From a virus: a stretch of 64,000 bases of DNA. Shown piece by piece: positions 1 through 64,000 of this stretch; the first letter of the stretch is position 1, and each line of letters starts with the position of its first letter. The translations under genes and the position numbers were made by a program. The notes under the pieces are model-generated. The model worked only from the letters and a program-made list of their open reading frames with translations. It ran no database searches and was not told where the DNA came from. Location of the stretch: the IMG/VR virus record IMGVR_UViG_3300044646_003076, one strand, 5' to 3'.

Positions 1-1
1 G

Positions 2-535
2 CATCCATATAACGGATATGATCTACAAGAAAATTTAGGTTATCGTCCCGATTCATTTTTGGATCTTTCCGAGCATGGTTATACTCGTAAGTCAATTTAT
101 GAATATCTCTATCCTAAACATTATTTTCTCGTGGGCAAATATCTTGTTTTTCACGATAAAACACCAATCGCAATTTTAACATCACCATTTTTGGAAGAAA
201 AAAGTGGCGTTAAATGGATCAATGGAAGTGTTTATGAATACACAAAGGCGCATATCAATAAACTACACTGTGCCGAACCGGAAAATCCAGAATGGATAGA
301 TCCCGATGAAGAATGGCCTGAAACTTATGAAGTTCCTAGTATTAAAAATCTAATTGCGGGTGTTCAGACAAAAGCAATTTATCAGGGAAAAGAGTACACA
401 ATTGATTGGCAAAATAGGAATTTCATATCTCATCGTTCTCAGGAGTTTCCAGATCAAGTAGTTCCATTGAAAGCGATTCCAGTCAATAATTGGATTCCGA
501 TTTCACAACTTTCATTTCCTATTCAACTCAAATGA
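2..535 (+). CDS. hypothetical protein, 5'-truncated by window edge
   Basis: The frame of ORF 59..535 is open back to base 2. Its stop overlaps the next ATG (ATGA at 532-535). Confidence 0.7.
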   Translation, partial: HPYNGYDLQENLGYRPDSFLDLSEHGYTRKSIYEYLYPKHYFLVGKYLVFHDKTPIAILTSPFLEEKSGVKWINGSVYEYTKAHINKLHCAEPENPEWIDPDEEWPETYEVPSIKNLIAGVQTKAIYQGKEYTIDWQNRNFISHRSQEFPDQVVPLKAIPVNNWIPISQLSFPIQLK

Positions 536-750
536 TTAACCAGATTCAACTCATGAATTTTATCATCACTAATCCCTATTGGTTTGTGGCAATTTGTACA
601 TTTATGGCTCTAACTATTAAGTTGATGATATCTCGTAATAGATATCCGTCATGGAGTAATCTTATTGTTGGAATTGTGAATGTATTGCCAAGCCTTTTTT
701 GGCCATATTATCTTCTTACCATGCTGATTCTCCGTCTTATTGCAAAATAG
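532..750 (+). CDS. small two-TM membrane protein
   Basis: ATGA coupling to the upstream ORF; two hydrophobic segments; ends LRLIAK*. Confidence 0.65.
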   Translation: MINQIQLMNFIITNPYWFVAICTFMALTIKLMISRNRYPSWSNLIVGIVNVLPSLFWPYYLLTMLILRLIAK

Positions 751-774
751 TGGCCAAATAATCAAACTGACACA
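731..774 (+). repeat. direct repeat copy 1 (last codons RLIAK* plus class-1 dyad)
   Basis: TCCGTCTTATTGCAAAATAGTGGCCA(A)ATAATCAAACTG(A/G)CACA also occurs at 2342-2384. Confidence 0.95.
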
Positions 775-820
775 ATAACATTCCATCAGACTCCCAGACT
801 TCTTATTACGTTCTCAGTTC
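750..820 (+). promoter_or_regulatory. class-1 early promoter (dyad, 30 bp, TATTAC)
   Basis: GTGGCCAAATAATCAAACTGACAC with the same spacing to a -10-like hexamer as the other copies. Confidence 0.6.
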
Positions 821-832
821 TCCCGACTTCCT

Positions 833-1120
833 ATGGCCAAGAAAATTCTTCCTTCCAGGTTCTATAAAGCAGATTTTTCCGGTAGAGTATCTGATATAAA
901 GAAAGAAAAAAGAATATCTTGGTATATTGAAAATCAATATGGATCTGTTGAAGAAGGAAATTTCGATGTTGTAACAGAAATTAAATATAGAAATGCTAAA
1001 AAGTCCAGATCTATTGCGAGGCATTACGTTAAAAAAGGTAATATCAATAAAGTTACTCTCATCAAAGTTGTTATGAGAGGTGAATGGCAATTCTTCTTTC
1101 CTAAAGTAATTAAGAGTTAA
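833..1120 (+). CDS. hypothetical basic protein
   Basis: ORF track; lies between two class-1 promoters with a pyrimidine-rich leader. Confidence 0.7.
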   Translation: MAKKILPSRFYKADFSGRVSDIKKEKRISWYIENQYGSVEEGNFDVVTEIKYRNAKKSRSIARHYVKKGNINKVTLIKVVMRGEWQFFFPKVIKS

Positions 1121-1176
1121 GAACACTTGGTAAACTGGCACAAAACTGTTTCCGCCAACATGAAAAGTGTTATGAT
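1121..1176 (+). promoter_or_regulatory. class-1 early promoter of tyrS
   Basis: GAACACTTGGTAAACTGGCAC, 29 bp, then TGT-TATGAT; ATG at 1183. Confidence 0.7.
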
Positions 1177-1182
1177 GAATTC

Positions 1183-2361
1183 ATGTCTACAACACGGACT
1201 ACGATCTCTTCTGAATTAAAAATGTCTATTTTTCGCGGTATTGTTGACATTTTTCCTGAAATTCCAACGGACTTTCTGGCTACACCAAAAAAGGATCAAA
1301 TTGGGGTTTGATCCTACATCGGATAGCTTACATTTGGGACATTCTATTCTTTTAAGAAAGCTCTCCGAATTTCAAAATGCTGGCCATAAACCAGTTATTA
1401 TTATTGGTGACTTTACAGCAAGAATTGGTGATCCAACTGGAAAATCAAAGACGCGCAAACAACTGACAAAAGAAGAAGTTGATGATAATGTTGATACATT
1501 TTTCACCACAATTTCTAAGTTTATTGATGTAAATAATGCTGAATTCGTCTTTAATTCCACTCATCTTAATTCACTCACTTTATCTGAAATTATTAGGCTC
1601 CAGTCAACATTTACAGTAAATCAGTTACTAGCAAAACAAGACTTTAGGGACCGATTCAATAAAGAAAACCCTATCGGTCTACATGAAATGATGTACCCGT
1701 TATTGCAAGGTTTTGATAGCTTTGCTGTAAAATCTGACATTGAATTGGGTGGAGTTGATCAAAAATTTAACGTATCTATCGGTAGAGTTATTCAAAAACA
1801 ATTTGATTCCGATAACCAACAAGTGGGAATGTTAATGCCGATTCTCATTGGAACTGATGGAAAAGAAAAAATGTCCAAGAGTCTCAATAATACCATAGGA
1901 ATAGATGAACACCCGCTTAATATGTTCTCAAAACTGGAAAAATTCCAGACAACATTGTAGACGATTTTATTTTACTTTTGACAGACTTAGGCATGACAAA
2001 TCTGCCTGCCAATCCTAGAGAAAAACAAAAGTTGATGGCAGTTGAAGTAGTTTCAACAATTCATGGTGAAGAAGAAGCCAAAAATGCTCTTAAAAATTCA
2101 GAGGCGATTATCGTATCCGGTGAAACAGAAGTTATTGCCGAAGAAGTCGCTTTTGAAGAAATTAAGCTGCCGATTCTACTCGCTAATTTACTTAAAGATA
2201 TAAATTTTACAAAATCAACAAGTGACGCGAGACGTTTGATAACTTCTGGTGCTATTAAAATAGATGGAATAAAAATTACAGACGAAAAACATACTGTTAA
2301 TGAATTTGGTCAACTCTTACAAGTTTCCCGTAAAAGATTTTTCCGTCTTATTGCAAAATAG
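1183..2361 (+). pseudogene. tyrS: tyrosyl-tRNA synthetase (cyanobacterial type) interrupted by two compensating 1-nt homopolymer indels
   Basis: N-terminal RGIVDIFP from ATG 1183; KLGFDPT..HLGH (HIGH) and KMSKS motifs in ORF 1241..1960; C-terminal S4 domain (SDARRLITSGAIKIDG) in ORF 1978..2361. Removing one A at 1287-1292 and adding one A at 1938-1942 restores one frame. Confidence 0.9.
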
Positions 2362-2384
2362 TGGCCAATAATCAAACTGGCACA
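2342..2384 (+). repeat. direct repeat copy 2
   Basis: Near-identical to 731-774. Confidence 0.95.
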
Positions 2385-2432
2385 GTCCATTGAATAATGG
2401 GTTGCTTATGGTCTATTATTCATTTGTCAACC
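2361..2432 (+). promoter_or_regulatory. class-1 early promoter, near-identical to 3140-3210 and 4713-4780
   Basis: AACTGGCACAGTCCATTGAATAATGGGTTGCTTATGGTCTATTATTCATTTGTCAAC is repeated. Confidence 0.75.
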
Positions 2433-2451
2433 GTTCACCACATTACAAACC

Positions 2452-2724
2452 ATGGGTGTGTTCATGGCTGAAACTCAAGACGACAATTGTCTTACATGTC
2501 GGTTTGCACAATGGAAACGCAACACATCTGGCCACCGCTTTCATATATCCGGCGATGGCCGCTGCATTTGGGAAGGGTGGCGGGACTGGAGCATTCCGGG
2601 TTCTATGTACCACGCTGGCAGTGTGGACGAGAAGTTAGCTCCCTCGCAGCCTGGTGGGGGTTATATCAACCGCAAGAAGCCCGTCGGCGACTGCCCATGC
2701 TGGGAGGATATTAAGAATGGCTGA
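2452..2724 (+). CDS. Cys-rich small protein (CxxC...C...CPCW), GC-rich; start may be 2464
   Basis: ORF track; CLTCRFAQW motif; hand GC counts of 57% (2521-2580) and 65% (2641-2700) versus about 33% in a structural-gene line. Confidence 0.7.
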   Translation: MGVFMAETQDDNCLTCRFAQWKRNTSGHRFHISGDGRCIWEGWRDWSIPGSMYHAGSVDEKLAPSQPGGGYINRKKPVGDCPCWEDIKNG

Positions 2725-2805
2725 TCTCGGCAACTGTTCACCATCTACGCCAGCGGGCTGATGAGCTGTTATTGTTAATTCAATTCTATCCAAAGGAGAA
2801 CTCTC

Positions 2806-3099
2806 ATGTCACTGAAACTTCGCGGTATTTCTTATACCCGTGACTGGAATTATAAGTCAGAATGGCCCACCAGTTTTGATCATGCTCTCAGAGATAGTAT
2901 TGACAAAATTGCAAAAGGAGATTCTTTCCGTGATGTAAGAATTGAGGATAAATTGGAAGCCACACAAAAAGTCATGGCAAATCTTATTGAACATCTTGTT
3001 CGGAAAGATCTTATGGATAATGAGGAATTTCAGACGATTCTTGAACAAAACGATTACCGACCTGAATTCAAACTTGTTGAGGTAGAAGATGAGGATTGA
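2806..3099 (+). CDS. hypothetical protein
   Basis: ORF with AAGGAG Shine-Dalgarno-like sequence upstream. Confidence 0.75.
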   Translation: MSLKLRGISYTRDWNYKSEWPTSFDHALRDSIDKIAKGDSFRDVRIEDKLEATQKVMANLIEHLVRKDLMDNEEFQTILEQNDYRPEFKLVEVEDED

Positions 3100-3139
3100 T
3101 AAAATCACGACAAGACTTCATAAGAAGTAATGATTCTTT

Positions 3140-3210
3140 GTGGACACTTCAACAACTGGCACAGTCCATTGAATAATGGGTTGCTTATGGTCTATTATTC
3201 ATTTGTCAAC
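3140..3210 (+). promoter_or_regulatory. class-1 early promoter
   Basis: GTGGACACTTCAACAACTGGCAC, 30 bp, TATTAT. Confidence 0.75.
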
Positions 3211-3239
3211 CACAGACGCCTTTCATCACTTCGGTAACC

Positions 3240-3494
3240 ATGAAAACCAACAAACAAGAATTTCTGTTTCTGACCGATTATCAGACAGGAGAGCCGATCT
3301 TTTTGGATATATCACAAATTGCGTCTATCCAACAACTTGTGGACCCTAGGCGCACCCGCATTACCATTCTGACAAGCAACCAGCAATTTCTTGTCAGTGA
3401 AGAAGCTCTGGCCGTTGCTCTTGCCAGCGGGCGCGGCTTTTGGGGACCGAAGGATGATTCAGATGTACAAGAAACACTTAAAGAAATGACTTAA
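3240..3494 (+). CDS. small beta-rich protein, possibly FlbD/SwrD-like; paralog of the C-terminal domain of 4803..5276
   Basis: Shares QEFLxLTDYQTGEPIxLDxSQI and the underlying DNA with 5073-5150. Confidence 0.75.
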   Translation: MKTNKQEFLFLTDYQTGEPIFLDISQIASIQQLVDPRRTRITILTSNQQFLVSEEALAVALASGRGFWGPKDDSDVQETLKEMT

Positions 3495-3536
3495 ATTAAC
3501 TCCTATTATTGATTTAACAACCTATTCACCAAAATC

Positions 3537-3737
3537 ATGTTTTATGTTCTAGCAACACTCCAAAATCCTTCTCGTGAAGTCTTTGTTCACTGGACGTATC
3601 CCTATACTCCTTGTTTCTATGCTATTGATAATCCACCAAAATCAGTTTCAAGAGAAGAAGCGGAATGGTTGCTAAGCAAATGCCAGGAATGTCATGGATG
3701 GATGTATGACCACAACTTACGAATTGTGCCAGCCTGA
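3537..3737 (+). CDS. hypothetical protein
   Basis: ORF track; followed by a terminator. Confidence 0.6.
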   Translation: MFYVLATLQNPSREVFVHWTYPYTPCFYAIDNPPKSVSREEAEWLLSKCQECHGWMYDHNLRIVPA

Positions 3738-3782
3738 GCATACTAATGGACCATTGATTAGTGATGCAATTTTCAATGTCAT

Positions 3783-3810
3783 CCTCCTCTAATACAGGAG
3801 GTTTTTATTG
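3783..3810 (+). terminator. intrinsic terminator (CCTCCT family copy 1)
   Basis: CCTCCT-ctaatac-AGGAGG followed by TTTTTATTG; sister copies at 4595 and 5316. Confidence 0.85.
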
Positions 3811-3906
3811 TCCAAATGTCGGAAGCCGGTTCAAGAAGTGGCACAATAGGCTTTTCATTGTTCCTAGGTTCTGGTTAAACTATTATTGTTCTCAAACAGA
3901 GAAATC

Positions 3907-4587
3907 ATGCTCACTTTCGCTTCTGCTACAGATCTTCTCGGAAACCGCCAATCAAAAAAGCTGGCCAATAATACCTATCTGAGAAAAGAAAATGATTATT
4001 TTGTAGTCCGATTGCATGAAACCGATATTATCACAATCGCTCCTGATGATTCCTGTATTCTTCACAACGAAGGATATTTCACCAAAACAACTAAAGAACG
4101 ACTGAATAGTTATTCTTCCGCGACCATCGTTCAGGAAAAGGGTATTTGGTATGTAAGGGGCATTCCATTTTATGATGGAATGATTATTGATAAAAATGGC
4201 AATCCCGTTAATACAATCAATAATACAGACGAAGTTCAGAAAAAGAAGAAAAGGCTGGATATTATGGTGAAAAAGTTTATTGAAGGTTATTGTGAATGGG
4301 CATTGGAAAATGGTATTGAACGATCTAATGGTGACTGTTGGTTGTGTTTGTTTGGACAAGATAATAACCTAGATCACATTTACAGTCATCTGGAAGAACA
4401 GTATTATTTTGGTTCATTTGTTGATGTTGTTATCAGACAAAGTAATTATAACAATCCTGATTTTATTCGTCAATATACCTCATCTCAATTAAGAACATCT
4501 AAATCTAGTTCTCATCTAAAAAGACTTCTGACAACATATTTTAAAAAAGTCAAACCAAATCTTATGGAATTTGTTACACTGGAATGA
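3907..4587 (+). CDS. conserved phage hypothetical protein (KLANNTYL...VRLHETDI...TKTTKERLN type)
   Basis: ORF 3886..4587; ATG at 3907 preferred. Confidence 0.8.
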   Translation: MLTFASATDLLGNRQSKKLANNTYLRKENDYFVVRLHETDIITIAPDDSCILHNEGYFTKTTKERLNSYSSATIVQEKGIWYVRGIPFYDGMIIDKNGNPVNTINNTDEVQKKKKRLDIMVKKFIEGYCEWALENGIERSNGDCWLCLFGQDNNLDHIYSHLEEQYYFGSFVDVVIRQSNYNNPDFIRQYTSSQLRTSKSSSHLKRLLTTYFKKVKPNLMEFVTLE

Positions 4588-4594
4588 AAACCAC

Positions 4595-4625
4595 ATCCTC
4601 CTCTAATCCAGGAGGATTTTTTATT
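4595..4625 (+). terminator. intrinsic terminator (CCTCCT family copy 2)
   Basis: ATCCTCCT-ctaatcc-AGGAGGAT plus T-run. Confidence 0.85.
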
Positions 4626-4712
4626 GTCCATAAAACTCAAATTTATTAAAAGACTTCCAAACGTAGTACCCATTCCCGAAAATGAAATCATGTAAATTTA
4701 TTAAAGTCTAAA

Positions 4713-4780
4713 GGACAGTTAAGAAACTGGCACAGTCTATTGGATAATGGATTGCTTATGGCCTATTATTGATTTGTTCA
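4713..4780 (+). promoter_or_regulatory. class-1 early promoter
   Basis: GGACAGTTAAGAAACTGGCAC, 30 bp, TATTAT. Confidence 0.7.
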
Positions 4781-4802
4781 TTCACAAACGAGGATTTCTC
4801 TC

Positions 4803-5276
4803 ATGTCCACGATTAAGGTTCAAATTGTTGGTGGTGGTTCTGTTAAGAGTCTTATTGAAGCCGGCCCGGAATCTTGTAATCCCGAATTCGCCAAGAATAA
4901 TCATCTCACCTTTCATGCTTATTCTGATACAATGAAAGCCCGGATTCTTGAACAAATGATTAAATCTCCTGCAAGAATCGGGATTTCGTTTACTGATGAA
5001 CCATATAGGACTGGAGAATGGCATGAACCATTGATTGTTGATGCAATTTTCAATCGTTCACAATCACTCGTTAGACAAGAATTTCTAACCCTGACCGATT
5101 ATCAGACAGGAGAGCCGATCTATTTGGATGTATCACAAATTACGTTCATCCGGCAGATTGGGAGTGGTGATACTTACCCCAGACATACCAGCGTTGGTAC
5201 GCTGTCAAACAATCAGGTATTTCTTGTCAGGGAAGAAGCGGCATGGATCGCCCGGATTATAGCGAAAAAGATGTAA
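4803..5276 (+). CDS. two-part hypothetical protein; C-terminal part paralogous to 3240..3494
   Basis: ORF track; shared domain visible in DNA and protein. Confidence 0.75.
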   Translation: MSTIKVQIVGGGSVKSLIEAGPESCNPEFAKNNHLTFHAYSDTMKARILEQMIKSPARIGISFTDEPYRTGEWHEPLIVDAIFNRSQSLVRQEFLTLTDYQTGEPIYLDVSQITFIRQIGSGDTYPRHTSVGTLSNNQVFLVREEAAWIARIIAKKM

Positions 5277-5315
5277 AAACGAACCATCGATTGCTGATAC
5301 AAATTTCAATGTCAT

Positions 5316-5346
5316 CCTCCTCTAATCCAGGGGGTTTTTTATTGTC
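5316..5346. terminator. terminator between convergent genes (CCTCCT family copy 3)
   Basis: CCTCCT-ctaatcc-AGGGGG plus T-run, between 4803..5276(+) and 5361..5867(-). Confidence 0.8.
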
Positions 5347-5360
5347 TAAAAATGTAAAAA

Positions 5361-5867
5361 TCACCCATTCTCCATCTGATAAAGAATCTTTCTTAGACCA
5401 CGAGTGTTAATATAATTTTCCATGGCCTCTTTTAGAAATTGATTCAAAAACTCTGTAGAAGTAGGAACAGAATAACCTTTCAGTTTAACCGCCTTGTAGA
5501 GCATTTTAAAATCTTTTATTATCTTTTTGTCCAACAATAAGATTTCGTCTTTTTTAGCTTTCTCCCATGTAACATTATTAACAGAACAATCCATTCTGTC
5601 TTTACTTTTATACTTGATTCTTTTTGAATTAGAAATGTTGGGGAGAAATGCTTTTGCAACTAAGTTACCTACAAGAATACATCTTCTACGGTGAGTTTTA
5701 TCATAAATCCAGACAGCCTTATTTGTCTTTACTCTTCCATCTTTTAGTTTAATGAGAGTGTTATTTCTTTTCATTGACCATATTTCGCCAGAGTCAGAGA
5801 CGAAATACCCCTCAAAGTCCTCGTAACCGGAAATGCTATTTATTGCCGTCAAATTGGTTGGTATCAC
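5361..5867 (-). CDS. NUMOD4 plus degenerate HNH-like protein with helical C-terminal extension
   Basis: FEGYFVSDSGEIWS (NUMOD4-like); LVAKAFLPN...NNVTW matches the HNH_3 scaffold, but the His/Asn ligand positions are replaced. Confidence 0.7.
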   Translation of the reverse strand: MIPTNLTAINSISGYEDFEGYFVSDSGEIWSMKRNNTLIKLKDGRVKTNKAVWIYDKTHRRRCILVGNLVAKAFLPNISNSKRIKYKSKDRMDCSVNNVTWEKAKKDEILLLDKKIIKDFKMLYKAVKLKGYSVPTSTEFLNQFLKEAMENYINTRGLRKILYQMENG

Positions 5868-5954
5868 TGGGCTTATTTGGACAGAGATAATTATTTAAGC
5901 ATTCTGTATGAAAGTTAGTATTTTTAAGAGTTTTCTTGTCATAGTATAGGAATT

Positions 5955-6345
5955 GTGAATTGATAATGATTGTTATTGGTTAATAATTCGTATTGTTTAA
6001 TTATTGATAATATTTCGTATCGTTTATCGTTTGTTATTGTTATTCGTATTGTTTATTGTGTTTAAGACCCTTATTGATAAGAATTCGTATTGTTTATTGT
6101 TTATTATTGTAATTCGTATCATTTATTGTGTTTGATCTGGTTATTGTTGTTATTGTGTTTGAGACCCTTATTGATAATAATTCGTATCGTTTATTGTGTT
6201 TGATCTGGTTATTGTTGTTATTGTGTTTGAGACCCTTATTATTCTTAGTAATCTCGGGCTTCCTGTGATAACAACAGCAACCACCAATAACAACAGCAAC
6301 CACCAATAACAACAGCAACCACCAATAACCACAGCAAAAGAATAA
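5955..6345. repeat. non-coding simple-repeat block with T/G-rich to A/C-rich strand switch
   Basis: 51-bp exact duplication at 6122-6172 and 6190-6240; three 19-bp units ACAACAGCAACCACCAATA at 6271-6327; repeated TTATTGATAA. Confidence 0.9.
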
Positions 6346-6350
6346 CAAAC

Positions 6351-6373
6351 TTATTGATAATCATTCTCAATAA
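6351..6373. promoter_or_regulatory. Fur-box-like 11-1-11 palindrome
   Basis: TTATTGATAAT-C-ATTCTCAATAA has one mismatch; its core TGATAAT-N-ATTCTCA fits the 7-1-7 Fur consensus. Confidence 0.5.
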
Positions 6374-6402
6374 TACCATAAGAGATCCTAATACCCCAAC
6401 TC

Positions 6403-6431
6403 TTGACAACGATACTCCAACCGTCTATATT
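6403..6431 (+). promoter_or_regulatory. sigma70-type promoter
   Basis: TTGACA-N17-TATATT. Confidence 0.85.
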
Positions 6432-6456
6432 ACTTCTATACCCCAGAGGTTCTCCG

Positions 6457-6999
6457 ATGCCCACCACCAAAACAATCACTCTGTATAAGTTTGATGAGTT
6501 GAGCGAAGAAGCCCAGAATAATGCAATCTCCAAACTGTACAGTATAAATGTAGACCACGATTGGTGGGATCACATTTATGAAGATGCCAAAACTATCGGT
6601 CTTAAGATTGAAGAGTTTAATCTTGATCGTAAGAAAATCACCGGCACACTAAATGAATATCTGCTTGATTGTTGTCGTTCAATCCGACATAATCACGGTA
6701 AAGAATGCGAAACATTTAAGACTGCTCAACAATATCTACAAGAATATATTCAGCTATTTGTTAAATGGAAAGAAAATGATACCGAAGAAGACGTTTTTTG
6801 GAAACCCACTGATTGGTTATATGAATTCAAATATACTGACGAAGCCGATGAGATTACAAATGAATTCAGGAAAGCTCTACTCCAAGATTATCTTATCATG
6901 TTGGATAAAGAATATGAGTATTTGACTAGCGAAGAAGAAATTAAACAAGCAATAGAAGCTAATGAATATCTCTTCCATGAGGACGGAACACTGGAATAA
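6457..6999 (+). CDS. conserved phage hypothetical protein (LYKFDELSEEAQ...IEANEYLFxEDG family)
   Basis: ORF 6403..6999. The track's TTG start is the -35 box, so ATG 6457 is preferred. Confidence 0.8.
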   Translation: MPTTKTITLYKFDELSEEAQNNAISKLYSINVDHDWWDHIYEDAKTIGLKIEEFNLDRKKITGTLNEYLLDCCRSIRHNHGKECETFKTAQQYLQEYIQLFVKWKENDTEEDVFWKPTDWLYEFKYTDEADEITNEFRKALLQDYLIMLDKEYEYLTSEEEIKQAIEANEYLFHEDGTLE

Positions 7000-7004
7000 C
7001 ACCT

Positions 7005-7096
7005 GTTACAATAACTAACATTTGCTTCGGTATTATTATATCGGAGCATTTGTTATATCTTTACATTTAGTCTTAATAACATCTTATAGTGTCCGT
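7005..7096 (-). ncRNA. candidate ACGG small RNA copy H (driven by the left arm of a class-1 dyad)
   Basis: Minus strand: AACTGGAAC, 30 bp, TATAAT, 7 nt, ACGGAC. Its hairpin GCTCCGATATAATAATACCGAAGC is identical to the one in copy E at 14.25 kb. Confidence 0.5.
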
Positions 7097-7103
7097 AAGA
7101 GTT

Positions 7104-7197
7104 ATTATACATGATACAATGCACTAATGGTCCATGAGTGTTCCAGTTTATCAAGTGTCCACTGCTACCACCGCTCCTTCATAATATGGGTTATTGT
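7104..7197. promoter_or_regulatory. class-1 dyad with -10 boxes on both sides (bidirectional)
   Basis: Dyad at about 7138-7162; leftward TATAAT at 7104-7109; rightward TATTGT 29 bp downstream. Confidence 0.65.
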
Positions 7198-7439
7198 TAT
7201 TAAGTTCTCAAGAGATCACTCAAATGGAGACTGTTTTATTGTATTGAAATCTGAATAGCAATTCATTTAATAACATCTTTCTGGAGAATCTAATGGATGT
7301 TCCTTTCCTGTTCTTTTTTATTGTCTTTACAATCATGGGTTGGGCCATTTACTATAACAACCACAACGAATAAGACACTTCATAAACCGTCTACTAATAA
7401 CATCACACCTACAATAACAACGAATCATTCAAAACAACT

Positions 7440-7628
7440 ATGGAACTACTTACCAATCAAGTGAACGTGGTATTTCTTATTATTCAAACCGCTGTAGCCT
7501 TATATTTCACCTTCTTTCTTGATAATCTCACTCATAAGGCATTTAAGGAATTGGATGTAGACAAAAGGCGTCTTATTTCATGGGGAATGTTCTTTCTGAT
7601 GATCATCTCTCTTAAAACTCTTAACTGA
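7440..7628 (+). CDS. small two-TM membrane protein
   Basis: ORF track; hydrophobic; followed by a terminator. Confidence 0.6.
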   Translation: MELLTNQVNVVFLIIQTAVALYFTFFLDNLTHKAFKELDVDKRRLISWGMFFLMIISLKTLN

Positions 7629-7636
7629 ACTCAAAA

Positions 7637-7680
7637 GTGTTTCATATAGCTAGGACTAATAATCCTAGCTTTTTATTGTC
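7637..7680 (+). terminator. intrinsic terminator, repeated at 8216-8260
   Basis: GTGTTTCATATAGCTAGGACTAATAATCCTAGCTTTTTATTGTC occurs twice. Confidence 0.85.
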
Positions 7681-7860
7681 TAATAATCTAATAACATAAA
7701 TAATAACAGGTAATAACAATCCTCTTACACCTCCGGCCTCTGTAGTCACTGTCTCAAAGAGATCAAATTACACACCACTAAGGTTCTTAAAGATTAAAAA
7801 TCCTACTTCCAACCGAATAACAAAAACAGTAATAAAACTGATTATATTTTATTGCTTATA

Positions 7861-7936
7861 ATAATTCAAGTAGAAAGCGTTAGCGCAATCTACGATTTTT
7901 TAGTATCTGCGTGTACCAGTTTATCAAGTGTCCACT
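7861..7936 (+). repeat. about 76-bp repeat (hairpin plus class-1 dyad), identical at about 8265-8340
   Basis: ATAATTCAAGTAGAAAGCGTTAGCGCAATCTACG...GTGTACCAGTTTATCAAGTGTCCACT occurs twice, flanking ORF 7995..8168. Confidence 0.9.
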
Positions 7937-7994
7937 GCTACCACCGCTCCTTCATAATATGGGTTATTGTTATTAAGTCCTCAGGGAAACAACA

Positions 7995-8168
7995 ATGTCC
8001 CGCAAAGTCACTGTCACATTCACAACCAAAATGGTGTTAAATGTGGATGATGATGGTATCACTGATGAATATCTAATCAGGCACCTTACACGCTTCATGA
8101 ACAATCCAGCATACACCAAACTTATTGAGGATGAAAGGTACGACTTTAAGATTGAAGAGGAAGCGTAG
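7995..8168 (+). CDS. small protein, 57 aa (MSRKVTVTFTTKMVLNVDDD...), below ORF-track cut-off
   Basis: Hand-translated; fills a complete promoter-terminator cassette. Confidence 0.65.
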   Translation: MSRKVTVTFTTKMVLNVDDDGITDEYLIRHLTRFMNNPAYTKLIEDERYDFKIEEEA

Positions 8169-8403
8169 GTAATAATCTACAGATACGGCCACAAAACTGA
8201 CCAGATCCTTCCATAGTGTTTCATATAGCTAGGACTAATAATCCTAGCTTTTTATTGTCCAATAATAATTCAAGTAGAAAGCGTTAGCGCAATCTACGAT
8301 TTTTTAGTATCTGCGTGTACCAGTTTATCAAGTGTCCACTCATGGTTGCTTGATCTTTTAATACCTGTTATATTGTTATTGATCTAAAAGAATTCCACTC
8401 GCC

Positions 8404-8586
8404 ATGCTAACGATTTTTATCATTTACTTATACATGGTCACTTGCACATATTGGGCTCTTGTTGCATTACGAACTCCGAGTAATTTTTCCGAACGAGGTC
8501 TTATGATATGGGCTGCATTATGGTGGCCGGTATTGATTCCAAGTGTGTTAATTGCTAAGATCCTAAAGGAATTGGATTCTTTATGA
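8404..8586 (+). CDS. small two-TM membrane protein
   Basis: Hydrophobic, ALWWP motif; downstream of the class-1 promoter at 8315-8374. Confidence 0.65.
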   Translation: MLTIFIIYLYMVTCTYWALVALRTPSNFSERGLMIWAALWWPVLIPSVLIAKILKELDSL

Positions 8587-8664
8587 CACTCCATAAGCTG
8601 TCCACTCATCACCAATAATCCCAGCACTATCCGCTAACATGATTACTGTTATTGGATTTCTTCC

Positions 8665-8826
8665 ATGAAAATCAACTGGCTTAATCTTCTTCTTCTGGTA
8701 TCGGGAAGTTCCATTTCCCTGTCTATTCTTACTTTGTTGTTTGGTCCTTTTCCCTTTCTTGTTCCTCTTCTTCATGGAGCAGTTTGGGGATTGTTATCGG
8801 TTTGTTTTTTCCCCCTTACTAAGTGA
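8665..8826 (+). CDS. small membrane protein MKINWLNL paralog 1 (53 aa)
   Basis: Hand-translated: MKINWLNLLLLVSGSSISLSILTLLFGPFPFLVPLLHGAVWGLLSVCFFPLTK. Confidence 0.75.
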   Translation: MKINWLNLLLLVSGSSISLSILTLLFGPFPFLVPLLHGAVWGLLSVCFFPLTK

Positions 8827-8830
8827 TCCA

Positions 8831-8986
8831 ATGAAAATCAACTGGCTTAATCTTCTTATTTGTTTGATAGGAATTATTAGTAATATTATTCTTTTCACTT
8901 TGCTTTTCGGACCACTTCACCCTCTTTCTGCAATGATAGTTGGTATTGTATGGGGACTGTTTTTCCCAGGTATTGATAATGATTGA
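8831..8986 (+). CDS. small membrane protein MKINWLNL paralog 2 (51 aa)
   Basis: C-terminal part of track ORF 8741..8986; contains LFG...G.VWG. Confidence 0.75.
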   Translation: MKINWLNLLICLIGIISNIILFTLLFGPLHPLSAMIVGIVWGLFFPGIDND

Positions 8987-8990
8987 TCCA

Positions 8991-9158
8991 ATGAAAATCA
9001 ACTGGCTTAATCTCTTTTATTGGCTCCTTGTCAATCAGGTTTCATTAACAGTGTTTACTGTGTTCTTTGGTCATGTAGACATTTTGACAGCAATAATAAC
9101 TGGTACTTTCTGGGGTGTCGTATCAAATTACACTCTTACGATTTTTTATTACGAATGA
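8991..9158 (+). CDS. small membrane protein MKINWLNL paralog 3 (55 aa)
   Basis: C-terminal part of track ORF 8940..9158; contains FFG...GTFWG. Confidence 0.75.
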   Translation: MKINWLNLFYWLLVNQVSLTVFTVFFGHVDILTAIITGTFWGVVSNYTLTIFYYE

Positions 9159-9397
9159 TGTCACACCACAAGTACATTGTTGAAGTTAGGAACATTGATG
9201 GTTCCTTGGCAAGTTTATCAGAAGTGGAAAAGAAAAGACAAGAACATCCACATCTGTTTTCAAAAGAAGAATTTACAATATATGAACTTTGTTATTATGC
9301 GTCATTTGGACAGGGGCGAGATGTTCCAACTGGTCCTGTAGGTTTGCCCAAATTTATGCAAGATATTGGTATTTCTTATCGGCTTAAAACATGGTAA
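9155..9397 (+). CDS. hypothetical protein
   Basis: ATGA coupling at 9155 inside track ORF 9020..9397. Confidence 0.65.
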   Translation: MMSHHKYIVEVRNIDGSLASLSEVEKKRQEHPHLFSKEEFTIYELCYYASFGQGRDVPTGPVGLPKFMQDIGISYRLKTW

Positions 9398-9600
9398 CAA
9401 TAGAACCATTCTTATCAAGTTATGAAATCCATCTTAAACGTTGTTATACCGCAATAAGTTTACACACTCCAATAAAAGATCTAATGATATTAGCAAATGA
9501 CGAGGATCATTTTATTTGGGATTTGGTAGCAGAAAATCCAAACTGCCCACGTTATCTTAAAAGATACATTGCAATTAAAAAGTATCTAATGAAACTGTGA
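9391..9600 (+). CDS. small protein with a leucine-rich-repeat-variant-like motif
   Basis: TPIKDLMILANDED...VAENPNCP resembles the LRV repeat pattern. Confidence 0.55.
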   Translation: MVTIEPFLSSYEIHLKRCYTAISLHTPIKDLMILANDEDHFIWDLVAENPNCPRYLKRYIAIKKYLMKL

Positions 9601-9678
9601 CACTTCATAAGCTGTCCATCTAATTCCGATGTTCTCAACACCATCCACTAACATAATTACTGTTATTGGATTTCTTCC

Positions 9679-9987
9679 ATGAAAATCTATCTTGATGATG
9701 AGCGGTCAACACCAACAGGATGGATTCGTTGTTATTGGCCCGATGAGGTTATAACACTTCTACAGAATAACATCGTTGATATTATCTCACTGGATCACGA
9801 TCTTGGTGATGATAATAGAGGCACAGGAAACGATGTAATCTTATGGATTGAAGAACAAGTCTTTACCAATAACTATAAGCCGCCGATTATTCAGGTGCAT
9901 TCGGCTAACAGTTCTGCGAGATTGAAGATGGAGAATGGTATTAAATCCATTCAAAGACGAGTAGCGAGACTCTGTGCCACTTCATAA
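9679..9987 (+). CDS. cyclic-phosphate-processing receiver-like (cREC) domain protein
   Basis: KIYLDDER, ISLDHDLG...TG.DV..W and I.VHSAN motifs. Confidence 0.75.
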   Translation: MKIYLDDERSTPTGWIRCYWPDEVITLLQNNIVDIISLDHDLGDDNRGTGNDVILWIEEQVFTNNYKPPIIQVHSANSSARLKMENGIKSIQRRVARLCATS

Positions 9988-10057
9988 GCTGTCCACCGGA
10001 ACCACCGATTCCCAATAATCCGCTGTATTGTTATTAAGTCCCAGAAAAGGAATTTCA

Positions 10058-10306
10058 ATGTCTACTCTCACTCCCGAACAACTTTCCGAGCTTCTTGATG
10101 ATTATTGTGATCGTGTTATCAACAAAACCGATCCCGATACAATCGTTGGAGTTAATATCACCACAACGGTAACACATTCCGATGGTTCCATTACGGAATT
10201 TGTTGATATTCACTCCCCAAAAGAAGAGTCAAACCGGGTTATCAAGAAACCCGCTCCCCAAGAAAATAGGCCCTATCGTATCAACTGTTTTTCTGAAGAC
10301 AAATAA
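10058..10306 (+). CDS. hypothetical protein
   Basis: ATG at 10058 downstream of the class-1 promoter at 9974-10031. Confidence 0.65.
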   Translation: MSTLTPEQLSELLDDYCDRVINKTDPDTIVGVNITTTVTHSDGSITEFVDIHSPKEESNRVIKKPAPQENRPYRINCFSEDK

Positions 10307-10330
10307 TAACCTCAAATTTCTCCTCCTCCA

Positions 10331-10576
10331 ATGAGCACCCCAAATCAGGCAATTTTTGAGAATCATCTGAAGAATGCTTATGAGGATCTCTTTGCTAACA
10401 ATCCAGAGTATTCTTATGCTGCGAGTAGAACAACTCCGGTAGATCTTGCTCATAAAATGACAGAATCTCTCGTAACCGGACAAGGAAATAAAGATGGTGA
10501 TGGTATCAAAAGAGCATGTAAAGCGGTAGGAATTAAACACACTTATAAAGCAATCAAAGAATATCTTAACCAATAA
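10331..10576 (+). CDS. hypothetical protein
   Basis: ORF track; leader and start CTCxTCCAATGAGCACCCCAA shared with 10600. Confidence 0.75.
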   Translation: MSTPNQAIFENHLKNAYEDLFANNPEYSYAASRTTPVDLAHKMTESLVTGQGNKDGDGIKRACKAVGIKHTYKAIKEYLNQ

Positions 10577-10599
10577 CCATCCACATTTCTTCTCTTCCA

Positions 10600-10881
10600 A
10601 TGAGCACCCCAACTAAAACTGAATACATTCAGATGCCGGCTATTTCCACGCCAGCTATTGTAAATCATCTTCACGCTCTCCCTGAAGGTAAAGAAAAAAA
10701 TACACTTCGTTTGCAATATCTTATGCGCTATCTCTCAACTTATAGAGAAGCACCCGATATTAAGACATTGACGAATGATGTTCTTTATGCACTCGGGGTT
10801 GTAACCGATCCAGTTAATTTCACCGGAGCCATCGGACTTACTGAATATAAAAACTTTCTCAAAGAAAATCATCTTTCATAA
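10600..10881 (+). CDS. hypothetical protein
   Basis: ORF track. Confidence 0.7.
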   Translation: MSTPTKTEYIQMPAISTPAIVNHLHALPEGKEKNTLRLQYLMRYLSTYREAPDIKTLTNDVLYALGVVTDPVNFTGAIGLTEYKNFLKENHLS

Positions 10882-10904
10882 CAACCATACACATTTAACA
10901 ATAA

Positions 10905-10992
10905 ACACCAATAATATCTGCTGAGGTATAACAATACTTCAGCTTTTGTTATATTCTTATTTTTTGTCTTAAAAAATGAATAGGGTGTCCGT
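10905..10992 (-). ncRNA. candidate ACGG small RNA copy A
   Basis: Follows minus-strand TTGACG-N17-TAGAAT; starts ACGGAC; hairpin GCTGAAGTAT-TGTT-ATACCTCAGC. Confidence 0.5.
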
Positions 10993-10998
10993 ATCTGT

Positions 10999-11092
10999 AT
11001 TCTACTGATGGTGTTGGGATCCGTCAAGCATTCTTCCATAAGCAATTCTGATCGGTTAAGGGGTTGACCTAAGCGGTTCCAGGGTCTATATT
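10999..11092. promoter_or_regulatory. class-2 divergent promoter pair A
   Basis: Minus: TTGACG(11027-11022)-N17-TAGAAT. Plus: TTGACC(11064)-N17-TATATT. 36 bp between the -35 boxes. Confidence 0.85.
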
Positions 11093-11119
11093 ATGGAAGT
11101 TCATCAGACAAGCCTTCTT

Positions 11120-11488
11120 ATGTCCCGGAATCCCGCTCCCGAACTGAAGCACGACATTGCAGTTCATGAGGGGTTCGTAACCCTGAATAATAACGATGAT
11201 GGTTTCTATACACAATACTTCAATAATCGGGAAGAGGTTGAGCAATTCATCGCTGAGCTACGTGAGGCAATGGATAATGTATGGCCGGATGGTGTTAATC
11301 CTGAAGAACTGCAGGAAGAATGTTATCAAAAACGAGAGGAAGAGCGTCAAGAATACTTGCGCAATAATCCTCCTCGGCCACAAACACCAGAAGAGATTGA
11401 ACGTAATAAAAGGCTGATGACACTTCTTGATAAACTGGCTAATGATGATTCATATAGTGTTTGTTCTCATGTAGCGGAAAATCCCTGA
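11120..11488 (+). CDS. hypothetical acidic protein
   Basis: The track ATG at 11093 abuts the -10 box, so ATG 11120 is preferred. Confidence 0.75.
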   Translation: MSRNPAPELKHDIAVHEGFVTLNNNDDGFYTQYFNNREEVEQFIAELREAMDNVWPDGVNPEELQEECYQKREEERQEYLRNNPPRPQTPEEIERNKRLMTLLDKLANDDSYSVCSHVAENP

Positions 11489-11731
11489 TTCATCACACCA
11501 TAAGCACCTATCCACAACATAATACGTTAACACCCTCCTCTACCACTGCCTTTTCAGCGACATTATTGTGCTCAGGGAGTCCTTTATCCTTGAGCACATT
11601 TTTGTAGCTGAGATCCAAGATGATCTAAATAAATCTAAAAAACCTTTTATCGGGAATTTCGGTCTGAAGGTGCTATGGGTCATTCCGTCAAATAAGATCA
11701 CCGATAATTTCATTGTTATAATAAATGTTAT

Positions 11732-11789
11732 GTGCCAGTCCATAAGCTGTCCACCGATACTCTCATGTTCCCATAATCTGCTGTATTGT
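11732..11789 (+). promoter_or_regulatory. class-1 early promoter
   Basis: GTGCCAGTCCATAAGCTGTCCAC, 29 bp, TG-TATTGT. Confidence 0.7.
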
Positions 11790-11806
11790 TAAGAAGTCTT
11801 CAGAGA

Positions 11807-12151
11807 ATGTCTCTCATGGCTCTCAATTGGAAAGTTCCTGTTTCTTCTCTTCTGAGCCGTCTTCAGGATAATGACTATAAGATTTTCTCAGTCAATAATG
11901 GAGGCGAGACTATTCTTATTGACCAGAATCTTTCCAATGGAACTGCAAGAGCAAAGGCAGTAGAAGAGATTGTTTCTGTAGACGCATCTGCAATTGCTCT
12001 TATCAAGAATAAACAAACATTTGCGGTTTATATTGTATTAGGTAATGATCCACATGAGATTGCAGCCGATTATACTAATGATGAAGAATTGGAAAAAGTT
12101 ATTGATGAATTTGCTGATAGTTGGCAGGATAAGAAATGTCCTAGGATGTGA
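11807..12151 (+). CDS. hypothetical protein
   Basis: ORF 11786..12151; ATG 11807 or 11816; followed by a terminator. Confidence 0.75.
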   Translation: MSLMALNWKVPVSSLLSRLQDNDYKIFSVNNGGETILIDQNLSNGTARAKAVEEIVSVDASAIALIKNKQTFAVYIVLGNDPHEIAADYTNDEELEKVIDEFADSWQDKKCPRM

Positions 12152-12164
12152 AACAATGATGAAA

Positions 12165-12235
12165 TAATAACCCTAGAGTAATTCTGGGGTTTTATTGTTT
12201 ATAATTTGAGAAGAAAAATAAGATAGTCTGTCCGT
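12165..12235 (-). ncRNA. candidate ACGG small RNA copy B, overlapping terminator 12169-12198
   Basis: Minus-strand TTGACA-N16-TAGAAT, then ACGGACAGACTATC; no ATG before the hairpin. Confidence 0.45.
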
Positions 12236-12241
12236 ATCTCT

Positions 12242-12335
12242 ATTCTAGTCGTATTTTATCGGCTGTCAAGGTCTGAACTGATAAGCACTTCTGATCGGTT
12301 AAAGGCTTGACGTAGGCATCAATCCGGTCCATACT
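12242..12335. promoter_or_regulatory. class-2 divergent promoter pair B
   Basis: Minus: TTGACA-N16-TAGAAT. Plus: TTGACG-N17-CATACT. Central AACTGATAAG-CACTT-CTGATCGGTT. Confidence 0.85.
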
Positions 12336-12360
12336 ATGGAAGTCAACCGGAACCGATCCG

Positions 12361-12528
12361 ATGGCCCAAACCTTCCGCCCTGTCTGCGACATTCAGAGCA
12401 GAAATCCGTTCATGGTAGCGGTAATCAAAGATGATGAGAACCTTCTCATCGACGGGGAACCTTCAGTAATTCCAATGTGGTGGATCGCATCGGAATATGC
12501 GAAACTTTATGCTGGTGATGTGAAATGA
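12361..12528 (+). CDS. small protein, 55 aa (MAQTFRPVCDIQSRNP...), below ORF-track cut-off
   Basis: Hand-translated; first ATG after promoter B; ATGA coupling to 12525. Confidence 0.65.
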   Translation: MAQTFRPVCDIQSRNPFMVAVIKDDENLLIDGEPSVIPMWWIASEYAKLYAGDVK

Positions 12529-12734
12529 GCAATACTAAATTCCGAATTGTTAAATATAACGATTCCTTTGAAGAACTTCACATTCTTCAAGTCTGTCACT
12601 CGTATGAGGAAGCAGACCAAAGATTCCAATACTGGGATGAGAAATACCCAAACGATTATATTGAAATTCTTACTCCAGAAGACTGGAGATATTTTCAATT
12701 AGGTTCTAATCCCTCTGTTTTTGTTACATCATGA
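12525..12734 (+). CDS. hypothetical protein
   Basis: ORF track; coupled on both sides. Confidence 0.7.
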   Translation: MSNTKFRIVKYNDSFEELHILQVCHSYEEADQRFQYWDEKYPNDYIEILTPEDWRYFQLGSNPSVFVTS

Positions 12735-13093
12735 TTTTCCAAACAAGTTACACGATCACCGGGCATCTTCAGCGCCAATTAGCGGCAGTTGCTACTCCAA
12801 TCGTTGAGAATTGGTTCACAGATGTACTGATCCACGACACTGCTGCTACCGAAGATATGGAAATTGGCGAAGTTCGTTTATGGGCACTTCGCAAAACGGG
12901 TACATGGTTGTGTACTCTGAAGCAAGATATTTCTGAGCATAACGAATTCACTGGACTTGTTACTTCAATTATGAGGCATCCCGATGAATATAATGACGGA
13001 TATTATCATCTTTTTCTATTGCATAAGATCTCAGCAGATAAGCTGAAGATTACACCGACAACTTATGAAGAAATGTCCTATGTGAATGTGTGA
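12731..13093 (+). CDS. hypothetical protein
   Basis: ORF track; followed by hairpin GCCCCGG...CTGGGGT plus T-run. Confidence 0.7.
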   Translation: MIFQTSYTITGHLQRQLAAVATPIVENWFTDVLIHDTAATEDMEIGEVRLWALRKTGTWLCTLKQDISEHNEFTGLVTSIMRHPDEYNDGYYHLFLLHKISADKLKITPTTYEEMSYVNV

Positions 13094-13094
13094 G

Positions 13095-13169
13095 ATAACA
13101 AATGCCCCGGAGAAATCTGGGGTTTTTATTGTTTATACTTTGATAAGAAAAATAGAATAGGATCTCCGT
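13095..13169 (-). ncRNA. candidate ACGG small RNA copy C
   Basis: Minus-strand TTGACA-N17-TAGAAT, then ACGGAGATCCTATTC. Confidence 0.45.
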
Positions 13170-13175
13170 ATCTGT

Positions 13176-13270
13176 ATTCTAGTCATATTTTTATCGGTTG
13201 TCAAGGTCTGGAGTCATAACCATTTCTGATCGGTTGAAGGCTTGACGTATGCGGCTTCCGGGTCCATACT
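13176..13270. promoter_or_regulatory. class-2 divergent promoter pair C
   Basis: TTGACA-N17-TAGAAT (-) and TTGACG-N17-CATACT (+), 37 bp apart. Confidence 0.85.
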
Positions 13271-13300
13271 ATGGAAGTCAACCGCAAGGAAATTGATCCC

Positions 13301-13597
13301 ATGGACCAAGCCGATTTTCTCGCTATTGCCAAAGAAACCGCATCTTACGTGATAGAGCACGAGCGGAATAATGTTCTGAGCAACAAAAATAATCTTGATC
13401 TTTCAACATTCAGTTCCTTTCTTGATGGGATCAAAGGCCACCAATACTATAATGCCTTAGTGTTGAAATGTGATGGATGTGAGACGTACATTCTCATGCA
13501 GCTTAATACAGATTATCGTGAAATCGTGTGTAGAATGTCGGGTGATGAAGCCCGCGAATTCGTAGAGCATTTTCATGATATTGTCCTGAACGAATGA
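13301..13597 (+). CDS. hypothetical protein; C-terminal 26 codons shared with 14045..14209
   Basis: Track ORF 13271..13597; ATG 13301 preferred. Confidence 0.7.
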   Translation: MDQADFLAIAKETASYVIEHERNNVLSNKNNLDLSTFSSFLDGIKGHQYYNALVLKCDGCETYILMQLNTDYREIVCRMSGDEAREFVEHFHDIVLNE

Positions 13598-13599
13598 TC

Positions 13600-13688
13600 T
13601 GAATACAAACACATTTGCTAGGGTATAACAATACTCTAGCATTTGTTATAGTCTTATATTTTGTGGAAAAATAAGATAGTCTGTCCGT
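13600..13688 (-). ncRNA. candidate ACGG small RNA copy D
   Basis: ACGGACAGACTATCTTATTTTT...GCTAGAGTAT-TGTT-ATACCCTAGC. Confidence 0.5.
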
Positions 13689-13694
13689 ATCTCT

Positions 13695-13789
13695 ATTCTA
13701 CTGGTAATAATCCAGTTTGTCAAGGTCTGGAGTCATAAGCACTTCTGATCGGTTAAGGGCTTGACGTATGCGGCTTCCGGGCCCATACT
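13695..13789. promoter_or_regulatory. class-2 divergent promoter pair D
   Basis: TTGACA-N17-TAGAAT (-) and TTGACG-N17-CATACT (+), 37 bp apart. Confidence 0.85.
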
Positions 13790-13814
13790 AAGGAAGTCAA
13801 CCGGAACCGATCCG

Positions 13815-14012
13815 ATGAGCAACCTTTCCCCAACCGTTTATCAAGACAACGGATTCGCAGATAGGAAAGAATACCTCGATTCTTTGCGGGAAGAGTATGG
13901 CGGTTTGGTGGATGTTCTCACCAGCATTCTTCCAGCATCAGAAGATTTTGATGGCTTGGTTACGGAATTGGAAGATGCTCTGGCCAGCGGAGAATATGAC
14001 GAATTGATCTGA
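13815..14012 (+). CDS. small acidic phage hypothetical protein (YQDNGFADRKEYL...EDFDGLVTELED)
   Basis: Track ORF 13761..14012; its TTG start is the -35 box, so ATG 13815 is preferred. Confidence 0.75.
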   Translation: MSNLSPTVYQDNGFADRKEYLDSLREEYGGLVDVLTSILPASEDFDGLVTELEDALASGEYDELI

Positions 14013-14044
14013 TTTCTTACTTTTATTCCATCGCATTTCTTCCC

Positions 14045-14209
14045 ATGGACGCTTCCAACCTTTCCGCATCACAAGCTAGAGAAAAGATCATTGAATGGGG
14101 AGAAGAATTCACATTTGAGATTGTCTGTCGTGAAATCGTGTGTAGAATGTCGGGTGATGAAGCCCGCGAATTTGTGGAGGATTTTCATGATAATGTCCTG
14201 AACAATTGA
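14045..14209 (+). CDS. small chimeric protein, 54 aa, below ORF-track cut-off
   Basis: MDASNLSASQAREKIIEWGEEFTFEIVC-REIVCRMSGDEAREFVEDFHDNVLNN; tail nearly identical in DNA to 13518-13592. Confidence 0.65.
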   Translation: MDASNLSASQAREKIIEWGEEFTFEIVCREIVCRMSGDEAREFVEDFHDNVLNN

Positions 14210-14239
14210 GAAGATCAAATCTTGGTACAATTGAATAAC

Positions 14240-14328
14240 AAATACAAACACATTTGCTTCGGTATTATTATATCGGAGCATTTGTTATATTATTATACTT
14301 TCTTGTAAAAATAGAATAGTCTGTCCGT
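14240..14328 (-). ncRNA. candidate ACGG small RNA copy E
   Basis: ACGGACAGACTATTCTATTTTT... with the same hairpin as copy H. Confidence 0.5.
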
Positions 14329-14334
14329 ATCTCT

Positions 14335-14429
14335 ATTCTACTGGTAATAATCCAGTTTGTCAAGGTCTGGAGTCATAAGCACTTCTGATCGGTTAAGGGC
14401 TTGACGTTTGCCACGGCTGGGTCCATACT
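14335..14429. promoter_or_regulatory. class-2 divergent promoter pair E
   Basis: About 85 bp identical to pair D; plus arm TTGACG-N17-CATACT. Confidence 0.85.
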
Positions 14430-14459
14430 AAGTAAGTCAAACAACCCGGAAGGTTTCCG

Positions 14460-14810
14460 ATGAACTCGTCTCATCCGATCTTTAAGAGTCTTCCTTCTCT
14501 TAAAAGGGAGATTCGGGAACTTCTCATCTCAATCAAAAAAGATCAGGATTGGAAACAACTTCGCGCTGATTTTTCGGATGATGAGACACCACATATTCAG
14601 GTGACCATCGGTTGCACATTTAATGAAGGTACAATCTCATGGAATTATCAAACTGGAGACAATTCCTACACTGGTGGTGCTTATGACCACCCAGAATGGT
14701 TCATTGTTTATCTAACGAGTCGTGCAAATTGTTCTAACGAAGCGAAAGATATTATCAGTGAAATTGAAGGAAGAATTTATGAGTGCTTTAGCACTCTTAA
14801 CAATAACTAA
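14460..14810 (+). CDS. conserved phage hypothetical protein (IQVTIGC...WNYQTGDNSYTGGAY)
   Basis: ORF track. Confidence 0.8.
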   Translation: MNSSHPIFKSLPSLKREIRELLISIKKDQDWKQLRADFSDDETPHIQVTIGCTFNEGTISWNYQTGDNSYTGGAYDHPEWFIVYLTSRANCSNEAKDIISEIEGRIYECFSTLNNN

Positions 14811-14830
14811 TCCATTCATTCTGTGATTCC

Positions 14831-15097
14831 ATGTTCTCACTTTTCTTCTTCACTGGCAATGATCCCGAATTAGCTTTTGATATTAAAGATAGAATTGCAC
14901 GATATATTGATGAATACGTCAAAGAAGGCGAATTTGATACCTATGAAAGTGCAATTGATCGGATGAATAATATCGGATCCCGTTGGATATTTTATCCTAA
15001 TGCTTGTATTATTGAAGGCGAAAAAGTTATAGGGATTTATATGGAGGATGGAGTTAATTATACTCCGAAGAAAATTGAAGAGTTTGTGGAAGTATAA
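14831..15097 (+). CDS. hypothetical protein
   Basis: ORF track. Confidence 0.7.
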   Translation: MFSLFFFTGNDPELAFDIKDRIARYIDEYVKEGEFDTYESAIDRMNNIGSRWIFYPNACIIEGEKVIGIYMEDGVNYTPKKIEEFVEV

Positions 15098-15180
15098 CAA
15101 ACAAAAGGGTTGGGTATAACAATACCTGACCCGATCTTATAGTCTTATATTTTCTTGTAAAAATAGAGTAGGCTTCCCGT
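15095..15180 (-). ncRNA. candidate ACGG small RNA copy F
   Basis: ACGGGAAGCCTAC...GGGTCAGGTAT-TGTT-ATACCCAACCC followed by TTTTGTTTG. Confidence 0.5.
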
Positions 15181-15186
15181 ATCTGT

Positions 15187-15281
15187 ATTCTATTGGTGAT
15201 AATTCAGTTTGTCAAGATCTGGACTGATAAGCACTTCTGATCGGTTAAACGGTTGACGGTGGCCGATGGTGGTTGTATATT
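15187..15281. promoter_or_regulatory. class-2 divergent promoter pair F
   Basis: TTGACA-N17-TAGAAT (-) and TTGACG-N17-TATATT (+). Confidence 0.85.
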
Positions 15282-15322
15282 ATGGGTGTTCAAACATTCC
15301 TGGCAGGTTGCCGGCTCCACCG

Positions 15323-15487
15323 ATGCGATTCTCAACCCCACAGAAGATTTCCAAATTTTTCTATCTGGGATGGAATCCGAATTCTTATGATGAGATTTTC
15401 GGATTCTCTCTTTTGAATTTTTACGTCGGATTCTACTACGAATCTGGCTGGTGTGCGGGATTTCTTGACGCGAATGGGTGCCTCTGA
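15323..15487 (+). CDS. small aromatic-rich protein (54 aa)
   Basis: C-terminal part of track ORF 15266..15487. Confidence 0.5.
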   Translation: MRFSTPQKISKFFYLGWNPNSYDEIFGFSLLNFYVGFYYESGWCAGFLDANGCL

Positions 15488-15518
15488 AAAGTATTACAAT
15501 CCTCTCGCAGTCTTTCCC

Positions 15519-15884
15519 ATGAAATCACTCAAGATCCCCGTTGTTCTCACCACAACAAAAATAACTGAAGATCAATGGAAAGAGTTTATTTCTGATACAA
15601 TCGGTGACATTTCTGGTGAAATGGTTACAGTTGGGCCATGGCAAGTTCCGGTTAAGTTTGTGGCACTAGCAGCATCTTATACGTGGAAAAATGAAGGTTA
15701 TGGGGCTGTTATTGAATCTGTTACGCTATATGGAAAGCGCACGCTATGCAGAGTAAAAGAAAGCGACTATAAGTTGGAGGGTATCGTTAGCATTAAAGGT
15801 GTGAAGAGGAGAGCCTATACTTCTTCCATTATGTTTGAACTTCCCGATGGTCGGCTATATAATGTGGCAACAATTCAGGTATGA
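15519..15884 (+). CDS. hypothetical protein; stand-alone copy of the domain fused in 16163..16972
   Basis: MKSLKIPV...YNVATIQV closely matches 16607-16972. Confidence 0.8.
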   Translation: MKSLKIPVVLTTTKITEDQWKEFISDTIGDISGEMVTVGPWQVPVKFVALAASYTWKNEGYGAVIESVTLYGKRTLCRVKESDYKLEGIVSIKGVKRRAYTSSIMFELPDGRLYNVATIQV

Positions 15885-15911
15885 AATAGCAAACACAATA
15901 ATTATACAATG

Positions 15912-15945
15912 GCCCCGATTAACCTCCGGGGTTTTTTATTGTCTT
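15912..15945 (+). terminator. intrinsic terminator; sister copy at about 17000-17032
   Basis: GGCCCCG...CGGGG plus TTTTTTATTGTC. Confidence 0.8.
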
Positions 15946-16067
15946 CTAATCTATTTGTTATTTTCTATAACAGTCTGTAGCATTTGTTTGTATTATTATA
16001 TGCGTCTAATTTGTTTGTTATATTATTATACTTTATGAAAAAACAGTACAGGGCTCCCGTTGATTTA

Positions 16068-16162
16068 ATTATACAGCCGAGGCTGGCCATAGTCAAGGTC
16101 TGGAGTCATAAGCATTCCTGATCGGTTAAACGGTTGACGGTGGCCGATGGTGGCTGTATATT
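16068..16162. promoter_or_regulatory. class-2 divergent promoter pair G
   Basis: TTGACT-N17-TATAAT (-), predicted start ACGG at 16060; TTGACG-N17-TATATT (+). Confidence 0.85.
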
Positions 16163-16972
16163 ATGAGAGTCCAAACATTCCTGGCAGGTTGCCAGGCTCA
16201 TTCCATGGAAAGGCTCAAAGGTTCTAGTCTTGCTCGCACCGTTAAATTCATGCGGGAAGCCGGAAAGACTACTAAAGAGATAGTAATATCTTGTGGATAC
16301 GGTAGAGAAGAAGAAGGTAAAATTCCACATTATACAGCATTTTACGAGGAGCTTCTTATCGTTCGTGATAACGAAAAGCGATATGAAGCGATGTCTAGTA
16401 ATGTGAACAAACGCCGCGATAATGTTTTGCATTATTTGCTTTCTGCAATTGAGTATAGAACGAAATATGAATATAGAAACGATTGGGCAGATCGTTGTGA
16501 TTATAGCGAGGAATCATACAGTGCTGATGATAACTATATTGTCCGTTATTATGGCGATAAGATTGCACTTTTCACCCAAACTGGGGTGCAATTTTTTATT
16601 CCTTCAATGAAATCTCTCACTCTTCCCGTTAATGTCACCACAGCAAAAATAACCGTTGAGCAATGGAAAGAGTTTATTTCCGAAACAATCGGGGACATTT
16701 CTGGTGAAATGGTCACAGTTGGGCCATGGAAAGTTCCGATTAAGATTGTAGCACTAGCAGCATCTTATACGTGGAAAAATGATGGTTACGGTGACTTTAT
16801 TGAATCTGTTACGCTATATGGAAAGCGGACTCTCTGCAATGTAAAAGAAAGCGGCTATGATTTGGAAGGTATCGTTAGCATTAAAGGTGTGAAGAGGAGA
16901 GCCTATACTTCATCCATTATGTTTGAACTGCCAGATGGGCGCCTATATAATGTGGCAACCATTCAGGTATGA
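16163..16972 (+). CDS. fusion protein: unique N-terminal half plus duplicated C-terminal domain
   Basis: ORF track; internal ATG 16607 aligns with 15519. Confidence 0.75.
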   Translation: MRVQTFLAGCQAHSMERLKGSSLARTVKFMREAGKTTKEIVISCGYGREEEGKIPHYTAFYEELLIVRDNEKRYEAMSSNVNKRRDNVLHYLLSAIEYRTKYEYRNDWADRCDYSEESYSADDNYIVRYYGDKIALFTQTGVQFFIPSMKSLTLPVNVTTAKITVEQWKEFISETIGDISGEMVTVGPWKVPIKIVALAASYTWKNDGYGDFIESVTLYGKRTLCNVKESGYDLEGIVSIKGVKRRAYTSSIMFELPDGRLYNVATIQV

Positions 16973-17034
16973 AATAGCAAACACAATAAGTATACAAAGG
17001 CCCCCGGTTTAATCGCCGGGGTTTTTTATTGTCT

Positions 17035-17378
17035 TCTAATCTATTTGTTATTCTCTATAACAGTCTGTAGCATTTGATTGTATTGTTATATCGGTTGATG
17101 TGTTTGTTATTGTTATTGTGTGTTATGTGTATTTGTTTGTATTATTAACAGTGTGTAATGACAGTTGATTTGTTATTTTGTATGCTTATCGGCCCCGCCT
17201 AGCGATAATAATCCATAAGCCCCCCAATAACCCCCAATAATCCATAATAAGCCCCCAATAATAATCTGACCCTTTGAAATAATATATCAAATATCCATGG
17301 GTCCCCTATACCCCCTTAAAATATACCGATACCATTTTTTCAAAAAATTTCCGCCGGCAAAAATTTTCCCAAAAGGGT
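17035..17378. other. non-coding skewed block with CCCCCAATAA x3 and AT/GC palindromes at the early/core boundary (possible origin or terminus-related element)
   Basis: T/G-rich 17035-17190; C-run repeats at 17221, 17231 and 17252; TTTTTTCAAAAAA and AAATTTCCGCCGGCAAAAATTTT at about 17335-17370. Confidence 0.5.
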
Positions 17379-17548
17379 CAACTCGTTTCCATCACATAAG
17401 ACAGATTAACATTTAATCCGATCCATAAATCAACAGAAAAATATAAATCCGTCTCTGGATCCGAAAGCATCATATCAAGCCAGTATTCAAAATTTGTACC
17501 TACTTGATACCAACCCCAATATATCTTCTCAAAGAAATTACATCTCAT
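17378..17548 (-). CDS. small aromatic-rich hypothetical protein
   Basis: Track ORF 17378..17599; ATG 17548 gives minimal overlap with the RHH gene. Confidence 0.45.
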   Translation of the reverse strand: MRCNFFEKIYWGWYQVGTNFEYWLDMMLSDPETDLYFSVDLWIGLNVNLSYVMETS

Positions 17549-17780
17549 CTTTATTCTCCTTATCAACACATAAAAATTCTTGTCCTCTGGCCTCGGCATC
17601 TAATAACCGTTCAAATAAATCAAGTCCGGCTAGAATAACTTCCATTTTTGTTAATCCTGATCTATAAGCAGCGGAGGACAATTTATTCATAGCTTCGTCG
17701 TTGAAAGTGATTATGAACTGATGTTTTGTCATGATTGGTTTTGTTGATAATAATTTCTCAATAAATTCTTTAAGTTTCAT
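17538..17780 (-). CDS. ribbon-helix-helix (CopG/Arc-like) DNA-binding protein
   Basis: Strand QFIITF followed by helices NKLSSAAYRSGLTKMEVILAGLDLF. Confidence 0.6.
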   Translation of the reverse strand: MKLKEFIEKLLSTKPIMTKHQFIITFNDEAMNKLSSAAYRSGLTKMEVILAGLDLFERLLDAEARGQEFLCVDKENKDEM

Positions 17781-17974
17781 TTTGTGATCCCCAATTCATT
17801 ATAGCGTTCTCTATTTTCAGGTAGTTGAAACTTATGCATGTGAGATTTTTTCTCTAATTTTTCAAGACGTTGAAAGATTTCTACCATAATACCATACAAC
17901 TTATCTTCTCCATTGGGATTATTTTCCAGATCAATAAGAAATGATAACTTATTCCAATAATCTTTTTTACTCAT
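17777..17974 (-). CDS. hypothetical protein
   Basis: ATG 17974 lies downstream of a minus-strand promoter; ATGA coupling to the RHH gene. Confidence 0.6.
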   Translation of the reverse strand: MSKKDYWNKLSFLIDLENNPNGEDKLYGIMVEIFQRLEKLEKKSHMHKFQLPENRERYNELGITK

Positions 17975-17996
17975 TTTGTCTTCGTCGCCAAATACC

Positions 17997-18049
17997 ACCC
18001 TAACACGAAAATCTCTTTCTGTCAAGTGGTCCAGTGAACGAACTGACAC
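17997..18049 (-). promoter_or_regulatory. sigma70 promoter with adjacent class-1-like dyad
   Basis: Minus: TTGACA-N17-TAGGGT with TG extension; dyad GTGGTCCAGTGAACGAACTGACAC at 18026-18049. Confidence 0.65.
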
Positions 18050-18096
18050 ACAGATTTTCTACATAGATTGATTCAGTAAAAATCGTCTTTAATCTT

Positions 18097-18294
18097 ATGA
18101 AGGAAACCAAATATCACATCTATCTCAATAATAAATGTGTTAATTATAATCTATCTGAAGCAGAATTTAATAAAATCTGGAATGATTATCTACACATGGC
18201 GACCATTCATAAAAATCTCAACAGAGAAGATCTATCTTATGAAGAGGTGGTGTTTGACAAATCAACCTACTCTCTTCAAGGTACTATATACTGA
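18097..18294 (+). CDS. conserved cyanomyophage hypothetical protein
   Basis: YHIYLNNKC...EDLSYEEV pattern; upstream of the GT-like gene. Confidence 0.75.
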   Translation: MKETKYHIYLNNKCVNYNLSEAEFNKIWNDYLHMATIHKNLNREDLSYEEVVFDKSTYSLQGTIY

Positions 18295-18319
18295 GCACTG
18301 AAGTTTATAAAGGTGAAAC

Positions 18320-19204
18320 ATGAAAGGTTTTAAAGTGAAAGCGGTAGAACCGGTTCAAGAGGATATGGATACTCTTATTGAACGAGCAAAGAATAAACTA
18401 AAAGGAAAGACCATCGTATTCTGTCTTCCCGGTAGATCGGTTTCTTATACATTCTTAAAGAATTTTGTTCAGTTATGTTTTGATCTTGCTGGTAATGGTA
18501 CCGCATTTGCCATTCAACAAGATTATTCTTCCATGGTGAATTTTGCTCGTTGTAAATGTCTTGGTTATAATGTAACCCGAGGTAAGTTTCAGATTCCTTG
18601 GGACGGTAGATTACATTATGATTATCAAATGTGGATTGATAGTGATATCGTCTTTAACAGCGCGGTTTTTTGGAAATTGATTGATACTGCCATTTTTAAC
18701 GAAGAGAAAGCCGATAACAGAAATTCAGAACAATGGCCGCTAATGAATAAAACCGAAGAGGAATTAGATTCCATCGGTCGTTGGAATGAAGCTGTTCGTA
18801 AAGAAAGAATTCAACGACTCAATCTAAAATGTAATCCTGTTACCAGTGGTTATTATGCCACCGAAGATCGCACCACCGTTCCCGTTGCACACTGGATCTA
18901 CGATGGTGAAGAATTTATTCGCAATGGTGGTATGATGAAATCAGAAACACTAGAATCCATGGCCGCTCGTAAAAAACCATTTACTTGCGATTACGTTGGT
19001 TTTGGATTCGTATTAGTGGCTCATGGTGTTTTTGAAAATATGATCTATCCGGTCTTTGGTCCTAAATTACAAGCCTACGATAATGGTATTGAAGACTTCT
19101 GTGGGGAAGACGTTGGCTTCTGTCTCGATGCAAAGGAACTCGGAGTTGAGATTGTTGTAGATCCCGCTGTACGAGTTGGTCACGAGAAAATGGTTGTACT
19201 CTGA
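18320..19204 (+). CDS. glycosyltransferase-like (GT-A, DxD) protein conserved in cyanomyophages
   Basis: WIDSDIVF (DxD), GFGFVLV and GEDVGFC...VRVGHEK motifs. Confidence 0.85.
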   Translation: MKGFKVKAVEPVQEDMDTLIERAKNKLKGKTIVFCLPGRSVSYTFLKNFVQLCFDLAGNGTAFAIQQDYSSMVNFARCKCLGYNVTRGKFQIPWDGRLHYDYQMWIDSDIVFNSAVFWKLIDTAIFNEEKADNRNSEQWPLMNKTEEELDSIGRWNEAVRKERIQRLNLKCNPVTSGYYATEDRTTVPVAHWIYDGEEFIRNGGMMKSETLESMAARKKPFTCDYVGFGFVLVAHGVFENMIYPVFGPKLQAYDNGIEDFCGEDVGFCLDAKELGVEIVVDPAVRVGHEKMVVL

Positions 19205-19347
19205 TGTACTGGAACATTTATTACGACAATAAGCTTCTATATAAAGAAGTAACAGACGAAGAACGCAAAACGATACAGAGAGCATTAATGGAAAAAGTCA
19301 CAGATGGCGCAATGGACATTACACTTATTAAAATGGAGGTAGTATGA
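19204..19347 (+). CDS. small hypothetical protein, 47 aa (not in track)
   Basis: MYWNIYYDNKLLYKEV...; TGATG and ATGA coupling on both sides. Confidence 0.7.
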   Translation: MYWNIYYDNKLLYKEVTDEERKTIQRALMEKVTDGAMDITLIKMEVV

Positions 19348-19481
19348 AAAAGAATTTATCGGGCGGAAGAATTATTGAATCCCAGCCCAAAAAATCACGT
19401 CAAGGAGATGGCAAACACACCAAAAACTCTGCAACCAGTAGAAATGCAAAACGCAAACCCACTCGCGGTCAAGGCCGTTGA
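19344..19481 (+). CDS. small basic conserved cyanophage protein, 45 aa (not in track)
   Basis: MKKNLSGGRIIESQPKKSRQGDGKHTKNSATSRNAKRKPTRGQGR; GGAGG upstream. Confidence 0.8.
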   Translation: MKKNLSGGRIIESQPKKSRQGDGKHTKNSATSRNAKRKPTRGQGR

Positions 19482-19884
19482 AGAATGGATTCAAAGAGTC
19501 TCTCAGTCTCGTTCAGAGCTGGGAGGCTTTTCTGTATGTCCTTATGCATCTAAAGCATCTTATAAGATCGTTGAATGTGACATTGATAAACTAGAACTCC
19601 TATCAAATTATGATATTCTAATTTACATCGTCAATGAGTCTTTACTAGAAGAAATCAATAAATGGATAGAACATTATAACGAAGAGTATTCAGATTGGAT
19701 CTTTCTAGAAGACTGTGCTACCTACGATACCTTTATTAATGGTGTTCAGACCAATAACGGAAGTCTCAATTTAATACTTGCTCAGCCCAAGAAAGATTTA
19801 CTAAAAGCCCGCGAAGCATTAAAAAAGACCAGTTACTATTCGTTCTGGTCCGATGAGTATTATAATGAAATCGTTGGAGATTAA
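19444..19884 (+). CDS. conserved hypothetical protein (LGGFSVCPYA motif, DUF1415-like)
   Basis: Track ORF 19375..19884; start uncertain. Confidence 0.7.
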   Translation: MQNANPLAVKAVEEWIQRVSQSRSELGGFSVCPYASKASYKIVECDIDKLELLSNYDILIYIVNESLLEEINKWIEHYNEEYSDWIFLEDCATYDTFINGVQTNNGSLNLILAQPKKDLLKAREALKKTSYYSFWSDEYYNEIVGD

Positions 19885-20252
19885 CGAAGTCTTACGTTAG
19901 CGAGATTGGTTGTTCTTTTTCTTTTCTCTTCCTGCGATGCCTGAGGCTTTTCGTTTCTAATCTTTTCTTGAGTATCGGCAAGATTTCTTAATGCAACAGT
20001 ATAACGCTGTCTTTGTTTTGGAGATACCTGCTTCATCTGCCAATCAAGAAGAATAGAATGTTTCCAATCTTCGCTCATTACACTCATAATATTTCTGGCA
20101 GCATCTTCGCTATCAACAAAGCCCTCATCAATCAGATATTCAAGAACCAGATCATAAAGCTCTACATCCTCTTTTTGAAACACTTCTGAAGAATTGGTGC
20201 TTTCATAAACACCCAAATAAGCCTCGTGAAGACTATAATACTTACCGTTCAT
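19881..20252 (-). CDS. putative internal head protein (YLIDEGF..SEDAARNIMSVMSEDW domain)
   Basis: Late promoter CTAAATA at 20281-20275; domain shared with 22244..22822. Confidence 0.75.
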   Translation of the reverse strand: MNGKYYSLHEAYLGVYESTNSSEVFQKEDVELYDLVLEYLIDEGFVDSEDAARNIMSVMSEDWKHSILLDWQMKQVSPKQRQRYTVALRNLADTQEKIRNEKPQASQEEKRKRTTNLANVRLR

Positions 20253-20290
20253 TATTGTTTTTTAGAATATAAGTTATTTAGAATTTATTG

Positions 20291-20929
20291 CTAAAATGGT
20301 AGTAATGCACCTAGAGTAGTCTTAACAAGAAAATCTTTAGCTTTTCTCACTGGTTTTGATCTAGCTATTCTTCTACCAGAATTTCTTGATTGTTTTGTTA
20401 GAACTCTATTTGCCTTTCTTGTGACGGATTTTATTTTGCGATCTCTTTCTCTTACTCTTTTTAGTTTGTCTCGTAATGCTTTCTTTGTGTTTTTATCAGT
20501 GGTGTTTTTAATTTGTTTCTGGATTCGTTGCACTTGCCCAAAAATCTCCATGATCAATTCTTCGCTCAATTTTGGATTTCTAATTCTACTATCCGAAACA
20601 CTAAAATCTTTATTTCTTCCGCTATTTTTGTTGAAACCAAAAGACTTATAGAATTTTTCTAACTTTCCTTTCTTTCCCTTATCGGCTTGTGGTGTTAGTG
20701 TAACTCTTTTGTTTTGTTTATCGGCATAACGAGTCAGACCTTTCATCGCTCTTGAGCCGATTCCTTGATTTCTTTTTTCTTTTGGTACTTCAATTGAATG
20801 AAGACGAATATCACCACTATTACTAAGAGTAGAATGAAACTTCATTCCAGGATGTTTTCTTCGCCAGGCAGAGCCTATTTTATCTAAGGATTCTTGTGAT
20901 TCGGCAATAAACTGGCGAAAGGTTTTCAT
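20291..20929 (-). CDS. capsid-targeting-sequence protein with GNAT acetyltransferase domain
   Basis: N-terminal MKTFRQFIAE; acetyl-CoA motif RNQGIGSRAM and KFYKSFGF. Confidence 0.8.
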   Translation of the reverse strand: MKTFRQFIAESQESLDKIGSAWRRKHPGMKFHSTLSNSGDIRLHSIEVPKEKRNQGIGSRAMKGLTRYADKQNKRVTLTPQADKGKKGKLEKFYKSFGFNKNSGRNKDFSVSDSRIRNPKLSEELIMEIFGQVQRIQKQIKNTTDKNTKKALRDKLKRVRERDRKIKSVTRKANRVLTKQSRNSGRRIARSKPVRKAKDFLVKTTLGALLPF

Positions 20930-21474
20930 CTTCTTTTTGGTTGAGTTTTAGTTCTTTGTGGTTTATCTTTTGCTCTTATTGTTGGCGGCGCATTTTTGCT
21001 GATGTTCTTGTTAGCGGTATCTATGTCAACCATAATATAACTTCCCTTACCAGCTTTTGCACCCGCATTATGAGCATCTGGTACCCGAACTATTTTATGA
21101 CCTCTCTTGATGTATTCTCTAGATTGTTGTATAGGACTTACCTTCTTTGCTCTTTTCATGAGTTCTTCACCTTCATATTTTTGTAGTAGCTCCTTTTTCT
21201 TTTCTCTAGATTTTTTATGTGATATTGTATTTGTTACTTTAGGATTAACAAATTTAAGATTCACTCTAGAATAACCATAATCATTACCCACTCTAGGTGT
21301 AGGAGTTGTATATACAGTTTTATTAGTTTTTTCTGGATGATAAGTTCCCGATGACGGAGATTCTTTGAAGCCTGATTTTAAAATGGAATTTTTATTTTCT
21401 CTAGAAGTGTAATGAGCGGTTCTCAAAACTCTCATTCTTTTGGCTTCGGTAATAAACTGGCGAAAGGTTTTCAT
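20926..21474 (-). CDS. capsid-targeting-sequence protein with ADP-ribosyltransferase-like (H-Y class) motifs
   Basis: MKTFRQFITEA; AHYTS..N.NSILKSGF...TVYTT. Confidence 0.6.
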   Translation of the reverse strand: MKTFRQFITEAKRMRVLRTAHYTSRENKNSILKSGFKESPSSGTYHPEKTNKTVYTTPTPRVGNDYGYSRVNLKFVNPKVTNTISHKKSREKKKELLQKYEGEELMKRAKKVSPIQQSREYIKRGHKIVRVPDAHNAGAKAGKGSYIMVDIDTANKNISKNAPPTIRAKDKPQRTKTQPKRR

Positions 21475-21884
21475 CTTCCAAATTTTCTAATATTACTTTT
21501 TGCATTACCAACTTCAATATATTTTTTTGTTTTTCGGTTTTCTATATCACGTTTCATCTCTCTTGATTCGGGATGACTTAAATCACCACGAACCATTCTA
21601 GAAAACATTCTTCCCTGCCTATAACCTTTTAGTTTATCAATTCTAGTCCTAACCTCTTTTTTAGTGTCGGGTAAATTACCACTGTCTGTTCTATAATCAT
21701 CCCGGGATTTTTTATCATATTTGGCGCCTCTGTTTGCAGAATGAAACATGCGCCTGATTCCAGTTTGTCGATCTCTTAATGAAGTTGATCCTGTTGCTCT
21801 TTTGTTTCTTATGTCCTCTTTTTCTAAAGGACTAAGATTTTTTTCTTGTTTGGCCTCGGCCATAAACTCTCTATAAGTCTTCAT
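21471..21884 (-). CDS. capsid-targeting-sequence basic protein
   Basis: True start MKTYREFMAEA at 21884, inside track ORF 21471..22028. Confidence 0.75.
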   Translation of the reverse strand: MKTYREFMAEAKQEKNLSPLEKEDIRNKRATGSTSLRDRQTGIRRMFHSANRGAKYDKKSRDDYRTDSGNLPDTKKEVRTRIDKLKGYRQGRMFSRMVRGDLSHPESREMKRDIENRKTKKYIEVGNAKSNIRKFGR

Positions 21885-21885
21885 A

Positions 21886-22260
21886 TTAATAACCGTGTTT
21901 TGGAATTTGATGTGAATATTGACGAAGTATAACAGCAGCAGTAGCATTAGCCTCATTTTCAATATCGCTACCATCACCACCATCCATCTCTTTACCACTT
22001 GCTTTTTGTTTATAATGAACCAACTCATGAGCCAGTGTGCGATAAATGTCCATAGGATGACGTTCTGCGATCTGAATTCTTATCGTATCGTCAGAAAGAT
22101 TATACATTCCAAAGGTCTTATGTTTCGCCGAAAATTCAGGATTATCAATAATAATAACATTAGGAGTTTCTTCTATTTCAAGATGGTCACAAGCAAACTT
22201 AAGAAAGTCTTTGACTTGCGATCTTTTTGATTCAGTAAGAAATTCAGTGTACTTCTTCAT
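21886..22260 (-). CDS. capsid-targeting-sequence protein with HEXXH zincin metallopeptidase motif
   Basis: MKKYTEFLTES; RTLAHELVHYKQ and downstream ENEANA (possible third ligand). Confidence 0.8.
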   Translation of the reverse strand: MKKYTEFLTESKRSQVKDFLKFACDHLEIEETPNVIIIDNPEFSAKHKTFGMYNLSDDTIRIQIAERHPMDIYRTLAHELVHYKQKASGKEMDGGDGSDIENEANATAAVILRQYSHQIPKHGY

Positions 22261-22822
22261 CTAGAATACTTTGAATCCAGTTTTCACTCATCGCTTCCAT
22301 AATATTTCTTGCAGCTTTTTCGGTTTTTGCAAAATTATTGTCCACCAAATAAGCAATAATAGTATCAACTTCCTCTTTTCTTAATCCAATTTCTTTATCT
22401 TCTCTTCTTCTAGTACCAATAACTGCATTCATTCGCCTTTTTAGCTTTTGTTTGGCCTGAGAATCTTCACCCCAATTTCGCTCATCTGGATGAGGATCTT
22501 TCCAGTCATCATGTTTTCCGATATCTCTTTCGCGGCTTTTAGGTAAAAATGTTGTTTTTACTGAGTCCCGCGACCTTAATTTGGAATCCTCTTTCACTAA
22601 TTTTCTAACAGTTTCACGTCTTTTATTGTGAAGATGTTCTACATCCTTTCTTGTGAATTTTGGATCTGCAGCTTTTTTGGCACCCTTCTCAATATTTTTC
22701 TTCACTGCTTCAATATCAACAGCTTCATTAACACGATAGCGAATTCTTTCTGCATAAGGAAAGAATTCTCTCGTGACAGTACAACCATACATGTCATAAT
22801 AAGAATCCAGTAATTCGTCCAT
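22244..22822 (-). CDS. putative internal head protein
   Basis: First gene after late promoter 22852-22846; C-terminal YLVDNNFAKTEKAARNIMEAMSENW domain. Confidence 0.75.
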   Translation of the reverse strand: MDELLDSYYDMYGCTVTREFFPYAERIRYRVNEAVDIEAVKKNIEKGAKKAADPKFTRKDVEHLHNKRRETVRKLVKEDSKLRSRDSVKTTFLPKSRERDIGKHDDWKDPHPDERNWGEDSQAKQKLKRRMNAVIGTRRREDKEIGLRKEEVDTIIAYLVDNNFAKTEKAARNIMEAMSENWIQSILDEEVH

Positions 22823-22845
22823 CGGGTGCGCCTAGTAGATAATCC

Positions 22846-22870
22846 TATTTAGAATTTTGACACCTAAATA
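22846..22870. promoter_or_regulatory. divergent T4-type late promoters
   Basis: CTAAATA on minus (22852-22846) and plus (22864-22870). Further C/ATAAATA sites at 23131, 36893, 50024, 54659, 57549, 59699, 61805, 62402 and 63099 precede late genes. Confidence 0.8.
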
Positions 22871-22933
22871 ACCTTGGTGATTAAGGAACCACCTTAAAAG
22901 TTTCTCTTAATCCAAATTTAGGAGAATAGACTA

Positions 22934-23134
22934 ATGCCTGCTGTAGACCGCGATGTGATGTATATGCAAGAGACATTTGGTACCACTTGTCTCGCAACTG
23001 ATTATGGTGCTCTTGAACTTCGGGAAGTAATTCACGATCGCAAAGATAAAAAAGTTAAAACCGAAGATAAAGAACTGTTTTCTCTAGAATCTTCTTGGGA
23101 TTATGGTCTTGAACCGAATGTTATTAACGGCTAA
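22934..23134 (+). CDS. conserved cyanophage hypothetical protein
   Basis: ORF track; upstream of gp25. Confidence 0.7.
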   Translation: MPAVDRDVMYMQETFGTTCLATDYGALELREVIHDRKDKKVKTEDKELFSLESSWDYGLEPNVING

Positions 23135-23156
23135 ATAACTCTTAATTTAGTATAAA

Positions 23157-23555
23157 ATGCCAGTAGAGCGGATAAGTCGTTCTTTTAAGGATATAAGTAT
23201 TTCATTTGATGTTAATCCATTAACTCGTGATCTTATCGTACTTAAAAATGAAACGGCTATTGTCCGCTCTATTCGCAATTTAATCTCAACAATAAAAGGA
23301 GAGATCCCCTATTCAGATAAAGGTAGTAATATTACTAATCTTTTATTTGAAAATATGAATTCCATAACTTCGTCGCTGATTGAAAGTGAAGTCACTGATA
23401 CCATTACTCGCTATGAGCCTAGAGTGTCTCTTATAAGCGTAGTTGTGAATCCCGATTACGATAATAACACTTATGATATTGTAATTACATATACGATCGT
23501 AGGAATAGATGTTCCACCACAACAACTAACTCTGGTTCTTAATACCGTCCGATAA
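23157..23555 (+). CDS. gp25: baseplate wedge subunit gp25
   Basis: FKDISISF.VNPLT.DL..LKNE.AI.RS..N and RYEPRV motifs; synteny. Confidence 0.92.
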   Translation: MPVERISRSFKDISISFDVNPLTRDLIVLKNETAIVRSIRNLISTIKGEIPYSDKGSNITNLLFENMNSITSSLIESEVTDTITRYEPRVSLISVVVNPDYDNNTYDIVITYTIVGIDVPPQQLTLVLNTVR

Positions 23556-25453
23556 TGGCCATAGTCAATCTCACTTCACTAGATTTCAATGAAATAAAAG
23601 CCTCTTTAAGAGATTATCTTAGAGCCAATTCAAACTTTAGTGATTATGATTTTGAGGGTTCTAACTTTTCTACTATTATTGATATTCTTGCCTATAATAC
23701 TTACATCTCCTCATACAATACCAACATGGTATCTAATGAGGTTTTTCTTGATTCGGCAACATTAAGAGAGAATGTTGTATCAAGAGCAAAAGAAATCGGT
23801 TATACTCCAAGATCCAGAACCGCTGCAAGAGCCAATATTAGTTTTACCGTTGACACCACTAATCTACCCATTAATCCAATCACACTGACTCTTAAAAAGG
23901 GAGTTGTGGTTACGAGTGATTCTTTTAATGGTGCTAGTTACACTTTTTCTATTCTTGAAGATATTATCGCACCAGTTATTAATAACATTGCAACCTTCAA
24001 TAACATTTCAGTTTATGAAGGATCTTTTATTGTTCAGAATTTTACCGTAGTTGATGATAATTCAAGATTTCGTCTTGATAACGAGGGAATTGATACTTCG
24101 CTTATTAATGTTCTTATTCGTGAAAGCAATCTAACAAACGTAACACAAAAATATAATCTTACTAAAAATCTTTTTAATGTAACGTCCACTTCTAAAGTTT
24201 TCTTTGTACAAGAAGTAGAAGACGAAAGATATGAACTTCTTTTTGGTGATGATATTTTTGGGAAGAAATTGGAGTCCAATACTCTTATTGATGTCTCTTA
24301 TATTATTACAAGTGGCGAAGATGGTAATGGCATCGGAACATTTAATTTCAATGGTAGAATTGTTGATAATAATGGTAGAATCGTAAATTCCGATATTTCT
24401 AAAATCACCACTAATACGCCGGCTTTTGGTGGTAAGGCTATTGAGTCTCTTTCTTCAATCAAAAAGTTTGCACCATTAAATTATTCTACACAACAAAGAG
24501 CCGTAACCGCCGCTGATTATGAGGCTATTATTCCTCAGATCTATCCGGAAGCAGAATCGGTATCGGCTTTTGGTGGCGAAACATTAACACCACCAAAGTA
24601 CGGAAAGGTTTATATTTCAATTAAGCCAATCAATGGACCATTCGTTTCTAATGGAGTAAAAGATAATATCAAGACACTACTTCGCAAATACTCTGTTGGT
24701 GGTATTGTTCCTGAGATTATTGATCTCAAATATCTTTACATTGAATTTGAGTCTGCTGTTTATTATAATTCCAATTTTTCAACATCACCTGAAACTCTTA
24801 AAACCACAATTACTAATAATATTGAATCTTACGCTAATTCTTCTGAATTGAATCGCTATGGTGCGAGATTCAAATATAGCAAGTTTCTTAAAATTATTGA
24901 CGAAAGCGATAGTGCAATAACATCAAATATTACAAAGATAACAATCCGCCGTGGAATGAAGGCGGAGATTAATAAATTCGCTTTCTATGAAATTTGTTTT
25001 GGTAATGCGATTCATATCAATAAGCAGACCGGTTATAATATCAAGTCTACCGCATTTAGAATCGCGGGTTCAAGTTATGATGTTTATTTTTCAGATAGAC
25101 CATCTAATGATGAAACTGGAACAATTTTCATCTTCCGTCTTGATGCATCTCAACAACCAGTTGTTATTAGAAACAACGTGGGAACGATAAATTACAAAAA
25201 AGGAGAGATTCTTCTTAACCCCATAAATATTACATCTACTCAAAAAACAGTAGGTTTTGATAATATTATTGATCTTAAAGTGACACCCAAATCAAACGAT
25301 GTTATTGGTCTACAAGATCTATATTTACAACTGATTACAAGTTCAAGTACAGTAAATATGCTTTCTGATACCATCTCTTCTGGTTATGATATTTCAGGTG
25401 TCAATTATGTTTCAACTTCTAGCTATTTTAACGGGGAATTAATCATCAAATAA
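23555..25453 (+). CDS. gp6: baseplate wedge subunit gp6
   Basis: LDFNEIKASL..YL...FSDYDFEGSN and RAVTAADY motifs. Confidence 0.95.
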   Translation: MAIVNLTSLDFNEIKASLRDYLRANSNFSDYDFEGSNFSTIIDILAYNTYISSYNTNMVSNEVFLDSATLRENVVSRAKEIGYTPRSRTAARANISFTVDTTNLPINPITLTLKKGVVVTSDSFNGASYTFSILEDIIAPVINNIATFNNISVYEGSFIVQNFTVVDDNSRFRLDNEGIDTSLINVLIRESNLTNVTQKYNLTKNLFNVTSTSKVFFVQEVEDERYELLFGDDIFGKKLESNTLIDVSYIITSGEDGNGIGTFNFNGRIVDNNGRIVNSDISKITTNTPAFGGKAIESLSSIKKFAPLNYSTQQRAVTAADYEAIIPQIYPEAESVSAFGGETLTPPKYGKVYISIKPINGPFVSNGVKDNIKTLLRKYSVGGIVPEIIDLKYLYIEFESAVYYNSNFSTSPETLKTTITNNIESYANSSELNRYGARFKYSKFLKIIDESDSAITSNITKITIRRGMKAEINKFAFYEICFGNAIHINKQTGYNIKSTAFRIAGSSYDVYFSDRPSNDETGTIFIFRLDASQQPVVIRNNVGTINYKKGEILLNPINITSTQKTVGFDNIIDLKVTPKSNDVIGLQDLYLQLITSSSTVNMLSDTISSGYDISGVNYVSTSSYFNGELIIK

Positions 25454-25454
25454 T

Positions 25455-28400
25455 ATGAAAATTGAACTCTCATCTATTGTAGAAAATCAGTTACCTCTCT
25501 ATGTTAGAGAAGAATATCCTTTAGCTGCAGAGTTTCTTAAGCAATATTACATATCAGATAATGCTAATAAGATCGTTCAAAATATTGATGAATATTTGGA
25601 TCTTGATGTAATTTTTGATATTCCCGAAAGCACAATTCTTTTAAATTCAATTGATTTTGACGATGATGTTATTAATGTATCATCAACAAAAGGATCTCCT
25701 GAGACTTATGGTCTTCTGAAGATTGATAATGAAATAATTACATATATTTCAAAAACTGATACATCTTTTAATGGATGCATTAGAGGATTCAGTGCAGTAG
25801 AAAGAGCAGCTTCTTCGCAACTTGTTTTTACTGATTCCAACGCGGCAATTCATAATTCAGAATCAAAAGTTTATAATCTTAGTTCATTTTTTCTTAAAGA
25901 ATTCTTTTTCAAGATCAAACAGAAAATTGCTCCGGGTTTTGAGAATCGCAATCTGTATTCTTCTCTTAACCAAGCTAATTTTCTAAAGCATCTTAAAGAC
26001 TTTTATCAATCAAAAGGTACCGAAGAATCTTTTCGTCTACTCTTTGCCGCTCTTTATGGAACCGATGTAAAACTCATTCTACCACGAGATCGGCTATTTT
26101 CAGCTTCCAATGCACAATATAGAGTTACAAAGAAACTTGTTGTTGAAGCACTTCAAGGAAATCCGAAGGAATTAGTTAATGGTACTATCTACCAAGATTC
26201 CGATGGTTTTATTCCGGAAGCAAGAGGAACCATTACCTATATTGAACAGATTATTCGCAACAATAAACCATACTTCGTCATTAGTCTAGACTACGATTAC
26301 GATAAAGATATTGATGTATCAGGTTCCCTAAAGAGTGAATTCACCGTTCATCCACAAACACTAACTCTTTCCGTTTCCACCTCTAACTCATCATTTATTG
26401 ATGTAGATTCCACGGTTGGATTTCCTGATAGCGGCACTCTCATCACAAAAAACGAAGATGGGACCGATCTTGTTATTCAATACACATCAAAGAGTTTAAA
26501 TCAATTTCTCGGTTGTAGTGGAATAACTTCTGAAATTAAACAAGGATCTTCAGTTCGGTTTGATTCTTTCGCTTATGGTTATAATTCTAATCAAGAAATC
26601 GTAAAGCTAAGAGTCACTGGAGTTCTTGATGAACCTCAATTTATTGATGATACAAATTCTTATAATCCAAAAGAGGAGTTTGAAATTGAAACTCTAGGAT
26701 TTCCTTCGGTGGATCTAAGAGCCAACGATTGGAAATTCAATATTCCACTAACTTATAATATCGCTAGTATTGAATTACTTGATTTTAGTGATCTCTCTTA
26801 TAAAGTAGAGACGATTGATAATTGTGTATTTTCTGTTGGTGATAATTGTGTATTAGTTCCACCATCTTCAATTGAGAATCCTGGAACAGTTTCCAATATT
26901 CTTAATAACAACACAATCGTCGCCAGTTTTGATTCCCCTGTTAATCTGGAACAGACTCACGTACTTAAAAAGATTATCACGAAAACTAGATTTCAAGATG
27001 CACCAGAGCTTGACATTTATAATGCCAATGTTCAAAATACCTATCTTGATTCAGATAAGAATGTATATGTTCTTTCTCCGTCACTACCTTCCTATCTGTT
27101 TGCAGAACTCACAACAAATACGGGTAAAATAACATTCTCTGGAACTTTCAATAATCAAATTGATTTACCAACCGATCATCCATTTTTTACCGGTGATATT
27201 ATCGTTTATCGTCCTGATAGTTCAACAAACAAACTTCTTGATGAAGGAATTTATTTTATTAAGAAGGTGGATGAAAAAACAATTAAACTCGCACTCAGTA
27301 GAGAAAATCTTTACAATCAAACATATGTTGAATTTTCTGGAAGTGTCACTAATAGTACATTAGAATTCTTTGAATTCACTGGTTTAAATCTCGCACCGAA
27401 GAGCATCCAACCTCAAAATCTGATTAGGAAGCTAGTCACACCAAGGCTTTCTAGTCAAAGAAATGAGACAACCTTATCTGCTGTTGGTATTCTCAAAAAC
27501 GGTGTTGAGATTATGAATTATAAATCTCCACATCAGATCTTTTATGGTCCAATAACAAAAGTTGTTGCATCTGCTCCAGGTAAAGATTATGATATTATCA
27601 ATCCTCCTACCTTAACATTAACAGATCAAAGCGGATCTGGGGCATTAATTCATCCTGCAATAACTGGTTCACTAAAGCGAATTGATCTAGTATATTCTGG
27701 ATTTGATTATATTGATGAGCCTTCAATTACAATAAAAGGGGGTAATGGTAAAAATGCCTCAGCTAAGGCTAATCTTATTGACTTTGATCATATTGAATTT
27801 TTCAATGCTAATAATGTTTCATTAACTCAAGAGATTATTGGATTTTCAACTTACCATAAATTCCGCCATGGAGAAGAAGTTGTTTATAATGCTAATGGTC
27901 AGCCTCCAGTTGGTGGATTGATTTCGCGTGAAAAGTATTTTATCAATGTTAAAAATGGCATAGAAGTATCTTTACATAAAAACCAGTCTGATGCTATTTC
28001 TGGTATCAGTAGCATCAATTTAACAACCAAAAGCACTGGACTACATTCACTAAAAGCTCTTAATAAGAAAAAGAAAATTGGATCTATTTCAGTTCTAAGC
28101 GAAGGGGAAAATTATAAGTACAGAAAAAATCTGATTACTGGTATTAACACTTCTACTGGTATTATTGAAGTAAAAGATCATAAATTTGAAAGCGGAGAAT
28201 TAGTATTCTACTACACATCTTCAACTCCATCAACAGGAATAACCAATAATACTCAGTATTATGTTAATGTTATTGATGAAAATCATGTGACATTAGCCGG
28301 AATTAATACTATCAAGTCGGATGATTTTAATTACCTCAGTGGTCAATATATCGGTATCACATCTCTCAGTTCTTCTATTCAATATCTTTCATATCCTCCT

Positions 28401-31400
28401 ATTGAAGTTGAGTTAAAAGGTAGAATCGGAGTAACGACTTTTGATTCTACAACATTTAATTCAGAAATTATTCCAATTTTCAGAGGTGGAATAGTAGATG
28501 TCACTCTTGAGTCTGGTGGCAGTTCTTATGGTTCTCAAGATATTCTAGATTATTCTATTGAACCAAAAATCACAATAACAAAAGGTAGTGGAGCACAATT
28601 AAAACCTATAATTAATAACGGGAAAATTATAGGTGTTATTATTCAATATGCGGGTTCTAATTATAAATCAACACCAGATGTAATTGTTCAAGGTGACGGT
28701 TATAATGCAATTCTAACACCAATTATTCAAAATGGTATTATTGTTGATGTAAAAATTATATCTGGTGGATTTGGTTATACCACAGAAAAAACATTCATTA
28801 CAATAAATTCTTCTGGTGAAGGTGCCCAATTTAAAACAACTATTAGATCGTGGAGAATTAATAACTTTGAAAAGCTCTATAAATCAAATTACTTTAGTGA
28901 AGATGACGGTGTTATTGCTAATGCTCTTAATCCAAATAATGGATTACAATATTATCACCTGTTTGCACCAAGAAAGCTAAGATCATCCACATATTCAAAG
29001 AATGTCTTAAATGGTGTTACAGTTTTTCAAAAGGATCTTCAAGTAGATCAAAACAATAAAGAAATAGATTCCACCGTACATTCACCAATTCTGGGTTGGG
29101 CTTATGATGGAAATCCCATTTATGGTCCTTATGGATATGCCTCAAGATTTAACTCAACCAGTATAAAACAATTAACAAGTGGCTACACACTAAAAACAAA
29201 TCTGGCACTTGAAAATGAAAATAGGCCAGATCAAAACATCTATACTGTAGGATTATTTGTAGAAGATTATGAATATACAGCTTCTGGTGATCTGGATGAA
29301 CATAATGGTCGCTATTGTGTAACTCCAGAGTTCCCAAATGGTGTTTATGCATATTTTACCACTTTTGAAGATGTTGCATCAACGTCAGGTGCATTTGCAA
29401 ACTATAAAAAACCAAAATTTCCTTATGTTATTGGTAACTCTTACTATTCTAAGGCAATTGATTTTAATTTTGATCCAAAATCAAACCAATCCCAAGTCAA
29501 TTTTAGTGATTTAGGATTACTAAGAAATACTTTACCATATAATTTGAAATCTAACAACACTAATTATGAAGGACTATTGTTACCTTATGAAGTAAAAAAG
29601 GCTATTTTTACTATAAAAACAGTAAATCCATCAAATATTAATAAAATTGACGTACTTCATGGTGGAGATGGATATAAGGTCAACGATACTATTGAACTGG
29701 AGAGCAATAATTTAGCAAAAATCTCAAAAATTAGAGGAAAATCAGTAACCGGAGTTGCCTGTTCTGAGAATTTCGTAGAAAATCTAGAACTCCTGTCTAA
29801 AAATAGTGAATTAATCGCTTATTCTACCACACCTCACCCATTTAAAGATGGCGATTCCCTATTTTTCAGTTCTTATGATGGTAAAAATACAAAACAAAAG
29901 GTAAAAATTAGAGAAAATCAGCTTATTTTATCAGTTGGAGTACAATCAAGTAGTATTACCGGAATTGTTACTCATTTTAATGTCTATGGAAATCTTTCAG
30001 AAGACGATATAAAACCAAATGATATCTATAAAATCGGAAATGAAGAAATAAAAATTCTAACGGTTGATAATATTGGGTCAAGAGTCTGGATAGAAAGACA
30101 ATATAATGGAACATCGGGGATAAACTCTTTTCCTGTGGGATTTGCTTTCACTGAAAAATCAAGAAAGTTGATTTTTTCCAATAATATTGGAATTAGTAGC
30201 AATATAATCAACAAACAGTATTATTTTAAGCCTTCTGAATCTGTGGGTCTGGGTACTACCACCACTAATAGAGTTTTTATTAGTTCTCCTGGTGTTGGTG
30301 CAACATTTATTGATATTCCAGCAAGATCAATTTATCTTGAAAATCATAATTTACAAACTAATGCAAAACTATCTTATAGTGCTCATGGAAATCAACCAAT
30401 TTCAGTTTTAATTAATGGTGTAACTGGAGTACTTCTTAACACATTTTCAAGTCTTTATGTTGCAAGATATAATGATAATTTAATTGGTCTTTCAACAACT
30501 CCCATCGGAATTGGATCTACTGGATCTTTTATTGGTATTGGTACAACCACATCTCTTTTGAGTTTTACAAATTTTGGTGACGGTTCGTACCATAGTTTTA
30601 ACACACAATATACCTCATTAAAAGGTGATGTGATTAAACAGGATATTATTGTATCAGCCGCCTCAAGTCACAATTTAAGTCTTGAAGATAATATTAATCT
30701 TTCTGTAATTTCTGGAATAACAACTCATATTAGACTAAAATATTCCGATTATAATAGAAGAATTACATCAAAAGAAGTATCAATTCAAAATGTTGACATT
30801 GACAATAATATACTAAAATTCAACGAACATTCTTTTAAAACCTGTGAAAGGGTAATCTATACTACAACATCAAGTATTTCAGGACTCAATAACAACGGAA
30901 TTTATTATGTCATATCTATAAACAAATTTAAGTTAAAACTTGCAACCTCAAAATATAATGCAGAAAATCTTATTGAAGTAGATTTACAATCTGGTGGTTC
31001 GGGTTCACTTTCGTCTATCAATCCACCTTTAAGACTTGAAAGAAATTCCACTATCGTTTTTGATCTTTCTGATTCTTCTCTTGGTTATGTAAAAAATGGT
31101 TTTTCATATTCGGCATTTTCTTTTGATGTATATTATGATCCGGAATTAAATTTCTCCTATTTTAATAATGGAAAATCTCCCCAATTAAATCTAACTTTTT
31201 CTGGTAGTATTGGAGTTAATACTGATGCAAGAGCAACTCTTAAAATAGATGAATTTACTCCTTCAATTCTTTATTATGATCTAAAGCCCCTCAATAGAGA
31301 AGTGCCTACAGTCAAATATGAAAAAGTTATTGATATTATTCAAATCAATTATAACACTCTTCGGATTGAAGAATCATCACTCAGCGGGAATTATAAAATT

Positions 31401-34400
31401 AAGTCCTTCGGAGAAGATACTTTTGTTCTAGAGTCTAGAAATCTTATTGATAATAAAACATATCTTGATGATGATAATACTTTAACTTATACAACAAATT
31501 CTGAAAGTAGCTCTGGTGCTATTGTAGAAATTCAACTCACCAAAAATAATAATAACAATTATAAACTTCCGAATATCACAAAAATTAATTCGGTAAACGG
31601 TTCGGATGCGAATCTAGAAGTATCACGAGTTGGTATTGGTTCTATTAAAACGATAACACTAAATGATATTGGTTTTGATTATTCTTCAGATTATACGGTT
31701 AAACCAAAATTAAATCTTCCAAAAATTCTAAAGTCTGAACCTCTTTATACTATTGATAGAGTTGAGGTTATCAGCACACCAGTTACTTACTATGTTCCAC
31801 CAAAACTGGTTCTTATTGATAATCACAATAATAAACCTCTACTGGATGCGGTATTCAGTTATAATACACAACAAGGAACTGTTGATATTATTAAGAACAC
31901 AAAGAATATTATTGGAACAAATCCATATATTGTTCCCACCAATAATTCTTTTGGTCTTGAGATCAGCAATATTAGTTTCAATCCAACCACTAAAGATGTC
32001 ACGGTTCAATTAAATCAAGAATTTAATGAATTATCGGAATTCCCATTTGAAGTGGGTGAAGGTGTTCTAATTGAAAATGTGATCGTAGGAGAAAATGAGA
32101 AGGGATATAATTCTTCTGGATACGATTATACACTCTTCACAATTAAAAATATTGATCCAAATATTGGTGGTATTGGTGCGACATTTGGATATAGTATGTC
32201 AGACATTCTTGAACAAAATGAAGTTTTGGGGATTTATACTGGACAAACTCTAAAAGGGAATGCCGTACCAGAAAAATACTTACCAACTTTTAATGTTTCT
32301 GTTAATCAAACAGAATTTGTTATTGGTGAGAATATCCATTGCGATGGTTCTAGTGGTATTATCGTTGATCAAAATTTAAGCAATAATTTTATCAAAGTTC
32401 TAACCAAAGATGATCTAAAAATTGGAAGTAAATTAACAGGACAAACTTCTAAGACTAATATTATTATTTCCGATATTGTAGACTTTGAAGGTTATTTAAA
32501 TGTCAAATCAACTTCTACCGTTATTGATGGTTGGAAAAGAGAAACGGGTTTCTTTAATAATAATTTACAGCGCATCCACGATAATGATTATTATCAGTAT
32601 TTTTCATATTCTTTAAGTTCTGATGTTGAATACTCCAAGTGGAATGAAGTTGTTAGCGATCTGGTGCATCCAGCAGGATTCAAGAAATTTAGTGATTTAA
32701 CTGTTTATTGTGAATCACCAGAAACCGAGTTCGCTAGTACACTTGATGTTGAAGTTACTCCTATTGTTGATATTGAAATTGATCTAAATCTTAACTGTGT
32801 TGATAATTTTGATCTAGTTAGAGAAAATTCATTTATTATTGATGATGAATTAGCGTCCAATGAGATATATTTTAATTCAACATTATTGCAAGATTATGTG
32901 GAATCCATTGGTAATAGAGTTATAAGTATTGATGACTTTGTTCTAGATTTTTCTAATCCACCGAATGATATTGAATCAGTGGCATTAGATTCATTCAATA
33001 AAAACGACTATTACTATAAGCGCTATTTTATTTCAGTTCGGGATAAATGGTATCAAGAAAAATCCAATCTTATTATTGTCAACGTTCTCCACAATAATAC
33101 TGAGGTTGATAGCAATCAATATGCCGAATTATACACTGAGGATTCTTTTGGATATTTTGATGCCACACTCACTAATAATAATTGTGACCTCCAATTCTAT
33201 CCTGAAGATTTTGAGGGTTCCAATTATTACCTAGAATCGCTGTCTTATGGCATTGGAAAAAATACATTAGGTGTCTCAACTGTCAATCTTGGAAATATGG
33301 CTCGGATTGAATATTCAGGTTCAATTCACCCAGTTGGAATTGCTACAACAACTATCGTCGGTATTTCATCTTCAATTCTGGCAGCTAAAATTATTGTTGG
33401 AATTGCTTACACCAATAATTCTCATTATGAGGTTGATGAACTTAATCTCGTTCATAATGGATCAACAATTAGACTTGTTAATTATGGAGAACTTGTTTTA
33501 TCATCAATCTCTTCGGGTATCGGAACTTATTACGCTTATTACACTGGAAATAAAATCAATATTGATCTGATTCCAAATGTTGTAGGAACTGGTACTCAAT
33601 ATTATTTGAATACCATAACCAATACTATCAGTAATATAGTCGGAGTCGGCTCAACCGCGATAGGTCAAAGTATTATTGTTTCATCTGCTAGTACGACATC
33701 CTTAGGTATTGCAACAGAAGTAGTCAGATATTCTAACAATAATAGTGGATCTTATAGTATTGTTTCTATTGATAATCTAACAAATTTAACTTCGTCGGTT
33801 GTTGAATTTACATCCCTTTATAATAAAAAAACCAACAATACGGTTTACACTTCTTATGCCGAGAATGTAACGAACGGTTCCTTAGGAATCATCAGCAGTT
33901 ATGTGAAAAATGATAACATTATTGTTGAATTCAAACCTAATAATTCGGATTCATATTCAATTAGAGCAATCAATAATATTCTAGCTACATCTCAAGACAA
34001 AACTTCAGTTGGAGTTAATACATCATTTGTTATTGAAACCGATTACTCTCAATATGACGCTAGAAATTATGGTTTCGTGGATAATTTTGAAGCTCTCCAT
34101 AATGAAAATCCTATTTTCTCAAAAACTTTTAATGGAGAATCGGTTAATAATGTTTTAATTTCAGAAAATAAAATCCGACTTCCTAATCACTATTTTGTTA
34201 GTGGTGAAGAAGTTACTTATGAATATGATTCATCTCCGATTGGAATCGGTACTACTTTTATTGTTGGTATTGGCATAACTACGAAATTACCATCTAAGAT
34301 CTTTATTATTAAGGTTGATGATCTTGATGTGAAAGTTGCAGCATCTGCGAGTGAGGCACTTTCTCTACCACCTAAACCATTGACGATAACTTCAATCGGA

Positions 34401-36896
34401 ATAGGTAGCCAACATAAAGTAACATCAACATCCCAGACTAATAGATCTTTGGTGACTGTTGACAATATGATTCAATCTCCATTCGTATCAACAGCTCAAA
34501 CTTCATTTACCGTCAAGTCTGTTGGATTATTTGATAGTGAGATATCCCTTAATAGTATTGAGAACTTTGCTTCCGGTGATTTTCTTAAGATCCAAAATGA
34601 ATATGTAAAAGTTCTTTCCGTTGGAATAGGTTCAACTAATGTATTACTGGTTGATAGAGCAAAATTAGGTTCTTCGTTGTCCCAGTATTCTCAAAATACA
34701 ACCATAACTAAGGTAAAAGGAAACTATATTATAAACAATAATAGAATTTATTATGATTCAATAAATTCTAATCAATCTATGGATGGTGACTCTTCTTATA
34801 CTTTTGGTGGTAGAGTCTTTAATCGTACAGGTGAACCTGGATCTAGTAATAAAACCTATTTTGACAACTATATTTTTGATGATATAACAGATAATTTTAA
34901 TGGTAGCAATAAAGTCTTTAAATTGAAAGTTGATAATAGTGAAATTGAAACACATGATAATCGTAATGCAGTTGTACTCATTAATGGAATTTTCCAACAT
35001 CCAGGTCAAGAGTACACCATTACTGAAAATTTAGGAATTTCTTCCATATCTTTTATTGGATCCGCTAGTTCTGTATCATATGACGTGAATACTGCGACCA
35101 TTCCTAGAGGAGGAACTATTGTTTCCTTTGCTACCACTCAAGGGTTTGGTTATCAACCACTCGTTTCAGCCGGAGGAACTGCTGTTGTTTCTCTCGCTGG
35201 TTCTATTCAATCTATTTCTATTGGTAATAGTGGTTCTGGTTATAGAGTTGGTATTCAGACAGTAAGAGTTGGAATTCAAACACAAAATCTAGAGTCCACA
35301 TCAATAACATATGTTGGTGTTGCTAGTATTTCTAATGGTAACATTGTTAGTGTAGCAATAACAAATCCAGGTGTAGGTTACACAGCTTCTAGCGCCAACG
35401 TTATTTTTGATGCACCACTACCATACTCAAACATTCCATTAATCTCCTCGGGAGTAGGAACGGGTGCAAGTATTTCAATTGTTGTTGGGCAAGGTAGTAG
35501 TATTATTGATTATGAATTAACAAATACTGGTTATGGGTATAACAGTGGTGAAGAATTATCCCTGATGGTTGGTATTCCGACCACACCTGGACCTTTTGTT
35601 CCATTTAAGTTGAAAGTTGATGATACTTTTGATGATCAGTTTTCTTCCTGGGTTATTGGTGATTTACAGCCGCTTGATTCTTTTGATTCGTTCTTTGATG
35701 GTAGAAGAAGAAATTTCCAATTGAGAATATCAAATACTCCTATTTCAATTCAGAAAAATCCAGGGTCAACTCTAGATCTGGATCATACATTATTGATTTT
35801 TATTAATGATGTCTTACAGATTCCCGGTGTTTCTTATATCTTTAATGGTGGTAGTGTTGTACGATTTATTGAATCACCAAAAGCTACTGATAAATCTAAG
35901 ATCTTATTCTATCGTGGTACGAGTCAATATGACGTTGCCAATGTAGATGTAATAGAAGAGCTTAAAATTGGGGATAATGTACTAATTAATAGTGAAGATT
36001 TAGATTATCAACAAAGTGATCGTCTCATTACCGATATTCTTTCAACAGAAACAGTGGAAACCTATTTTTATAATGGTTCAGGAATATCTGATGATGAATC
36101 TAGAACTCGTCCGATAACACTCTGTCGCCAAACCGAAGATCTTATTATAAATGGTCAAGTGATAGGTAAAAATAGAACTTTTTATGATACATTAATAAAT
36201 CCTACAACAAAACTGATTTCTTCGGTGAGCATCGGTGCAACTCAAATATTTGTTGAAAATGTTAGAGCATTTTTTGATAATAAAAAAGAGTACCAAGAAA
36301 CCGATACTCCACAAAAAACCGTACAAATTATTTCACAAGATGATAATAATTTAAAATATGAGACTTTAACTACTGTTAAATACGATGGTGATTATGGTGT
36401 TATTTCTGGTATTAAAACTGCTCCAATTGGTATTGGATCTACAGGAATTGTATTCCAACTTTATATTCCACAAGAATCGCCATTAAGAATTGATTCTTAT
36501 GTTAATGGTGGTGTGAGCGGAATTAAAACAGGATATTATTTTAGTGTCAATAATTCCAATCTATCTAACGGTATTATATCACTGAATAATAATGAAACGG
36601 TAGTGGGTGTTGGTACAACATTCTTAAACAACGTTTACCGAGCATATTCAGTTTCTATTGCTCAGACTTCTGTTCCAGGTGTCGGAATTACCAATGTGGT
36701 TGAGGTTACAGCAAAAGTAGATCGTTTTGTGAGCGGAGTAGGAATTAGTAATTATTATGGAAATTATAGTTGGGGTAGATTGTATGACTACCTTAGAATT
36801 GATCCTAAAGAGTTTTTAGTAAATAATAGTGGCTTATCAACAGCCCCAATTGTTCAAAGAGCTAAAACAATAAAAACTGATAACTATTACAGCTAA
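25455..36896 (+). CDS. gp7: large baseplate wedge initiator, gp7-like (3813 aa)
   Basis: LKDFYQSKGTEES N-terminal motif; HPAGFK; between gp6 and gp8. Confidence 0.85.
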   Translation: MKIELSSIVENQLPLYVREEYPLAAEFLKQYYISDNANKIVQNIDEYLDLDVIFDIPESTILLNSIDFDDDVINVSSTKGSPETYGLLKIDNEIITYISKTDTSFNGCIRGFSAVERAASSQLVFTDSNAAIHNSESKVYNLSSFFLKEFFFKIKQKIAPGFENRNLYSSLNQANFLKHLKDFYQSKGTEESFRLLFAALYGTDVKLILPRDRLFSASNAQYRVTKKLVVEALQGNPKELVNGTIYQDSDGFIPEARGTITYIEQIIRNNKPYFVISLDYDYDKDIDVSGSLKSEFTVHPQTLTLSVSTSNSSFIDVDSTVGFPDSGTLITKNEDGTDLVIQYTSKSLNQFLGCSGITSEIKQGSSVRFDSFAYGYNSNQEIVKLRVTGVLDEPQFIDDTNSYNPKEEFEIETLGFPSVDLRANDWKFNIPLTYNIASIELLDFSDLSYKVETIDNCVFSVGDNCVLVPPSSIENPGTVSNILNNNTIVASFDSPVNLEQTHVLKKIITKTRFQDAPELDIYNANVQNTYLDSDKNVYVLSPSLPSYLFAELTTNTGKITFSGTFNNQIDLPTDHPFFTGDIIVYRPDSSTNKLLDEGIYFIKKVDEKTIKLALSRENLYNQTYVEFSGSVTNSTLEFFEFTGLNLAPKSIQPQNLIRKLVTPRLSSQRNETTLSAVGILKNGVEIMNYKSPHQIFYGPITKVVASAPGKDYDIINPPTLTLTDQSGSGALIHPAITGSLKRIDLVYSGFDYIDEPSITIKGGNGKNASAKANLIDFDHIEFFNANNVSLTQEIIGFSTYHKFRHGEEVVYNANGQPPVGGLISREKYFINVKNGIEVSLHKNQSDAISGISSINLTTKSTGLHSLKALNKKKKIGSISVLSEGENYKYRKNLITGINTSTGIIEVKDHKFESGELVFYYTSSTPSTGITNNTQYYVNVIDENHVTLAGINTIKSDDFNYLSGQYIGITSLSSSIQYLSYPPIEVELKGRIGVTTFDSTTFNSEIIPIFRGGIVDVTLESGGSSYGSQDILDYSIEPKITITKGSGAQLKPIINNGKIIGVIIQYAGSNYKSTPDVIVQGDGYNAILTPIIQNGIIVDVKIISGGFGYTTEKTFITINSSGEGAQFKTTIRSWRINNFEKLYKSNYFSEDDGVIANALNPNNGLQYYHLFAPRKLRSSTYSKNVLNGVTVFQKDLQVDQNNKEIDSTVHSPILGWAYDGNPIYGPYGYASRFNSTSIKQLTSGYTLKTNLALENENRPDQNIYTVGLFVEDYEYTASGDLDEHNGRYCVTPEFPNGVYAYFTTFEDVASTSGAFANYKKPKFPYVIGNSYYSKAIDFNFDPKSNQSQVNFSDLGLLRNTLPYNLKSNNTNYEGLLLPYEVKKAIFTIKTVNPSNINKIDVLHGGDGYKVNDTIELESNNLAKISKIRGKSVTGVACSENFVENLELLSKNSELIAYSTTPHPFKDGDSLFFSSYDGKNTKQKVKIRENQLILSVGVQSSSITGIVTHFNVYGNLSEDDIKPNDIYKIGNEEIKILTVDNIGSRVWIERQYNGTSGINSFPVGFAFTEKSRKLIFSNNIGISSNIINKQYYFKPSESVGLGTTTTNRVFISSPGVGATFIDIPARSIYLENHNLQTNAKLSYSAHGNQPISVLINGVTGVLLNTFSSLYVARYNDNLIGLSTTPIGIGSTGSFIGIGTTTSLLSFTNFGDGSYHSFNTQYTSLKGDVIKQDIIVSAASSHNLSLEDNINLSVISGITTHIRLKYSDYNRRITSKEVSIQNVDIDNNILKFNEHSFKTCERVIYTTTSSISGLNNNGIYYVISINKFKLKLATSKYNAENLIEVDLQSGGSGSLSSINPPLRLERNSTIVFDLSDSSLGYVKNGFSYSAFSFDVYYDPELNFSYFNNGKSPQLNLTFSGSIGVNTDARATLKIDEFTPSILYYDLKPLNREVPTVKYEKVIDIIQINYNTLRIEESSLSGNYKIKSFGEDTFVLESRNLIDNKTYLDDDNTLTYTTNSESSSGAIVEIQLTKNNNNNYKLPNITKINSVNGSDANLEVSRVGIGSIKTITLNDIGFDYSSDYTVKPKLNLPKILKSEPLYTIDRVEVISTPVTYYVPPKLVLIDNHNNKPLLDAVFSYNTQQGTVDIIKNTKNIIGTNPYIVPTNNSFGLEISNISFNPTTKDVTVQLNQEFNELSEFPFEVGEGVLIENVIVGENEKGYNSSGYDYTLFTIKNIDPNIGGIGATFGYSMSDILEQNEVLGIYTGQTLKGNAVPEKYLPTFNVSVNQTEFVIGENIHCDGSSGIIVDQNLSNNFIKVLTKDDLKIGSKLTGQTSKTNIIISDIVDFEGYLNVKSTSTVIDGWKRETGFFNNNLQRIHDNDYYQYFSYSLSSDVEYSKWNEVVSDLVHPAGFKKFSDLTVYCESPETEFASTLDVEVTPIVDIEIDLNLNCVDNFDLVRENSFIIDDELASNEIYFNSTLLQDYVESIGNRVISIDDFVLDFSNPPNDIESVALDSFNKNDYYYKRYFISVRDKWYQEKSNLIIVNVLHNNTEVDSNQYAELYTEDSFGYFDATLTNNNCDLQFYPEDFEGSNYYLESLSYGIGKNTLGVSTVNLGNMARIEYSGSIHPVGIATTTIVGISSSILAAKIIVGIAYTNNSHYEVDELNLVHNGSTIRLVNYGELVLSSISSGIGTYYAYYTGNKINIDLIPNVVGTGTQYYLNTITNTISNIVGVGSTAIGQSIIVSSASTTSLGIATEVVRYSNNNSGSYSIVSIDNLTNLTSSVVEFTSLYNKKTNNTVYTSYAENVTNGSLGIISSYVKNDNIIVEFKPNNSDSYSIRAINNILATSQDKTSVGVNTSFVIETDYSQYDARNYGFVDNFEALHNENPIFSKTFNGESVNNVLISENKIRLPNHYFVSGEEVTYEYDSSPIGIGTTFIVGIGITTKLPSKIFIIKVDDLDVKVAASASEALSLPPKPLTITSIGIGSQHKVTSTSQTNRSLVTVDNMIQSPFVSTAQTSFTVKSVGLFDSEISLNSIENFASGDFLKIQNEYVKVLSVGIGSTNVLLVDRAKLGSSLSQYSQNTTITKVKGNYIINNNRIYYDSINSNQSMDGDSSYTFGGRVFNRTGEPGSSNKTYFDNYIFDDITDNFNGSNKVFKLKVDNSEIETHDNRNAVVLINGIFQHPGQEYTITENLGISSISFIGSASSVSYDVNTATIPRGGTIVSFATTQGFGYQPLVSAGGTAVVSLAGSIQSISIGNSGSGYRVGIQTVRVGIQTQNLESTSITYVGVASISNGNIVSVAITNPGVGYTASSANVIFDAPLPYSNIPLISSGVGTGASISIVVGQGSSIIDYELTNTGYGYNSGEELSLMVGIPTTPGPFVPFKLKVDDTFDDQFSSWVIGDLQPLDSFDSFFDGRRRNFQLRISNTPISIQKNPGSTLDLDHTLLIFINDVLQIPGVSYIFNGGSVVRFIESPKATDKSKILFYRGTSQYDVANVDVIEELKIGDNVLINSEDLDYQQSDRLITDILSTETVETYFYNGSGISDDESRTRPITLCRQTEDLIINGQVIGKNRTFYDTLINPTTKLISSVSIGATQIFVENVRAFFDNKKEYQETDTPQKTVQIISQDDNNLKYETLTTVKYDGDYGVISGIKTAPIGIGSTGIVFQLYIPQESPLRIDSYVNGGVSGIKTGYYFSVNNSNLSNGIISLNNNETVVGVGTTFLNNVYRAYSVSIAQTSVPGVGITNVVEVTAKVDRFVSGVGISNYYGNYSWGRLYDYLRIDPKEFLVNNSGLSTAPIVQRAKTIKTDNYYS

Positions 36897-36916
36897 ATAA
36901 GTAAAAACATTAAGAA

Positions 36917-38503
36917 ATGGCGTCCATTAAAAGGGATAAATTAAGAATAACCAACGCTAAGCAATTCGTTGTCGGTATAACCACAACTACGAATTCTTAT
37001 TATACTTTTATTGGTCTTTTGAATCCCGAAGCATATAAGTCAGATTGGAATATATCTCCTCAGTTACCTAGAGATAATTTTTCAGAAGAGAATGATTATT
37101 GGGACACCATGATCGCTCTTAAAAAAGTGAAGGTTGATGATGTTCGGATGATTGTTAAAAAAAATGTCTGGACTTCGGGTACAGTCTATGATATGTACCG
37201 CCATGATATTAGTGTTGTTAATACAGCTAAACCTTCTGGTGCAACTAGCCTTTTTACATCCAATTACTACGCTATTAATAGTAATTACGATGTGTATATT
37301 TGTTTGAATAATGGAACTAATCCCGAATATCCATCTGGTAGACCTTCATTAGATGAACCATTTTCCAAAGATTTAGAACCAACAACACCCGGAACAAGTG
37401 GTGATGGTTATGTTTGGAAGTATCTTTACACAATTAAACCCAGTGATATTATCAAGTTTGATAGTAAATTTTATATTCCGCTCCCGAGAGAATGGGGCGC
37501 TGATTCTCAAACATCATTAGTAAAAAATAATGCGATCACTAGCGGACAACTTAAAACAGTAGTTATTAAAAATCGCGGTCTTAATGTAGGAACACCCAAT
37601 TCAACCTACGCGAATGTACCCATTAAAGGTGATGGTTCGGGTGCTCTCGCAACAATCGTAGTCAATAATGATTCTAAAGTTGATTCAATAACGGTATCAA
37701 GTGGTGGTAGTAATTATACTTATGGTAGTGTAGACTTAACGGGTGGTGGAGTTCCTCTTGGTACCACTAGACCCGAATTTGATGTTATAATTCCTCCTTC
37801 TGGTGGACATGGATTTGACATTTATAATGAATTGGGTTCTTATCGGGTGATGGTTCAAGTTCAAAATGAAAACGATGAAACTAATCCCGACTTTATTCAA
37901 CAAAATGAATTTTCTAGAGTAGGATTGATTCAGAATCCACAAAAATTTAACTCTAATACTCTCTTAACCGATGATAAAGTTAGTGCTCTTTATGCCTTAA
38001 AACTTGTTGGTATCACAAGTGTCAATGACTACAAAAACGCTAAATTTACTCAAGATAGTATTATCACCCAGACTATTGGAACTGGTATTACGGCTGCAGG
38101 TAGAGTTGCATCTTATGATTACTCAACTGGAGTTCTTAAGTATTGGCAAGATCGTAGTTTGGTAGGATTTAACACAGATGGAACTCAAAATAATACTCCA
38201 ATCTATGGATTTAATCTAAACAGATTTACTCCCAATATAACATCCGGTGGCTCATTGGTGATTTCAGGTGAGTCTAATAATTTGAATCTTAAAATTGATT
38301 CTTCTTTTGGTACAGAAAGTAATCCGGGTATAACCACAGTAATAAATAATAGAACATATCAATTAGGACAATCTTTTATTGGTGGTGTTTCCCAACCCGA
38401 AGTTAAAAAATACTCTGGGGATATCTTAGTTGTTGAGAATAGGGCACCAGTTCCTAGATCACCAAGCCAAAAAGAACATATCAAAATTAACATTCAATTC
38501 TAA
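36917..38503 (+). CDS. gp8: baseplate wedge subunit gp8
   Basis: WDTMIALKK, DGYVWKYLYTI and KKYSGDIL.VENR motifs. Confidence 0.92.
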   Translation: MASIKRDKLRITNAKQFVVGITTTTNSYYTFIGLLNPEAYKSDWNISPQLPRDNFSEENDYWDTMIALKKVKVDDVRMIVKKNVWTSGTVYDMYRHDISVVNTAKPSGATSLFTSNYYAINSNYDVYICLNNGTNPEYPSGRPSLDEPFSKDLEPTTPGTSGDGYVWKYLYTIKPSDIIKFDSKFYIPLPREWGADSQTSLVKNNAITSGQLKTVVIKNRGLNVGTPNSTYANVPIKGDGSGALATIVVNNDSKVDSITVSSGGSNYTYGSVDLTGGGVPLGTTRPEFDVIIPPSGGHGFDIYNELGSYRVMVQVQNENDETNPDFIQQNEFSRVGLIQNPQKFNSNTLLTDDKVSALYALKLVGITSVNDYKNAKFTQDSIITQTIGTGITAAGRVASYDYSTGVLKYWQDRSLVGFNTDGTQNNTPIYGFNLNRFTPNITSGGSLVISGESNNLNLKIDSSFGTESNPGITTVINNRTYQLGQSFIGGVSQPEVKKYSGDILVVENRAPVPRSPSQKEHIKINIQF

Positions 38504-38508
38504 TTACA

Positions 38509-41500
38509 ATGCCACAAGAGACCAACTTAAACGTATCTCCATATTTTGATGATTTTGACAAGGATAAAAAGTATTATAAGGTTTTAATAAAACCCGAATC
38601 TCCAGTACAAGCAAGAGAGATCAATAATCTTCAGTCTATTTTTCAAAATCAAATTGAGTCTCTAGGTGATCACATTTTTAGAGAAGGCGCAAAAGTCATT
38701 CCTGGACAAACGAGTTATAATCGCTACTATAATGCTGTTGAACTTGAAAACAGTTTTTCTGGAGTAGATTTAGAAACTTATCTTTCATTCATAGTTGGAA
38801 AGAAAATCATCGGATCAACTTCCGGCGTTGAAGCTGTTATTGATAGTGCTATCACATCTAATGAATCTGAACGGAATAATGTAACCATTTACGTTAATTA
38901 TCTATCAGCAAGTAGTGTTAATAATTCAACATTAACTTTTCTTGACGGAGAGAATCTTTTAATTCAAGAAAGTATTATCACTTCCTCTATTGCTTTTGAG
39001 GCCGGACAGGCAATAGCTAAAACTATCTCACTGAGTAGTAATTCTCTATCATCAACTTTTACTGTCTCTGAAGGTGTTTATTATCTTCGTGGGCATTTTG
39101 TTGTTGTAGATACTCAGACATTAATTCTAGATCAATACGATAATAATCCAACTTATAAGATTGGATTTACTATTGAAGAAGAAATTATAACTTCCGATAT
39201 TGATCCTTCACTCACCGATAATGCAAAAGGATTCAATAACTATGCCGCTCCTGGTGCAGATAGATTTAAAATAACAGCAATTCTGGATAAAAAGGAAATC
39301 GGTGATACACTCTCCGATAATTTTGTAGAGATTACTAGAATAGAAAATGGAATTATTCGTAATAATCCTAATGATCCATTATACAATATTATTGAGGAAA
39401 AGTTTGCAAAAAGAACTTATGACGAATCAGGTGATTACTACGTTCGTAGATATGATGTTTCCTGTGAAGAGTCTTTAAATAATAGAATTGGAAATAATGG
39501 TATCTTTTTTGAAGGTGCCAAGACCTATCAGGGTAATACTCCTTCAGATGATCTCGCAATCTATAAAGTATCTCCTGGTAAAGCTTATGTTAGAGGATAT
39601 GAAGTAGAAATAAATGCTCCAACTTTCTTAGATATCACAAAACCTAGAACCACGAAAGTTATTGGAAACCAGTCATTAATTTATTCAACTGGAACGACTC
39701 TCTCATTAAACAATGTTTACGGTACACCTGAGATCGGTATTGGTAATACATTCACTCTTTCTCTTAGAGATTCAAGAATAGGTGTTGGTCTTTCTACTGC
39801 ATCGGGTGATGAAATTGGTTTGGCCAGAGTGTATGATTATGCACTAGAATCTGGTTCTTATCAAACATTATTAACAACCAATGTTTGGGATCTAACACTT
39901 TATGATATTCAACCTTATACTAAGATAACACTCAACCAACCAGCCACGATTTCAACACCTGCTTATTTCGTCGGTAATTCTAGCGGTGCTACTGGTTATC
40001 TCAAAACCAGTATTAGTAATTCATCCAATGTTGTTCTTTATAATGTTTCTGGTAAGTTTGTTGAAAATGAATCATTTACTATCAATAATATTACAAACAG
40101 TAGAATTGGTACCGCTGTTACATCTTATGGTATTTCGGATGTTAAATCTGTTTATGGTTCTTCTACATATGGTCCTTTTAATGGTGACGTTGTTCAAACA
40201 GATTTCTTATCCGTTGGTATCTGCTCTATTACTGCAGAAGTTGCAAATGAATCCACAATTACGATCAGTGGTTTAAACTATATTAATAGCTTCAATAAAA
40301 ATGATCTTGTTAGATTCTCATTACCAACTCAAGGTACATTACCTTTTGTTGCGAAAGTAAAATCTTTTAGTAATACCAGTCAAGCTACTAATCTTGTTGT
40401 TACTGGAGTTACTACAGTTGCTGGAGTTTATGATGGTAAGTTACCTTCCAGTGGAACTAATCTTACAGATTTAACTCTTATTAAGACTAGCACCGGTTCG
40501 GGTAATCAAACTCAACTTTATACTCCACTCTCTAGACAAAATGTTAGAAATGTTGATCTAAGTGAATCTAATCTCATTATCAGGAAGCAGTATAAAGTAA
40601 ACATTACTACAAATTCTACTAATACACTAACTGCTGGGGATGATTACTTTTTCTTACCATATGACGAAGAGCGTTATTCACTAATTCGCTCTGATGGTGT
40701 TGTTGAACCTCTAACCTCTGATAAGTTTGATATCTCTTCTGGCGGTAAACAGCTCACTATTAATGGTTTGGGGTCCAATGATACCAATTCAGTTTTAATT
40801 ACTACACAGAGAAAAATTAACGTAACAGCTAAAGTAAAGCAAAAACAGAGAGTTAATTCAATCGTTATTGATAAATCTTCGCTGCCTTCTTCTGGTATTG
40901 GAACTACTACCCGCAATGATAAACTCATTTACGGTAATTATCCTTATGGTACTAGAGTTCAAGATACGGAAATTTCATTAAATGTTCCTGATGTTATTGT
41001 GGTTCATGGTATTTTTGAATCACAAAATTTAGAAGAACCAACGGCACCTAAAATGGTTCTTTCTAATATCAGTCCAACCAATAATACTAGCGCAATTCTT
41101 ATTGGTGAACAATTTATTGGACAGACGAGTGGCGCAGTTGCAATCTGCGCGGATATTGTGGATAGCGACGAGATTCATTTTATCTATAAAAACAGCACGG
41201 TATTCCAAACTGGTGAAGTTGTATCCTTTAAGGAATCACAACTAACAGCGAAAGTTAGTCAGATTACCTCCAACAGCAAGAACATTACAAATTCTTATCT
41301 CTTTGATAATGGACAAAGAGAATCATATTATGATTATAGTAAAATTATCAGAAGATCTGGTGCATTAGAGCCACAATCAAAAATTATTGTTTATTTTGAT
41401 AATCTCACATATAGCAGTCAAGATGCAGGTGATATTACTACGGCATCATCTTACATAACTTTTGATTATAAGAACGATATTCAATCTCATAATAATATAA

Positions 41501-44500
41501 GAAATACTGATATTGTTGATATTAGACCCAGAGTTGATAATTACACTGTTCAAATAGATGCGAGATCACCTTTTGAATTTGAAGGTAGAAAATTCACACA
41601 AACAGGAAACTCGTCCACTAATATTCTTGCTTCAGACGAAGAATTAATTCTCAACTTTGATTATTATCAACCGAGAATTGATAGAATTTTTCTCAATAAA
41701 GAAGGGAACTTTATTGTTCAAAAGGGAACACCTTCTGATGAACCAGCACTACCCCAATCCGTAGATGATTCTATTGAAATTGCAAAGGTATTTTTACCAG
41801 CATATCTCTATGACACAAACAAAGCTTCAGTAACACAATATGATTATAAGAGATATCAGATGTCTGATATCTCAAAACTAGAGACAAGAATTAAAAATCT
41901 TGAAGCCTACACCACATTATCTCTTCTTGAAACCGAAACGTCCAATCTTTTTATTCCTGATGCTAGTAATCCAGGTCTAAACCGTTTTAAATCGGGTTTC
42001 TTTGTTGATAATTTTAAAACTTTAACCGCACAAGATGAAAGTGTTGGTATAAGAAATGCCGTAGATCCTAAAAATGGAGGAATGAGACCATCTCACTATA
42101 CTTCTTCAATTCCTCTTGTAATCGGAACAAAAGAACTTCTTGGTGTTGGGAGTACAACCAATATTGATTATTCCAATATTACCACAAGCGATATTTTGGG
42201 TGATAATATTCAAAAAACAGGTGATATTATTACCCTGAAATATAATAGTATTAAATGGTTAGAACAACCATTCGCTACTCGTGTTGAAAATGTACAACCT
42301 TTCATTCTTAGTTTCTGGGAAGGAACACTTTCTCTTAATCCCTCTTCTGATATTTGGGTTGATACAGTAAGACTTAATCCCAAAACAATTCAAGTAGAAG
42401 GTGATTATCTCGCTACTCTTAACAGATTGGTCGCTTCTAATGGTATAAATGCTCAAACAGGAATCGGTCCTACTATCTGGGGTTCATGGTCATTACTCGG
42501 TTATGGTAATCCTCGCTGGGTAAGAAGCTCTGGATTCACTAATGGTATTCCTTCAGTATTTCAAGGAAGAAGCGTATTGGGTCCGGCTCGCTGGTCTGGA
42601 CATGCAGTAGATTCAGTCAGTAGTGGTATTATTCCTACCACTGGTCTATATGTGGAAGCTAGAGATTCATTTTCTTCACGAACCGGATCCCAGATGATCG
42701 TATCTGAAATATTTGATACTAGATCTCTTGGTGATTCGGTAGTGGCGGTTGATATTCTTCCAAATATGAGATCCCGGAATATTGAATTCCGATGCTCAGG
42801 TATGCAAAAAGGAATATTAGTGTATCCTTTCTTTGAAGGTGTAGATGTGAGCCGTTATTGTTTCCCTAAACTACTTGAGATCTCAATGACCTCAGGCACT
42901 TTCATTATCGGTGAAACAGTAAGAATTAAAACAACAGCTAATAATATTGAAGGATATTTCCGTATTGCACAACCTAATCATAAAAATGGAGGATTTAATT
43001 CACCTTCAGAATTTTATTCAAGTGAACCTTATCGCAATACCGTATTACCTACTTCTTATACCTCAACATCAACTATTCTTAATGTTGATACTGGATCACT
43101 GGCTCTCAAATCACAGGGCAATTATTATGGTAAAGTTCAGAATGGGTTTATTCTTATTGGCGAGAGTAGTGGTGCAGAAGCAACTGTTTCTGAGCTGAGA
43201 TTGGTTACTGATAATAACGGAGAAATTGTTGGTTCTTTTTATATTCCAGATCCTAATATTCCAGAGAATCCAGTATTTTCCACAGGCACCAAGATCTTTA
43301 AACTAACCAGTAATGTAACAAACACTCCAATTAAAGGGAGTCCGTTAAGTGCAGCAGAGTCTAAATTCTTTGCTGAAGGTAAGAGGCAATCTATCCAAGA
43401 AAAAGTTCTTTCTGTTAGAAACGCTTCCGTTACTACCAGAACATTCACGGAAACTAAATCGGAAGAAGTCTTCACTGGTCTTTATATTGATCCTCTCGCA
43501 CAATCTTTCTCATGTGATGAACCAACTGGTGTATATCTTACACATGTTGATGTCTACTTTGAGTCCAAGGATGCATCTATTCCAGTTAGATGCCAAATCA
43601 GAACGATGGAGCTTGGTACTCCAACTCAGACAATTCTTCCATTCAGTGAGATTTCCCTGAATCCAGATGATGTCAATATTTCTTCTGATGGTTCAGTATC
43701 AACAACTTTTAAATTCAGTTCTCCTGTTTATATTGAACCGGGTCAAGAAAACGCATTTGTTTTACTTTCTAACTCAACATCTTATAGAGTCTGGATTTCT
43801 AGACTTGGTGAACGCGATGTGTTTAGTAAAAAAATAGTTGAGACTCAACCAACTTTAGGATCCCTATTTAAGTCTCAAAATGCATCAACTTGGACACCTA
43901 GCCAATTTGAAGATCTTAAGTTCACTCTTTATCGGGCAGAGTTTGCTACCACTTCTGGATATGTGAATTTCTATAATCCAGATCTCAATGAAGCTAATTC
44001 ACAGATTCCTATTCTTACCAATAATCCATTAGATCTTATCTCAAGAAAAGTTAGACTTGGACTTGCAGTAACTATCACAGAAAGCGATAATAACTTTAAA
44101 TATGGACAAACAGTATATCAACCTAGCACCAATGCTCAGGGTATATACATTTCAAAAGTAGGATTAGCAACAGGGGGAACATCAAATGGTGGTTTAACAA
44201 TAACTTCTGCTGGAATTGGTTATACTCCAACATCAGGTACTCTCACGTATAATAATATTTCACTTTCACCAATAACCGGATCTGGACGCAACGCAACAGC
44301 CAATATCACTATTTCCAATGGTGTTGCAATTGGCGCAACCGTTGTTAATAGTGGAACTGGTTATCAAGTGGGCGACGTATTAACCGCCACACAAATTGGA
44401 GCAAATGCCTTAGGTAGAAATCTTAGAATCTCTATTGGTAATGTAACACAATTTAATGAACTCGTTCTTGATAATGTCCAAGGTAATTTTGCTACGGGAG

Positions 44501-45969
44501 TTGGTGTTGGTAATAGTCTATATTATTATAATTCTTCTGGTATTTCATCTCAGATCAATTTTGCGACTGGTGGTAATGTGACAATAACACCTCCAATCCG
44601 AGTGGAAGAAGATGGTCTTCACTTTAGAGTTAAACATTCTAATCACGGAATGCATTCTAAATTGAATTATGTTGTAGTTAAAAATGCTAAAGCTGATACC
44701 CCGACAGCAACAATAACAGCTCCGATATCCAACACTTCAACTACGAGTATTCCAGTTAATAATTCAACCATTTTTGAATCATTTGAAGGTCAATTAGTCT
44801 CTACTAATAATCCGGGTTATATTATCATCAACGATGAAATTATTAAATATACTTCTGTTACTTCAGGATTACTCAATAATATCACAAGAGGTATTGATTC
44901 CACTCTCCCGATTACACATTCTATCAATTCAGAAATTCAAAAATATGAACTGAATGGTGTATCACTATTACGAATCAATAGAACTCATAAATTAGAAGAT
45001 GCCACAGTAAGCAATCCTATCGGTCTAGATTATTATAGTATTAGACTATCACAGTCATCCGAAACGATCGGAACTAAGAATATTATTGATAGAACAGGAT
45101 CCGGATTGTATTCAGCTCTTTATTTTAATGCCAATAAGAGTGCTGGTGGGAATGTTGTGAGATCATCCCAGAACATGCCATATGAGCTTATCACTCCTAT
45201 TTTTGAAAGCTTTATTCCCAATAATACAAGCATTGAAGCAAAATTGAGAAGTGTATCTGGAACCAGTATTTCAGGTAACGAAAATTCGTTTGAGGATAGG
45301 GGATATTATGACATAACACTTGGAGAATATAATTATCTTGAGACTCCAAGAATTATTGCATCTAAAGTCAACGAAACCAATAATTTAACCGAACTACCAG
45401 GTAACAAATCTCTTAATATTATTACAACTTTAACGACTGCCGATTCAAGAATTAGTCCTTGTATTGATCTTACTAGAGTGAGTGTTATCACTACTTCTAA
45501 TAGAATCAATAAGATTGTTGATAATTATGTCGGAGATAACAGAGTCAATTCCCTTAATAGAGATCAAAATGCATTTATTTACGTTTCTAAACCCCATAGA
45601 TTAGAATTCCCAGCATCTTCTATTAAACTTTATGTGAGTGCTGATGTTAATAATTACTCCGATATCAGAGCACTATATTCCATTGATTCCGAAGAAAACC
45701 CAAATCCGATTTTTGAATTATTTCCAGGATTCAGTAACATTGATTCTCTTGGCAATACCGTTAATAGTAGTCTTAATGATGGAACTCCAGATAGATTCAC
45801 TCAAACCAATAACACTCTTTCTTTTGAAGCACAAAATTATAGAGAGTATGAATTTACCTCTAACAATCTACCTCCATTTAGATACTTTAGAGTTAAATTA
45901 ATCTTCACTTCTACCAATCAGGCATACGTGCCTAAGGTAAAAGACATCCGTACCATCGCTCTCGCCTAA
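38509..45969 (+). CDS. VrlC-like large virion structural protein (DUF4815-type)
   Basis: MPQETNLNVSPYFDDFD, QAREINNLQS, RFKSGFFVDNF and PLAQSF motifs; typical position after gp8. Confidence 0.85.
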   Translation: MPQETNLNVSPYFDDFDKDKKYYKVLIKPESPVQAREINNLQSIFQNQIESLGDHIFREGAKVIPGQTSYNRYYNAVELENSFSGVDLETYLSFIVGKKIIGSTSGVEAVIDSAITSNESERNNVTIYVNYLSASSVNNSTLTFLDGENLLIQESIITSSIAFEAGQAIAKTISLSSNSLSSTFTVSEGVYYLRGHFVVVDTQTLILDQYDNNPTYKIGFTIEEEIITSDIDPSLTDNAKGFNNYAAPGADRFKITAILDKKEIGDTLSDNFVEITRIENGIIRNNPNDPLYNIIEEKFAKRTYDESGDYYVRRYDVSCEESLNNRIGNNGIFFEGAKTYQGNTPSDDLAIYKVSPGKAYVRGYEVEINAPTFLDITKPRTTKVIGNQSLIYSTGTTLSLNNVYGTPEIGIGNTFTLSLRDSRIGVGLSTASGDEIGLARVYDYALESGSYQTLLTTNVWDLTLYDIQPYTKITLNQPATISTPAYFVGNSSGATGYLKTSISNSSNVVLYNVSGKFVENESFTINNITNSRIGTAVTSYGISDVKSVYGSSTYGPFNGDVVQTDFLSVGICSITAEVANESTITISGLNYINSFNKNDLVRFSLPTQGTLPFVAKVKSFSNTSQATNLVVTGVTTVAGVYDGKLPSSGTNLTDLTLIKTSTGSGNQTQLYTPLSRQNVRNVDLSESNLIIRKQYKVNITTNSTNTLTAGDDYFFLPYDEERYSLIRSDGVVEPLTSDKFDISSGGKQLTINGLGSNDTNSVLITTQRKINVTAKVKQKQRVNSIVIDKSSLPSSGIGTTTRNDKLIYGNYPYGTRVQDTEISLNVPDVIVVHGIFESQNLEEPTAPKMVLSNISPTNNTSAILIGEQFIGQTSGAVAICADIVDSDEIHFIYKNSTVFQTGEVVSFKESQLTAKVSQITSNSKNITNSYLFDNGQRESYYDYSKIIRRSGALEPQSKIIVYFDNLTYSSQDAGDITTASSYITFDYKNDIQSHNNIRNTDIVDIRPRVDNYTVQIDARSPFEFEGRKFTQTGNSSTNILASDEELILNFDYYQPRIDRIFLNKEGNFIVQKGTPSDEPALPQSVDDSIEIAKVFLPAYLYDTNKASVTQYDYKRYQMSDISKLETRIKNLEAYTTLSLLETETSNLFIPDASNPGLNRFKSGFFVDNFKTLTAQDESVGIRNAVDPKNGGMRPSHYTSSIPLVIGTKELLGVGSTTNIDYSNITTSDILGDNIQKTGDIITLKYNSIKWLEQPFATRVENVQPFILSFWEGTLSLNPSSDIWVDTVRLNPKTIQVEGDYLATLNRLVASNGINAQTGIGPTIWGSWSLLGYGNPRWVRSSGFTNGIPSVFQGRSVLGPARWSGHAVDSVSSGIIPTTGLYVEARDSFSSRTGSQMIVSEIFDTRSLGDSVVAVDILPNMRSRNIEFRCSGMQKGILVYPFFEGVDVSRYCFPKLLEISMTSGTFIIGETVRIKTTANNIEGYFRIAQPNHKNGGFNSPSEFYSSEPYRNTVLPTSYTSTSTILNVDTGSLALKSQGNYYGKVQNGFILIGESSGAEATVSELRLVTDNNGEIVGSFYIPDPNIPENPVFSTGTKIFKLTSNVTNTPIKGSPLSAAESKFFAEGKRQSIQEKVLSVRNASVTTRTFTETKSEEVFTGLYIDPLAQSFSCDEPTGVYLTHVDVYFESKDASIPVRCQIRTMELGTPTQTILPFSEISLNPDDVNISSDGSVSTTFKFSSPVYIEPGQENAFVLLSNSTSYRVWISRLGERDVFSKKIVETQPTLGSLFKSQNASTWTPSQFEDLKFTLYRAEFATTSGYVNFYNPDLNEANSQIPILTNNPLDLISRKVRLGLAVTITESDNNFKYGQTVYQPSTNAQGIYISKVGLATGGTSNGGLTITSAGIGYTPTSGTLTYNNISLSPITGSGRNATANITISNGVAIGATVVNSGTGYQVGDVLTATQIGANALGRNLRISIGNVTQFNELVLDNVQGNFATGVGVGNSLYYYNSSGISSQINFATGGNVTITPPIRVEEDGLHFRVKHSNHGMHSKLNYVVVKNAKADTPTATITAPISNTSTTSIPVNNSTIFESFEGQLVSTNNPGYIIINDEIIKYTSVTSGLLNNITRGIDSTLPITHSINSEIQKYELNGVSLLRINRTHKLEDATVSNPIGLDYYSIRLSQSSETIGTKNIIDRTGSGLYSALYFNANKSAGGNVVRSSQNMPYELITPIFESFIPNNTSIEAKLRSVSGTSISGNENSFEDRGYYDITLGEYNYLETPRIIASKVNETNNLTELPGNKSLNIITTLTTADSRISPCIDLTRVSVITTSNRINKIVDNYVGDNRVNSLNRDQNAFIYVSKPHRLEFPASSIKLYVSADVNNYSDIRALYSIDSEENPNPIFELFPGFSNIDSLGNTVNSSLNDGTPDRFTQTNNTLSFEAQNYREYEFTSNNLPPFRYFRVKLIFTSTNQAYVPKVKDIRTIALA

Positions 45970-45971
45970 CA

Positions 45972-46193
45972 ATGACTCAGCTAGTTTCTATTGAATCTGA
46001 TACCAATCTCGCAAGAGATTTATCAACCAACACCATTGTAAACACCAATGGTAATGCTTATGAGAAATATATAAGCTGCAAAAAGCGACAGGAAGAAGAT
46101 AAAACTAAGCTAGAGAATATGCAAACTGAAATTGAATCCATGAAAGACGATTTACAGATTATTAAAAATCTATTGCTATCATTCCATAAATGA
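45972..46193 (+). CDS. conserved cyanophage coiled-coil hypothetical protein
   Basis: L.RD..TN.IVN...Y pattern. Confidence 0.8.
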   Translation: MTQLVSIESDTNLARDLSTNTIVNTNGNAYEKYISCKKRQEEDKTKLENMQTEIESMKDDLQIIKNLLLSFHK

Positions 46194-46363
46194 ATCCAAA
46201 CACAATTAATTTAAAGACATTAAGTTTTTCCTTTGAATATGAAAAACTATCAAGAGATATTGATAGCTTAAATAATATAGATGATGCTAAGGATCTAGCT
46301 AAGTATTTTATGAAGCTATATTTTTATCAACAAGAAACTATCTCTAGTCTAGGTAAACTATAA
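46190..46363 (+). CDS. NblA-like small helical protein, 57 aa (not in track)
   Basis: MNPNTINLKTLSFSFEYEKLSRDIDSLNNIDDAKDLAKYFMKLYFYQQETISSLGKL; ATGA and TAATG coupling on both sides. Confidence 0.65.
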   Translation: MNPNTINLKTLSFSFEYEKLSRDIDSLNNIDDAKDLAKYFMKLYFYQQETISSLGKL

Positions 46364-47184
46364 TGGCACAACCAACGAATAGACAAGAATTTATTGATTA
46401 TTGCCTAAGAAGTCTTGGTGCTCCTGTTCTTGAGATTAATGTGGCTCAAGAACAGATTGAAGATAGAGTTGATGATGCAATTCAATATTTTCAAGAAAGG
46501 CATTTTGATGGTGTAGAGTTGACCTACTTGAAATATAAAATAACTCAAGAAGATATTGATCGGGCAGGAGGTAAAATCAATCCTGGTATAACAACTACCA
46601 ATAGCGCGGGAAAAGATTATACATTCCAAGACGACAGAAATTATATTCAGATTCCCGATTATATCTTTGGTGTAACTAAAATCTTTAAATTTGAGGGAAC
46701 TAACACACTCTCCAGCAATATGTTTAGTATTAAATATCAATTATTTTTGAATGATCTTTATTATTGGGGATCAACTGAGCTATTGTCTTATACCATGGTT
46801 AAGCGTTATCTTGAAGATATTGACTGGATTCTTTCTACCGAAAAACCTATCAGATTCAATAAAAGACAAGGACGCCTTTATATTGATGTTGATTGGAAAA
46901 CGATGTCAAAGGATTCTTATCTACTCATTGAGTGTTATAGAGCACTCAATCCAACAGAATCAACTAAAGTTTGGAATGACTCTTTTCTTAAAAGGTATGC
47001 AACCGCTCTCATCAAAAGACAATGGGGATCCAATCTATCATCTAAATTTAGAGGAATGAAACTTCCAGGAGGAGTTGAACTTAATGGTAGAGAGATGTAT
47101 GATGATGCTCAACGAGAACTTGATATTATTGAAGAAAAAATGAGTAGTTATTATGAACTCCCGCCTCTAGATCTTATTGCATAA
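46363..47184 (+). CDS. gp13: neck protein gp13
   Basis: LGAPVLEINV..EQIEDRVDDAIQYF and QWGSNL.KF.G.KLPGGVELNG motifs. Confidence 0.95.
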   Translation: MAQPTNRQEFIDYCLRSLGAPVLEINVAQEQIEDRVDDAIQYFQERHFDGVELTYLKYKITQEDIDRAGGKINPGITTTNSAGKDYTFQDDRNYIQIPDYIFGVTKIFKFEGTNTLSSNMFSIKYQLFLNDLYYWGSTELLSYTMVKRYLEDIDWILSTEKPIRFNKRQGRLYIDVDWKTMSKDSYLLIECYRALNPTESTKVWNDSFLKRYATALIKRQWGSNLSSKFRGMKLPGGVELNGREMYDDAQRELDIIEEKMSSYYELPPLDLIA

Positions 47185-47189
47185 AATAG

Positions 47190-48590
47190 ATGTTAAATCC
47201 TTTCTTTTTGCAAGGCTCAAAAACAGAACAAGGTCTTCTACAAGATCTAATAAATGAATCAATTCAGATTCATGGTGTAGATATCTACTATCTCCCGAGA
47301 CTTTATGTAACAAAAAGAAAGGTTGTTAGGGAAGTTATTGAATCAAAATTTACATCCGCGTTTCCTTTAGAAGCATATATTGAAAGTTATGATGGTTATG
47401 AAGGAGCTGGTACACTTTTAAGTAAATTTGGTATCAAGCCAGAACTAGATCTCAATATTATTATTTCCAAAGAGCGATTTGGATCATATATCACTCCTTT
47501 GATTCAACATATCCCGGATATTGAATTACCAACAAGACCTAAAGAAGGAGATTTAATATGGTTTCCTCTTGGAGATCGTCTTTTTGAAATCAAGTTTGTT
47601 GAACATGAAGCACCTTTTTATCAACTACAAAACAATTATGTTTATGCTTTAAGATGTGAACTCTTCCGCTATCAAGATGAGATTATTGCCACCGGATATG
47701 AATTTATTGATGAAACTGTTAAAAATCAAATTTATACTGAAATCTATCAACTTATTGGGGTCGGTAATACCGCTTCCGCCATCACATCTATTCTTAATGG
47801 TGGAGTAACAAGTGTCACAATCACCAATAGAGGTGATGGATATCGTAGTGCTCCAAATGTAGCTTTTACAACTTCTCCTGGAACCACAGCAGTTGGTATT
47901 GCGTCAATGATCGGTGGTATTGTTGATCTTTGTGAACCAGATTCTTCTCGTTTTAGAGTTCAAAACGTAGAAATAACAAATCCTGGTTTCGGATACACCG
48001 TTGCTCCAACAGTTGGATTTTATGGAGGAGATGGTTCTGGTGCATCTGCTTATGCAACAATCGCTGATGGTATTGTTGGTATTATTACAATAACAAATCC
48101 AGGAAGCGGTTATACTGGGGTACCAGATATTAATGTTGTTGGAGTAGCATCCACACCAGCTATTCTAAGAGGTATTGTTCAGAATGGATCTCTTTCCGAA
48201 ATCAGAATCATTCAAGCTGGTATTGGCTACACTGTTCCACCACAAATAACGATAAGTAATCCTTCTAATAGTGCTACTGGAACATTCACTTTTAATGAGA
48301 TCGTTTCAGGTAATATTACTGGTAATTCTGCAAGAGTTAAAAAATGGGATAAACCAACTAATATTCTTGAAGTTGGTAATATGACGGGATCCTTTGTTCC
48401 CGGAGAACTTTTAACCGGAATGGAATCTGGTGCTCAATATGCAGTGCAAAGTGGAATTTCATCTTTGACTAATGAAGAGTTCACACAGATCGGAATTACG
48501 ATTAATCCTTATGCACAAAATAATGATATCCAAGTGGAAGCCAATAAGGTTATTGATGATACAGAGTACAATATCTTTGGTAAGATCTAA
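47190..48590 (+). CDS. gp14: neck protein gp14 with GxGY-repeat insertion
   Basis: EQ.LLQDLINESIQI.G.D.YYLPR and PKEGDLIWFP motifs. Confidence 0.92.
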   Translation: MLNPFFLQGSKTEQGLLQDLINESIQIHGVDIYYLPRLYVTKRKVVREVIESKFTSAFPLEAYIESYDGYEGAGTLLSKFGIKPELDLNIIISKERFGSYITPLIQHIPDIELPTRPKEGDLIWFPLGDRLFEIKFVEHEAPFYQLQNNYVYALRCELFRYQDEIIATGYEFIDETVKNQIYTEIYQLIGVGNTASAITSILNGGVTSVTITNRGDGYRSAPNVAFTTSPGTTAVGIASMIGGIVDLCEPDSSRFRVQNVEITNPGFGYTVAPTVGFYGGDGSGASAYATIADGIVGIITITNPGSGYTGVPDINVVGVASTPAILRGIVQNGSLSEIRIIQAGIGYTVPPQITISNPSNSATGTFTFNEIVSGNITGNSARVKKWDKPTNILEVGNMTGSFVPGELLTGMESGAQYAVQSGISSLTNEEFTQIGITINPYAQNNDIQVEANKVIDDTEYNIFGKI

Positions 48591-49597
48591 TGTTTCAACA
48601 CTTCTATCACGAAACACTCAGACGTGTTATCTACGCTTTCGGAACACTTTTTAATAATATCTACATCAAACATAAAAATGACGAAGGTGAAGTTATTTCA
48701 ACATTAAGAGTGCCAGTTGCATATGGACCGACTCAAAAATTTCTAGCAAGACTTGAACAATCTCCAGATTTAAGTAAACCTATTCAGATCACTCTTCCAA
48801 GAATGTCAATGGAGATTACCAATATTAAGTATGATAGTGCAAGACAGACGACTGCCACGCAAACTTTTATTGCTCCCGATAAAAATAGTAAACCACGAAA
48901 AGGATATCTACCAATAGCATATACTTTATTTTTAGAACTTGGTATTTTTACTAAACTAGAAGATGATATGTTTCAGATAGTTGAACAGATTCTTCCATAT
49001 TTTCGTCCAAGCTATACCGTTAGTATTGATTTTCTAGATGAAATCAACGAGAAGAGAGATATAATTTTTACACTCAATGATATTGAAATGACTGATGATT
49101 ATGAAGGAAATTTTGATAAAAGACGTTCACTCATCTGGACTTTAAGATTTTCTGCTGACATCTTCTTCTTTATTCCGATTTCAGGAGAAAATGAGGCATC
49201 TAAGAATATTATCAATAAGGTTTCTTTTGGATTTATTGCTGGTGATTATGATGGCAAAAATAAAAAAGAAGATATTAGATATACAGTAACACCAAAAGCC
49301 ACAAAAAATTATACTGGAACTGTTATCACTTCATTGGCTAAAGATTCATCCGAATCCGATACTCTTATTGAAGTAACTGATTCCACTAACATTACAGAAA
49401 AAACTTTCATCTCAATTAATGATGAGACACTTTATGTTAAATCAATACAAGGAAATATTTTGAATGTTGATCGTGGAATCTATGATACTACCACGAAACT
49501 TCATATTAAAGGATCCGATGTATTAAATATTACTACCATAGATAATGCACTTATTGCTCCACAAGATCCATTCTCTTTTATTGGAATTTTTGAATAA
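48590..49597 (+). CDS. gp15: tail sheath stabiliser / tail terminator gp15
   Basis: FYHE..RR.I.AFGTLFNNI and VPVAYGP.QKFLARL motifs. Confidence 0.95.
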   Translation: MFQHFYHETLRRVIYAFGTLFNNIYIKHKNDEGEVISTLRVPVAYGPTQKFLARLEQSPDLSKPIQITLPRMSMEITNIKYDSARQTTATQTFIAPDKNSKPRKGYLPIAYTLFLELGIFTKLEDDMFQIVEQILPYFRPSYTVSIDFLDEINEKRDIIFTLNDIEMTDDYEGNFDKRRSLIWTLRFSADIFFFIPISGENEASKNIINKVSFGFIAGDYDGKNKKEDIRYTVTPKATKNYTGTVITSLAKDSSESDTLIEVTDSTNITEKTFISINDETLYVKSIQGNILNVDRGIYDTTTKLHIKGSDVLNITTIDNALIAPQDPFSFIGIFE

Positions 49598-49599
49598 TC

Positions 49600-50031
49600 A
49601 TGCCAAAACAAAAAAAGTTTGAAGAATTACATGCAACGTTCAATATTGAACCCGTTATTGAAAAAACAGAAGTTGAGCAAAAAGAGGTAGAAGTTCTACC
49701 AGATCAAAAACCGTCAGCTTTTGATGCTGATGTACAATACGTTTTTGGTGTCATTAAAGCAACAATCATAAAAACTCAAGAGGCTCTTGATAATGCACTT
49801 GAATTGGCACAGGAAACGGATTCAGCTAGAGCTTATGAAGTTGTTGGTCAATTATCAAAGCAAAGCGTAGAATCAGCCGAGAAGATTATTGATATTCACC
49901 AAAAACTTAAAGATATGGATGAAGGTAGAAACAATAATAGTAATGGGAATGTCACTCAAAACAATGCAATATTCGTCGGAACTACTGCAGAAGCAATAAA
50001 ATTAGTAAAAGCACAGATAAGCGATAAATAA
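49600..50031 (+). CDS. gp16: terminase small subunit gp16
   Basis: ARAYEV.GQL and VTQNNAIFVGTT motifs. Confidence 0.9.
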   Translation: MPKQKKFEELHATFNIEPVIEKTEVEQKEVEVLPDQKPSAFDADVQYVFGVIKATIIKTQEALDNALELAQETDSARAYEVVGQLSKQSVESAEKIIDIHQKLKDMDEGRNNNSNGNVTQNNAIFVGTTAEAIKLVKAQISDK

Positions 50032-50049
50032 TTATTAATTTTACACAAA

Positions 50050-51648
50050 ATGTCAGTATTTTCAGAAGACCATAAAGAGATTGAAAGTGGTAAAAGAAAG
50101 GATGAAGAAGGCTACATGGCTCACATTGAGTTGGATAGCATTGAAAAATCGGTCAGTAGACTGAGAAAAGTTATTAAAAAATCCGATCAACAACTTCCTG
50201 CCTGGGTTCAATCTAAAATCACAAGAGCTACTGATTTTATTGACACTGCAGCAGAATATCTATCTTCTGATGAAAAACTGAGCGAAGGTGCAAGTTTTCA
50301 AATTAATCCAGAAAAACATAAAAAAGCAAGACCTCCAGTTGGTGCGGAAAAACTCAGAAGTATGTCGGCAAGACAGAGAGCACAATTACCCAATCAAGAA
50401 CTCGTAAGAAGTAAAGTTGGTATTCAACTTCCTAAACTTAAAGAATCTTCTCTGACAGATCGTATTCTTGCAGAAATGGGTTGTGATTGTGATATGAAGC
50501 CACATAAGAGTGTTAATGAGATTGCCAAAAAGCATAATACCTCAGTTGAAAGAATTGAAAAACAACTGAAAAAAGGTATTAAAGTTGAAATGGAACATAC
50601 TACTGATAAGTCAGAAGCAGAGAGTATCGCACTACAACATCTAGCAGAAAGACCAGATTATTATGCCAAACTTTCTAAAGTGGAAAATGCTCCCATTCAG
50701 GAAGAAACAAAATCTGGTGATAGTAGTTTAAGAGATTGGTTTTCAAAATCTAGTGGCAGAGATCCTAAAACAGGTAAAAAGGTTCCGGGTTGGGTGCAGA
50801 TTGGTGGTCCTTATGCTGGTGCTCCATGTGCAAGACAGCCCGGCCAGAAATCAACTCCAAAATGCGGAAGTTCTAAAATGGCAGGAAATCTTTCCGATAA
50901 GGAAGAAGAAAAAGCCTTTAAACGTAAGAATAGAAAAGATCCCAATCAACCGGAAAAATCAGGAGCATCTAAACCGACATACGTTAAAACCGAAGAGTAT
51001 CTAGTTAAAGAAGATAAAAAAGAAAAGAGTAAAAAAGACGCTTGTTACCACAAAGTTAAATCACGATATGATGTTTGGCCTAGTGCATATTCAAGTGCTT
51101 CTTTAGTAAAATGTCGCAAAGTTGGTGCAGCTAACTGGGGCACAAAATCAGAAGAGACGATTCAAGAAGGAGTAAGAATTCAATCTCAAAGTGGCCAATT
51201 AATGAACATTATGCTTAACTGGCGCAATAAAATTATTGTCACTCAAATGTTCTTTCCGCAAGTAAGAATTCCTAAGAAGTTAGAAGTATTATCCGCTGTT
51301 GAAAAGGTTTACCCTGGTGCAAAAGTTCTTACTTTTAGAGTAAGTGTTATTGATCCAAAAATGCCTTTAGTTCAAGTTAAAGAAGATACCGAAGCCTGGC
51401 AAAAAGTAAATCGTAAAGATAGAGTTGATGGTTTAAGTCAAAAAGCTGTGAATACTTACAGAAGAGAACATCCAGGTTCAAAACTTCAAACCGCTGTTAC
51501 TGAAAAAAATCCAACAGGTAAAAGAAAAAAGCGCAGAAAATCTTATTGTAGTAGATCTGAAGGTCAGATGAAAATGCATAATATTAGCTGTTCCGAAGAT
51601 CCCAAAAAGCCTATTTGTAAAGCCAGACGACGTTGGAATTGTGAATAA
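50050..51648 (+). CDS. multidomain basic late protein, probably head-associated
   Basis: PAWVQSKI, GIKVEMEHT...IALQHLAERPDYY and DACYHKVKSRYDVWPSAY modules separated by Glu-rich linkers; own late promoter. Confidence 0.8.
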   Translation: MSVFSEDHKEIESGKRKDEEGYMAHIELDSIEKSVSRLRKVIKKSDQQLPAWVQSKITRATDFIDTAAEYLSSDEKLSEGASFQINPEKHKKARPPVGAEKLRSMSARQRAQLPNQELVRSKVGIQLPKLKESSLTDRILAEMGCDCDMKPHKSVNEIAKKHNTSVERIEKQLKKGIKVEMEHTTDKSEAESIALQHLAERPDYYAKLSKVENAPIQEETKSGDSSLRDWFSKSSGRDPKTGKKVPGWVQIGGPYAGAPCARQPGQKSTPKCGSSKMAGNLSDKEEEKAFKRKNRKDPNQPEKSGASKPTYVKTEEYLVKEDKKEKSKKDACYHKVKSRYDVWPSAYSSASLVKCRKVGAANWGTKSEETIQEGVRIQSQSGQLMNIMLNWRNKIIVTQMFFPQVRIPKKLEVLSAVEKVYPGAKVLTFRVSVIDPKMPLVQVKEDTEAWQKVNRKDRVDGLSQKAVNTYRREHPGSKLQTAVTEKNPTGKRKKRRKSYCSRSEGQMKMHNISCSEDPKKPICKARRRWNCE

Positions 51649-51651
51649 TTT

Positions 51652-54645
51652 ATGCCAAAAAAAGAAGAGCATTATTTAGGTAATCCCCTATTAAAAAGAT
51701 CTAATATTGATGTAGAGCTAACTCAGGAACAGTTTATTGAATTAGCAAAATGTGCTGATGATCCGATTTATTTTGCTAAGAATTATATTAAAATTGTAAC
51801 TCTTAATGAAGGTCTAGTAAATTTTAAGCCTTATCCTTTTCAGGAAGAAATGCTTAAAAACTTCTATGAGAAAAGATTTAATATTTGCAAACTGCCCAGG
51901 CAAAGCGGAAAATCAACGACTACTGTTGCATTCTTGATTCATAACATGCTTTTTGATGAGCACACATCTATTGCGATTCTTGCTAACAAAGCCCAGACAG
52001 CAAAAGAAATTTTATCAAGACTTCAAACGGCATATGAGAATCTTCCAAAATGGATGCAACAGGGTGTTAAATCTTGCAATAAAACTTCAATGGAGCTTGA
52101 GAATGGCTCTAAGGTAATTGCCGCATCTACTTCGGCATCAGCGGTTAGAGGTGGTACTTATTCACTGCTAATGTTGGATGAATATGCATTCGTTCCCGAA
52201 CAGATTGCTAATAACTTTATGCGATCTGTTTATCCAACGATCTCGTCCGGTGATAATTCTAAAGTTATTGTGGTATCTTGTGTCACTAAAGATACTTATC
52301 TCTTAACACCTTCGGGATATAGAAAAATTGAGCGCCTAATTGACGAAAAGAAAGAAGGTGCTTATTTTACAAATGAATATACCGTGATGGGTAGAGATAA
52401 ATTCTATTCAAGTAATATAATTGTTAATAACGGAAAATCAACAACTAATATCATTAAAACTCGTTATGAAGAACTTGAATGCTCCGAAAACCATAAGTTA
52501 TGGGCACATAAAAATGGTAGATATGATTATTTTAAGAGTAGTGAATTAGCTGTTGGTGACTATATTGCCTTAAAATATAACACTCAAGTTTTCGGTAATA
52601 ACGATTATGTTGGATATTACCCCGAAAAGGGTAAAAATAAAAATCATTTTTCTTGTTCATATATTAACGAGGATATCGCCTATTTCGTTGGTCTTTATAT
52701 CTCAGAAGGTTATGCTAGAGACCATTATTCAAAGTCTAGTGGAAATTTAATCGGTGGACAAATAGTAATATCTTGTGGAGACGATATTTCAGAATCACTG
52801 AGCAAACTAGGTTTAAAGTTCAGAAAAATTGATGATGTTCATTACATCATAAATTCAAAAAATTTAGTAGGATTTTTAAAGGAATTAGGTTTTGATGTTA
52901 CAAAGAAAGCTCCATCTAAAACGATCCCCGATAAAGTACTATCATGGTCTAAAAATAACATAACAGCATTACTCAGGGGAATGTTTGATGGTGATGGTGG
53001 AATCACAAAGAGAGGCAGAATTCATTATTCCTCAACTTCTAGAGAATTAATAAGACAAGTTCAACTTTTATTATCTAATTTGGGAATTTTGGGTTCAATT
53101 TATAAATCTATAACACCCCCCACAGAGAAAGTAAAAGTTTATTCTACAGTTTATACTATTGAAATTGAAGGCAGGTTTTCTACAGCTTATAAAGATCAAA
53201 TAGGATTCGGATTAAAAAGAAAAAAAGACTTATTTTCATACATAAAAATTCCAAGTAGAACTGGACATCCTACAGATGTTGTTCCAGAGTCTGCTTTAAC
53301 AATAATAAAAAATGGCAACAAAGAAATAGAAAAACTTTATCTTATTCCTAAACGGAAAAAGAAGGTTTTTACTACTTTTTCAAGAAGTTTACTATTAGAG
53401 CACAAATCTAAAATTTATCCTTTAGCTGATGATAATCTCAAAGAATTTTTTGATGATAATGTAGACGAGAATCTAATCTGGTTAAAAATTAAAGATACCC
53501 AAAAATCAGAAAATGAAGTTTTTGATGTTTCTCTTCCTGATGTAAAAGATGATAAATGGTGTCACTCGGTTCTTTATAATAACTTTTTAGGTCATCAGAC
53601 GCCACAAGGCATGAATCATTTTTATAATCTTTGGATGAGCGCAAAGAAAGGTAAAAATGGTTACCATCCATTTGAGATCCATTGGTCTGACGTACCGGGA
53701 AGAGACGAAAAATGGAAACAACAACAGATTGCTAACACTAGCGAAAAAGACTTCAACCAAGAATTCAATACTGAATTTTTAGGCTCAACAGAAACTCTTA
53801 TTTCAGGCCAAAAGCTCGTTAAAATTCACACCTCTGATCCATTAAGATCAATAAACTCTCTTGATGTTTACGAAGAACCCAAAGAAGATCATGTTTATGT
53901 AACATTAGTAGATACTGCCCAAGGAGTAGAAAAAGATTATCATGCTTTTGTTATTATTGACATAACAAACAACTCCAACAACAAAGGATTACCCGCATAC
54001 AACGTAGTAGCAAAATATAAAAATAATGAAATCAAACCTGAAATTTATTCCAGTGTTGTTAAAGATATAGCTTTTGTTTATAATCAATCATTTTTATTAT
54101 GCGAAGTTAATGAAACGGGTAGACAAGTAGCGAATGATCTATTAGAGGATGGTTATCCTAATATGTTACAGTGTTCAACAAAAGCCAGAAGTGGTCAGTT
54201 TATTGGTCAAAATTTCTCTGGTAAATATGAACCCGGTGTTAAGATGCAGAAGAACGTCAAAAAGATTGGCTGCATAAAACTCAAGACTCTTATTGAAGAA
54301 AATATCCTGTTCATCAATGATAGAGACATCTTTGCTGAATTAACAACCTTCGTTCAAAAAGGTTCAACATTTGAAGCAGAAGCTGGTAAAAATGACGATC
54401 TTGTTATGTGTCTAGTGATGTTCTCTTGGCTAACAACCAATCAGTATTTCAAAGATCTTGTTGATGATGATTTAAGAAAAAGACTACTACAAGAGAAAAA
54501 AGACCAAGAGGAATCTGATATTTTACCTTTTGGTTTTGCTCCTTATGAAGAAGAAGTGATAGTTGATGAAAAAACCGGAAATGTATGGCAAGTTGTTGAA
54601 GAAGATGAAATGAATGCTATGTTAAATCTATTCAATTACTATTAA
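51652..54645 (+). CDS. gp17: terminase large subunit gp17 containing an intein
   Basis: Walker A RQSGKST, Walker B LMLDEYAF; nuclease DTAQG and DDLVMCL. Confidence 0.97.
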   Translation: MPKKEEHYLGNPLLKRSNIDVELTQEQFIELAKCADDPIYFAKNYIKIVTLNEGLVNFKPYPFQEEMLKNFYEKRFNICKLPRQSGKSTTTVAFLIHNMLFDEHTSIAILANKAQTAKEILSRLQTAYENLPKWMQQGVKSCNKTSMELENGSKVIAASTSASAVRGGTYSLLMLDEYAFVPEQIANNFMRSVYPTISSGDNSKVIVVSCVTKDTYLLTPSGYRKIERLIDEKKEGAYFTNEYTVMGRDKFYSSNIIVNNGKSTTNIIKTRYEELECSENHKLWAHKNGRYDYFKSSELAVGDYIALKYNTQVFGNNDYVGYYPEKGKNKNHFSCSYINEDIAYFVGLYISEGYARDHYSKSSGNLIGGQIVISCGDDISESLSKLGLKFRKIDDVHYIINSKNLVGFLKELGFDVTKKAPSKTIPDKVLSWSKNNITALLRGMFDGDGGITKRGRIHYSSTSRELIRQVQLLLSNLGILGSIYKSITPPTEKVKVYSTVYTIEIEGRFSTAYKDQIGFGLKRKKDLFSYIKIPSRTGHPTDVVPESALTIIKNGNKEIEKLYLIPKRKKKVFTTFSRSLLLEHKSKIYPLADDNLKEFFDDNVDENLIWLKIKDTQKSENEVFDVSLPDVKDDKWCHSVLYNNFLGHQTPQGMNHFYNLWMSAKKGKNGYHPFEIHWSDVPGRDEKWKQQQIANTSEKDFNQEFNTEFLGSTETLISGQKLVKIHTSDPLRSINSLDVYEEPKEDHVYVTLVDTAQGVEKDYHAFVIIDITNNSNNKGLPAYNVVAKYKNNEIKPEIYSSVVKDIAFVYNQSFLLCEVNETGRQVANDLLEDGYPNMLQCSTKARSGQFIGQNFSGKYEPGVKMQKNVKKIGCIKLKTLIEENILFINDRDIFAELTTFVQKGSTFEAEAGKNDDLVMCLVMFSWLTTNQYFKDLVDDDLRKRLLQEKKDQEESDILPFGFAPYEEEVIVDEKTGNVWQVVEEDEMNAMLNLFNYY
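52279..53598 (+). mobile_element. intein with LAGLIDADG homing endonuclease (440 aa), C-terminal His-Gln
   Basis: VVS|CVTKDTYLL...NNFLGHQ|TPQG; LAGLIDADG blocks FVGLYISEG and LRGMFDGDG. Confidence 0.93.
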
Positions 54646-54699
54646 AAAGACCGTTTACCTAAATAATTTTTAGCAAGCTGAATTATTTTGGAGCAATAA

Positions 54700-56880
54700 A
54701 TGGCAACACCTCAATTATCTCCAGGGGTTCTTACTAGGGAAGTAGATCTTACTGTAGGTCGTGCAGATAATGTACTTGATAACATCGGCGCTTTTGCTGG
54801 TCCCTTTCCTATTGGCCCGGTAGAAGATCCGATTGATATTATCACCGAGCAAGATCTTATTAAAGTATTTGGTAAACCAGAAAATACTAATAATCAATAT
54901 GAATATTGGATGTCTGCCAGTTCATATCTGAGTTATGGTGGTATTCTAAAGGTCGTTCGTGTAGATGATGCAAATCTTGTTAACGCTAACGCAATTCGTA
55001 ATTCTTCTGGAGTTTCAACTTGTGGTGATACTACACTCAAAATCAAAAACTTTGATGACTACGAATTAAATCATTCTGACGATATTGCCAATTATATCTT
55101 TGCTGCCAAAAATCCCGGAGAGTGGGCCAACAGTCTTAAGGTTTGCATTGTTGATAACAAGGCCGATCAGACTTTAACCGTTTCTGCTGGTACTGCTACA
55201 TCTACCGCTATTGGTATGGGTGTTACTGTTGCTCTCACCAATCAAGTTGTGGCTGGCGCTGGTTCTACTAGCCTCTTCAATGGTTATCTGAAGGGTATTG
55301 TAACTGGTAAATCCAGTGCATCTCTTGATGTTAAAATTGTCTCAAGAGTAGCTACTGGTAGTACAGAAGAGCAACTCGTTGAGTACAGAAACGGCGACCA
55401 ATTAACTTCTATCGTATCTGGTAGCACTATTACTGTTACTAATTCTGTGGGTGCTGCACAAACCACCCAAACTCTTGCTGCAGATTCTGTTGTTGATTGG
55501 TATGATCAACAAAAACTGGAACTCGTTAATACTACCATTTATTGGAATTCCATTGCACCTAAGCCCATCAGTAGCGAATTTGCGGCTGAAAGAAATGGTA
55601 GAAACGATTCTATTCATATTGCTATTGTTGATGACACTGGAACTGTCACCGGCATTCAAGGCAATCTTCTAGAGAAACATCTATTCCTTTCTAAGGCAAC
55701 CGATGCCATTTCTGCAGTAAATTCACCTCAGAAAATCTGGTGGAAGGATTATCTTGCTCAGTTTTCTAATTTTGTTTTTGTTGGTGATGATCCATCTGAC
55801 AACAGCAATCCTAATGAGGTAGTTTATCAAACTGGTTTCTCTAGTGGTTTTGTTGGTATTACTACCGCTCAGGGTCAATGGAATCAGCCAGCACAAAGCA
55901 AAACTTTCTCAGCTATCGGTAACGTAACCTATAATCTGTCCGGTGGTAAGAACTATGGCAGCACAAGCGGTTTGACTGCTACTCTTGCCAATTTGGTCTC
56001 CGCATATAGATTGTTCAATAACAGAGACGAGATCCCTGTTGACTACCTGATTATGGGACCCGGTTTGACCAATAAGGCAGAGTCTCAGGCTAAGGCCCAG
56101 GAACTCATCGCTATTGCAAATCGAAGAAAGGATTGTATCGCAACTATCTCACCTCATAGAGATGATGTAGTTGGAGTAACTAACCGTGAAACCCAGACCG
56201 ATAATGTCATTTCGTTCTATGCTCCATTATCATCTTCATCTTATGCGATTTTTGATGATAATTACAAATATACTTTTGATCGCTTCAATAATAAGTTCCG
56301 ATATGTGCCAACCAATGCCGATGTTGCAGGTCTTTGTGTAAGAACCAGTATCGTTGCATATCCTTGGTTCTCTCCTGCAGGACAACAAAGAGGTATTCTC
56401 AATAATGCTATCAAACTTGCTTATAATTCTGAGCGTCCTCAGAGAGATCGGCTTTATTCTCAGAGAATCAACTCTGTAATCAATCAGCCTGGTATCGGAA
56501 TTCTACTTTACGGTGATAAGACTGCATTGGGTTATGCATCGGCGTTTGATAGAATCAACGTTCGTAGACTCTTTCTTACTATTGAACAAGCATTTGAAAG
56601 ACTTGCACAGGCTCAACTATTTGAAATCAACGACGATATTTCTCGTTCTAATTTCATCAACAGAGTTGAACCTTATCTACGTGATGTTCAAGCCAAGCGC
56701 GGTCTTTATGATTTCCGTGTTGTTTGTGATGAATCTAATAACACTCCCGATGTTATTGATAACAATGAATTTAGAGGAGATATTTACCTCAAGCCTGCCA
56801 AAACAACCAACTTCATCACTCTTACTTATGTTGCAACCCGAACTGGAGTAAGTTTTGAAGAAGTTGTTGGTAGAGTATAA
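54700..56880 (+). CDS. gp18: tail sheath gp18
   Basis: LSPGVLTREVDLT and FDRINVRRLF motifs. Confidence 0.97.
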   Translation: MATPQLSPGVLTREVDLTVGRADNVLDNIGAFAGPFPIGPVEDPIDIITEQDLIKVFGKPENTNNQYEYWMSASSYLSYGGILKVVRVDDANLVNANAIRNSSGVSTCGDTTLKIKNFDDYELNHSDDIANYIFAAKNPGEWANSLKVCIVDNKADQTLTVSAGTATSTAIGMGVTVALTNQVVAGAGSTSLFNGYLKGIVTGKSSASLDVKIVSRVATGSTEEQLVEYRNGDQLTSIVSGSTITVTNSVGAAQTTQTLAADSVVDWYDQQKLELVNTTIYWNSIAPKPISSEFAAERNGRNDSIHIAIVDDTGTVTGIQGNLLEKHLFLSKATDAISAVNSPQKIWWKDYLAQFSNFVFVGDDPSDNSNPNEVVYQTGFSSGFVGITTAQGQWNQPAQSKTFSAIGNVTYNLSGGKNYGSTSGLTATLANLVSAYRLFNNRDEIPVDYLIMGPGLTNKAESQAKAQELIAIANRRKDCIATISPHRDDVVGVTNRETQTDNVISFYAPLSSSSYAIFDDNYKYTFDRFNNKFRYVPTNADVAGLCVRTSIVAYPWFSPAGQQRGILNNAIKLAYNSERPQRDRLYSQRINSVINQPGIGILLYGDKTALGYASAFDRINVRRLFLTIEQAFERLAQAQLFEINDDISRSNFINRVEPYLRDVQAKRGLYDFRVVCDESNNTPDVIDNNEFRGDIYLKPAKTTNFITLTYVATRTGVSFEEVVGRV

Positions 56881-56913
56881 TTATATTAAATACTTATTAC
56901 GGAGGATAAATTA

Positions 56914-57549
56914 ATGTCTACTCTAAGAACAATTACTGGCTTCAAACAAAGATTAAGAGGTGGTGGCTCTCGTCCTAATCTTTTTGAAGTCAGTATTCCC
57001 GCTTTTCCATCTACTCTAGGTATTACCTGGGGTAGACAGGAAGCAGAAGATTTTAACTTCTTTTGTAAATCGGCTGCTATTCCGGGCTCAACCGTCAATC
57101 CGATTGATGTGCCATTTCGCGGACGTTCATTAAAAATTGCGGGCGATAGAACCGTTGCACCTTGGACAGTAACCGTTACTAACGATGAATCATTCAATCT
57201 TCATAATGCCTTTTTGCAGTGGCAGAATGGTATGAATAAGATGGAAAACGCTACTGGTGCAACATCTCCTTCTGCATATATGGTCAATGCTTATGTTGAT
57301 CAATTAGGAAGAGGTGCAGACGCTGGACGTTATTCTACTCGCAACTCCGCTACTGGTGGCGCGGTTGGTAACGTGTCTATTCCTCCGGTCCGTAGATTCA
57401 AACTTATTGATGTCTGGCCTTCGGATGTAGGTGAGATCGCTCTTTCTTATGAACAAGACAACACTATTGAAGAATTTAGTGTTGAGTTCCAGATTCAATA
57501 CATCGCTGTTGGTGAAGATGGAGATCAAAACGGAGTGATTATTCGCTAA
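56914..57549 (+). CDS. gp19: tail tube gp19
   Basis: GGSRPNLFEV and FRGR.LKIAGDRT...WTVT motifs. Confidence 0.96.
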   Translation: MSTLRTITGFKQRLRGGGSRPNLFEVSIPAFPSTLGITWGRQEAEDFNFFCKSAAIPGSTVNPIDVPFRGRSLKIAGDRTVAPWTVTVTNDESFNLHNAFLQWQNGMNKMENATGATSPSAYMVNAYVDQLGRGADAGRYSTRNSATGGAVGNVSIPPVRRFKLIDVWPSDVGEIALSYEQDNTIEEFSVEFQIQYIAVGEDGDQNGVIIR

Positions 57550-57578
57550 TAAATAGATCACTTAGAACTGTTTGATAT

Positions 57579-59702
57579 ATGACTAAACTTTTTGGTTTTT
57601 CAATTGATGATGATAGCGAATTATCTCCTAGTACACTTTCCCCCGTTGCTCCTTCAGATGAGGACGGGGCTGATTTTTATCTAACTAGCGGATTTTTCGG
57701 TACTCATATTGATATTGAAAATATCTATAGAACCGAATTTGATCTTATTCGTAGATATCGTGAAATGGCGCTACATCCAGAGGTTGATTCCGCTATTGAA
57801 GATATCGTAAATGAGGCTATTGTTTCTGATACTAATGATTCTCCAGTTCAAATTGAATTGTCTAATCTTAATGCAAGTGATAAACTAAAAGCAGACATTA
57901 GACAAGAATTCAAGTATATTTTAGAAATGTTAGATTTTGATAAAAAAGCTCACGAGATTTACCGTAACTGGTATGTTGATGGAAGACTGTATTATCATAA
58001 AGTTATTGATATCAAAAGACCCAAAGACGGCATTCAGGATCTTCGCTACATTGATTCCATGAAAATGCGTTATGTTCGTCAAGAAGTAAAAACCGAAAAC
58101 GAAAAAATTTCAGCTAGACAATTCGGTGATGCTGATCCGATGAACTATAAGTTCCCGAAGATTGAGGAATATTTTATATACACACCAAACACATCTTATC
58201 CTGTGGGTGGACCAAAAGAAATGACCGCAGGACACGAAAAAGGTGTTAAATTTGCTCGTGATTCTATTGTTTATTGTACGAGTGGTCTTCTTGATAGAAA
58301 TAAAGGAACAACATTATCATATCTCAATAAGGCATCTAAAACACTCAATCAATTAAGAATGATTGAAGATAGTCTTGTTATTTACCGACTTCTTCGTAGT
58401 TCTGAACGTCGGGTATTTTATATTGACGTTGGTAATCTACCAAAAGTGAAAGCAGAACAACATCTTCGGGATGTGATGATGCGTTATCGTAATCGGTTGA
58501 CTTATTCTACATCCGATGGTACTATTAAGGATGATAAGAAATTTATGGCAATGATGGAAGATTTCTTTCTTCCTAGACGTGAAGGTGGCAGAGGGACTCA
58601 GCTTGATATTGTTCCTGGTGGTTGCCTTGCTATGAATACTAAAGTATCTCTTTTGGATGGTAGAGAACTTTCTATCTCAGAAATTGAAAATGAGATGAAG
58701 GATGGTAAAAAACTTTGGACTTATTCATGTCATCCAACAACAGGTGAATTCGCTCCCGGATTAATTTCATGGGCGGGTGTTACACAGAAAAAAGCTAAAG
58801 TATTAAGAATCACTTTGGATAATGGTGAGAGTGTGGTGTGTACTTACGATCACAAGTTCCCAATTTATGATGTTGGTTTTGTTGAAGCTCAAGAATTAAC
58901 GACGGAATCTAGAGTAATTAGTGCTCATAAAAATCCCAACATCATTCCAACTATCGTTAATATTGAATATCTTCCAGATGAAATTGAAGTCGGTACTCTT
59001 ACTATTGATTCCGATGAAACTATCCACAATTATCATACATTCGCATTATCTTGTGGAATTTATACAAAAAACAGTAATCTCGGCGAATTAACCGATATAA
59101 ACTACTTCCAACGTAAGCTCTATAAGGATCTTGGTGTTCCCGAATCTCGCATTGGCGGTGACTCAGGTTTTAATCTTGGTAGATCTTCTGAAATTCTGCG
59201 CGATGAAGTTAAATTCTCTAAATTCGTTGGAAGACTTCGCAAGAGATTTGCGGGATTATTCACCGATATGTTAAAAACTCAACTCATTCTTAAAAATATC
59301 ATCACACCACAAGATTGGTCACAAATGAGTGAGCACATTCAGTTTGACTTCTTGTATGATAATCACTTTGCCGAACTCAAAGAAGCCGAATTGCTCACAG
59401 AGAGAATGAATAATCTTTCTATAGCAGAACCTTATATCGGAAAATATTTTTCTCGTGATTATGCTCGTCGTAAGATTCTTCGTCAGACGGATCAAGAGAT
59501 TGTTGAAGAAGATGCTAAGATCAAAAAAGAAATTAAAGATGGTGTTATTCCCGATCCAAACATTCCAGTTGATCCTAATACCGGTCTTCCTCTACCTATG
59601 GAGAGTCCAGGCAATAACATTCAAGGTGATATGGGTAAAATTCCCGTAGAACCAAAAGTGGATAGCTCCGCCGTTGAAGCCCCGAAAGGTGGCGAAATCT
59701 AA
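57579..59702 (+). CDS. gp20: portal vertex protein gp20 containing a mini-intein
   Basis: MIEDSLVIYRL, RRVFYIDVGNLP and LPRREGGRGT motifs. Confidence 0.97.
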   Translation: MTKLFGFSIDDDSELSPSTLSPVAPSDEDGADFYLTSGFFGTHIDIENIYRTEFDLIRRYREMALHPEVDSAIEDIVNEAIVSDTNDSPVQIELSNLNASDKLKADIRQEFKYILEMLDFDKKAHEIYRNWYVDGRLYYHKVIDIKRPKDGIQDLRYIDSMKMRYVRQEVKTENEKISARQFGDADPMNYKFPKIEEYFIYTPNTSYPVGGPKEMTAGHEKGVKFARDSIVYCTSGLLDRNKGTTLSYLNKASKTLNQLRMIEDSLVIYRLLRSSERRVFYIDVGNLPKVKAEQHLRDVMMRYRNRLTYSTSDGTIKDDKKFMAMMEDFFLPRREGGRGTQLDIVPGGCLAMNTKVSLLDGRELSISEIENEMKDGKKLWTYSCHPTTGEFAPGLISWAGVTQKKAKVLRITLDNGESVVCTYDHKFPIYDVGFVEAQELTTESRVISAHKNPNIIPTIVNIEYLPDEIEVGTLTIDSDETIHNYHTFALSCGIYTKNSNLGELTDINYFQRKLYKDLGVPESRIGGDSGFNLGRSSEILRDEVKFSKFVGRLRKRFAGLFTDMLKTQLILKNIITPQDWSQMSEHIQFDFLYDNHFAELKEAELLTERMNNLSIAEPYIGKYFSRDYARRKILRQTDQEIVEEDAKIKKEIKDGVIPDPNIPVDPNTGLPLPMESPGNNIQGDMGKIPVEPKVDSSAVEAPKGGEI
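58623..59072 (+). mobile_element. mini-intein (150 aa, no endonuclease)
   Basis: VPGG|CLAMNTKVSLL...CTYDHKF...GIYTKN|SNLGE. Confidence 0.92.
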
Positions 59703-59725
59703 ATACAATTATTCTAAAAACAATT

Positions 59726-59881
59726 ATGGAAAATCTAGCTCAAATGATTCTTCAAAAAGAATCTCCTTCAAAAATTTCTGATTATATCAAAGACCAACTG
59801 AATCTAAAAGCGGTTGAAAAAATTGATCAATTCCGACCAGAAGTAGCCGCTAATCTTTTTGGCGTAGAAGAAGAAAATTGA
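59726..59881 (+). CDS. small conserved protein after the portal gene (51 aa, prohead-core-like position; not in track)
   Basis: MENLAQMILQKESPSKISDYIKDQL...RPEVAANLFG; late promoter at 59699. Confidence 0.75.
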   Translation: MENLAQMILQKESPSKISDYIKDQLNLKAVEKIDQFRPEVAANLFGVEEEN

Positions 59882-59882
59882 A

Positions 59883-60554
59883 ATGGATCTGAGTGATCTT
59901 TTTCAATTAGTATCCGAAGAAAAGAAAAAACAAAAAGAGGAGTTTGATAATCTCGTATCAGACTCCTTTGAAAATCTAGTCTGGAATCAATTAGAAGAGA
60001 AAACTAAACCTAAAAAGAAAAAGAAGAAAGTAATAAAAGAAGAGGTATTACCACCTCAACCACAAACATTACTAGAGCGTTCTTTAGGAATATTATCGGA
60101 GCCTTCTGATAAAAAACAAGACCGTGATCCACTAACACCATTAGATCAAAAGTTTGTAACATTTGAAGAGCTTCAAAAACATTACACACTATTCATCTCA
60201 AGAATCCAACAGCAGTTATCCACATTAGGTGGAGGTGGTGAAGCTAATCTAGCCTTTATGACGTTGCCGGTAAGAACGGTAACGTCTTCTTCTTATATAA
60301 TCACACATAGAGATTATTATGTTGGAGTTAATTATGCAGGAGCGGTTACGATTACTTTACCTAAAGCCGACCGTGAAGGTAGAAAATATACAATAAAAGA
60401 TGAATTAGGTCAAGCATCTAGAGGAACTAATCGCTACATAACAATCGTTCCTCAATCTGGTGATCTTATTGATGGAAGAAATAATGCAATATTAGCTTTT
60501 GATTATGGTAGTCTAACATTTATATGGAAAAGTAATTCCTGGAGAATCATATGA
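59883..60554 (+). CDS. hypothetical virion-associated protein with C-terminal fibre/beta-domain
   Basis: IQQQLSTLGGGGE motif; AVTITLP...YTIKDELG.A module. Confidence 0.75.
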   Translation: MDLSDLFQLVSEEKKKQKEEFDNLVSDSFENLVWNQLEEKTKPKKKKKKVIKEEVLPPQPQTLLERSLGILSEPSDKKQDRDPLTPLDQKFVTFEELQKHYTLFISRIQQQLSTLGGGGEANLAFMTLPVRTVTSSSYIITHRDYYVGVNYAGAVTITLPKADREGRKYTIKDELGQASRGTNRYITIVPQSGDLIDGRNNAILAFDYGSLTFIWKSNSWRII

Positions 60555-61801
60555 GTCATCTTTTTGCACCACCGAAACAAGAACAAGATGCATTTGGTAG
60601 ATTAAGAATTTCTGATCCCTTTACTCTAGGTGATTATAAACATATCTTTTATCTTAATCCTGAATTTATTAATGCAGTTTCAGGTGCAGGATCTTCAGTT
60701 TATTACGATAAAAATCAATCTGCAGCTATTCTTCAGGTTGGTGTAACGTCTGGTGCCTATGCGATTCATCAAACAAGACAATATCATCCATATGCACCAG
60801 GAAAATCTCAGCTAATCTTATCTTCTATCAATTTCAAAGAAGCTGTTCCCAATAACATCAGAAGAACAGGATATTTTGATGATCATAATGGAATTTTTGT
60901 AGAAGTTGATGCATCAGGTAGAATAAATTTTGTTATAAGATCTGATGTTTCTGGAGTTATTTCTGAAAGAAGAGTAACCCAATCGGATTGGAATAAAGAT
61001 CCGTTAAACGGTGGTGGTCCTTCTGGTTATAATATCAATATCAATAAAACTCAACTTTTTATTACCGATTTTGAATGGTTAGGTGTTGGAGTTGTCCGAT
61101 GTGGTTTTGCTATTGATGGAAGAAACATAATCTGTCATGAATTTTATAATGCAAATAATCTTGAAACCGTTTACATGAGAATGCCGAATCTTCCTGTTAG
61201 ATGTGAAATTAGAAACGTTGGAACTATTGGAGCTGCTACTTCTTTCACTCAGATTTGCTCAACTGTTATTAGTGAAGGTGGTTATGAGGAAACTGGATTT
61301 GAATGGTCACATACTACACCCCTAAGATCAATTAGTGTTGGATCTTCTTTACCCGCGATTACAATAAAGCTTAAAAATACTTTTAAAGACGATAAAAATA
61401 GAGTAAACGTTAAACTCACTAACGTTTCTGTATTTGCTGTTGGTGGTAATGTTCGCTACGAAATCGTCAAAATTCCAACAAGTGTGGGTATTAATACATC
61501 AGGAACATGGATCTCAGAAAACGATAATTCGGCAGTTGAATACAATCAAACCGCAACTGGTATATCTTCCGTTTATTATGAAGATGTTTCTGGTGGTTAT
61601 GCTGCAGGAAGTAGTCAAAATGCAAACGTTATTAATGGTTCTTCTTCTACAGCACAGATAGGACCAAAAGCCAAAAAGAATTTTATCTGTCAAAATTATG
61701 ATTCTACTGATTCAGAATTATTCTCAGTAAGAGTTTATAATATAGATTCTAGTTATACTGCTCAAGTTGGCGTTTCTATACATTGGAAGGAAATATACTA
61801 A
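60551..61801 (+). CDS. beta-rich virion structural protein
   Basis: DAFGRLRISDP, YAPGKSQL and D.EWLGVG.VR.GF motifs, typical of phage structural beta-sandwich proteins. Confidence 0.7.
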   Translation: MSHLFAPPKQEQDAFGRLRISDPFTLGDYKHIFYLNPEFINAVSGAGSSVYYDKNQSAAILQVGVTSGAYAIHQTRQYHPYAPGKSQLILSSINFKEAVPNNIRRTGYFDDHNGIFVEVDASGRINFVIRSDVSGVISERRVTQSDWNKDPLNGGGPSGYNININKTQLFITDFEWLGVGVVRCGFAIDGRNIICHEFYNANNLETVYMRMPNLPVRCEIRNVGTIGAATSFTQICSTVISEGGYEETGFEWSHTTPLRSISVGSSLPAITIKLKNTFKDDKNRVNVKLTNVSVFAVGGNVRYEIVKIPTSVGINTSGTWISENDNSAVEYNQTATGISSVYYEDVSGGYAAGSSQNANVINGSSSTAQIGPKAKKNFICQNYDSTDSELFSVRVYNIDSSYTAQVGVSIHWKEIY

Positions 61802-61835
61802 ATCCTAAATAGGTTATAGTTAAAATTGTCTTATA

Positions 61836-62387
61836 ATGGCTCATAAACCCGTAGGTATTGGTAGTTCTTTTTCGGTTTCATCTGGAGCTGCTACTACATC
61901 ACAACCATTTCAAGTTTATAGTGATACTCTGAGAATTGTATCAACGGCACCCGCTTTTGTTAAAATTGATTCTGAGCCAACGGCATCGCCAAGTAATTAT
62001 TACGTCTCTAACACAAGAGAATATACTTTAGCTCTTTCTCCCACTTCGGCAAGAATTGCTGGAATTACTACTGGTGCAACAACTATTATTGATTTTCTAG
62101 AAGGAACATTTTCTCCTTTTGGTGTGGGTGATTATGTTTCCTTAACATCACCAAATCAATCATATTATAACTTTACTCATAAAAAAGTTCTTAATGTTCA
62201 AACATCAGCAATGGGTGTTGATGGTTATCATTCTCGTAGAATTATTGTTGAGAATAATTCATCGGGTATCGTGACAGCATATACCGCTAATGATGCAGAT
62301 CTTAGAACCTCAGCAAAGATTTCTGCATATGGTTTGGGTGCTGGTGCGATTTATTATCATCAGGTCCAAATCTCTGGTGATGCATAA
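61836..62387 (+). CDS. conserved cyanomyophage hypothetical protein upstream of gp21
   Basis: MAHKPVGIG...QVQISGDA; own late promoter. Confidence 0.8.
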   Translation: MAHKPVGIGSSFSVSSGAATTSQPFQVYSDTLRIVSTAPAFVKIDSEPTASPSNYYVSNTREYTLALSPTSARIAGITTGATTIIDFLEGTFSPFGVGDYVSLTSPNQSYYNFTHKKVLNVQTSAMGVDGYHSRRIIVENNSSGIVTAYTANDADLRTSAKISAYGLGAGAIYYHQVQISGDA

Positions 62388-62431
62388 AATCTTCACTTTC
62401 TCTAAATAGTTTATAATTATTCCGATTAATA

Positions 62432-63082
62432 ATGAAACTTATTAGAGAAGAAGCTGAATCCGTAAAAATTCTCACAGAAGAAAAGAACGGTAGAAAGACT
62501 CTCTATATTGAGGGTAATTTTATGATGGGTGATAAACCCAATAGAAATAACCGAATCTATCCGATGAATACTTTGAGAAATGCGGTTAGAACTTATAATG
62601 AAAACTTCGTTAAGCAAAATCGCTCTGTTGGTGAACTCAATCATAACAGTACACCCTCTATTGATCTTACTAAAGTTTCCCATATGATTACCAAGCTTGA
62701 AGAGCGAGGTAATTATTTTTATGGTAAAGCAAAAATTCTTAATACTCCAATGGGAACAATCGCCCAATCTCTTATTGATGAAGGAGTTGTTCTCGGTGTG
62801 AGTAGTAGAGCATTAGGTTCCGTTCGGCCCAATAATGAAGGATTCAATGTTGTCGGTGATGATCTTCTGATTTCAACCGTAGACATCGTTGCTGATCCCA
62901 GTGTCGGCTCTGCCGCTTTTGTTAATGGAATCTATGAAGGTAAAGAATGGCTCTATGATACAAAATCAAAAGAGTATGTAGCCTACAATATTAAAAATCA
63001 GATTGAAAAAGATGTTATCGCTCGTAGACTCACTGAAGAAAGAATGCTTCTTCATTTTGAAAATTATCTGAATCTTATCTGA
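62432..63082 (+). CDS. gp21: prohead protease gp21
   Basis: YIEG.F......NRN.RIYP, GELNH, GVSSRALGS and DIVADPS motifs. Confidence 0.96.
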   Translation: MKLIREEAESVKILTEEKNGRKTLYIEGNFMMGDKPNRNNRIYPMNTLRNAVRTYNENFVKQNRSVGELNHNSTPSIDLTKVSHMITKLEERGNYFYGKAKILNTPMGTIAQSLIDEGVVLGVSSRALGSVRPNNEGFNVVGDDLLISTVDIVADPSVGSAAFVNGIYEGKEWLYDTKSKEYVAYNIKNQIEKDVIARRLTEERMLLHFENYLNLI

Positions 63083-63142
63083 TAAAATATCAAGTTTTCT
63101 AAATAAATACAGAATCATTAAAACAGGTTATTGGAGAAAAAG

Positions 63143-64000
63143 ATGCCTCGTACTAAAAGAACTCTTAATGAAATGGACGCTAAAAATCCCCATTCAGTGA
63201 CAGCCGTGAATCGTAATGCCAAACCTGGCGAACCGATGAAGAAGCTCACCACTGGTATTCCTGATGGCCAAAGTGGTAATTGGGAAGATCTTGGTGGCCC
63301 AACTCCAGAAAATTCAAAGCCTGATGACGATTCAAATAAACTTGCCGATGCTGGTGCTCGTCTAAAGCGTGTATCCGATGCTGTTACTCGTAATGCTAAA
63401 CCAGCAGAGCCAATGCAAAAGATGCGCGAAGAATACGACGAAGAGGATGAAGATTTAGAATATGAAGAAGATGAAGATCTAGAAGATGAGGATGAAGATC
63501 TTCAGGAAGAGAAAGAAGAAGATGAAGATGAAGAGGACGAAAAGCCTTCTAAGAAGTCCAGAAAGTCCGAGAAAGAAGAAGAGGACGAAGATGAAGAAGA
63601 AGATTCTATGAAAGAATCTGCTGAAGAGGAATTCAATCTTGACGAAGATGTTGAGGCTATCGTGGCCGGTGAAGGTCTTTCTGAAGAATTCAAAGAAAAG
63701 ACTCGCGTGATTTATGAGGCTGCGGTTCGCTCTAAAGTCGGCGAAATCCGCGATCGTCTTGAAGAGCAATATCAAGCCGCTCTCGTTGAAGAAGTTCAAG
63801 AGATCGCTGTTGAACTTCAAGAGCGTGTTGATGCTTATCTAGAGTATGTTGCTGACGAGTGGATGACCGATAATCAACTCGCCATTGAATATGGTATTAA
63901 GGAACAGATCGCTGAATCTTTCCTTAGTAATCTGTTTAAACTTTTTGAAGATCATAATGTAAATCTCCCTGAGGAGAAGTATGATGTAGTAGAGAATATG
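63143..64000 (+). CDS. gp22: prohead core scaffold gp22, 3'-truncated by window edge (not in track)
   Basis: ATG 63143 with GGAG upstream; acidic tract; LSEEFKEK...IYEAAV and VDAYLEYVADEWM motifs. Confidence 0.92.
   Translation, partial: MPRTKRTLNEMDAKNPHSVTAVNRNAKPGEPMKKLTTGIPDGQSGNWEDLGGPTPENSKPDDDSNKLADAGARLKRVSDAVTRNAKPAEPMQKMREEYDEEDEDLEYEEDEDLEDEDEDLQEEKEEDEDEEDEKPSKKSRKSEKEEEDEDEEEDSMKESAEEEFNLDEDVEAIVAGEGLSEEFKEKTRVIYEAAVRSKVGEIRDRLEEQYQAALVEEVQEIAVELQERVDAYLEYVADEWMTDNQLAIEYGIKEQIAESFLSNLFKLFEDHNVNLPEEKYDVVENM

Follow-up and report, generated by a model that had tools for sequence, protein, structure and literature searches.

Cassette junctions carrying a putative backward promoter in the early-gene region of a freshwater T4-like cyanomyovirus

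Junction modules between early-gene cassettes

The window, a stretch of 64,000 nucleotides of viral DNA (IMG/VR record IMGVR_UViG_3300044646_003076), carries seven modules of ~170 nt each between small early-gene cassettes, spread over positions 10.9 to 16.2 kb (Table 1). The coordinates of these seven and of an eighth element, proposed earlier in a reading of the letters without database searches (the sequence-only reading), were all verified on the sequence. In each module, the left half comprises the terminator of the previous cassette, a tract of ~45 nt with ~80% A+T and a near-consensus host-type promoter that points backward, while the right half comprises an upstream core and a host-type early promoter predicted to drive the next cassette. 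The two promoters stand back to back around a fixed core of 36-37 bp in every full module copy, and since this core is also found with the rightward promoter alone in relatives, it belongs to the rightward promoter. We regard the seven elements as junction modules of the hyperplastic early-gene region of a freshwater T4-like cyanomyovirus.

Table 1. Positions of the junction modules, the eighth element and the late promoter boxes in the window (+, plus strand; -, minus strand; N, spacer length)
Feature	Extent	Terminator hairpin (+)	Leftward promoter (-)	Predicted leftward +1	Core or dyad	Rightward promoter (+)
Module 1	10920-11092	10920-10943, then AT-rich tract	-35 TTGACG 11027-11022, N17, -10 TAGAAT 11004-10999	10992	11028-11063 (+), between both -35 boxes; ...CATAAGCA-TTCTGATCGGTTAA...	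TTGACC-N17-TATATT 11064-11092
Module 2	12169-12335	12169-12191	TTGACA-N16-TAGAAT 12269-12242	12235	~12270-12306	TTGACG-N17-CATACT 12307-12335
Module 3	13104-13270	13104-13123	TTGACA-N17-TAGAAT 13204-13176	13169	~13205-13241	13242-13270
Module 4	13616-13789	13616-13641	TTGACA-N17-TAGAAT 13723-13695	13688	~13724-13760	13761-13789
Module 5	14255-14429	14255-14280	TTGACA-N17-TAGAAT 14363-14335	14328	~14364-14400	14401-14429
Module 6	15107-15281	15107-15132	TTGACA-N17-TAGAAT 15215-15187	15180	~15216-15252	TTGACG-N17-TATATT 15253-15281
Module 7 (extended form)	15913-16162	~15913-15931, then additional AT-rich repeats including a decayed hairpin	TTGACT-N17-TATAAT 16096-16068	16060 (7-nt discriminator)	~16097-16133	16134-16162
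Eighth element	7023-7197	7023-7048	-10 TATAAT 7109-7104	7096 (ACGGAC)	imperfect dyad 7139-7162	-10 TATTGT 7192-7197
Late boxes before virion genes	36893, 50024, 54659, 57549, 61805, 62402, 63099

The eighth element is a left unit fused to a dyad-type (class-2) promoter, and it retains the terminator, the AT-rich tract, the ACGG start and the -10 box. The leftward -10 box (TATAAT), the ACGG start (ACGGAC) and the different promoter class claimed for it stand, but the -10 box has no sigma70 -35 box; each of its two -10 boxes lies ~41.5 bp from the dyad centre. Two further left units fused to dyad-type promoters were found in related contigs (L129:8636 and L135:734), and in the dyad-joined units the sigma70 -35 is lost and the -10 is retained 28-31 nt from a dyad half-site. 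Conversely, the right half occurs without the left unit at L129:5990. The left unit, which the sequence-only reading had not recognised as separable and as paired with other promoter classes too, always lies downstream of a plus-strand terminator, with 44-49 nt between the stem end and the predicted +1 in 30 of 35 copies.

Gene order and cassette content vary among relatives, and the breakpoints fall at the modules; contigs L129, L131 and L133, as well as a metagenome run, show joints and reordered blocks at modules. In a relative of 125 kb, all six modules lie inside 6.3 kb in a single orientation, so that the array is confined to one region. A stem-loop, an AT-rich tract and an early promoter thus recur as one composite between small genes. 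The same composite makes up the PeSL (promoter-early stem-loop) elements of the T4-type phages RB49/phi1, T4/PST and KVP40/nt-1 (Arbiol et al. 2010, PMC2839356; Comeau et al. 2014, PMC4122927), where it likewise lies between small ORFan genes and where relatives also differ by gain, loss and reordering of cassettes. A further mark of PeSL cassettes is that excised mini-circles form during infection. The modules differ from PeSLs in their length of ~170 nt, in a second and stronger promoter that points backward and in the conserved core of 36-37 nt, and are best read as a PeSL-like variant with a built-in backward promoter. The sequence-only reading had not noticed that the modules are PeSL-type cassette junctions. 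Its suggestion that the arrangement is undescribed in cyanophages holds for the sources consulted, since the layout was found neither in the two PeSL papers nor in a review of T4-like cyanophages (PMC2984593); the words 'bidirectional' and 'antisense' are absent from PMC2839356 and PMC4122927, and 'opposite strand' is absent from PMC4122927.

The nearest cultured relatives are Synechococcus phages B3 and B23 (72% identity in the sheath protein). In four of its five copies, the repeated junction module of B3 has an extended -10 box that is conserved and faces backward (TGCTAGACT), and this minus-strand -10 likewise points at the upstream terminator; however, the B3 module is unrelated in sequence, its extended -10 has no -35 and its partner is a dyad-type rather than a sigma70-type promoter. 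An antisense non-coding RNA is also known from a T4-like cyanophage, namely CfrI of S-PM2, but in the account given in PMC2984593 (citing Millard et al. 2010) it is single, ~225 nt long, opposite psbA and a homing endonuclease gene, and not a repeated junction element. No T4-type late promoter box (TATAAATA-like) was found on the plus strand of the modules, which hold AAAAATA, not (C/A)TAAATA; the late boxes of this phage are CTAAATA or ATAAATA, upstream of virion genes.

The leftward promoter and its divergence among relatives

Seven near-consensus sigma70 promoters had been proposed on the minus strand, and they proved to be the best sigma70 matches in the region. In a sigma70 scan, six of them matched 11 of 12 consensus positions and one matched 10, with hexamers of sigma70 type (group 1 sigma) and a spacer of 16 or 17 nt in all seven; the adjoining plus-strand gene promoters scored lower (9-10 of 12). 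Between positions 7000 and 16200, six sites reached at least 11 of 12, all of them on the minus strand, whereas 300 Markov resamples averaged 0.5 such sites and never yielded more than 4. Rightward promoters have weak -10 boxes (CATACT, TATATT, TATTGT and CATAAT; 1.45 bits per position). Because the copies in the window are paralogous repeats, their number alone is not independent evidence, and the decisive test for the leftward promoter is the pattern of divergence between copies rather than their count.

We followed this pattern through 24 distinct copies of the module, taken from the window and from four contigs of related phages. The copies share ancestry and may have been homogenised by recombination, so that the counts overstate independence. 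Within this set, the leftward -35 was TTGAC(A/G/T) in every copy, the -10 was TAGAAT in 23 and TATAAT in one, and the spacer was 17 nt long in 23. Information per position reached 1.84 and 1.96 bits in the two boxes compared to 0.77 in the spacer, whose sequences fell into nine unrelated classes. In the metagenome run we found ATTCTA, then 17 differing letters, then TGTCAAG, and in contig L135, a relative 70-77% identical, the layout is unchanged. Among the RNA-seq runs searched, none contained the sequence. The boxes and their 17-nt spacing have been kept while the spacer diverged, which on this comparative evidence indicates a genuine promoter maintained by selection. Conservation of the leftward promoters in related phages, on which the sequence-only reading had staked its proposal, was therefore found.

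The ACGG start is less strict. It is present in all eight elements of the window as ACGG(A/G), 6 nt beyond the -10 in six copies and 7 nt beyond it in those at 16068 and 7104, but in relatives it is ACRG-like and not invariant (16 ACGG, 6 ACAG, 1 ATGG and 1 ACGA among the 24 distinct copies). The predicted RNA is fairly conserved over its initial 22 nt (~1.4 bits per position, with ATTTTT invariant at +17 to +22), and in L135 a UvrD helicase gene is preceded by an inverted copy of the leftward promoter and leader. Taken together, the conserved start and the inverted copy hint that the sequence of the RNA itself matters.

Terminator hairpins and the predicted leftward RNA

The hairpins that the leftward RNAs would run into had been taken as showing compensatory stems. 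Their pairing is perfect in the plus sense only, and the minus sense has A-C mismatches. The terminator stems contain 18 G-U pairs in the plus sense and none in the minus sense, and their mean dG is -12.1 kcal/mol and -8.5 kcal/mol, respectively. RNAalifold yielded a covarying hairpin on the plus strand (6 consensus pairs, 4 with compensatory changes), while the minus-strand alignment gave 0 consensus pairs and no covariation. As judged by their pairing, the hairpins are plus-strand terminators, selected on the strand opposite the predicted RNA. Termination of the minus strand at the hairpin is doubtful, given the weaker stems and poor U tract in that sense. Relative to shuffles, the predicted minus-strand RNAs show only a modest gain in folding (z between -0.8 and -3.1), in six of six cases with a weaker z than the plus strand, and an Rfam search gave no match. 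As had been stated, there is no conserved ORF behind the leftward promoters.

These results weaken the main proposal of the sequence-only reading, namely that seven to eight loci express one family of small RNAs (70-100 nt) that act in trans or bind proteins and that have a seed at the 5' end (ACGGAC...CUAUUCUAUUUUU) and a hairpin at the 3' end. The conserved 5' end, the constant length up to the hairpin and the inverted promoter and leader copy of L135 agree with such a family, yet the pairing of the hairpin favours the opposite strand, unrelated sequence forms the same layout in the B3 lineage, and no complementary targets are obvious other than read-through transcripts from the modules. We consider a family of this kind unlikely and infer that the leftward product is not a structured trans-acting small RNA; nothing supported its action as a decoy for RNA polymerase or a protein. 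A type I toxin-antitoxin system with a 3'-overlapping antisense RNA, as in txpA/RatA, would fit the geometry, in which a small-RNA promoter faces the 3' end of a small gene, but the RNA unit is constant whereas the upstream genes vary between modules. The target of such a system would be a small hydrophobic membrane toxin. The products of the upstream genes are instead acidic and soluble, 54-120 aa in length (198 aa for the gene before 7104), with a net charge of 0 to -20; they are proteins in which no hydrophobic helix was found (no 19-residue window with a mean Kyte-Doolittle value above 1.2) and which had no matches in a Pfam search, so that this candidate is largely refuted and scarcely credible.

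Possible roles at the cassette boundary

The backward promoter could instead act at the DNA level only. It may recruit polymerase and, by divergent firing, supply the weaker early promoter on its right with negative supercoiling or a local concentration of polymerase, in which case the RNA is a by-product; the back-to-back arrangement around a core of fixed length and the pairing of a weak rightward -10 with a near-consensus leftward promoter would suit such coupling. We hold it to be rather unlikely, because the left unit is kept beside other promoter classes too, its constant distance is to the terminator and not to the rightward promoter only, the rightward promoter and core exist alone, and the initial transcribed sequence is conserved. 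In the twin-domain model, moreover, very short transcripts yield little supercoiling. That the TAGAAT and TTGACA blocks are no promoter at all, but anchors for recombination during cassette exchange or sites of another DNA-binding protein, seems improbable: breakpoints between relatives do lie in or at the modules, and PeSLs are known recombination substrates (PMC2839356), but recombination requires neither a 17-nt spacing nor a match to the sigma70 hexamers, and the blocks match consensus at 10-11 of 12 positions with an optimal spacer in 23 of the 24 copies, the sole variant -10 (TATAAT) being nearer to consensus. A promoter followed by an AT-rich tract resembles the T4 origins oriF and oriG, which consist of a promoter and a DNA-unwinding element at which the RNA persists as primer. 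An R-loop origin, with the leftward RNA hybridised in the tract and priming DNA synthesis, had been one of the candidates; it appears very improbable, since seven or more copies in 6 kb, in one orientation and one hyperplastic region, are unlike known origin use and the cumulative GC skew has no turn at the array; beyond the resemblance nothing favours it.

The reading that we tentatively prefer is that of a PeSL variant with a backward promoter whose short non-coding transcript acts in cis at the cassette boundary. With a stop behind the hairpin the leftward product would be ~75-85 nt long, with read-through longer, and it would most likely act as convergent or antisense transcription. Polymerase bound or firing head-on at the upstream unit, together with an RNA complementary to read-through, may sharpen 3'-end formation and insulate each mobile cassette from its neighbour. 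Alternatively, the leftward RNA may set the 3'-end stability of the upstream mRNA, as lambda OOP does for cII. Lambda OOP and P22 sar are short non-coding RNAs that start at a host-type promoter and converge on an early phage gene, towards or into its 3' end, as the predicted RNA converges on the end of the upstream gene; the extent of any OOP-type overlap with the convergent mRNA would depend here on the 3' end of the RNA. OOP has a single locus, its own efficient terminator and a defined target, whereas the unit described here is repeated at every junction, beside unrelated genes and with a hairpin optimised for the other strand.

Early transcription in T4-like cyanophages, which have none of the T4 proteins for reprogramming the host polymerase (PMC2984593), is poorly understood. 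Although dense PeSLs were not seen in the model cyanophage S-PM2 (PMC4503421), a dense PeSL-type array does exist in a lake cyanophage lineage. Its junctions are swap points between relatives, and at each of them selection appears to maintain a strong promoter pointing against the genes, where PeSL-type junctions have been described with a forward promoter only (PMC2839356, PMC4122927). If this promoter is transcribed, it would make the insulation or tuning of mobile gene cassettes accessible to testing. A bolder view, which we regard as doubtful, is that in large freshwater cyanomyoviruses (this and the B3/B23 lineages) every mobile early-gene cassette is a self-contained sense/antisense unit, in which an RNA made from the cassette's own backward promoter has a specific role; this RNA could mark read-through for cleavage, shield mRNA 3' ends against infection-induced host RNase E or prime the copying of excised cassette circles. 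Should that view be true, T4-like phages would have a further level of early-gene control and cassette mobility that had gone unrecognised.

Conservation of the backward promoter in the junction modules

Repeat finding and alignment identified seven copies of a ~170-nt intergenic module between early-gene cassettes at 10.9-16.2 kb of the window, together with a partial copy further to the left. Read on the plus strand from left to right, the module comprises a terminator hairpin with a T-rich tail, an AT-rich tract of ~45 nt, GTCCGTATCT(G/C)TATTCTA, a variable stretch of 16/17 nt, TGTCAAG, a conserved core (...CATAAGCACTTCTGATCGGTTAA...), the rightward promoter TTGACG-N17-CATACT or TATATT, and a short leader that runs up to the next gene's ATG. 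The minus strand of the same modules reads TTGAC(A/G/T)-N16/17-TAGAAT (TATAAT in the last copy), with ACGG located 6-7 nt beyond, and the coordinates of these promoters in the sequence-only reading were exact when re-checked. A plus-strand inverted repeat, TAGAATAG/CTATTCTA, flanking GTCCGTATCT was rejected, as its left arm is poorly conserved. In a promoter scan, the minus-strand module sites matched 10-11 of 12 consensus positions and the adjacent plus-strand gene promoters 9-10 of 12. All six sites matching at least 11 of 12 positions were on the minus strand; 300 resamples gave 0.5 such sites on average and never more than 4. Since the module copies are paralogues, their number is not independent evidence, and the pattern of divergence between copies becomes the decisive question.

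Relatives were located through the protein encoded downstream of module 1 (84-90% identity), and searching their contigs with a module profile yielded many further copies. After duplicates were removed, 24 distinct full modules were available for counting. The leftward -35 box was TTGAC(A/G/T) in 24/24 (1.84 bits per position), the -10 box was TAGAAT in 23 and TATAAT in one (1.96 bits per position), and the spacer was 17 nt long in 23 and 16 nt in one, while the spacer sequences fell into nine unrelated classes (0.77 bits per position; mean identity between classes, 39%). Fixed boxes and spacing around a spacer of free sequence are the signature of selection on a promoter. This signature recurred in the rightward promoter, whose -10 box is weaker (1.45 bits per position). 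In a ~90% identical relative from a metagenome run, the loose end read ATTCTA, 17 different letters and TGTCAAG. A first pattern based on the core matched nothing in IMG/VR; a pattern search on the left unit (terminator, AT-rich tract and backward promoter) found relatives there. One such contig, whose shared genes are 70-77% identical to those of the window, carried six full modules, all of which kept TTGACA, the 17-nt spacing and TAGAAT/TAGTAT/TAGACT. On the 125-kb contig from a close relative, the six modules all lay within 6.3 kb and in a single orientation, and the reversed control pattern had no match in that contig. The phage collection gave no match to the array or to one module in either near or distant DNA searches, and a metagenome pattern scan returned chance matches only, the loci examined by BLAST being unlike the window. 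A lack of conservation of the leftward -10 and -35 boxes in related phages had been named as grounds for refuting the sequence-only reading, and the boxes were conserved in the 24 distinct copies and in the 70-77% identical relative. The ACGG start, present in all eight elements of the window, was less constant (16 ACGG, 6 ACAG, 1 ATGG and 1 ACGA). Overall, this pattern of sequence divergence makes it very probable that the backward promoters are genuine.

Separable halves of the module and the dyad-type promoter

On one related contig, the core and rightward promoter stand alone directly after a stop codon, without terminator or backward promoter, indicating that the core belongs to the rightward promoter. 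This 36-37-nt core, located between the two -35 boxes, is conserved, with GATC inside TTCTGATCGGTTAA, and could serve as an upstream element or as the site of a regulator.

The left unit, with its terminator, AT-rich tract, ACGG start and -10 box, was also found joined to a different, dyad-type class of promoter. This class has an imperfect dyad, GTGCCAG-N8-9-TGTCCAC (GTGCCAGTnnATAAGcTGTCCAC), followed 29-30 nt downstream by a TATTGT/TATAAT-like -10 box, and is without a sigma70 -35. The dyad motif is common to phages B3 and S-SCSM1, so that this promoter is conserved across the clade; it may represent a middle-type promoter on which a dimeric factor acts. In all three hybrids of left unit and dyad-type promoter, the sigma70 -35 is lost, whereas a backward -10 box, either TATAAT or TAGAAT, persists at 28-31 nt from the left dyad half, mirroring the rightward arrangement. 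The hybrid at 7104, previously counted as the eighth element of the array, does retain its -10 box beside a different promoter class, as had been described, and has no sigma70 -35. A plus-strand terminator always precedes the left unit, with 44-49 nt between the end of the stem and the predicted +1 in 30 of 35 copies, across several hairpin types. The backward promoter therefore moves together with the terminator, irrespective of the promoter that serves the next gene. A symmetric module on another contig has the usual left unit and core, then TTGACA-N17-TAAAAT and an inverted ACGG...CTATTTTT leader copy facing a UvrD-family helicase gene.

Coordinates of modules, promoters and neighbouring features (window unless a related contig, L127 to L135, is named)
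Feature	Location	Remark
Full modules	10999, 12242, 13176, 13695, 14335, 15187, 16068	minus-strand -10 positions
Partial module copy	7013-7111	
Core	11028-11063	six equivalents
Core and rightward promoter alone	L129:5990	
Dyad-type promoter	7135-7210, 7908-7983, 8312-8387, 9969-10044, 11727-11802	variants 8584, 9598
Dyad-type promoter, relatives	L127:1400-1465; L128:21963, 24201	
Left unit/dyad hybrids	7104; L129:8636; L135:734	
Symmetric module	L135:5211-5450	
UvrD-family helicase gene	L135:5448-7022	
Late-promoter boxes	36893, 50024, 54659, 57549, 61805, 62402, 63099	
Further CTAAATA	11625	early region, behind terminator
Tandem repeats	5964-6337	
Paralogous small ORFs	8651-9158	
Similar gene 3' ends	13516-13597, 14128-14209	
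gp6-like gene	23555-25453	
Giant ORF, 3813 aa	25455-36896	
gp8-like gene	36917-38503	
Giant ORF, 2486 aa	38509-45969	
Large terminase	51652-54645	
Portal protein	57579-59702	

Alternative readings of the backward transcript

The sequence-only reading inferred a repeated small-RNA system, its RNAs running into the hairpin at the end of the upstream cassette, and noted compensatory stems in several of these hairpins. The absence of a conserved ORF behind the leftward promoters was confirmed. The compensatory stems are the terminators of the forward genes, and their pairing is kept in the plus sense only. Across 14 distinct hairpins, there were 18 G-U pairs in the plus sense and none in the minus sense, all non-Watson-Crick positions being paired in plus-strand RNA and A-C mismatches in the backward RNA, and mean dG was -12.1 kcal/mol for plus versus -8.5 kcal/mol for minus. 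For the plus strand, RNAalifold predicted a hairpin that shows compensatory changes; for the minus strand of the same stretch it predicted zero pairs. The predicted backward RNAs folded modestly better than shuffles (z -0.8 to -3.1) and worse than the plus strand in 6/6 cases, and an Rfam search gave no match. The sequence evidence therefore leans against a structured small RNA as the backward product. A second AU-rich hairpin between terminator and +1 was rejected for lack of consistent covariation, and a tiny 5' hairpin with a U-run was seen in module 16068 only.

A trans-acting small RNA is a less probable explanation. Conservation is fair over the first 22 nt of the predicted RNA, where ATTTTT at +17 to +22 is invariant, and together with the inverted promoter-leader copy before the UvrD helicase gene this keeps a sequence-dependent role alive. 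B3 has a junction module of its own type, unrelated to that of the window, in which 4/5 copies carry a conserved minus-strand extended -10 box, TGCTAGACT, directed at the upstream terminator. The exact module pattern of the window was not enriched in B3 or S-SCSM1, and what S-SCSM1 has in common with the window is limited to some genes and the dyad-type promoter. This recurrence of the layout without shared sequence in the window and B3 favours a role for transcription itself, or for where it takes place, rather than for a trans-acting RNA of specific sequence. Coupling through supercoiling or polymerase recruitment is likewise less probable, as is the conservation of the boxes without their use as a promoter. 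A type I toxin-antitoxin role fails, as the upstream genes encode acidic soluble proteins. The origins oriF and oriG of T4 have the form of a promoter plus an AT-rich tract, and the suggestion of R-loop origins holds for the modules as far as this form goes; such origins, with priming by the backward RNA, are unlikely, because seven copies are crowded into a single small region and the skew does not turn there. The AAAAATAGAAT tract was also considered as a plus-strand late promoter and rejected: the modules hold AAAAATA, not the CTAAATA/ATAAATA boxes found 20-45 nt upstream of virion genes. One further CTAAATA was seen in the early region.

Genomic setting and cassette exchange

Genes in the window specify T4-type baseplate, neck, sheath, terminase and portal proteins. 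The sheath protein shares 72% identity with its counterpart in Synechococcus phages B3/B23 and 62% with the one in S-SCSM1 (all Kyanoviridae). The window's sequence turned up in many lake-water metagenome runs and in no RNA run. The module array lies within a block of small plus-strand genes, which had no Pfam families, with baseplate genes downstream; this block is a hyperplastic early region. Directly upstream of the cassettes are dense tandem repeats (periods of 68-97 nt with TTCGTAT-type motifs, then a 19-nt unit x3.7). Three small paralogous ORFs stand in tandem with a 46-nt repeat common to their starts, and the 3' ends of two adjacent cassette genes are 93% identical over 82 nt, the remainder differing, which suggests a crossover within coding sequence. 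Two giant ORFs lie amid the baseplate genes. In the large terminase, a LAGLIDADG domain separates the ATPase part from the nuclease part, and the portal protein has a sub-threshold match to an intein-splicing domain (25.4 bits against a Pfam threshold of 35.8); from these domain matches, inteins in packaging genes are possible.

Blocks of the window were reordered or absent in three related contigs (L129, L131 and L133), with boundaries at the modules, and joints were likewise located at modules in a metagenome run with the ~90% identical relative. The modules thus match the swap-point behaviour that defines the promoter-early stem-loop (PeSL) cassette junctions of T4-type phages (PMC2839356, PMC4122927). 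These two papers say nothing of an antisense RNA, or of a promoter that faces backwards or in both directions. For the cyanophage S-PM2, dense PeSLs were reported as not seen (PMC4503421). The best-supported reading takes the modules for PeSL junctions of a variant type, in which a backward promoter is built in and its short non-coding transcript would act in cis where two cassettes meet. This promoter could insulate the cassettes by head-on interference or as a roadblock, or the transcript might act as an OOP-like antisense RNA against the 3' end of the upstream mRNA or against read-through transcripts.
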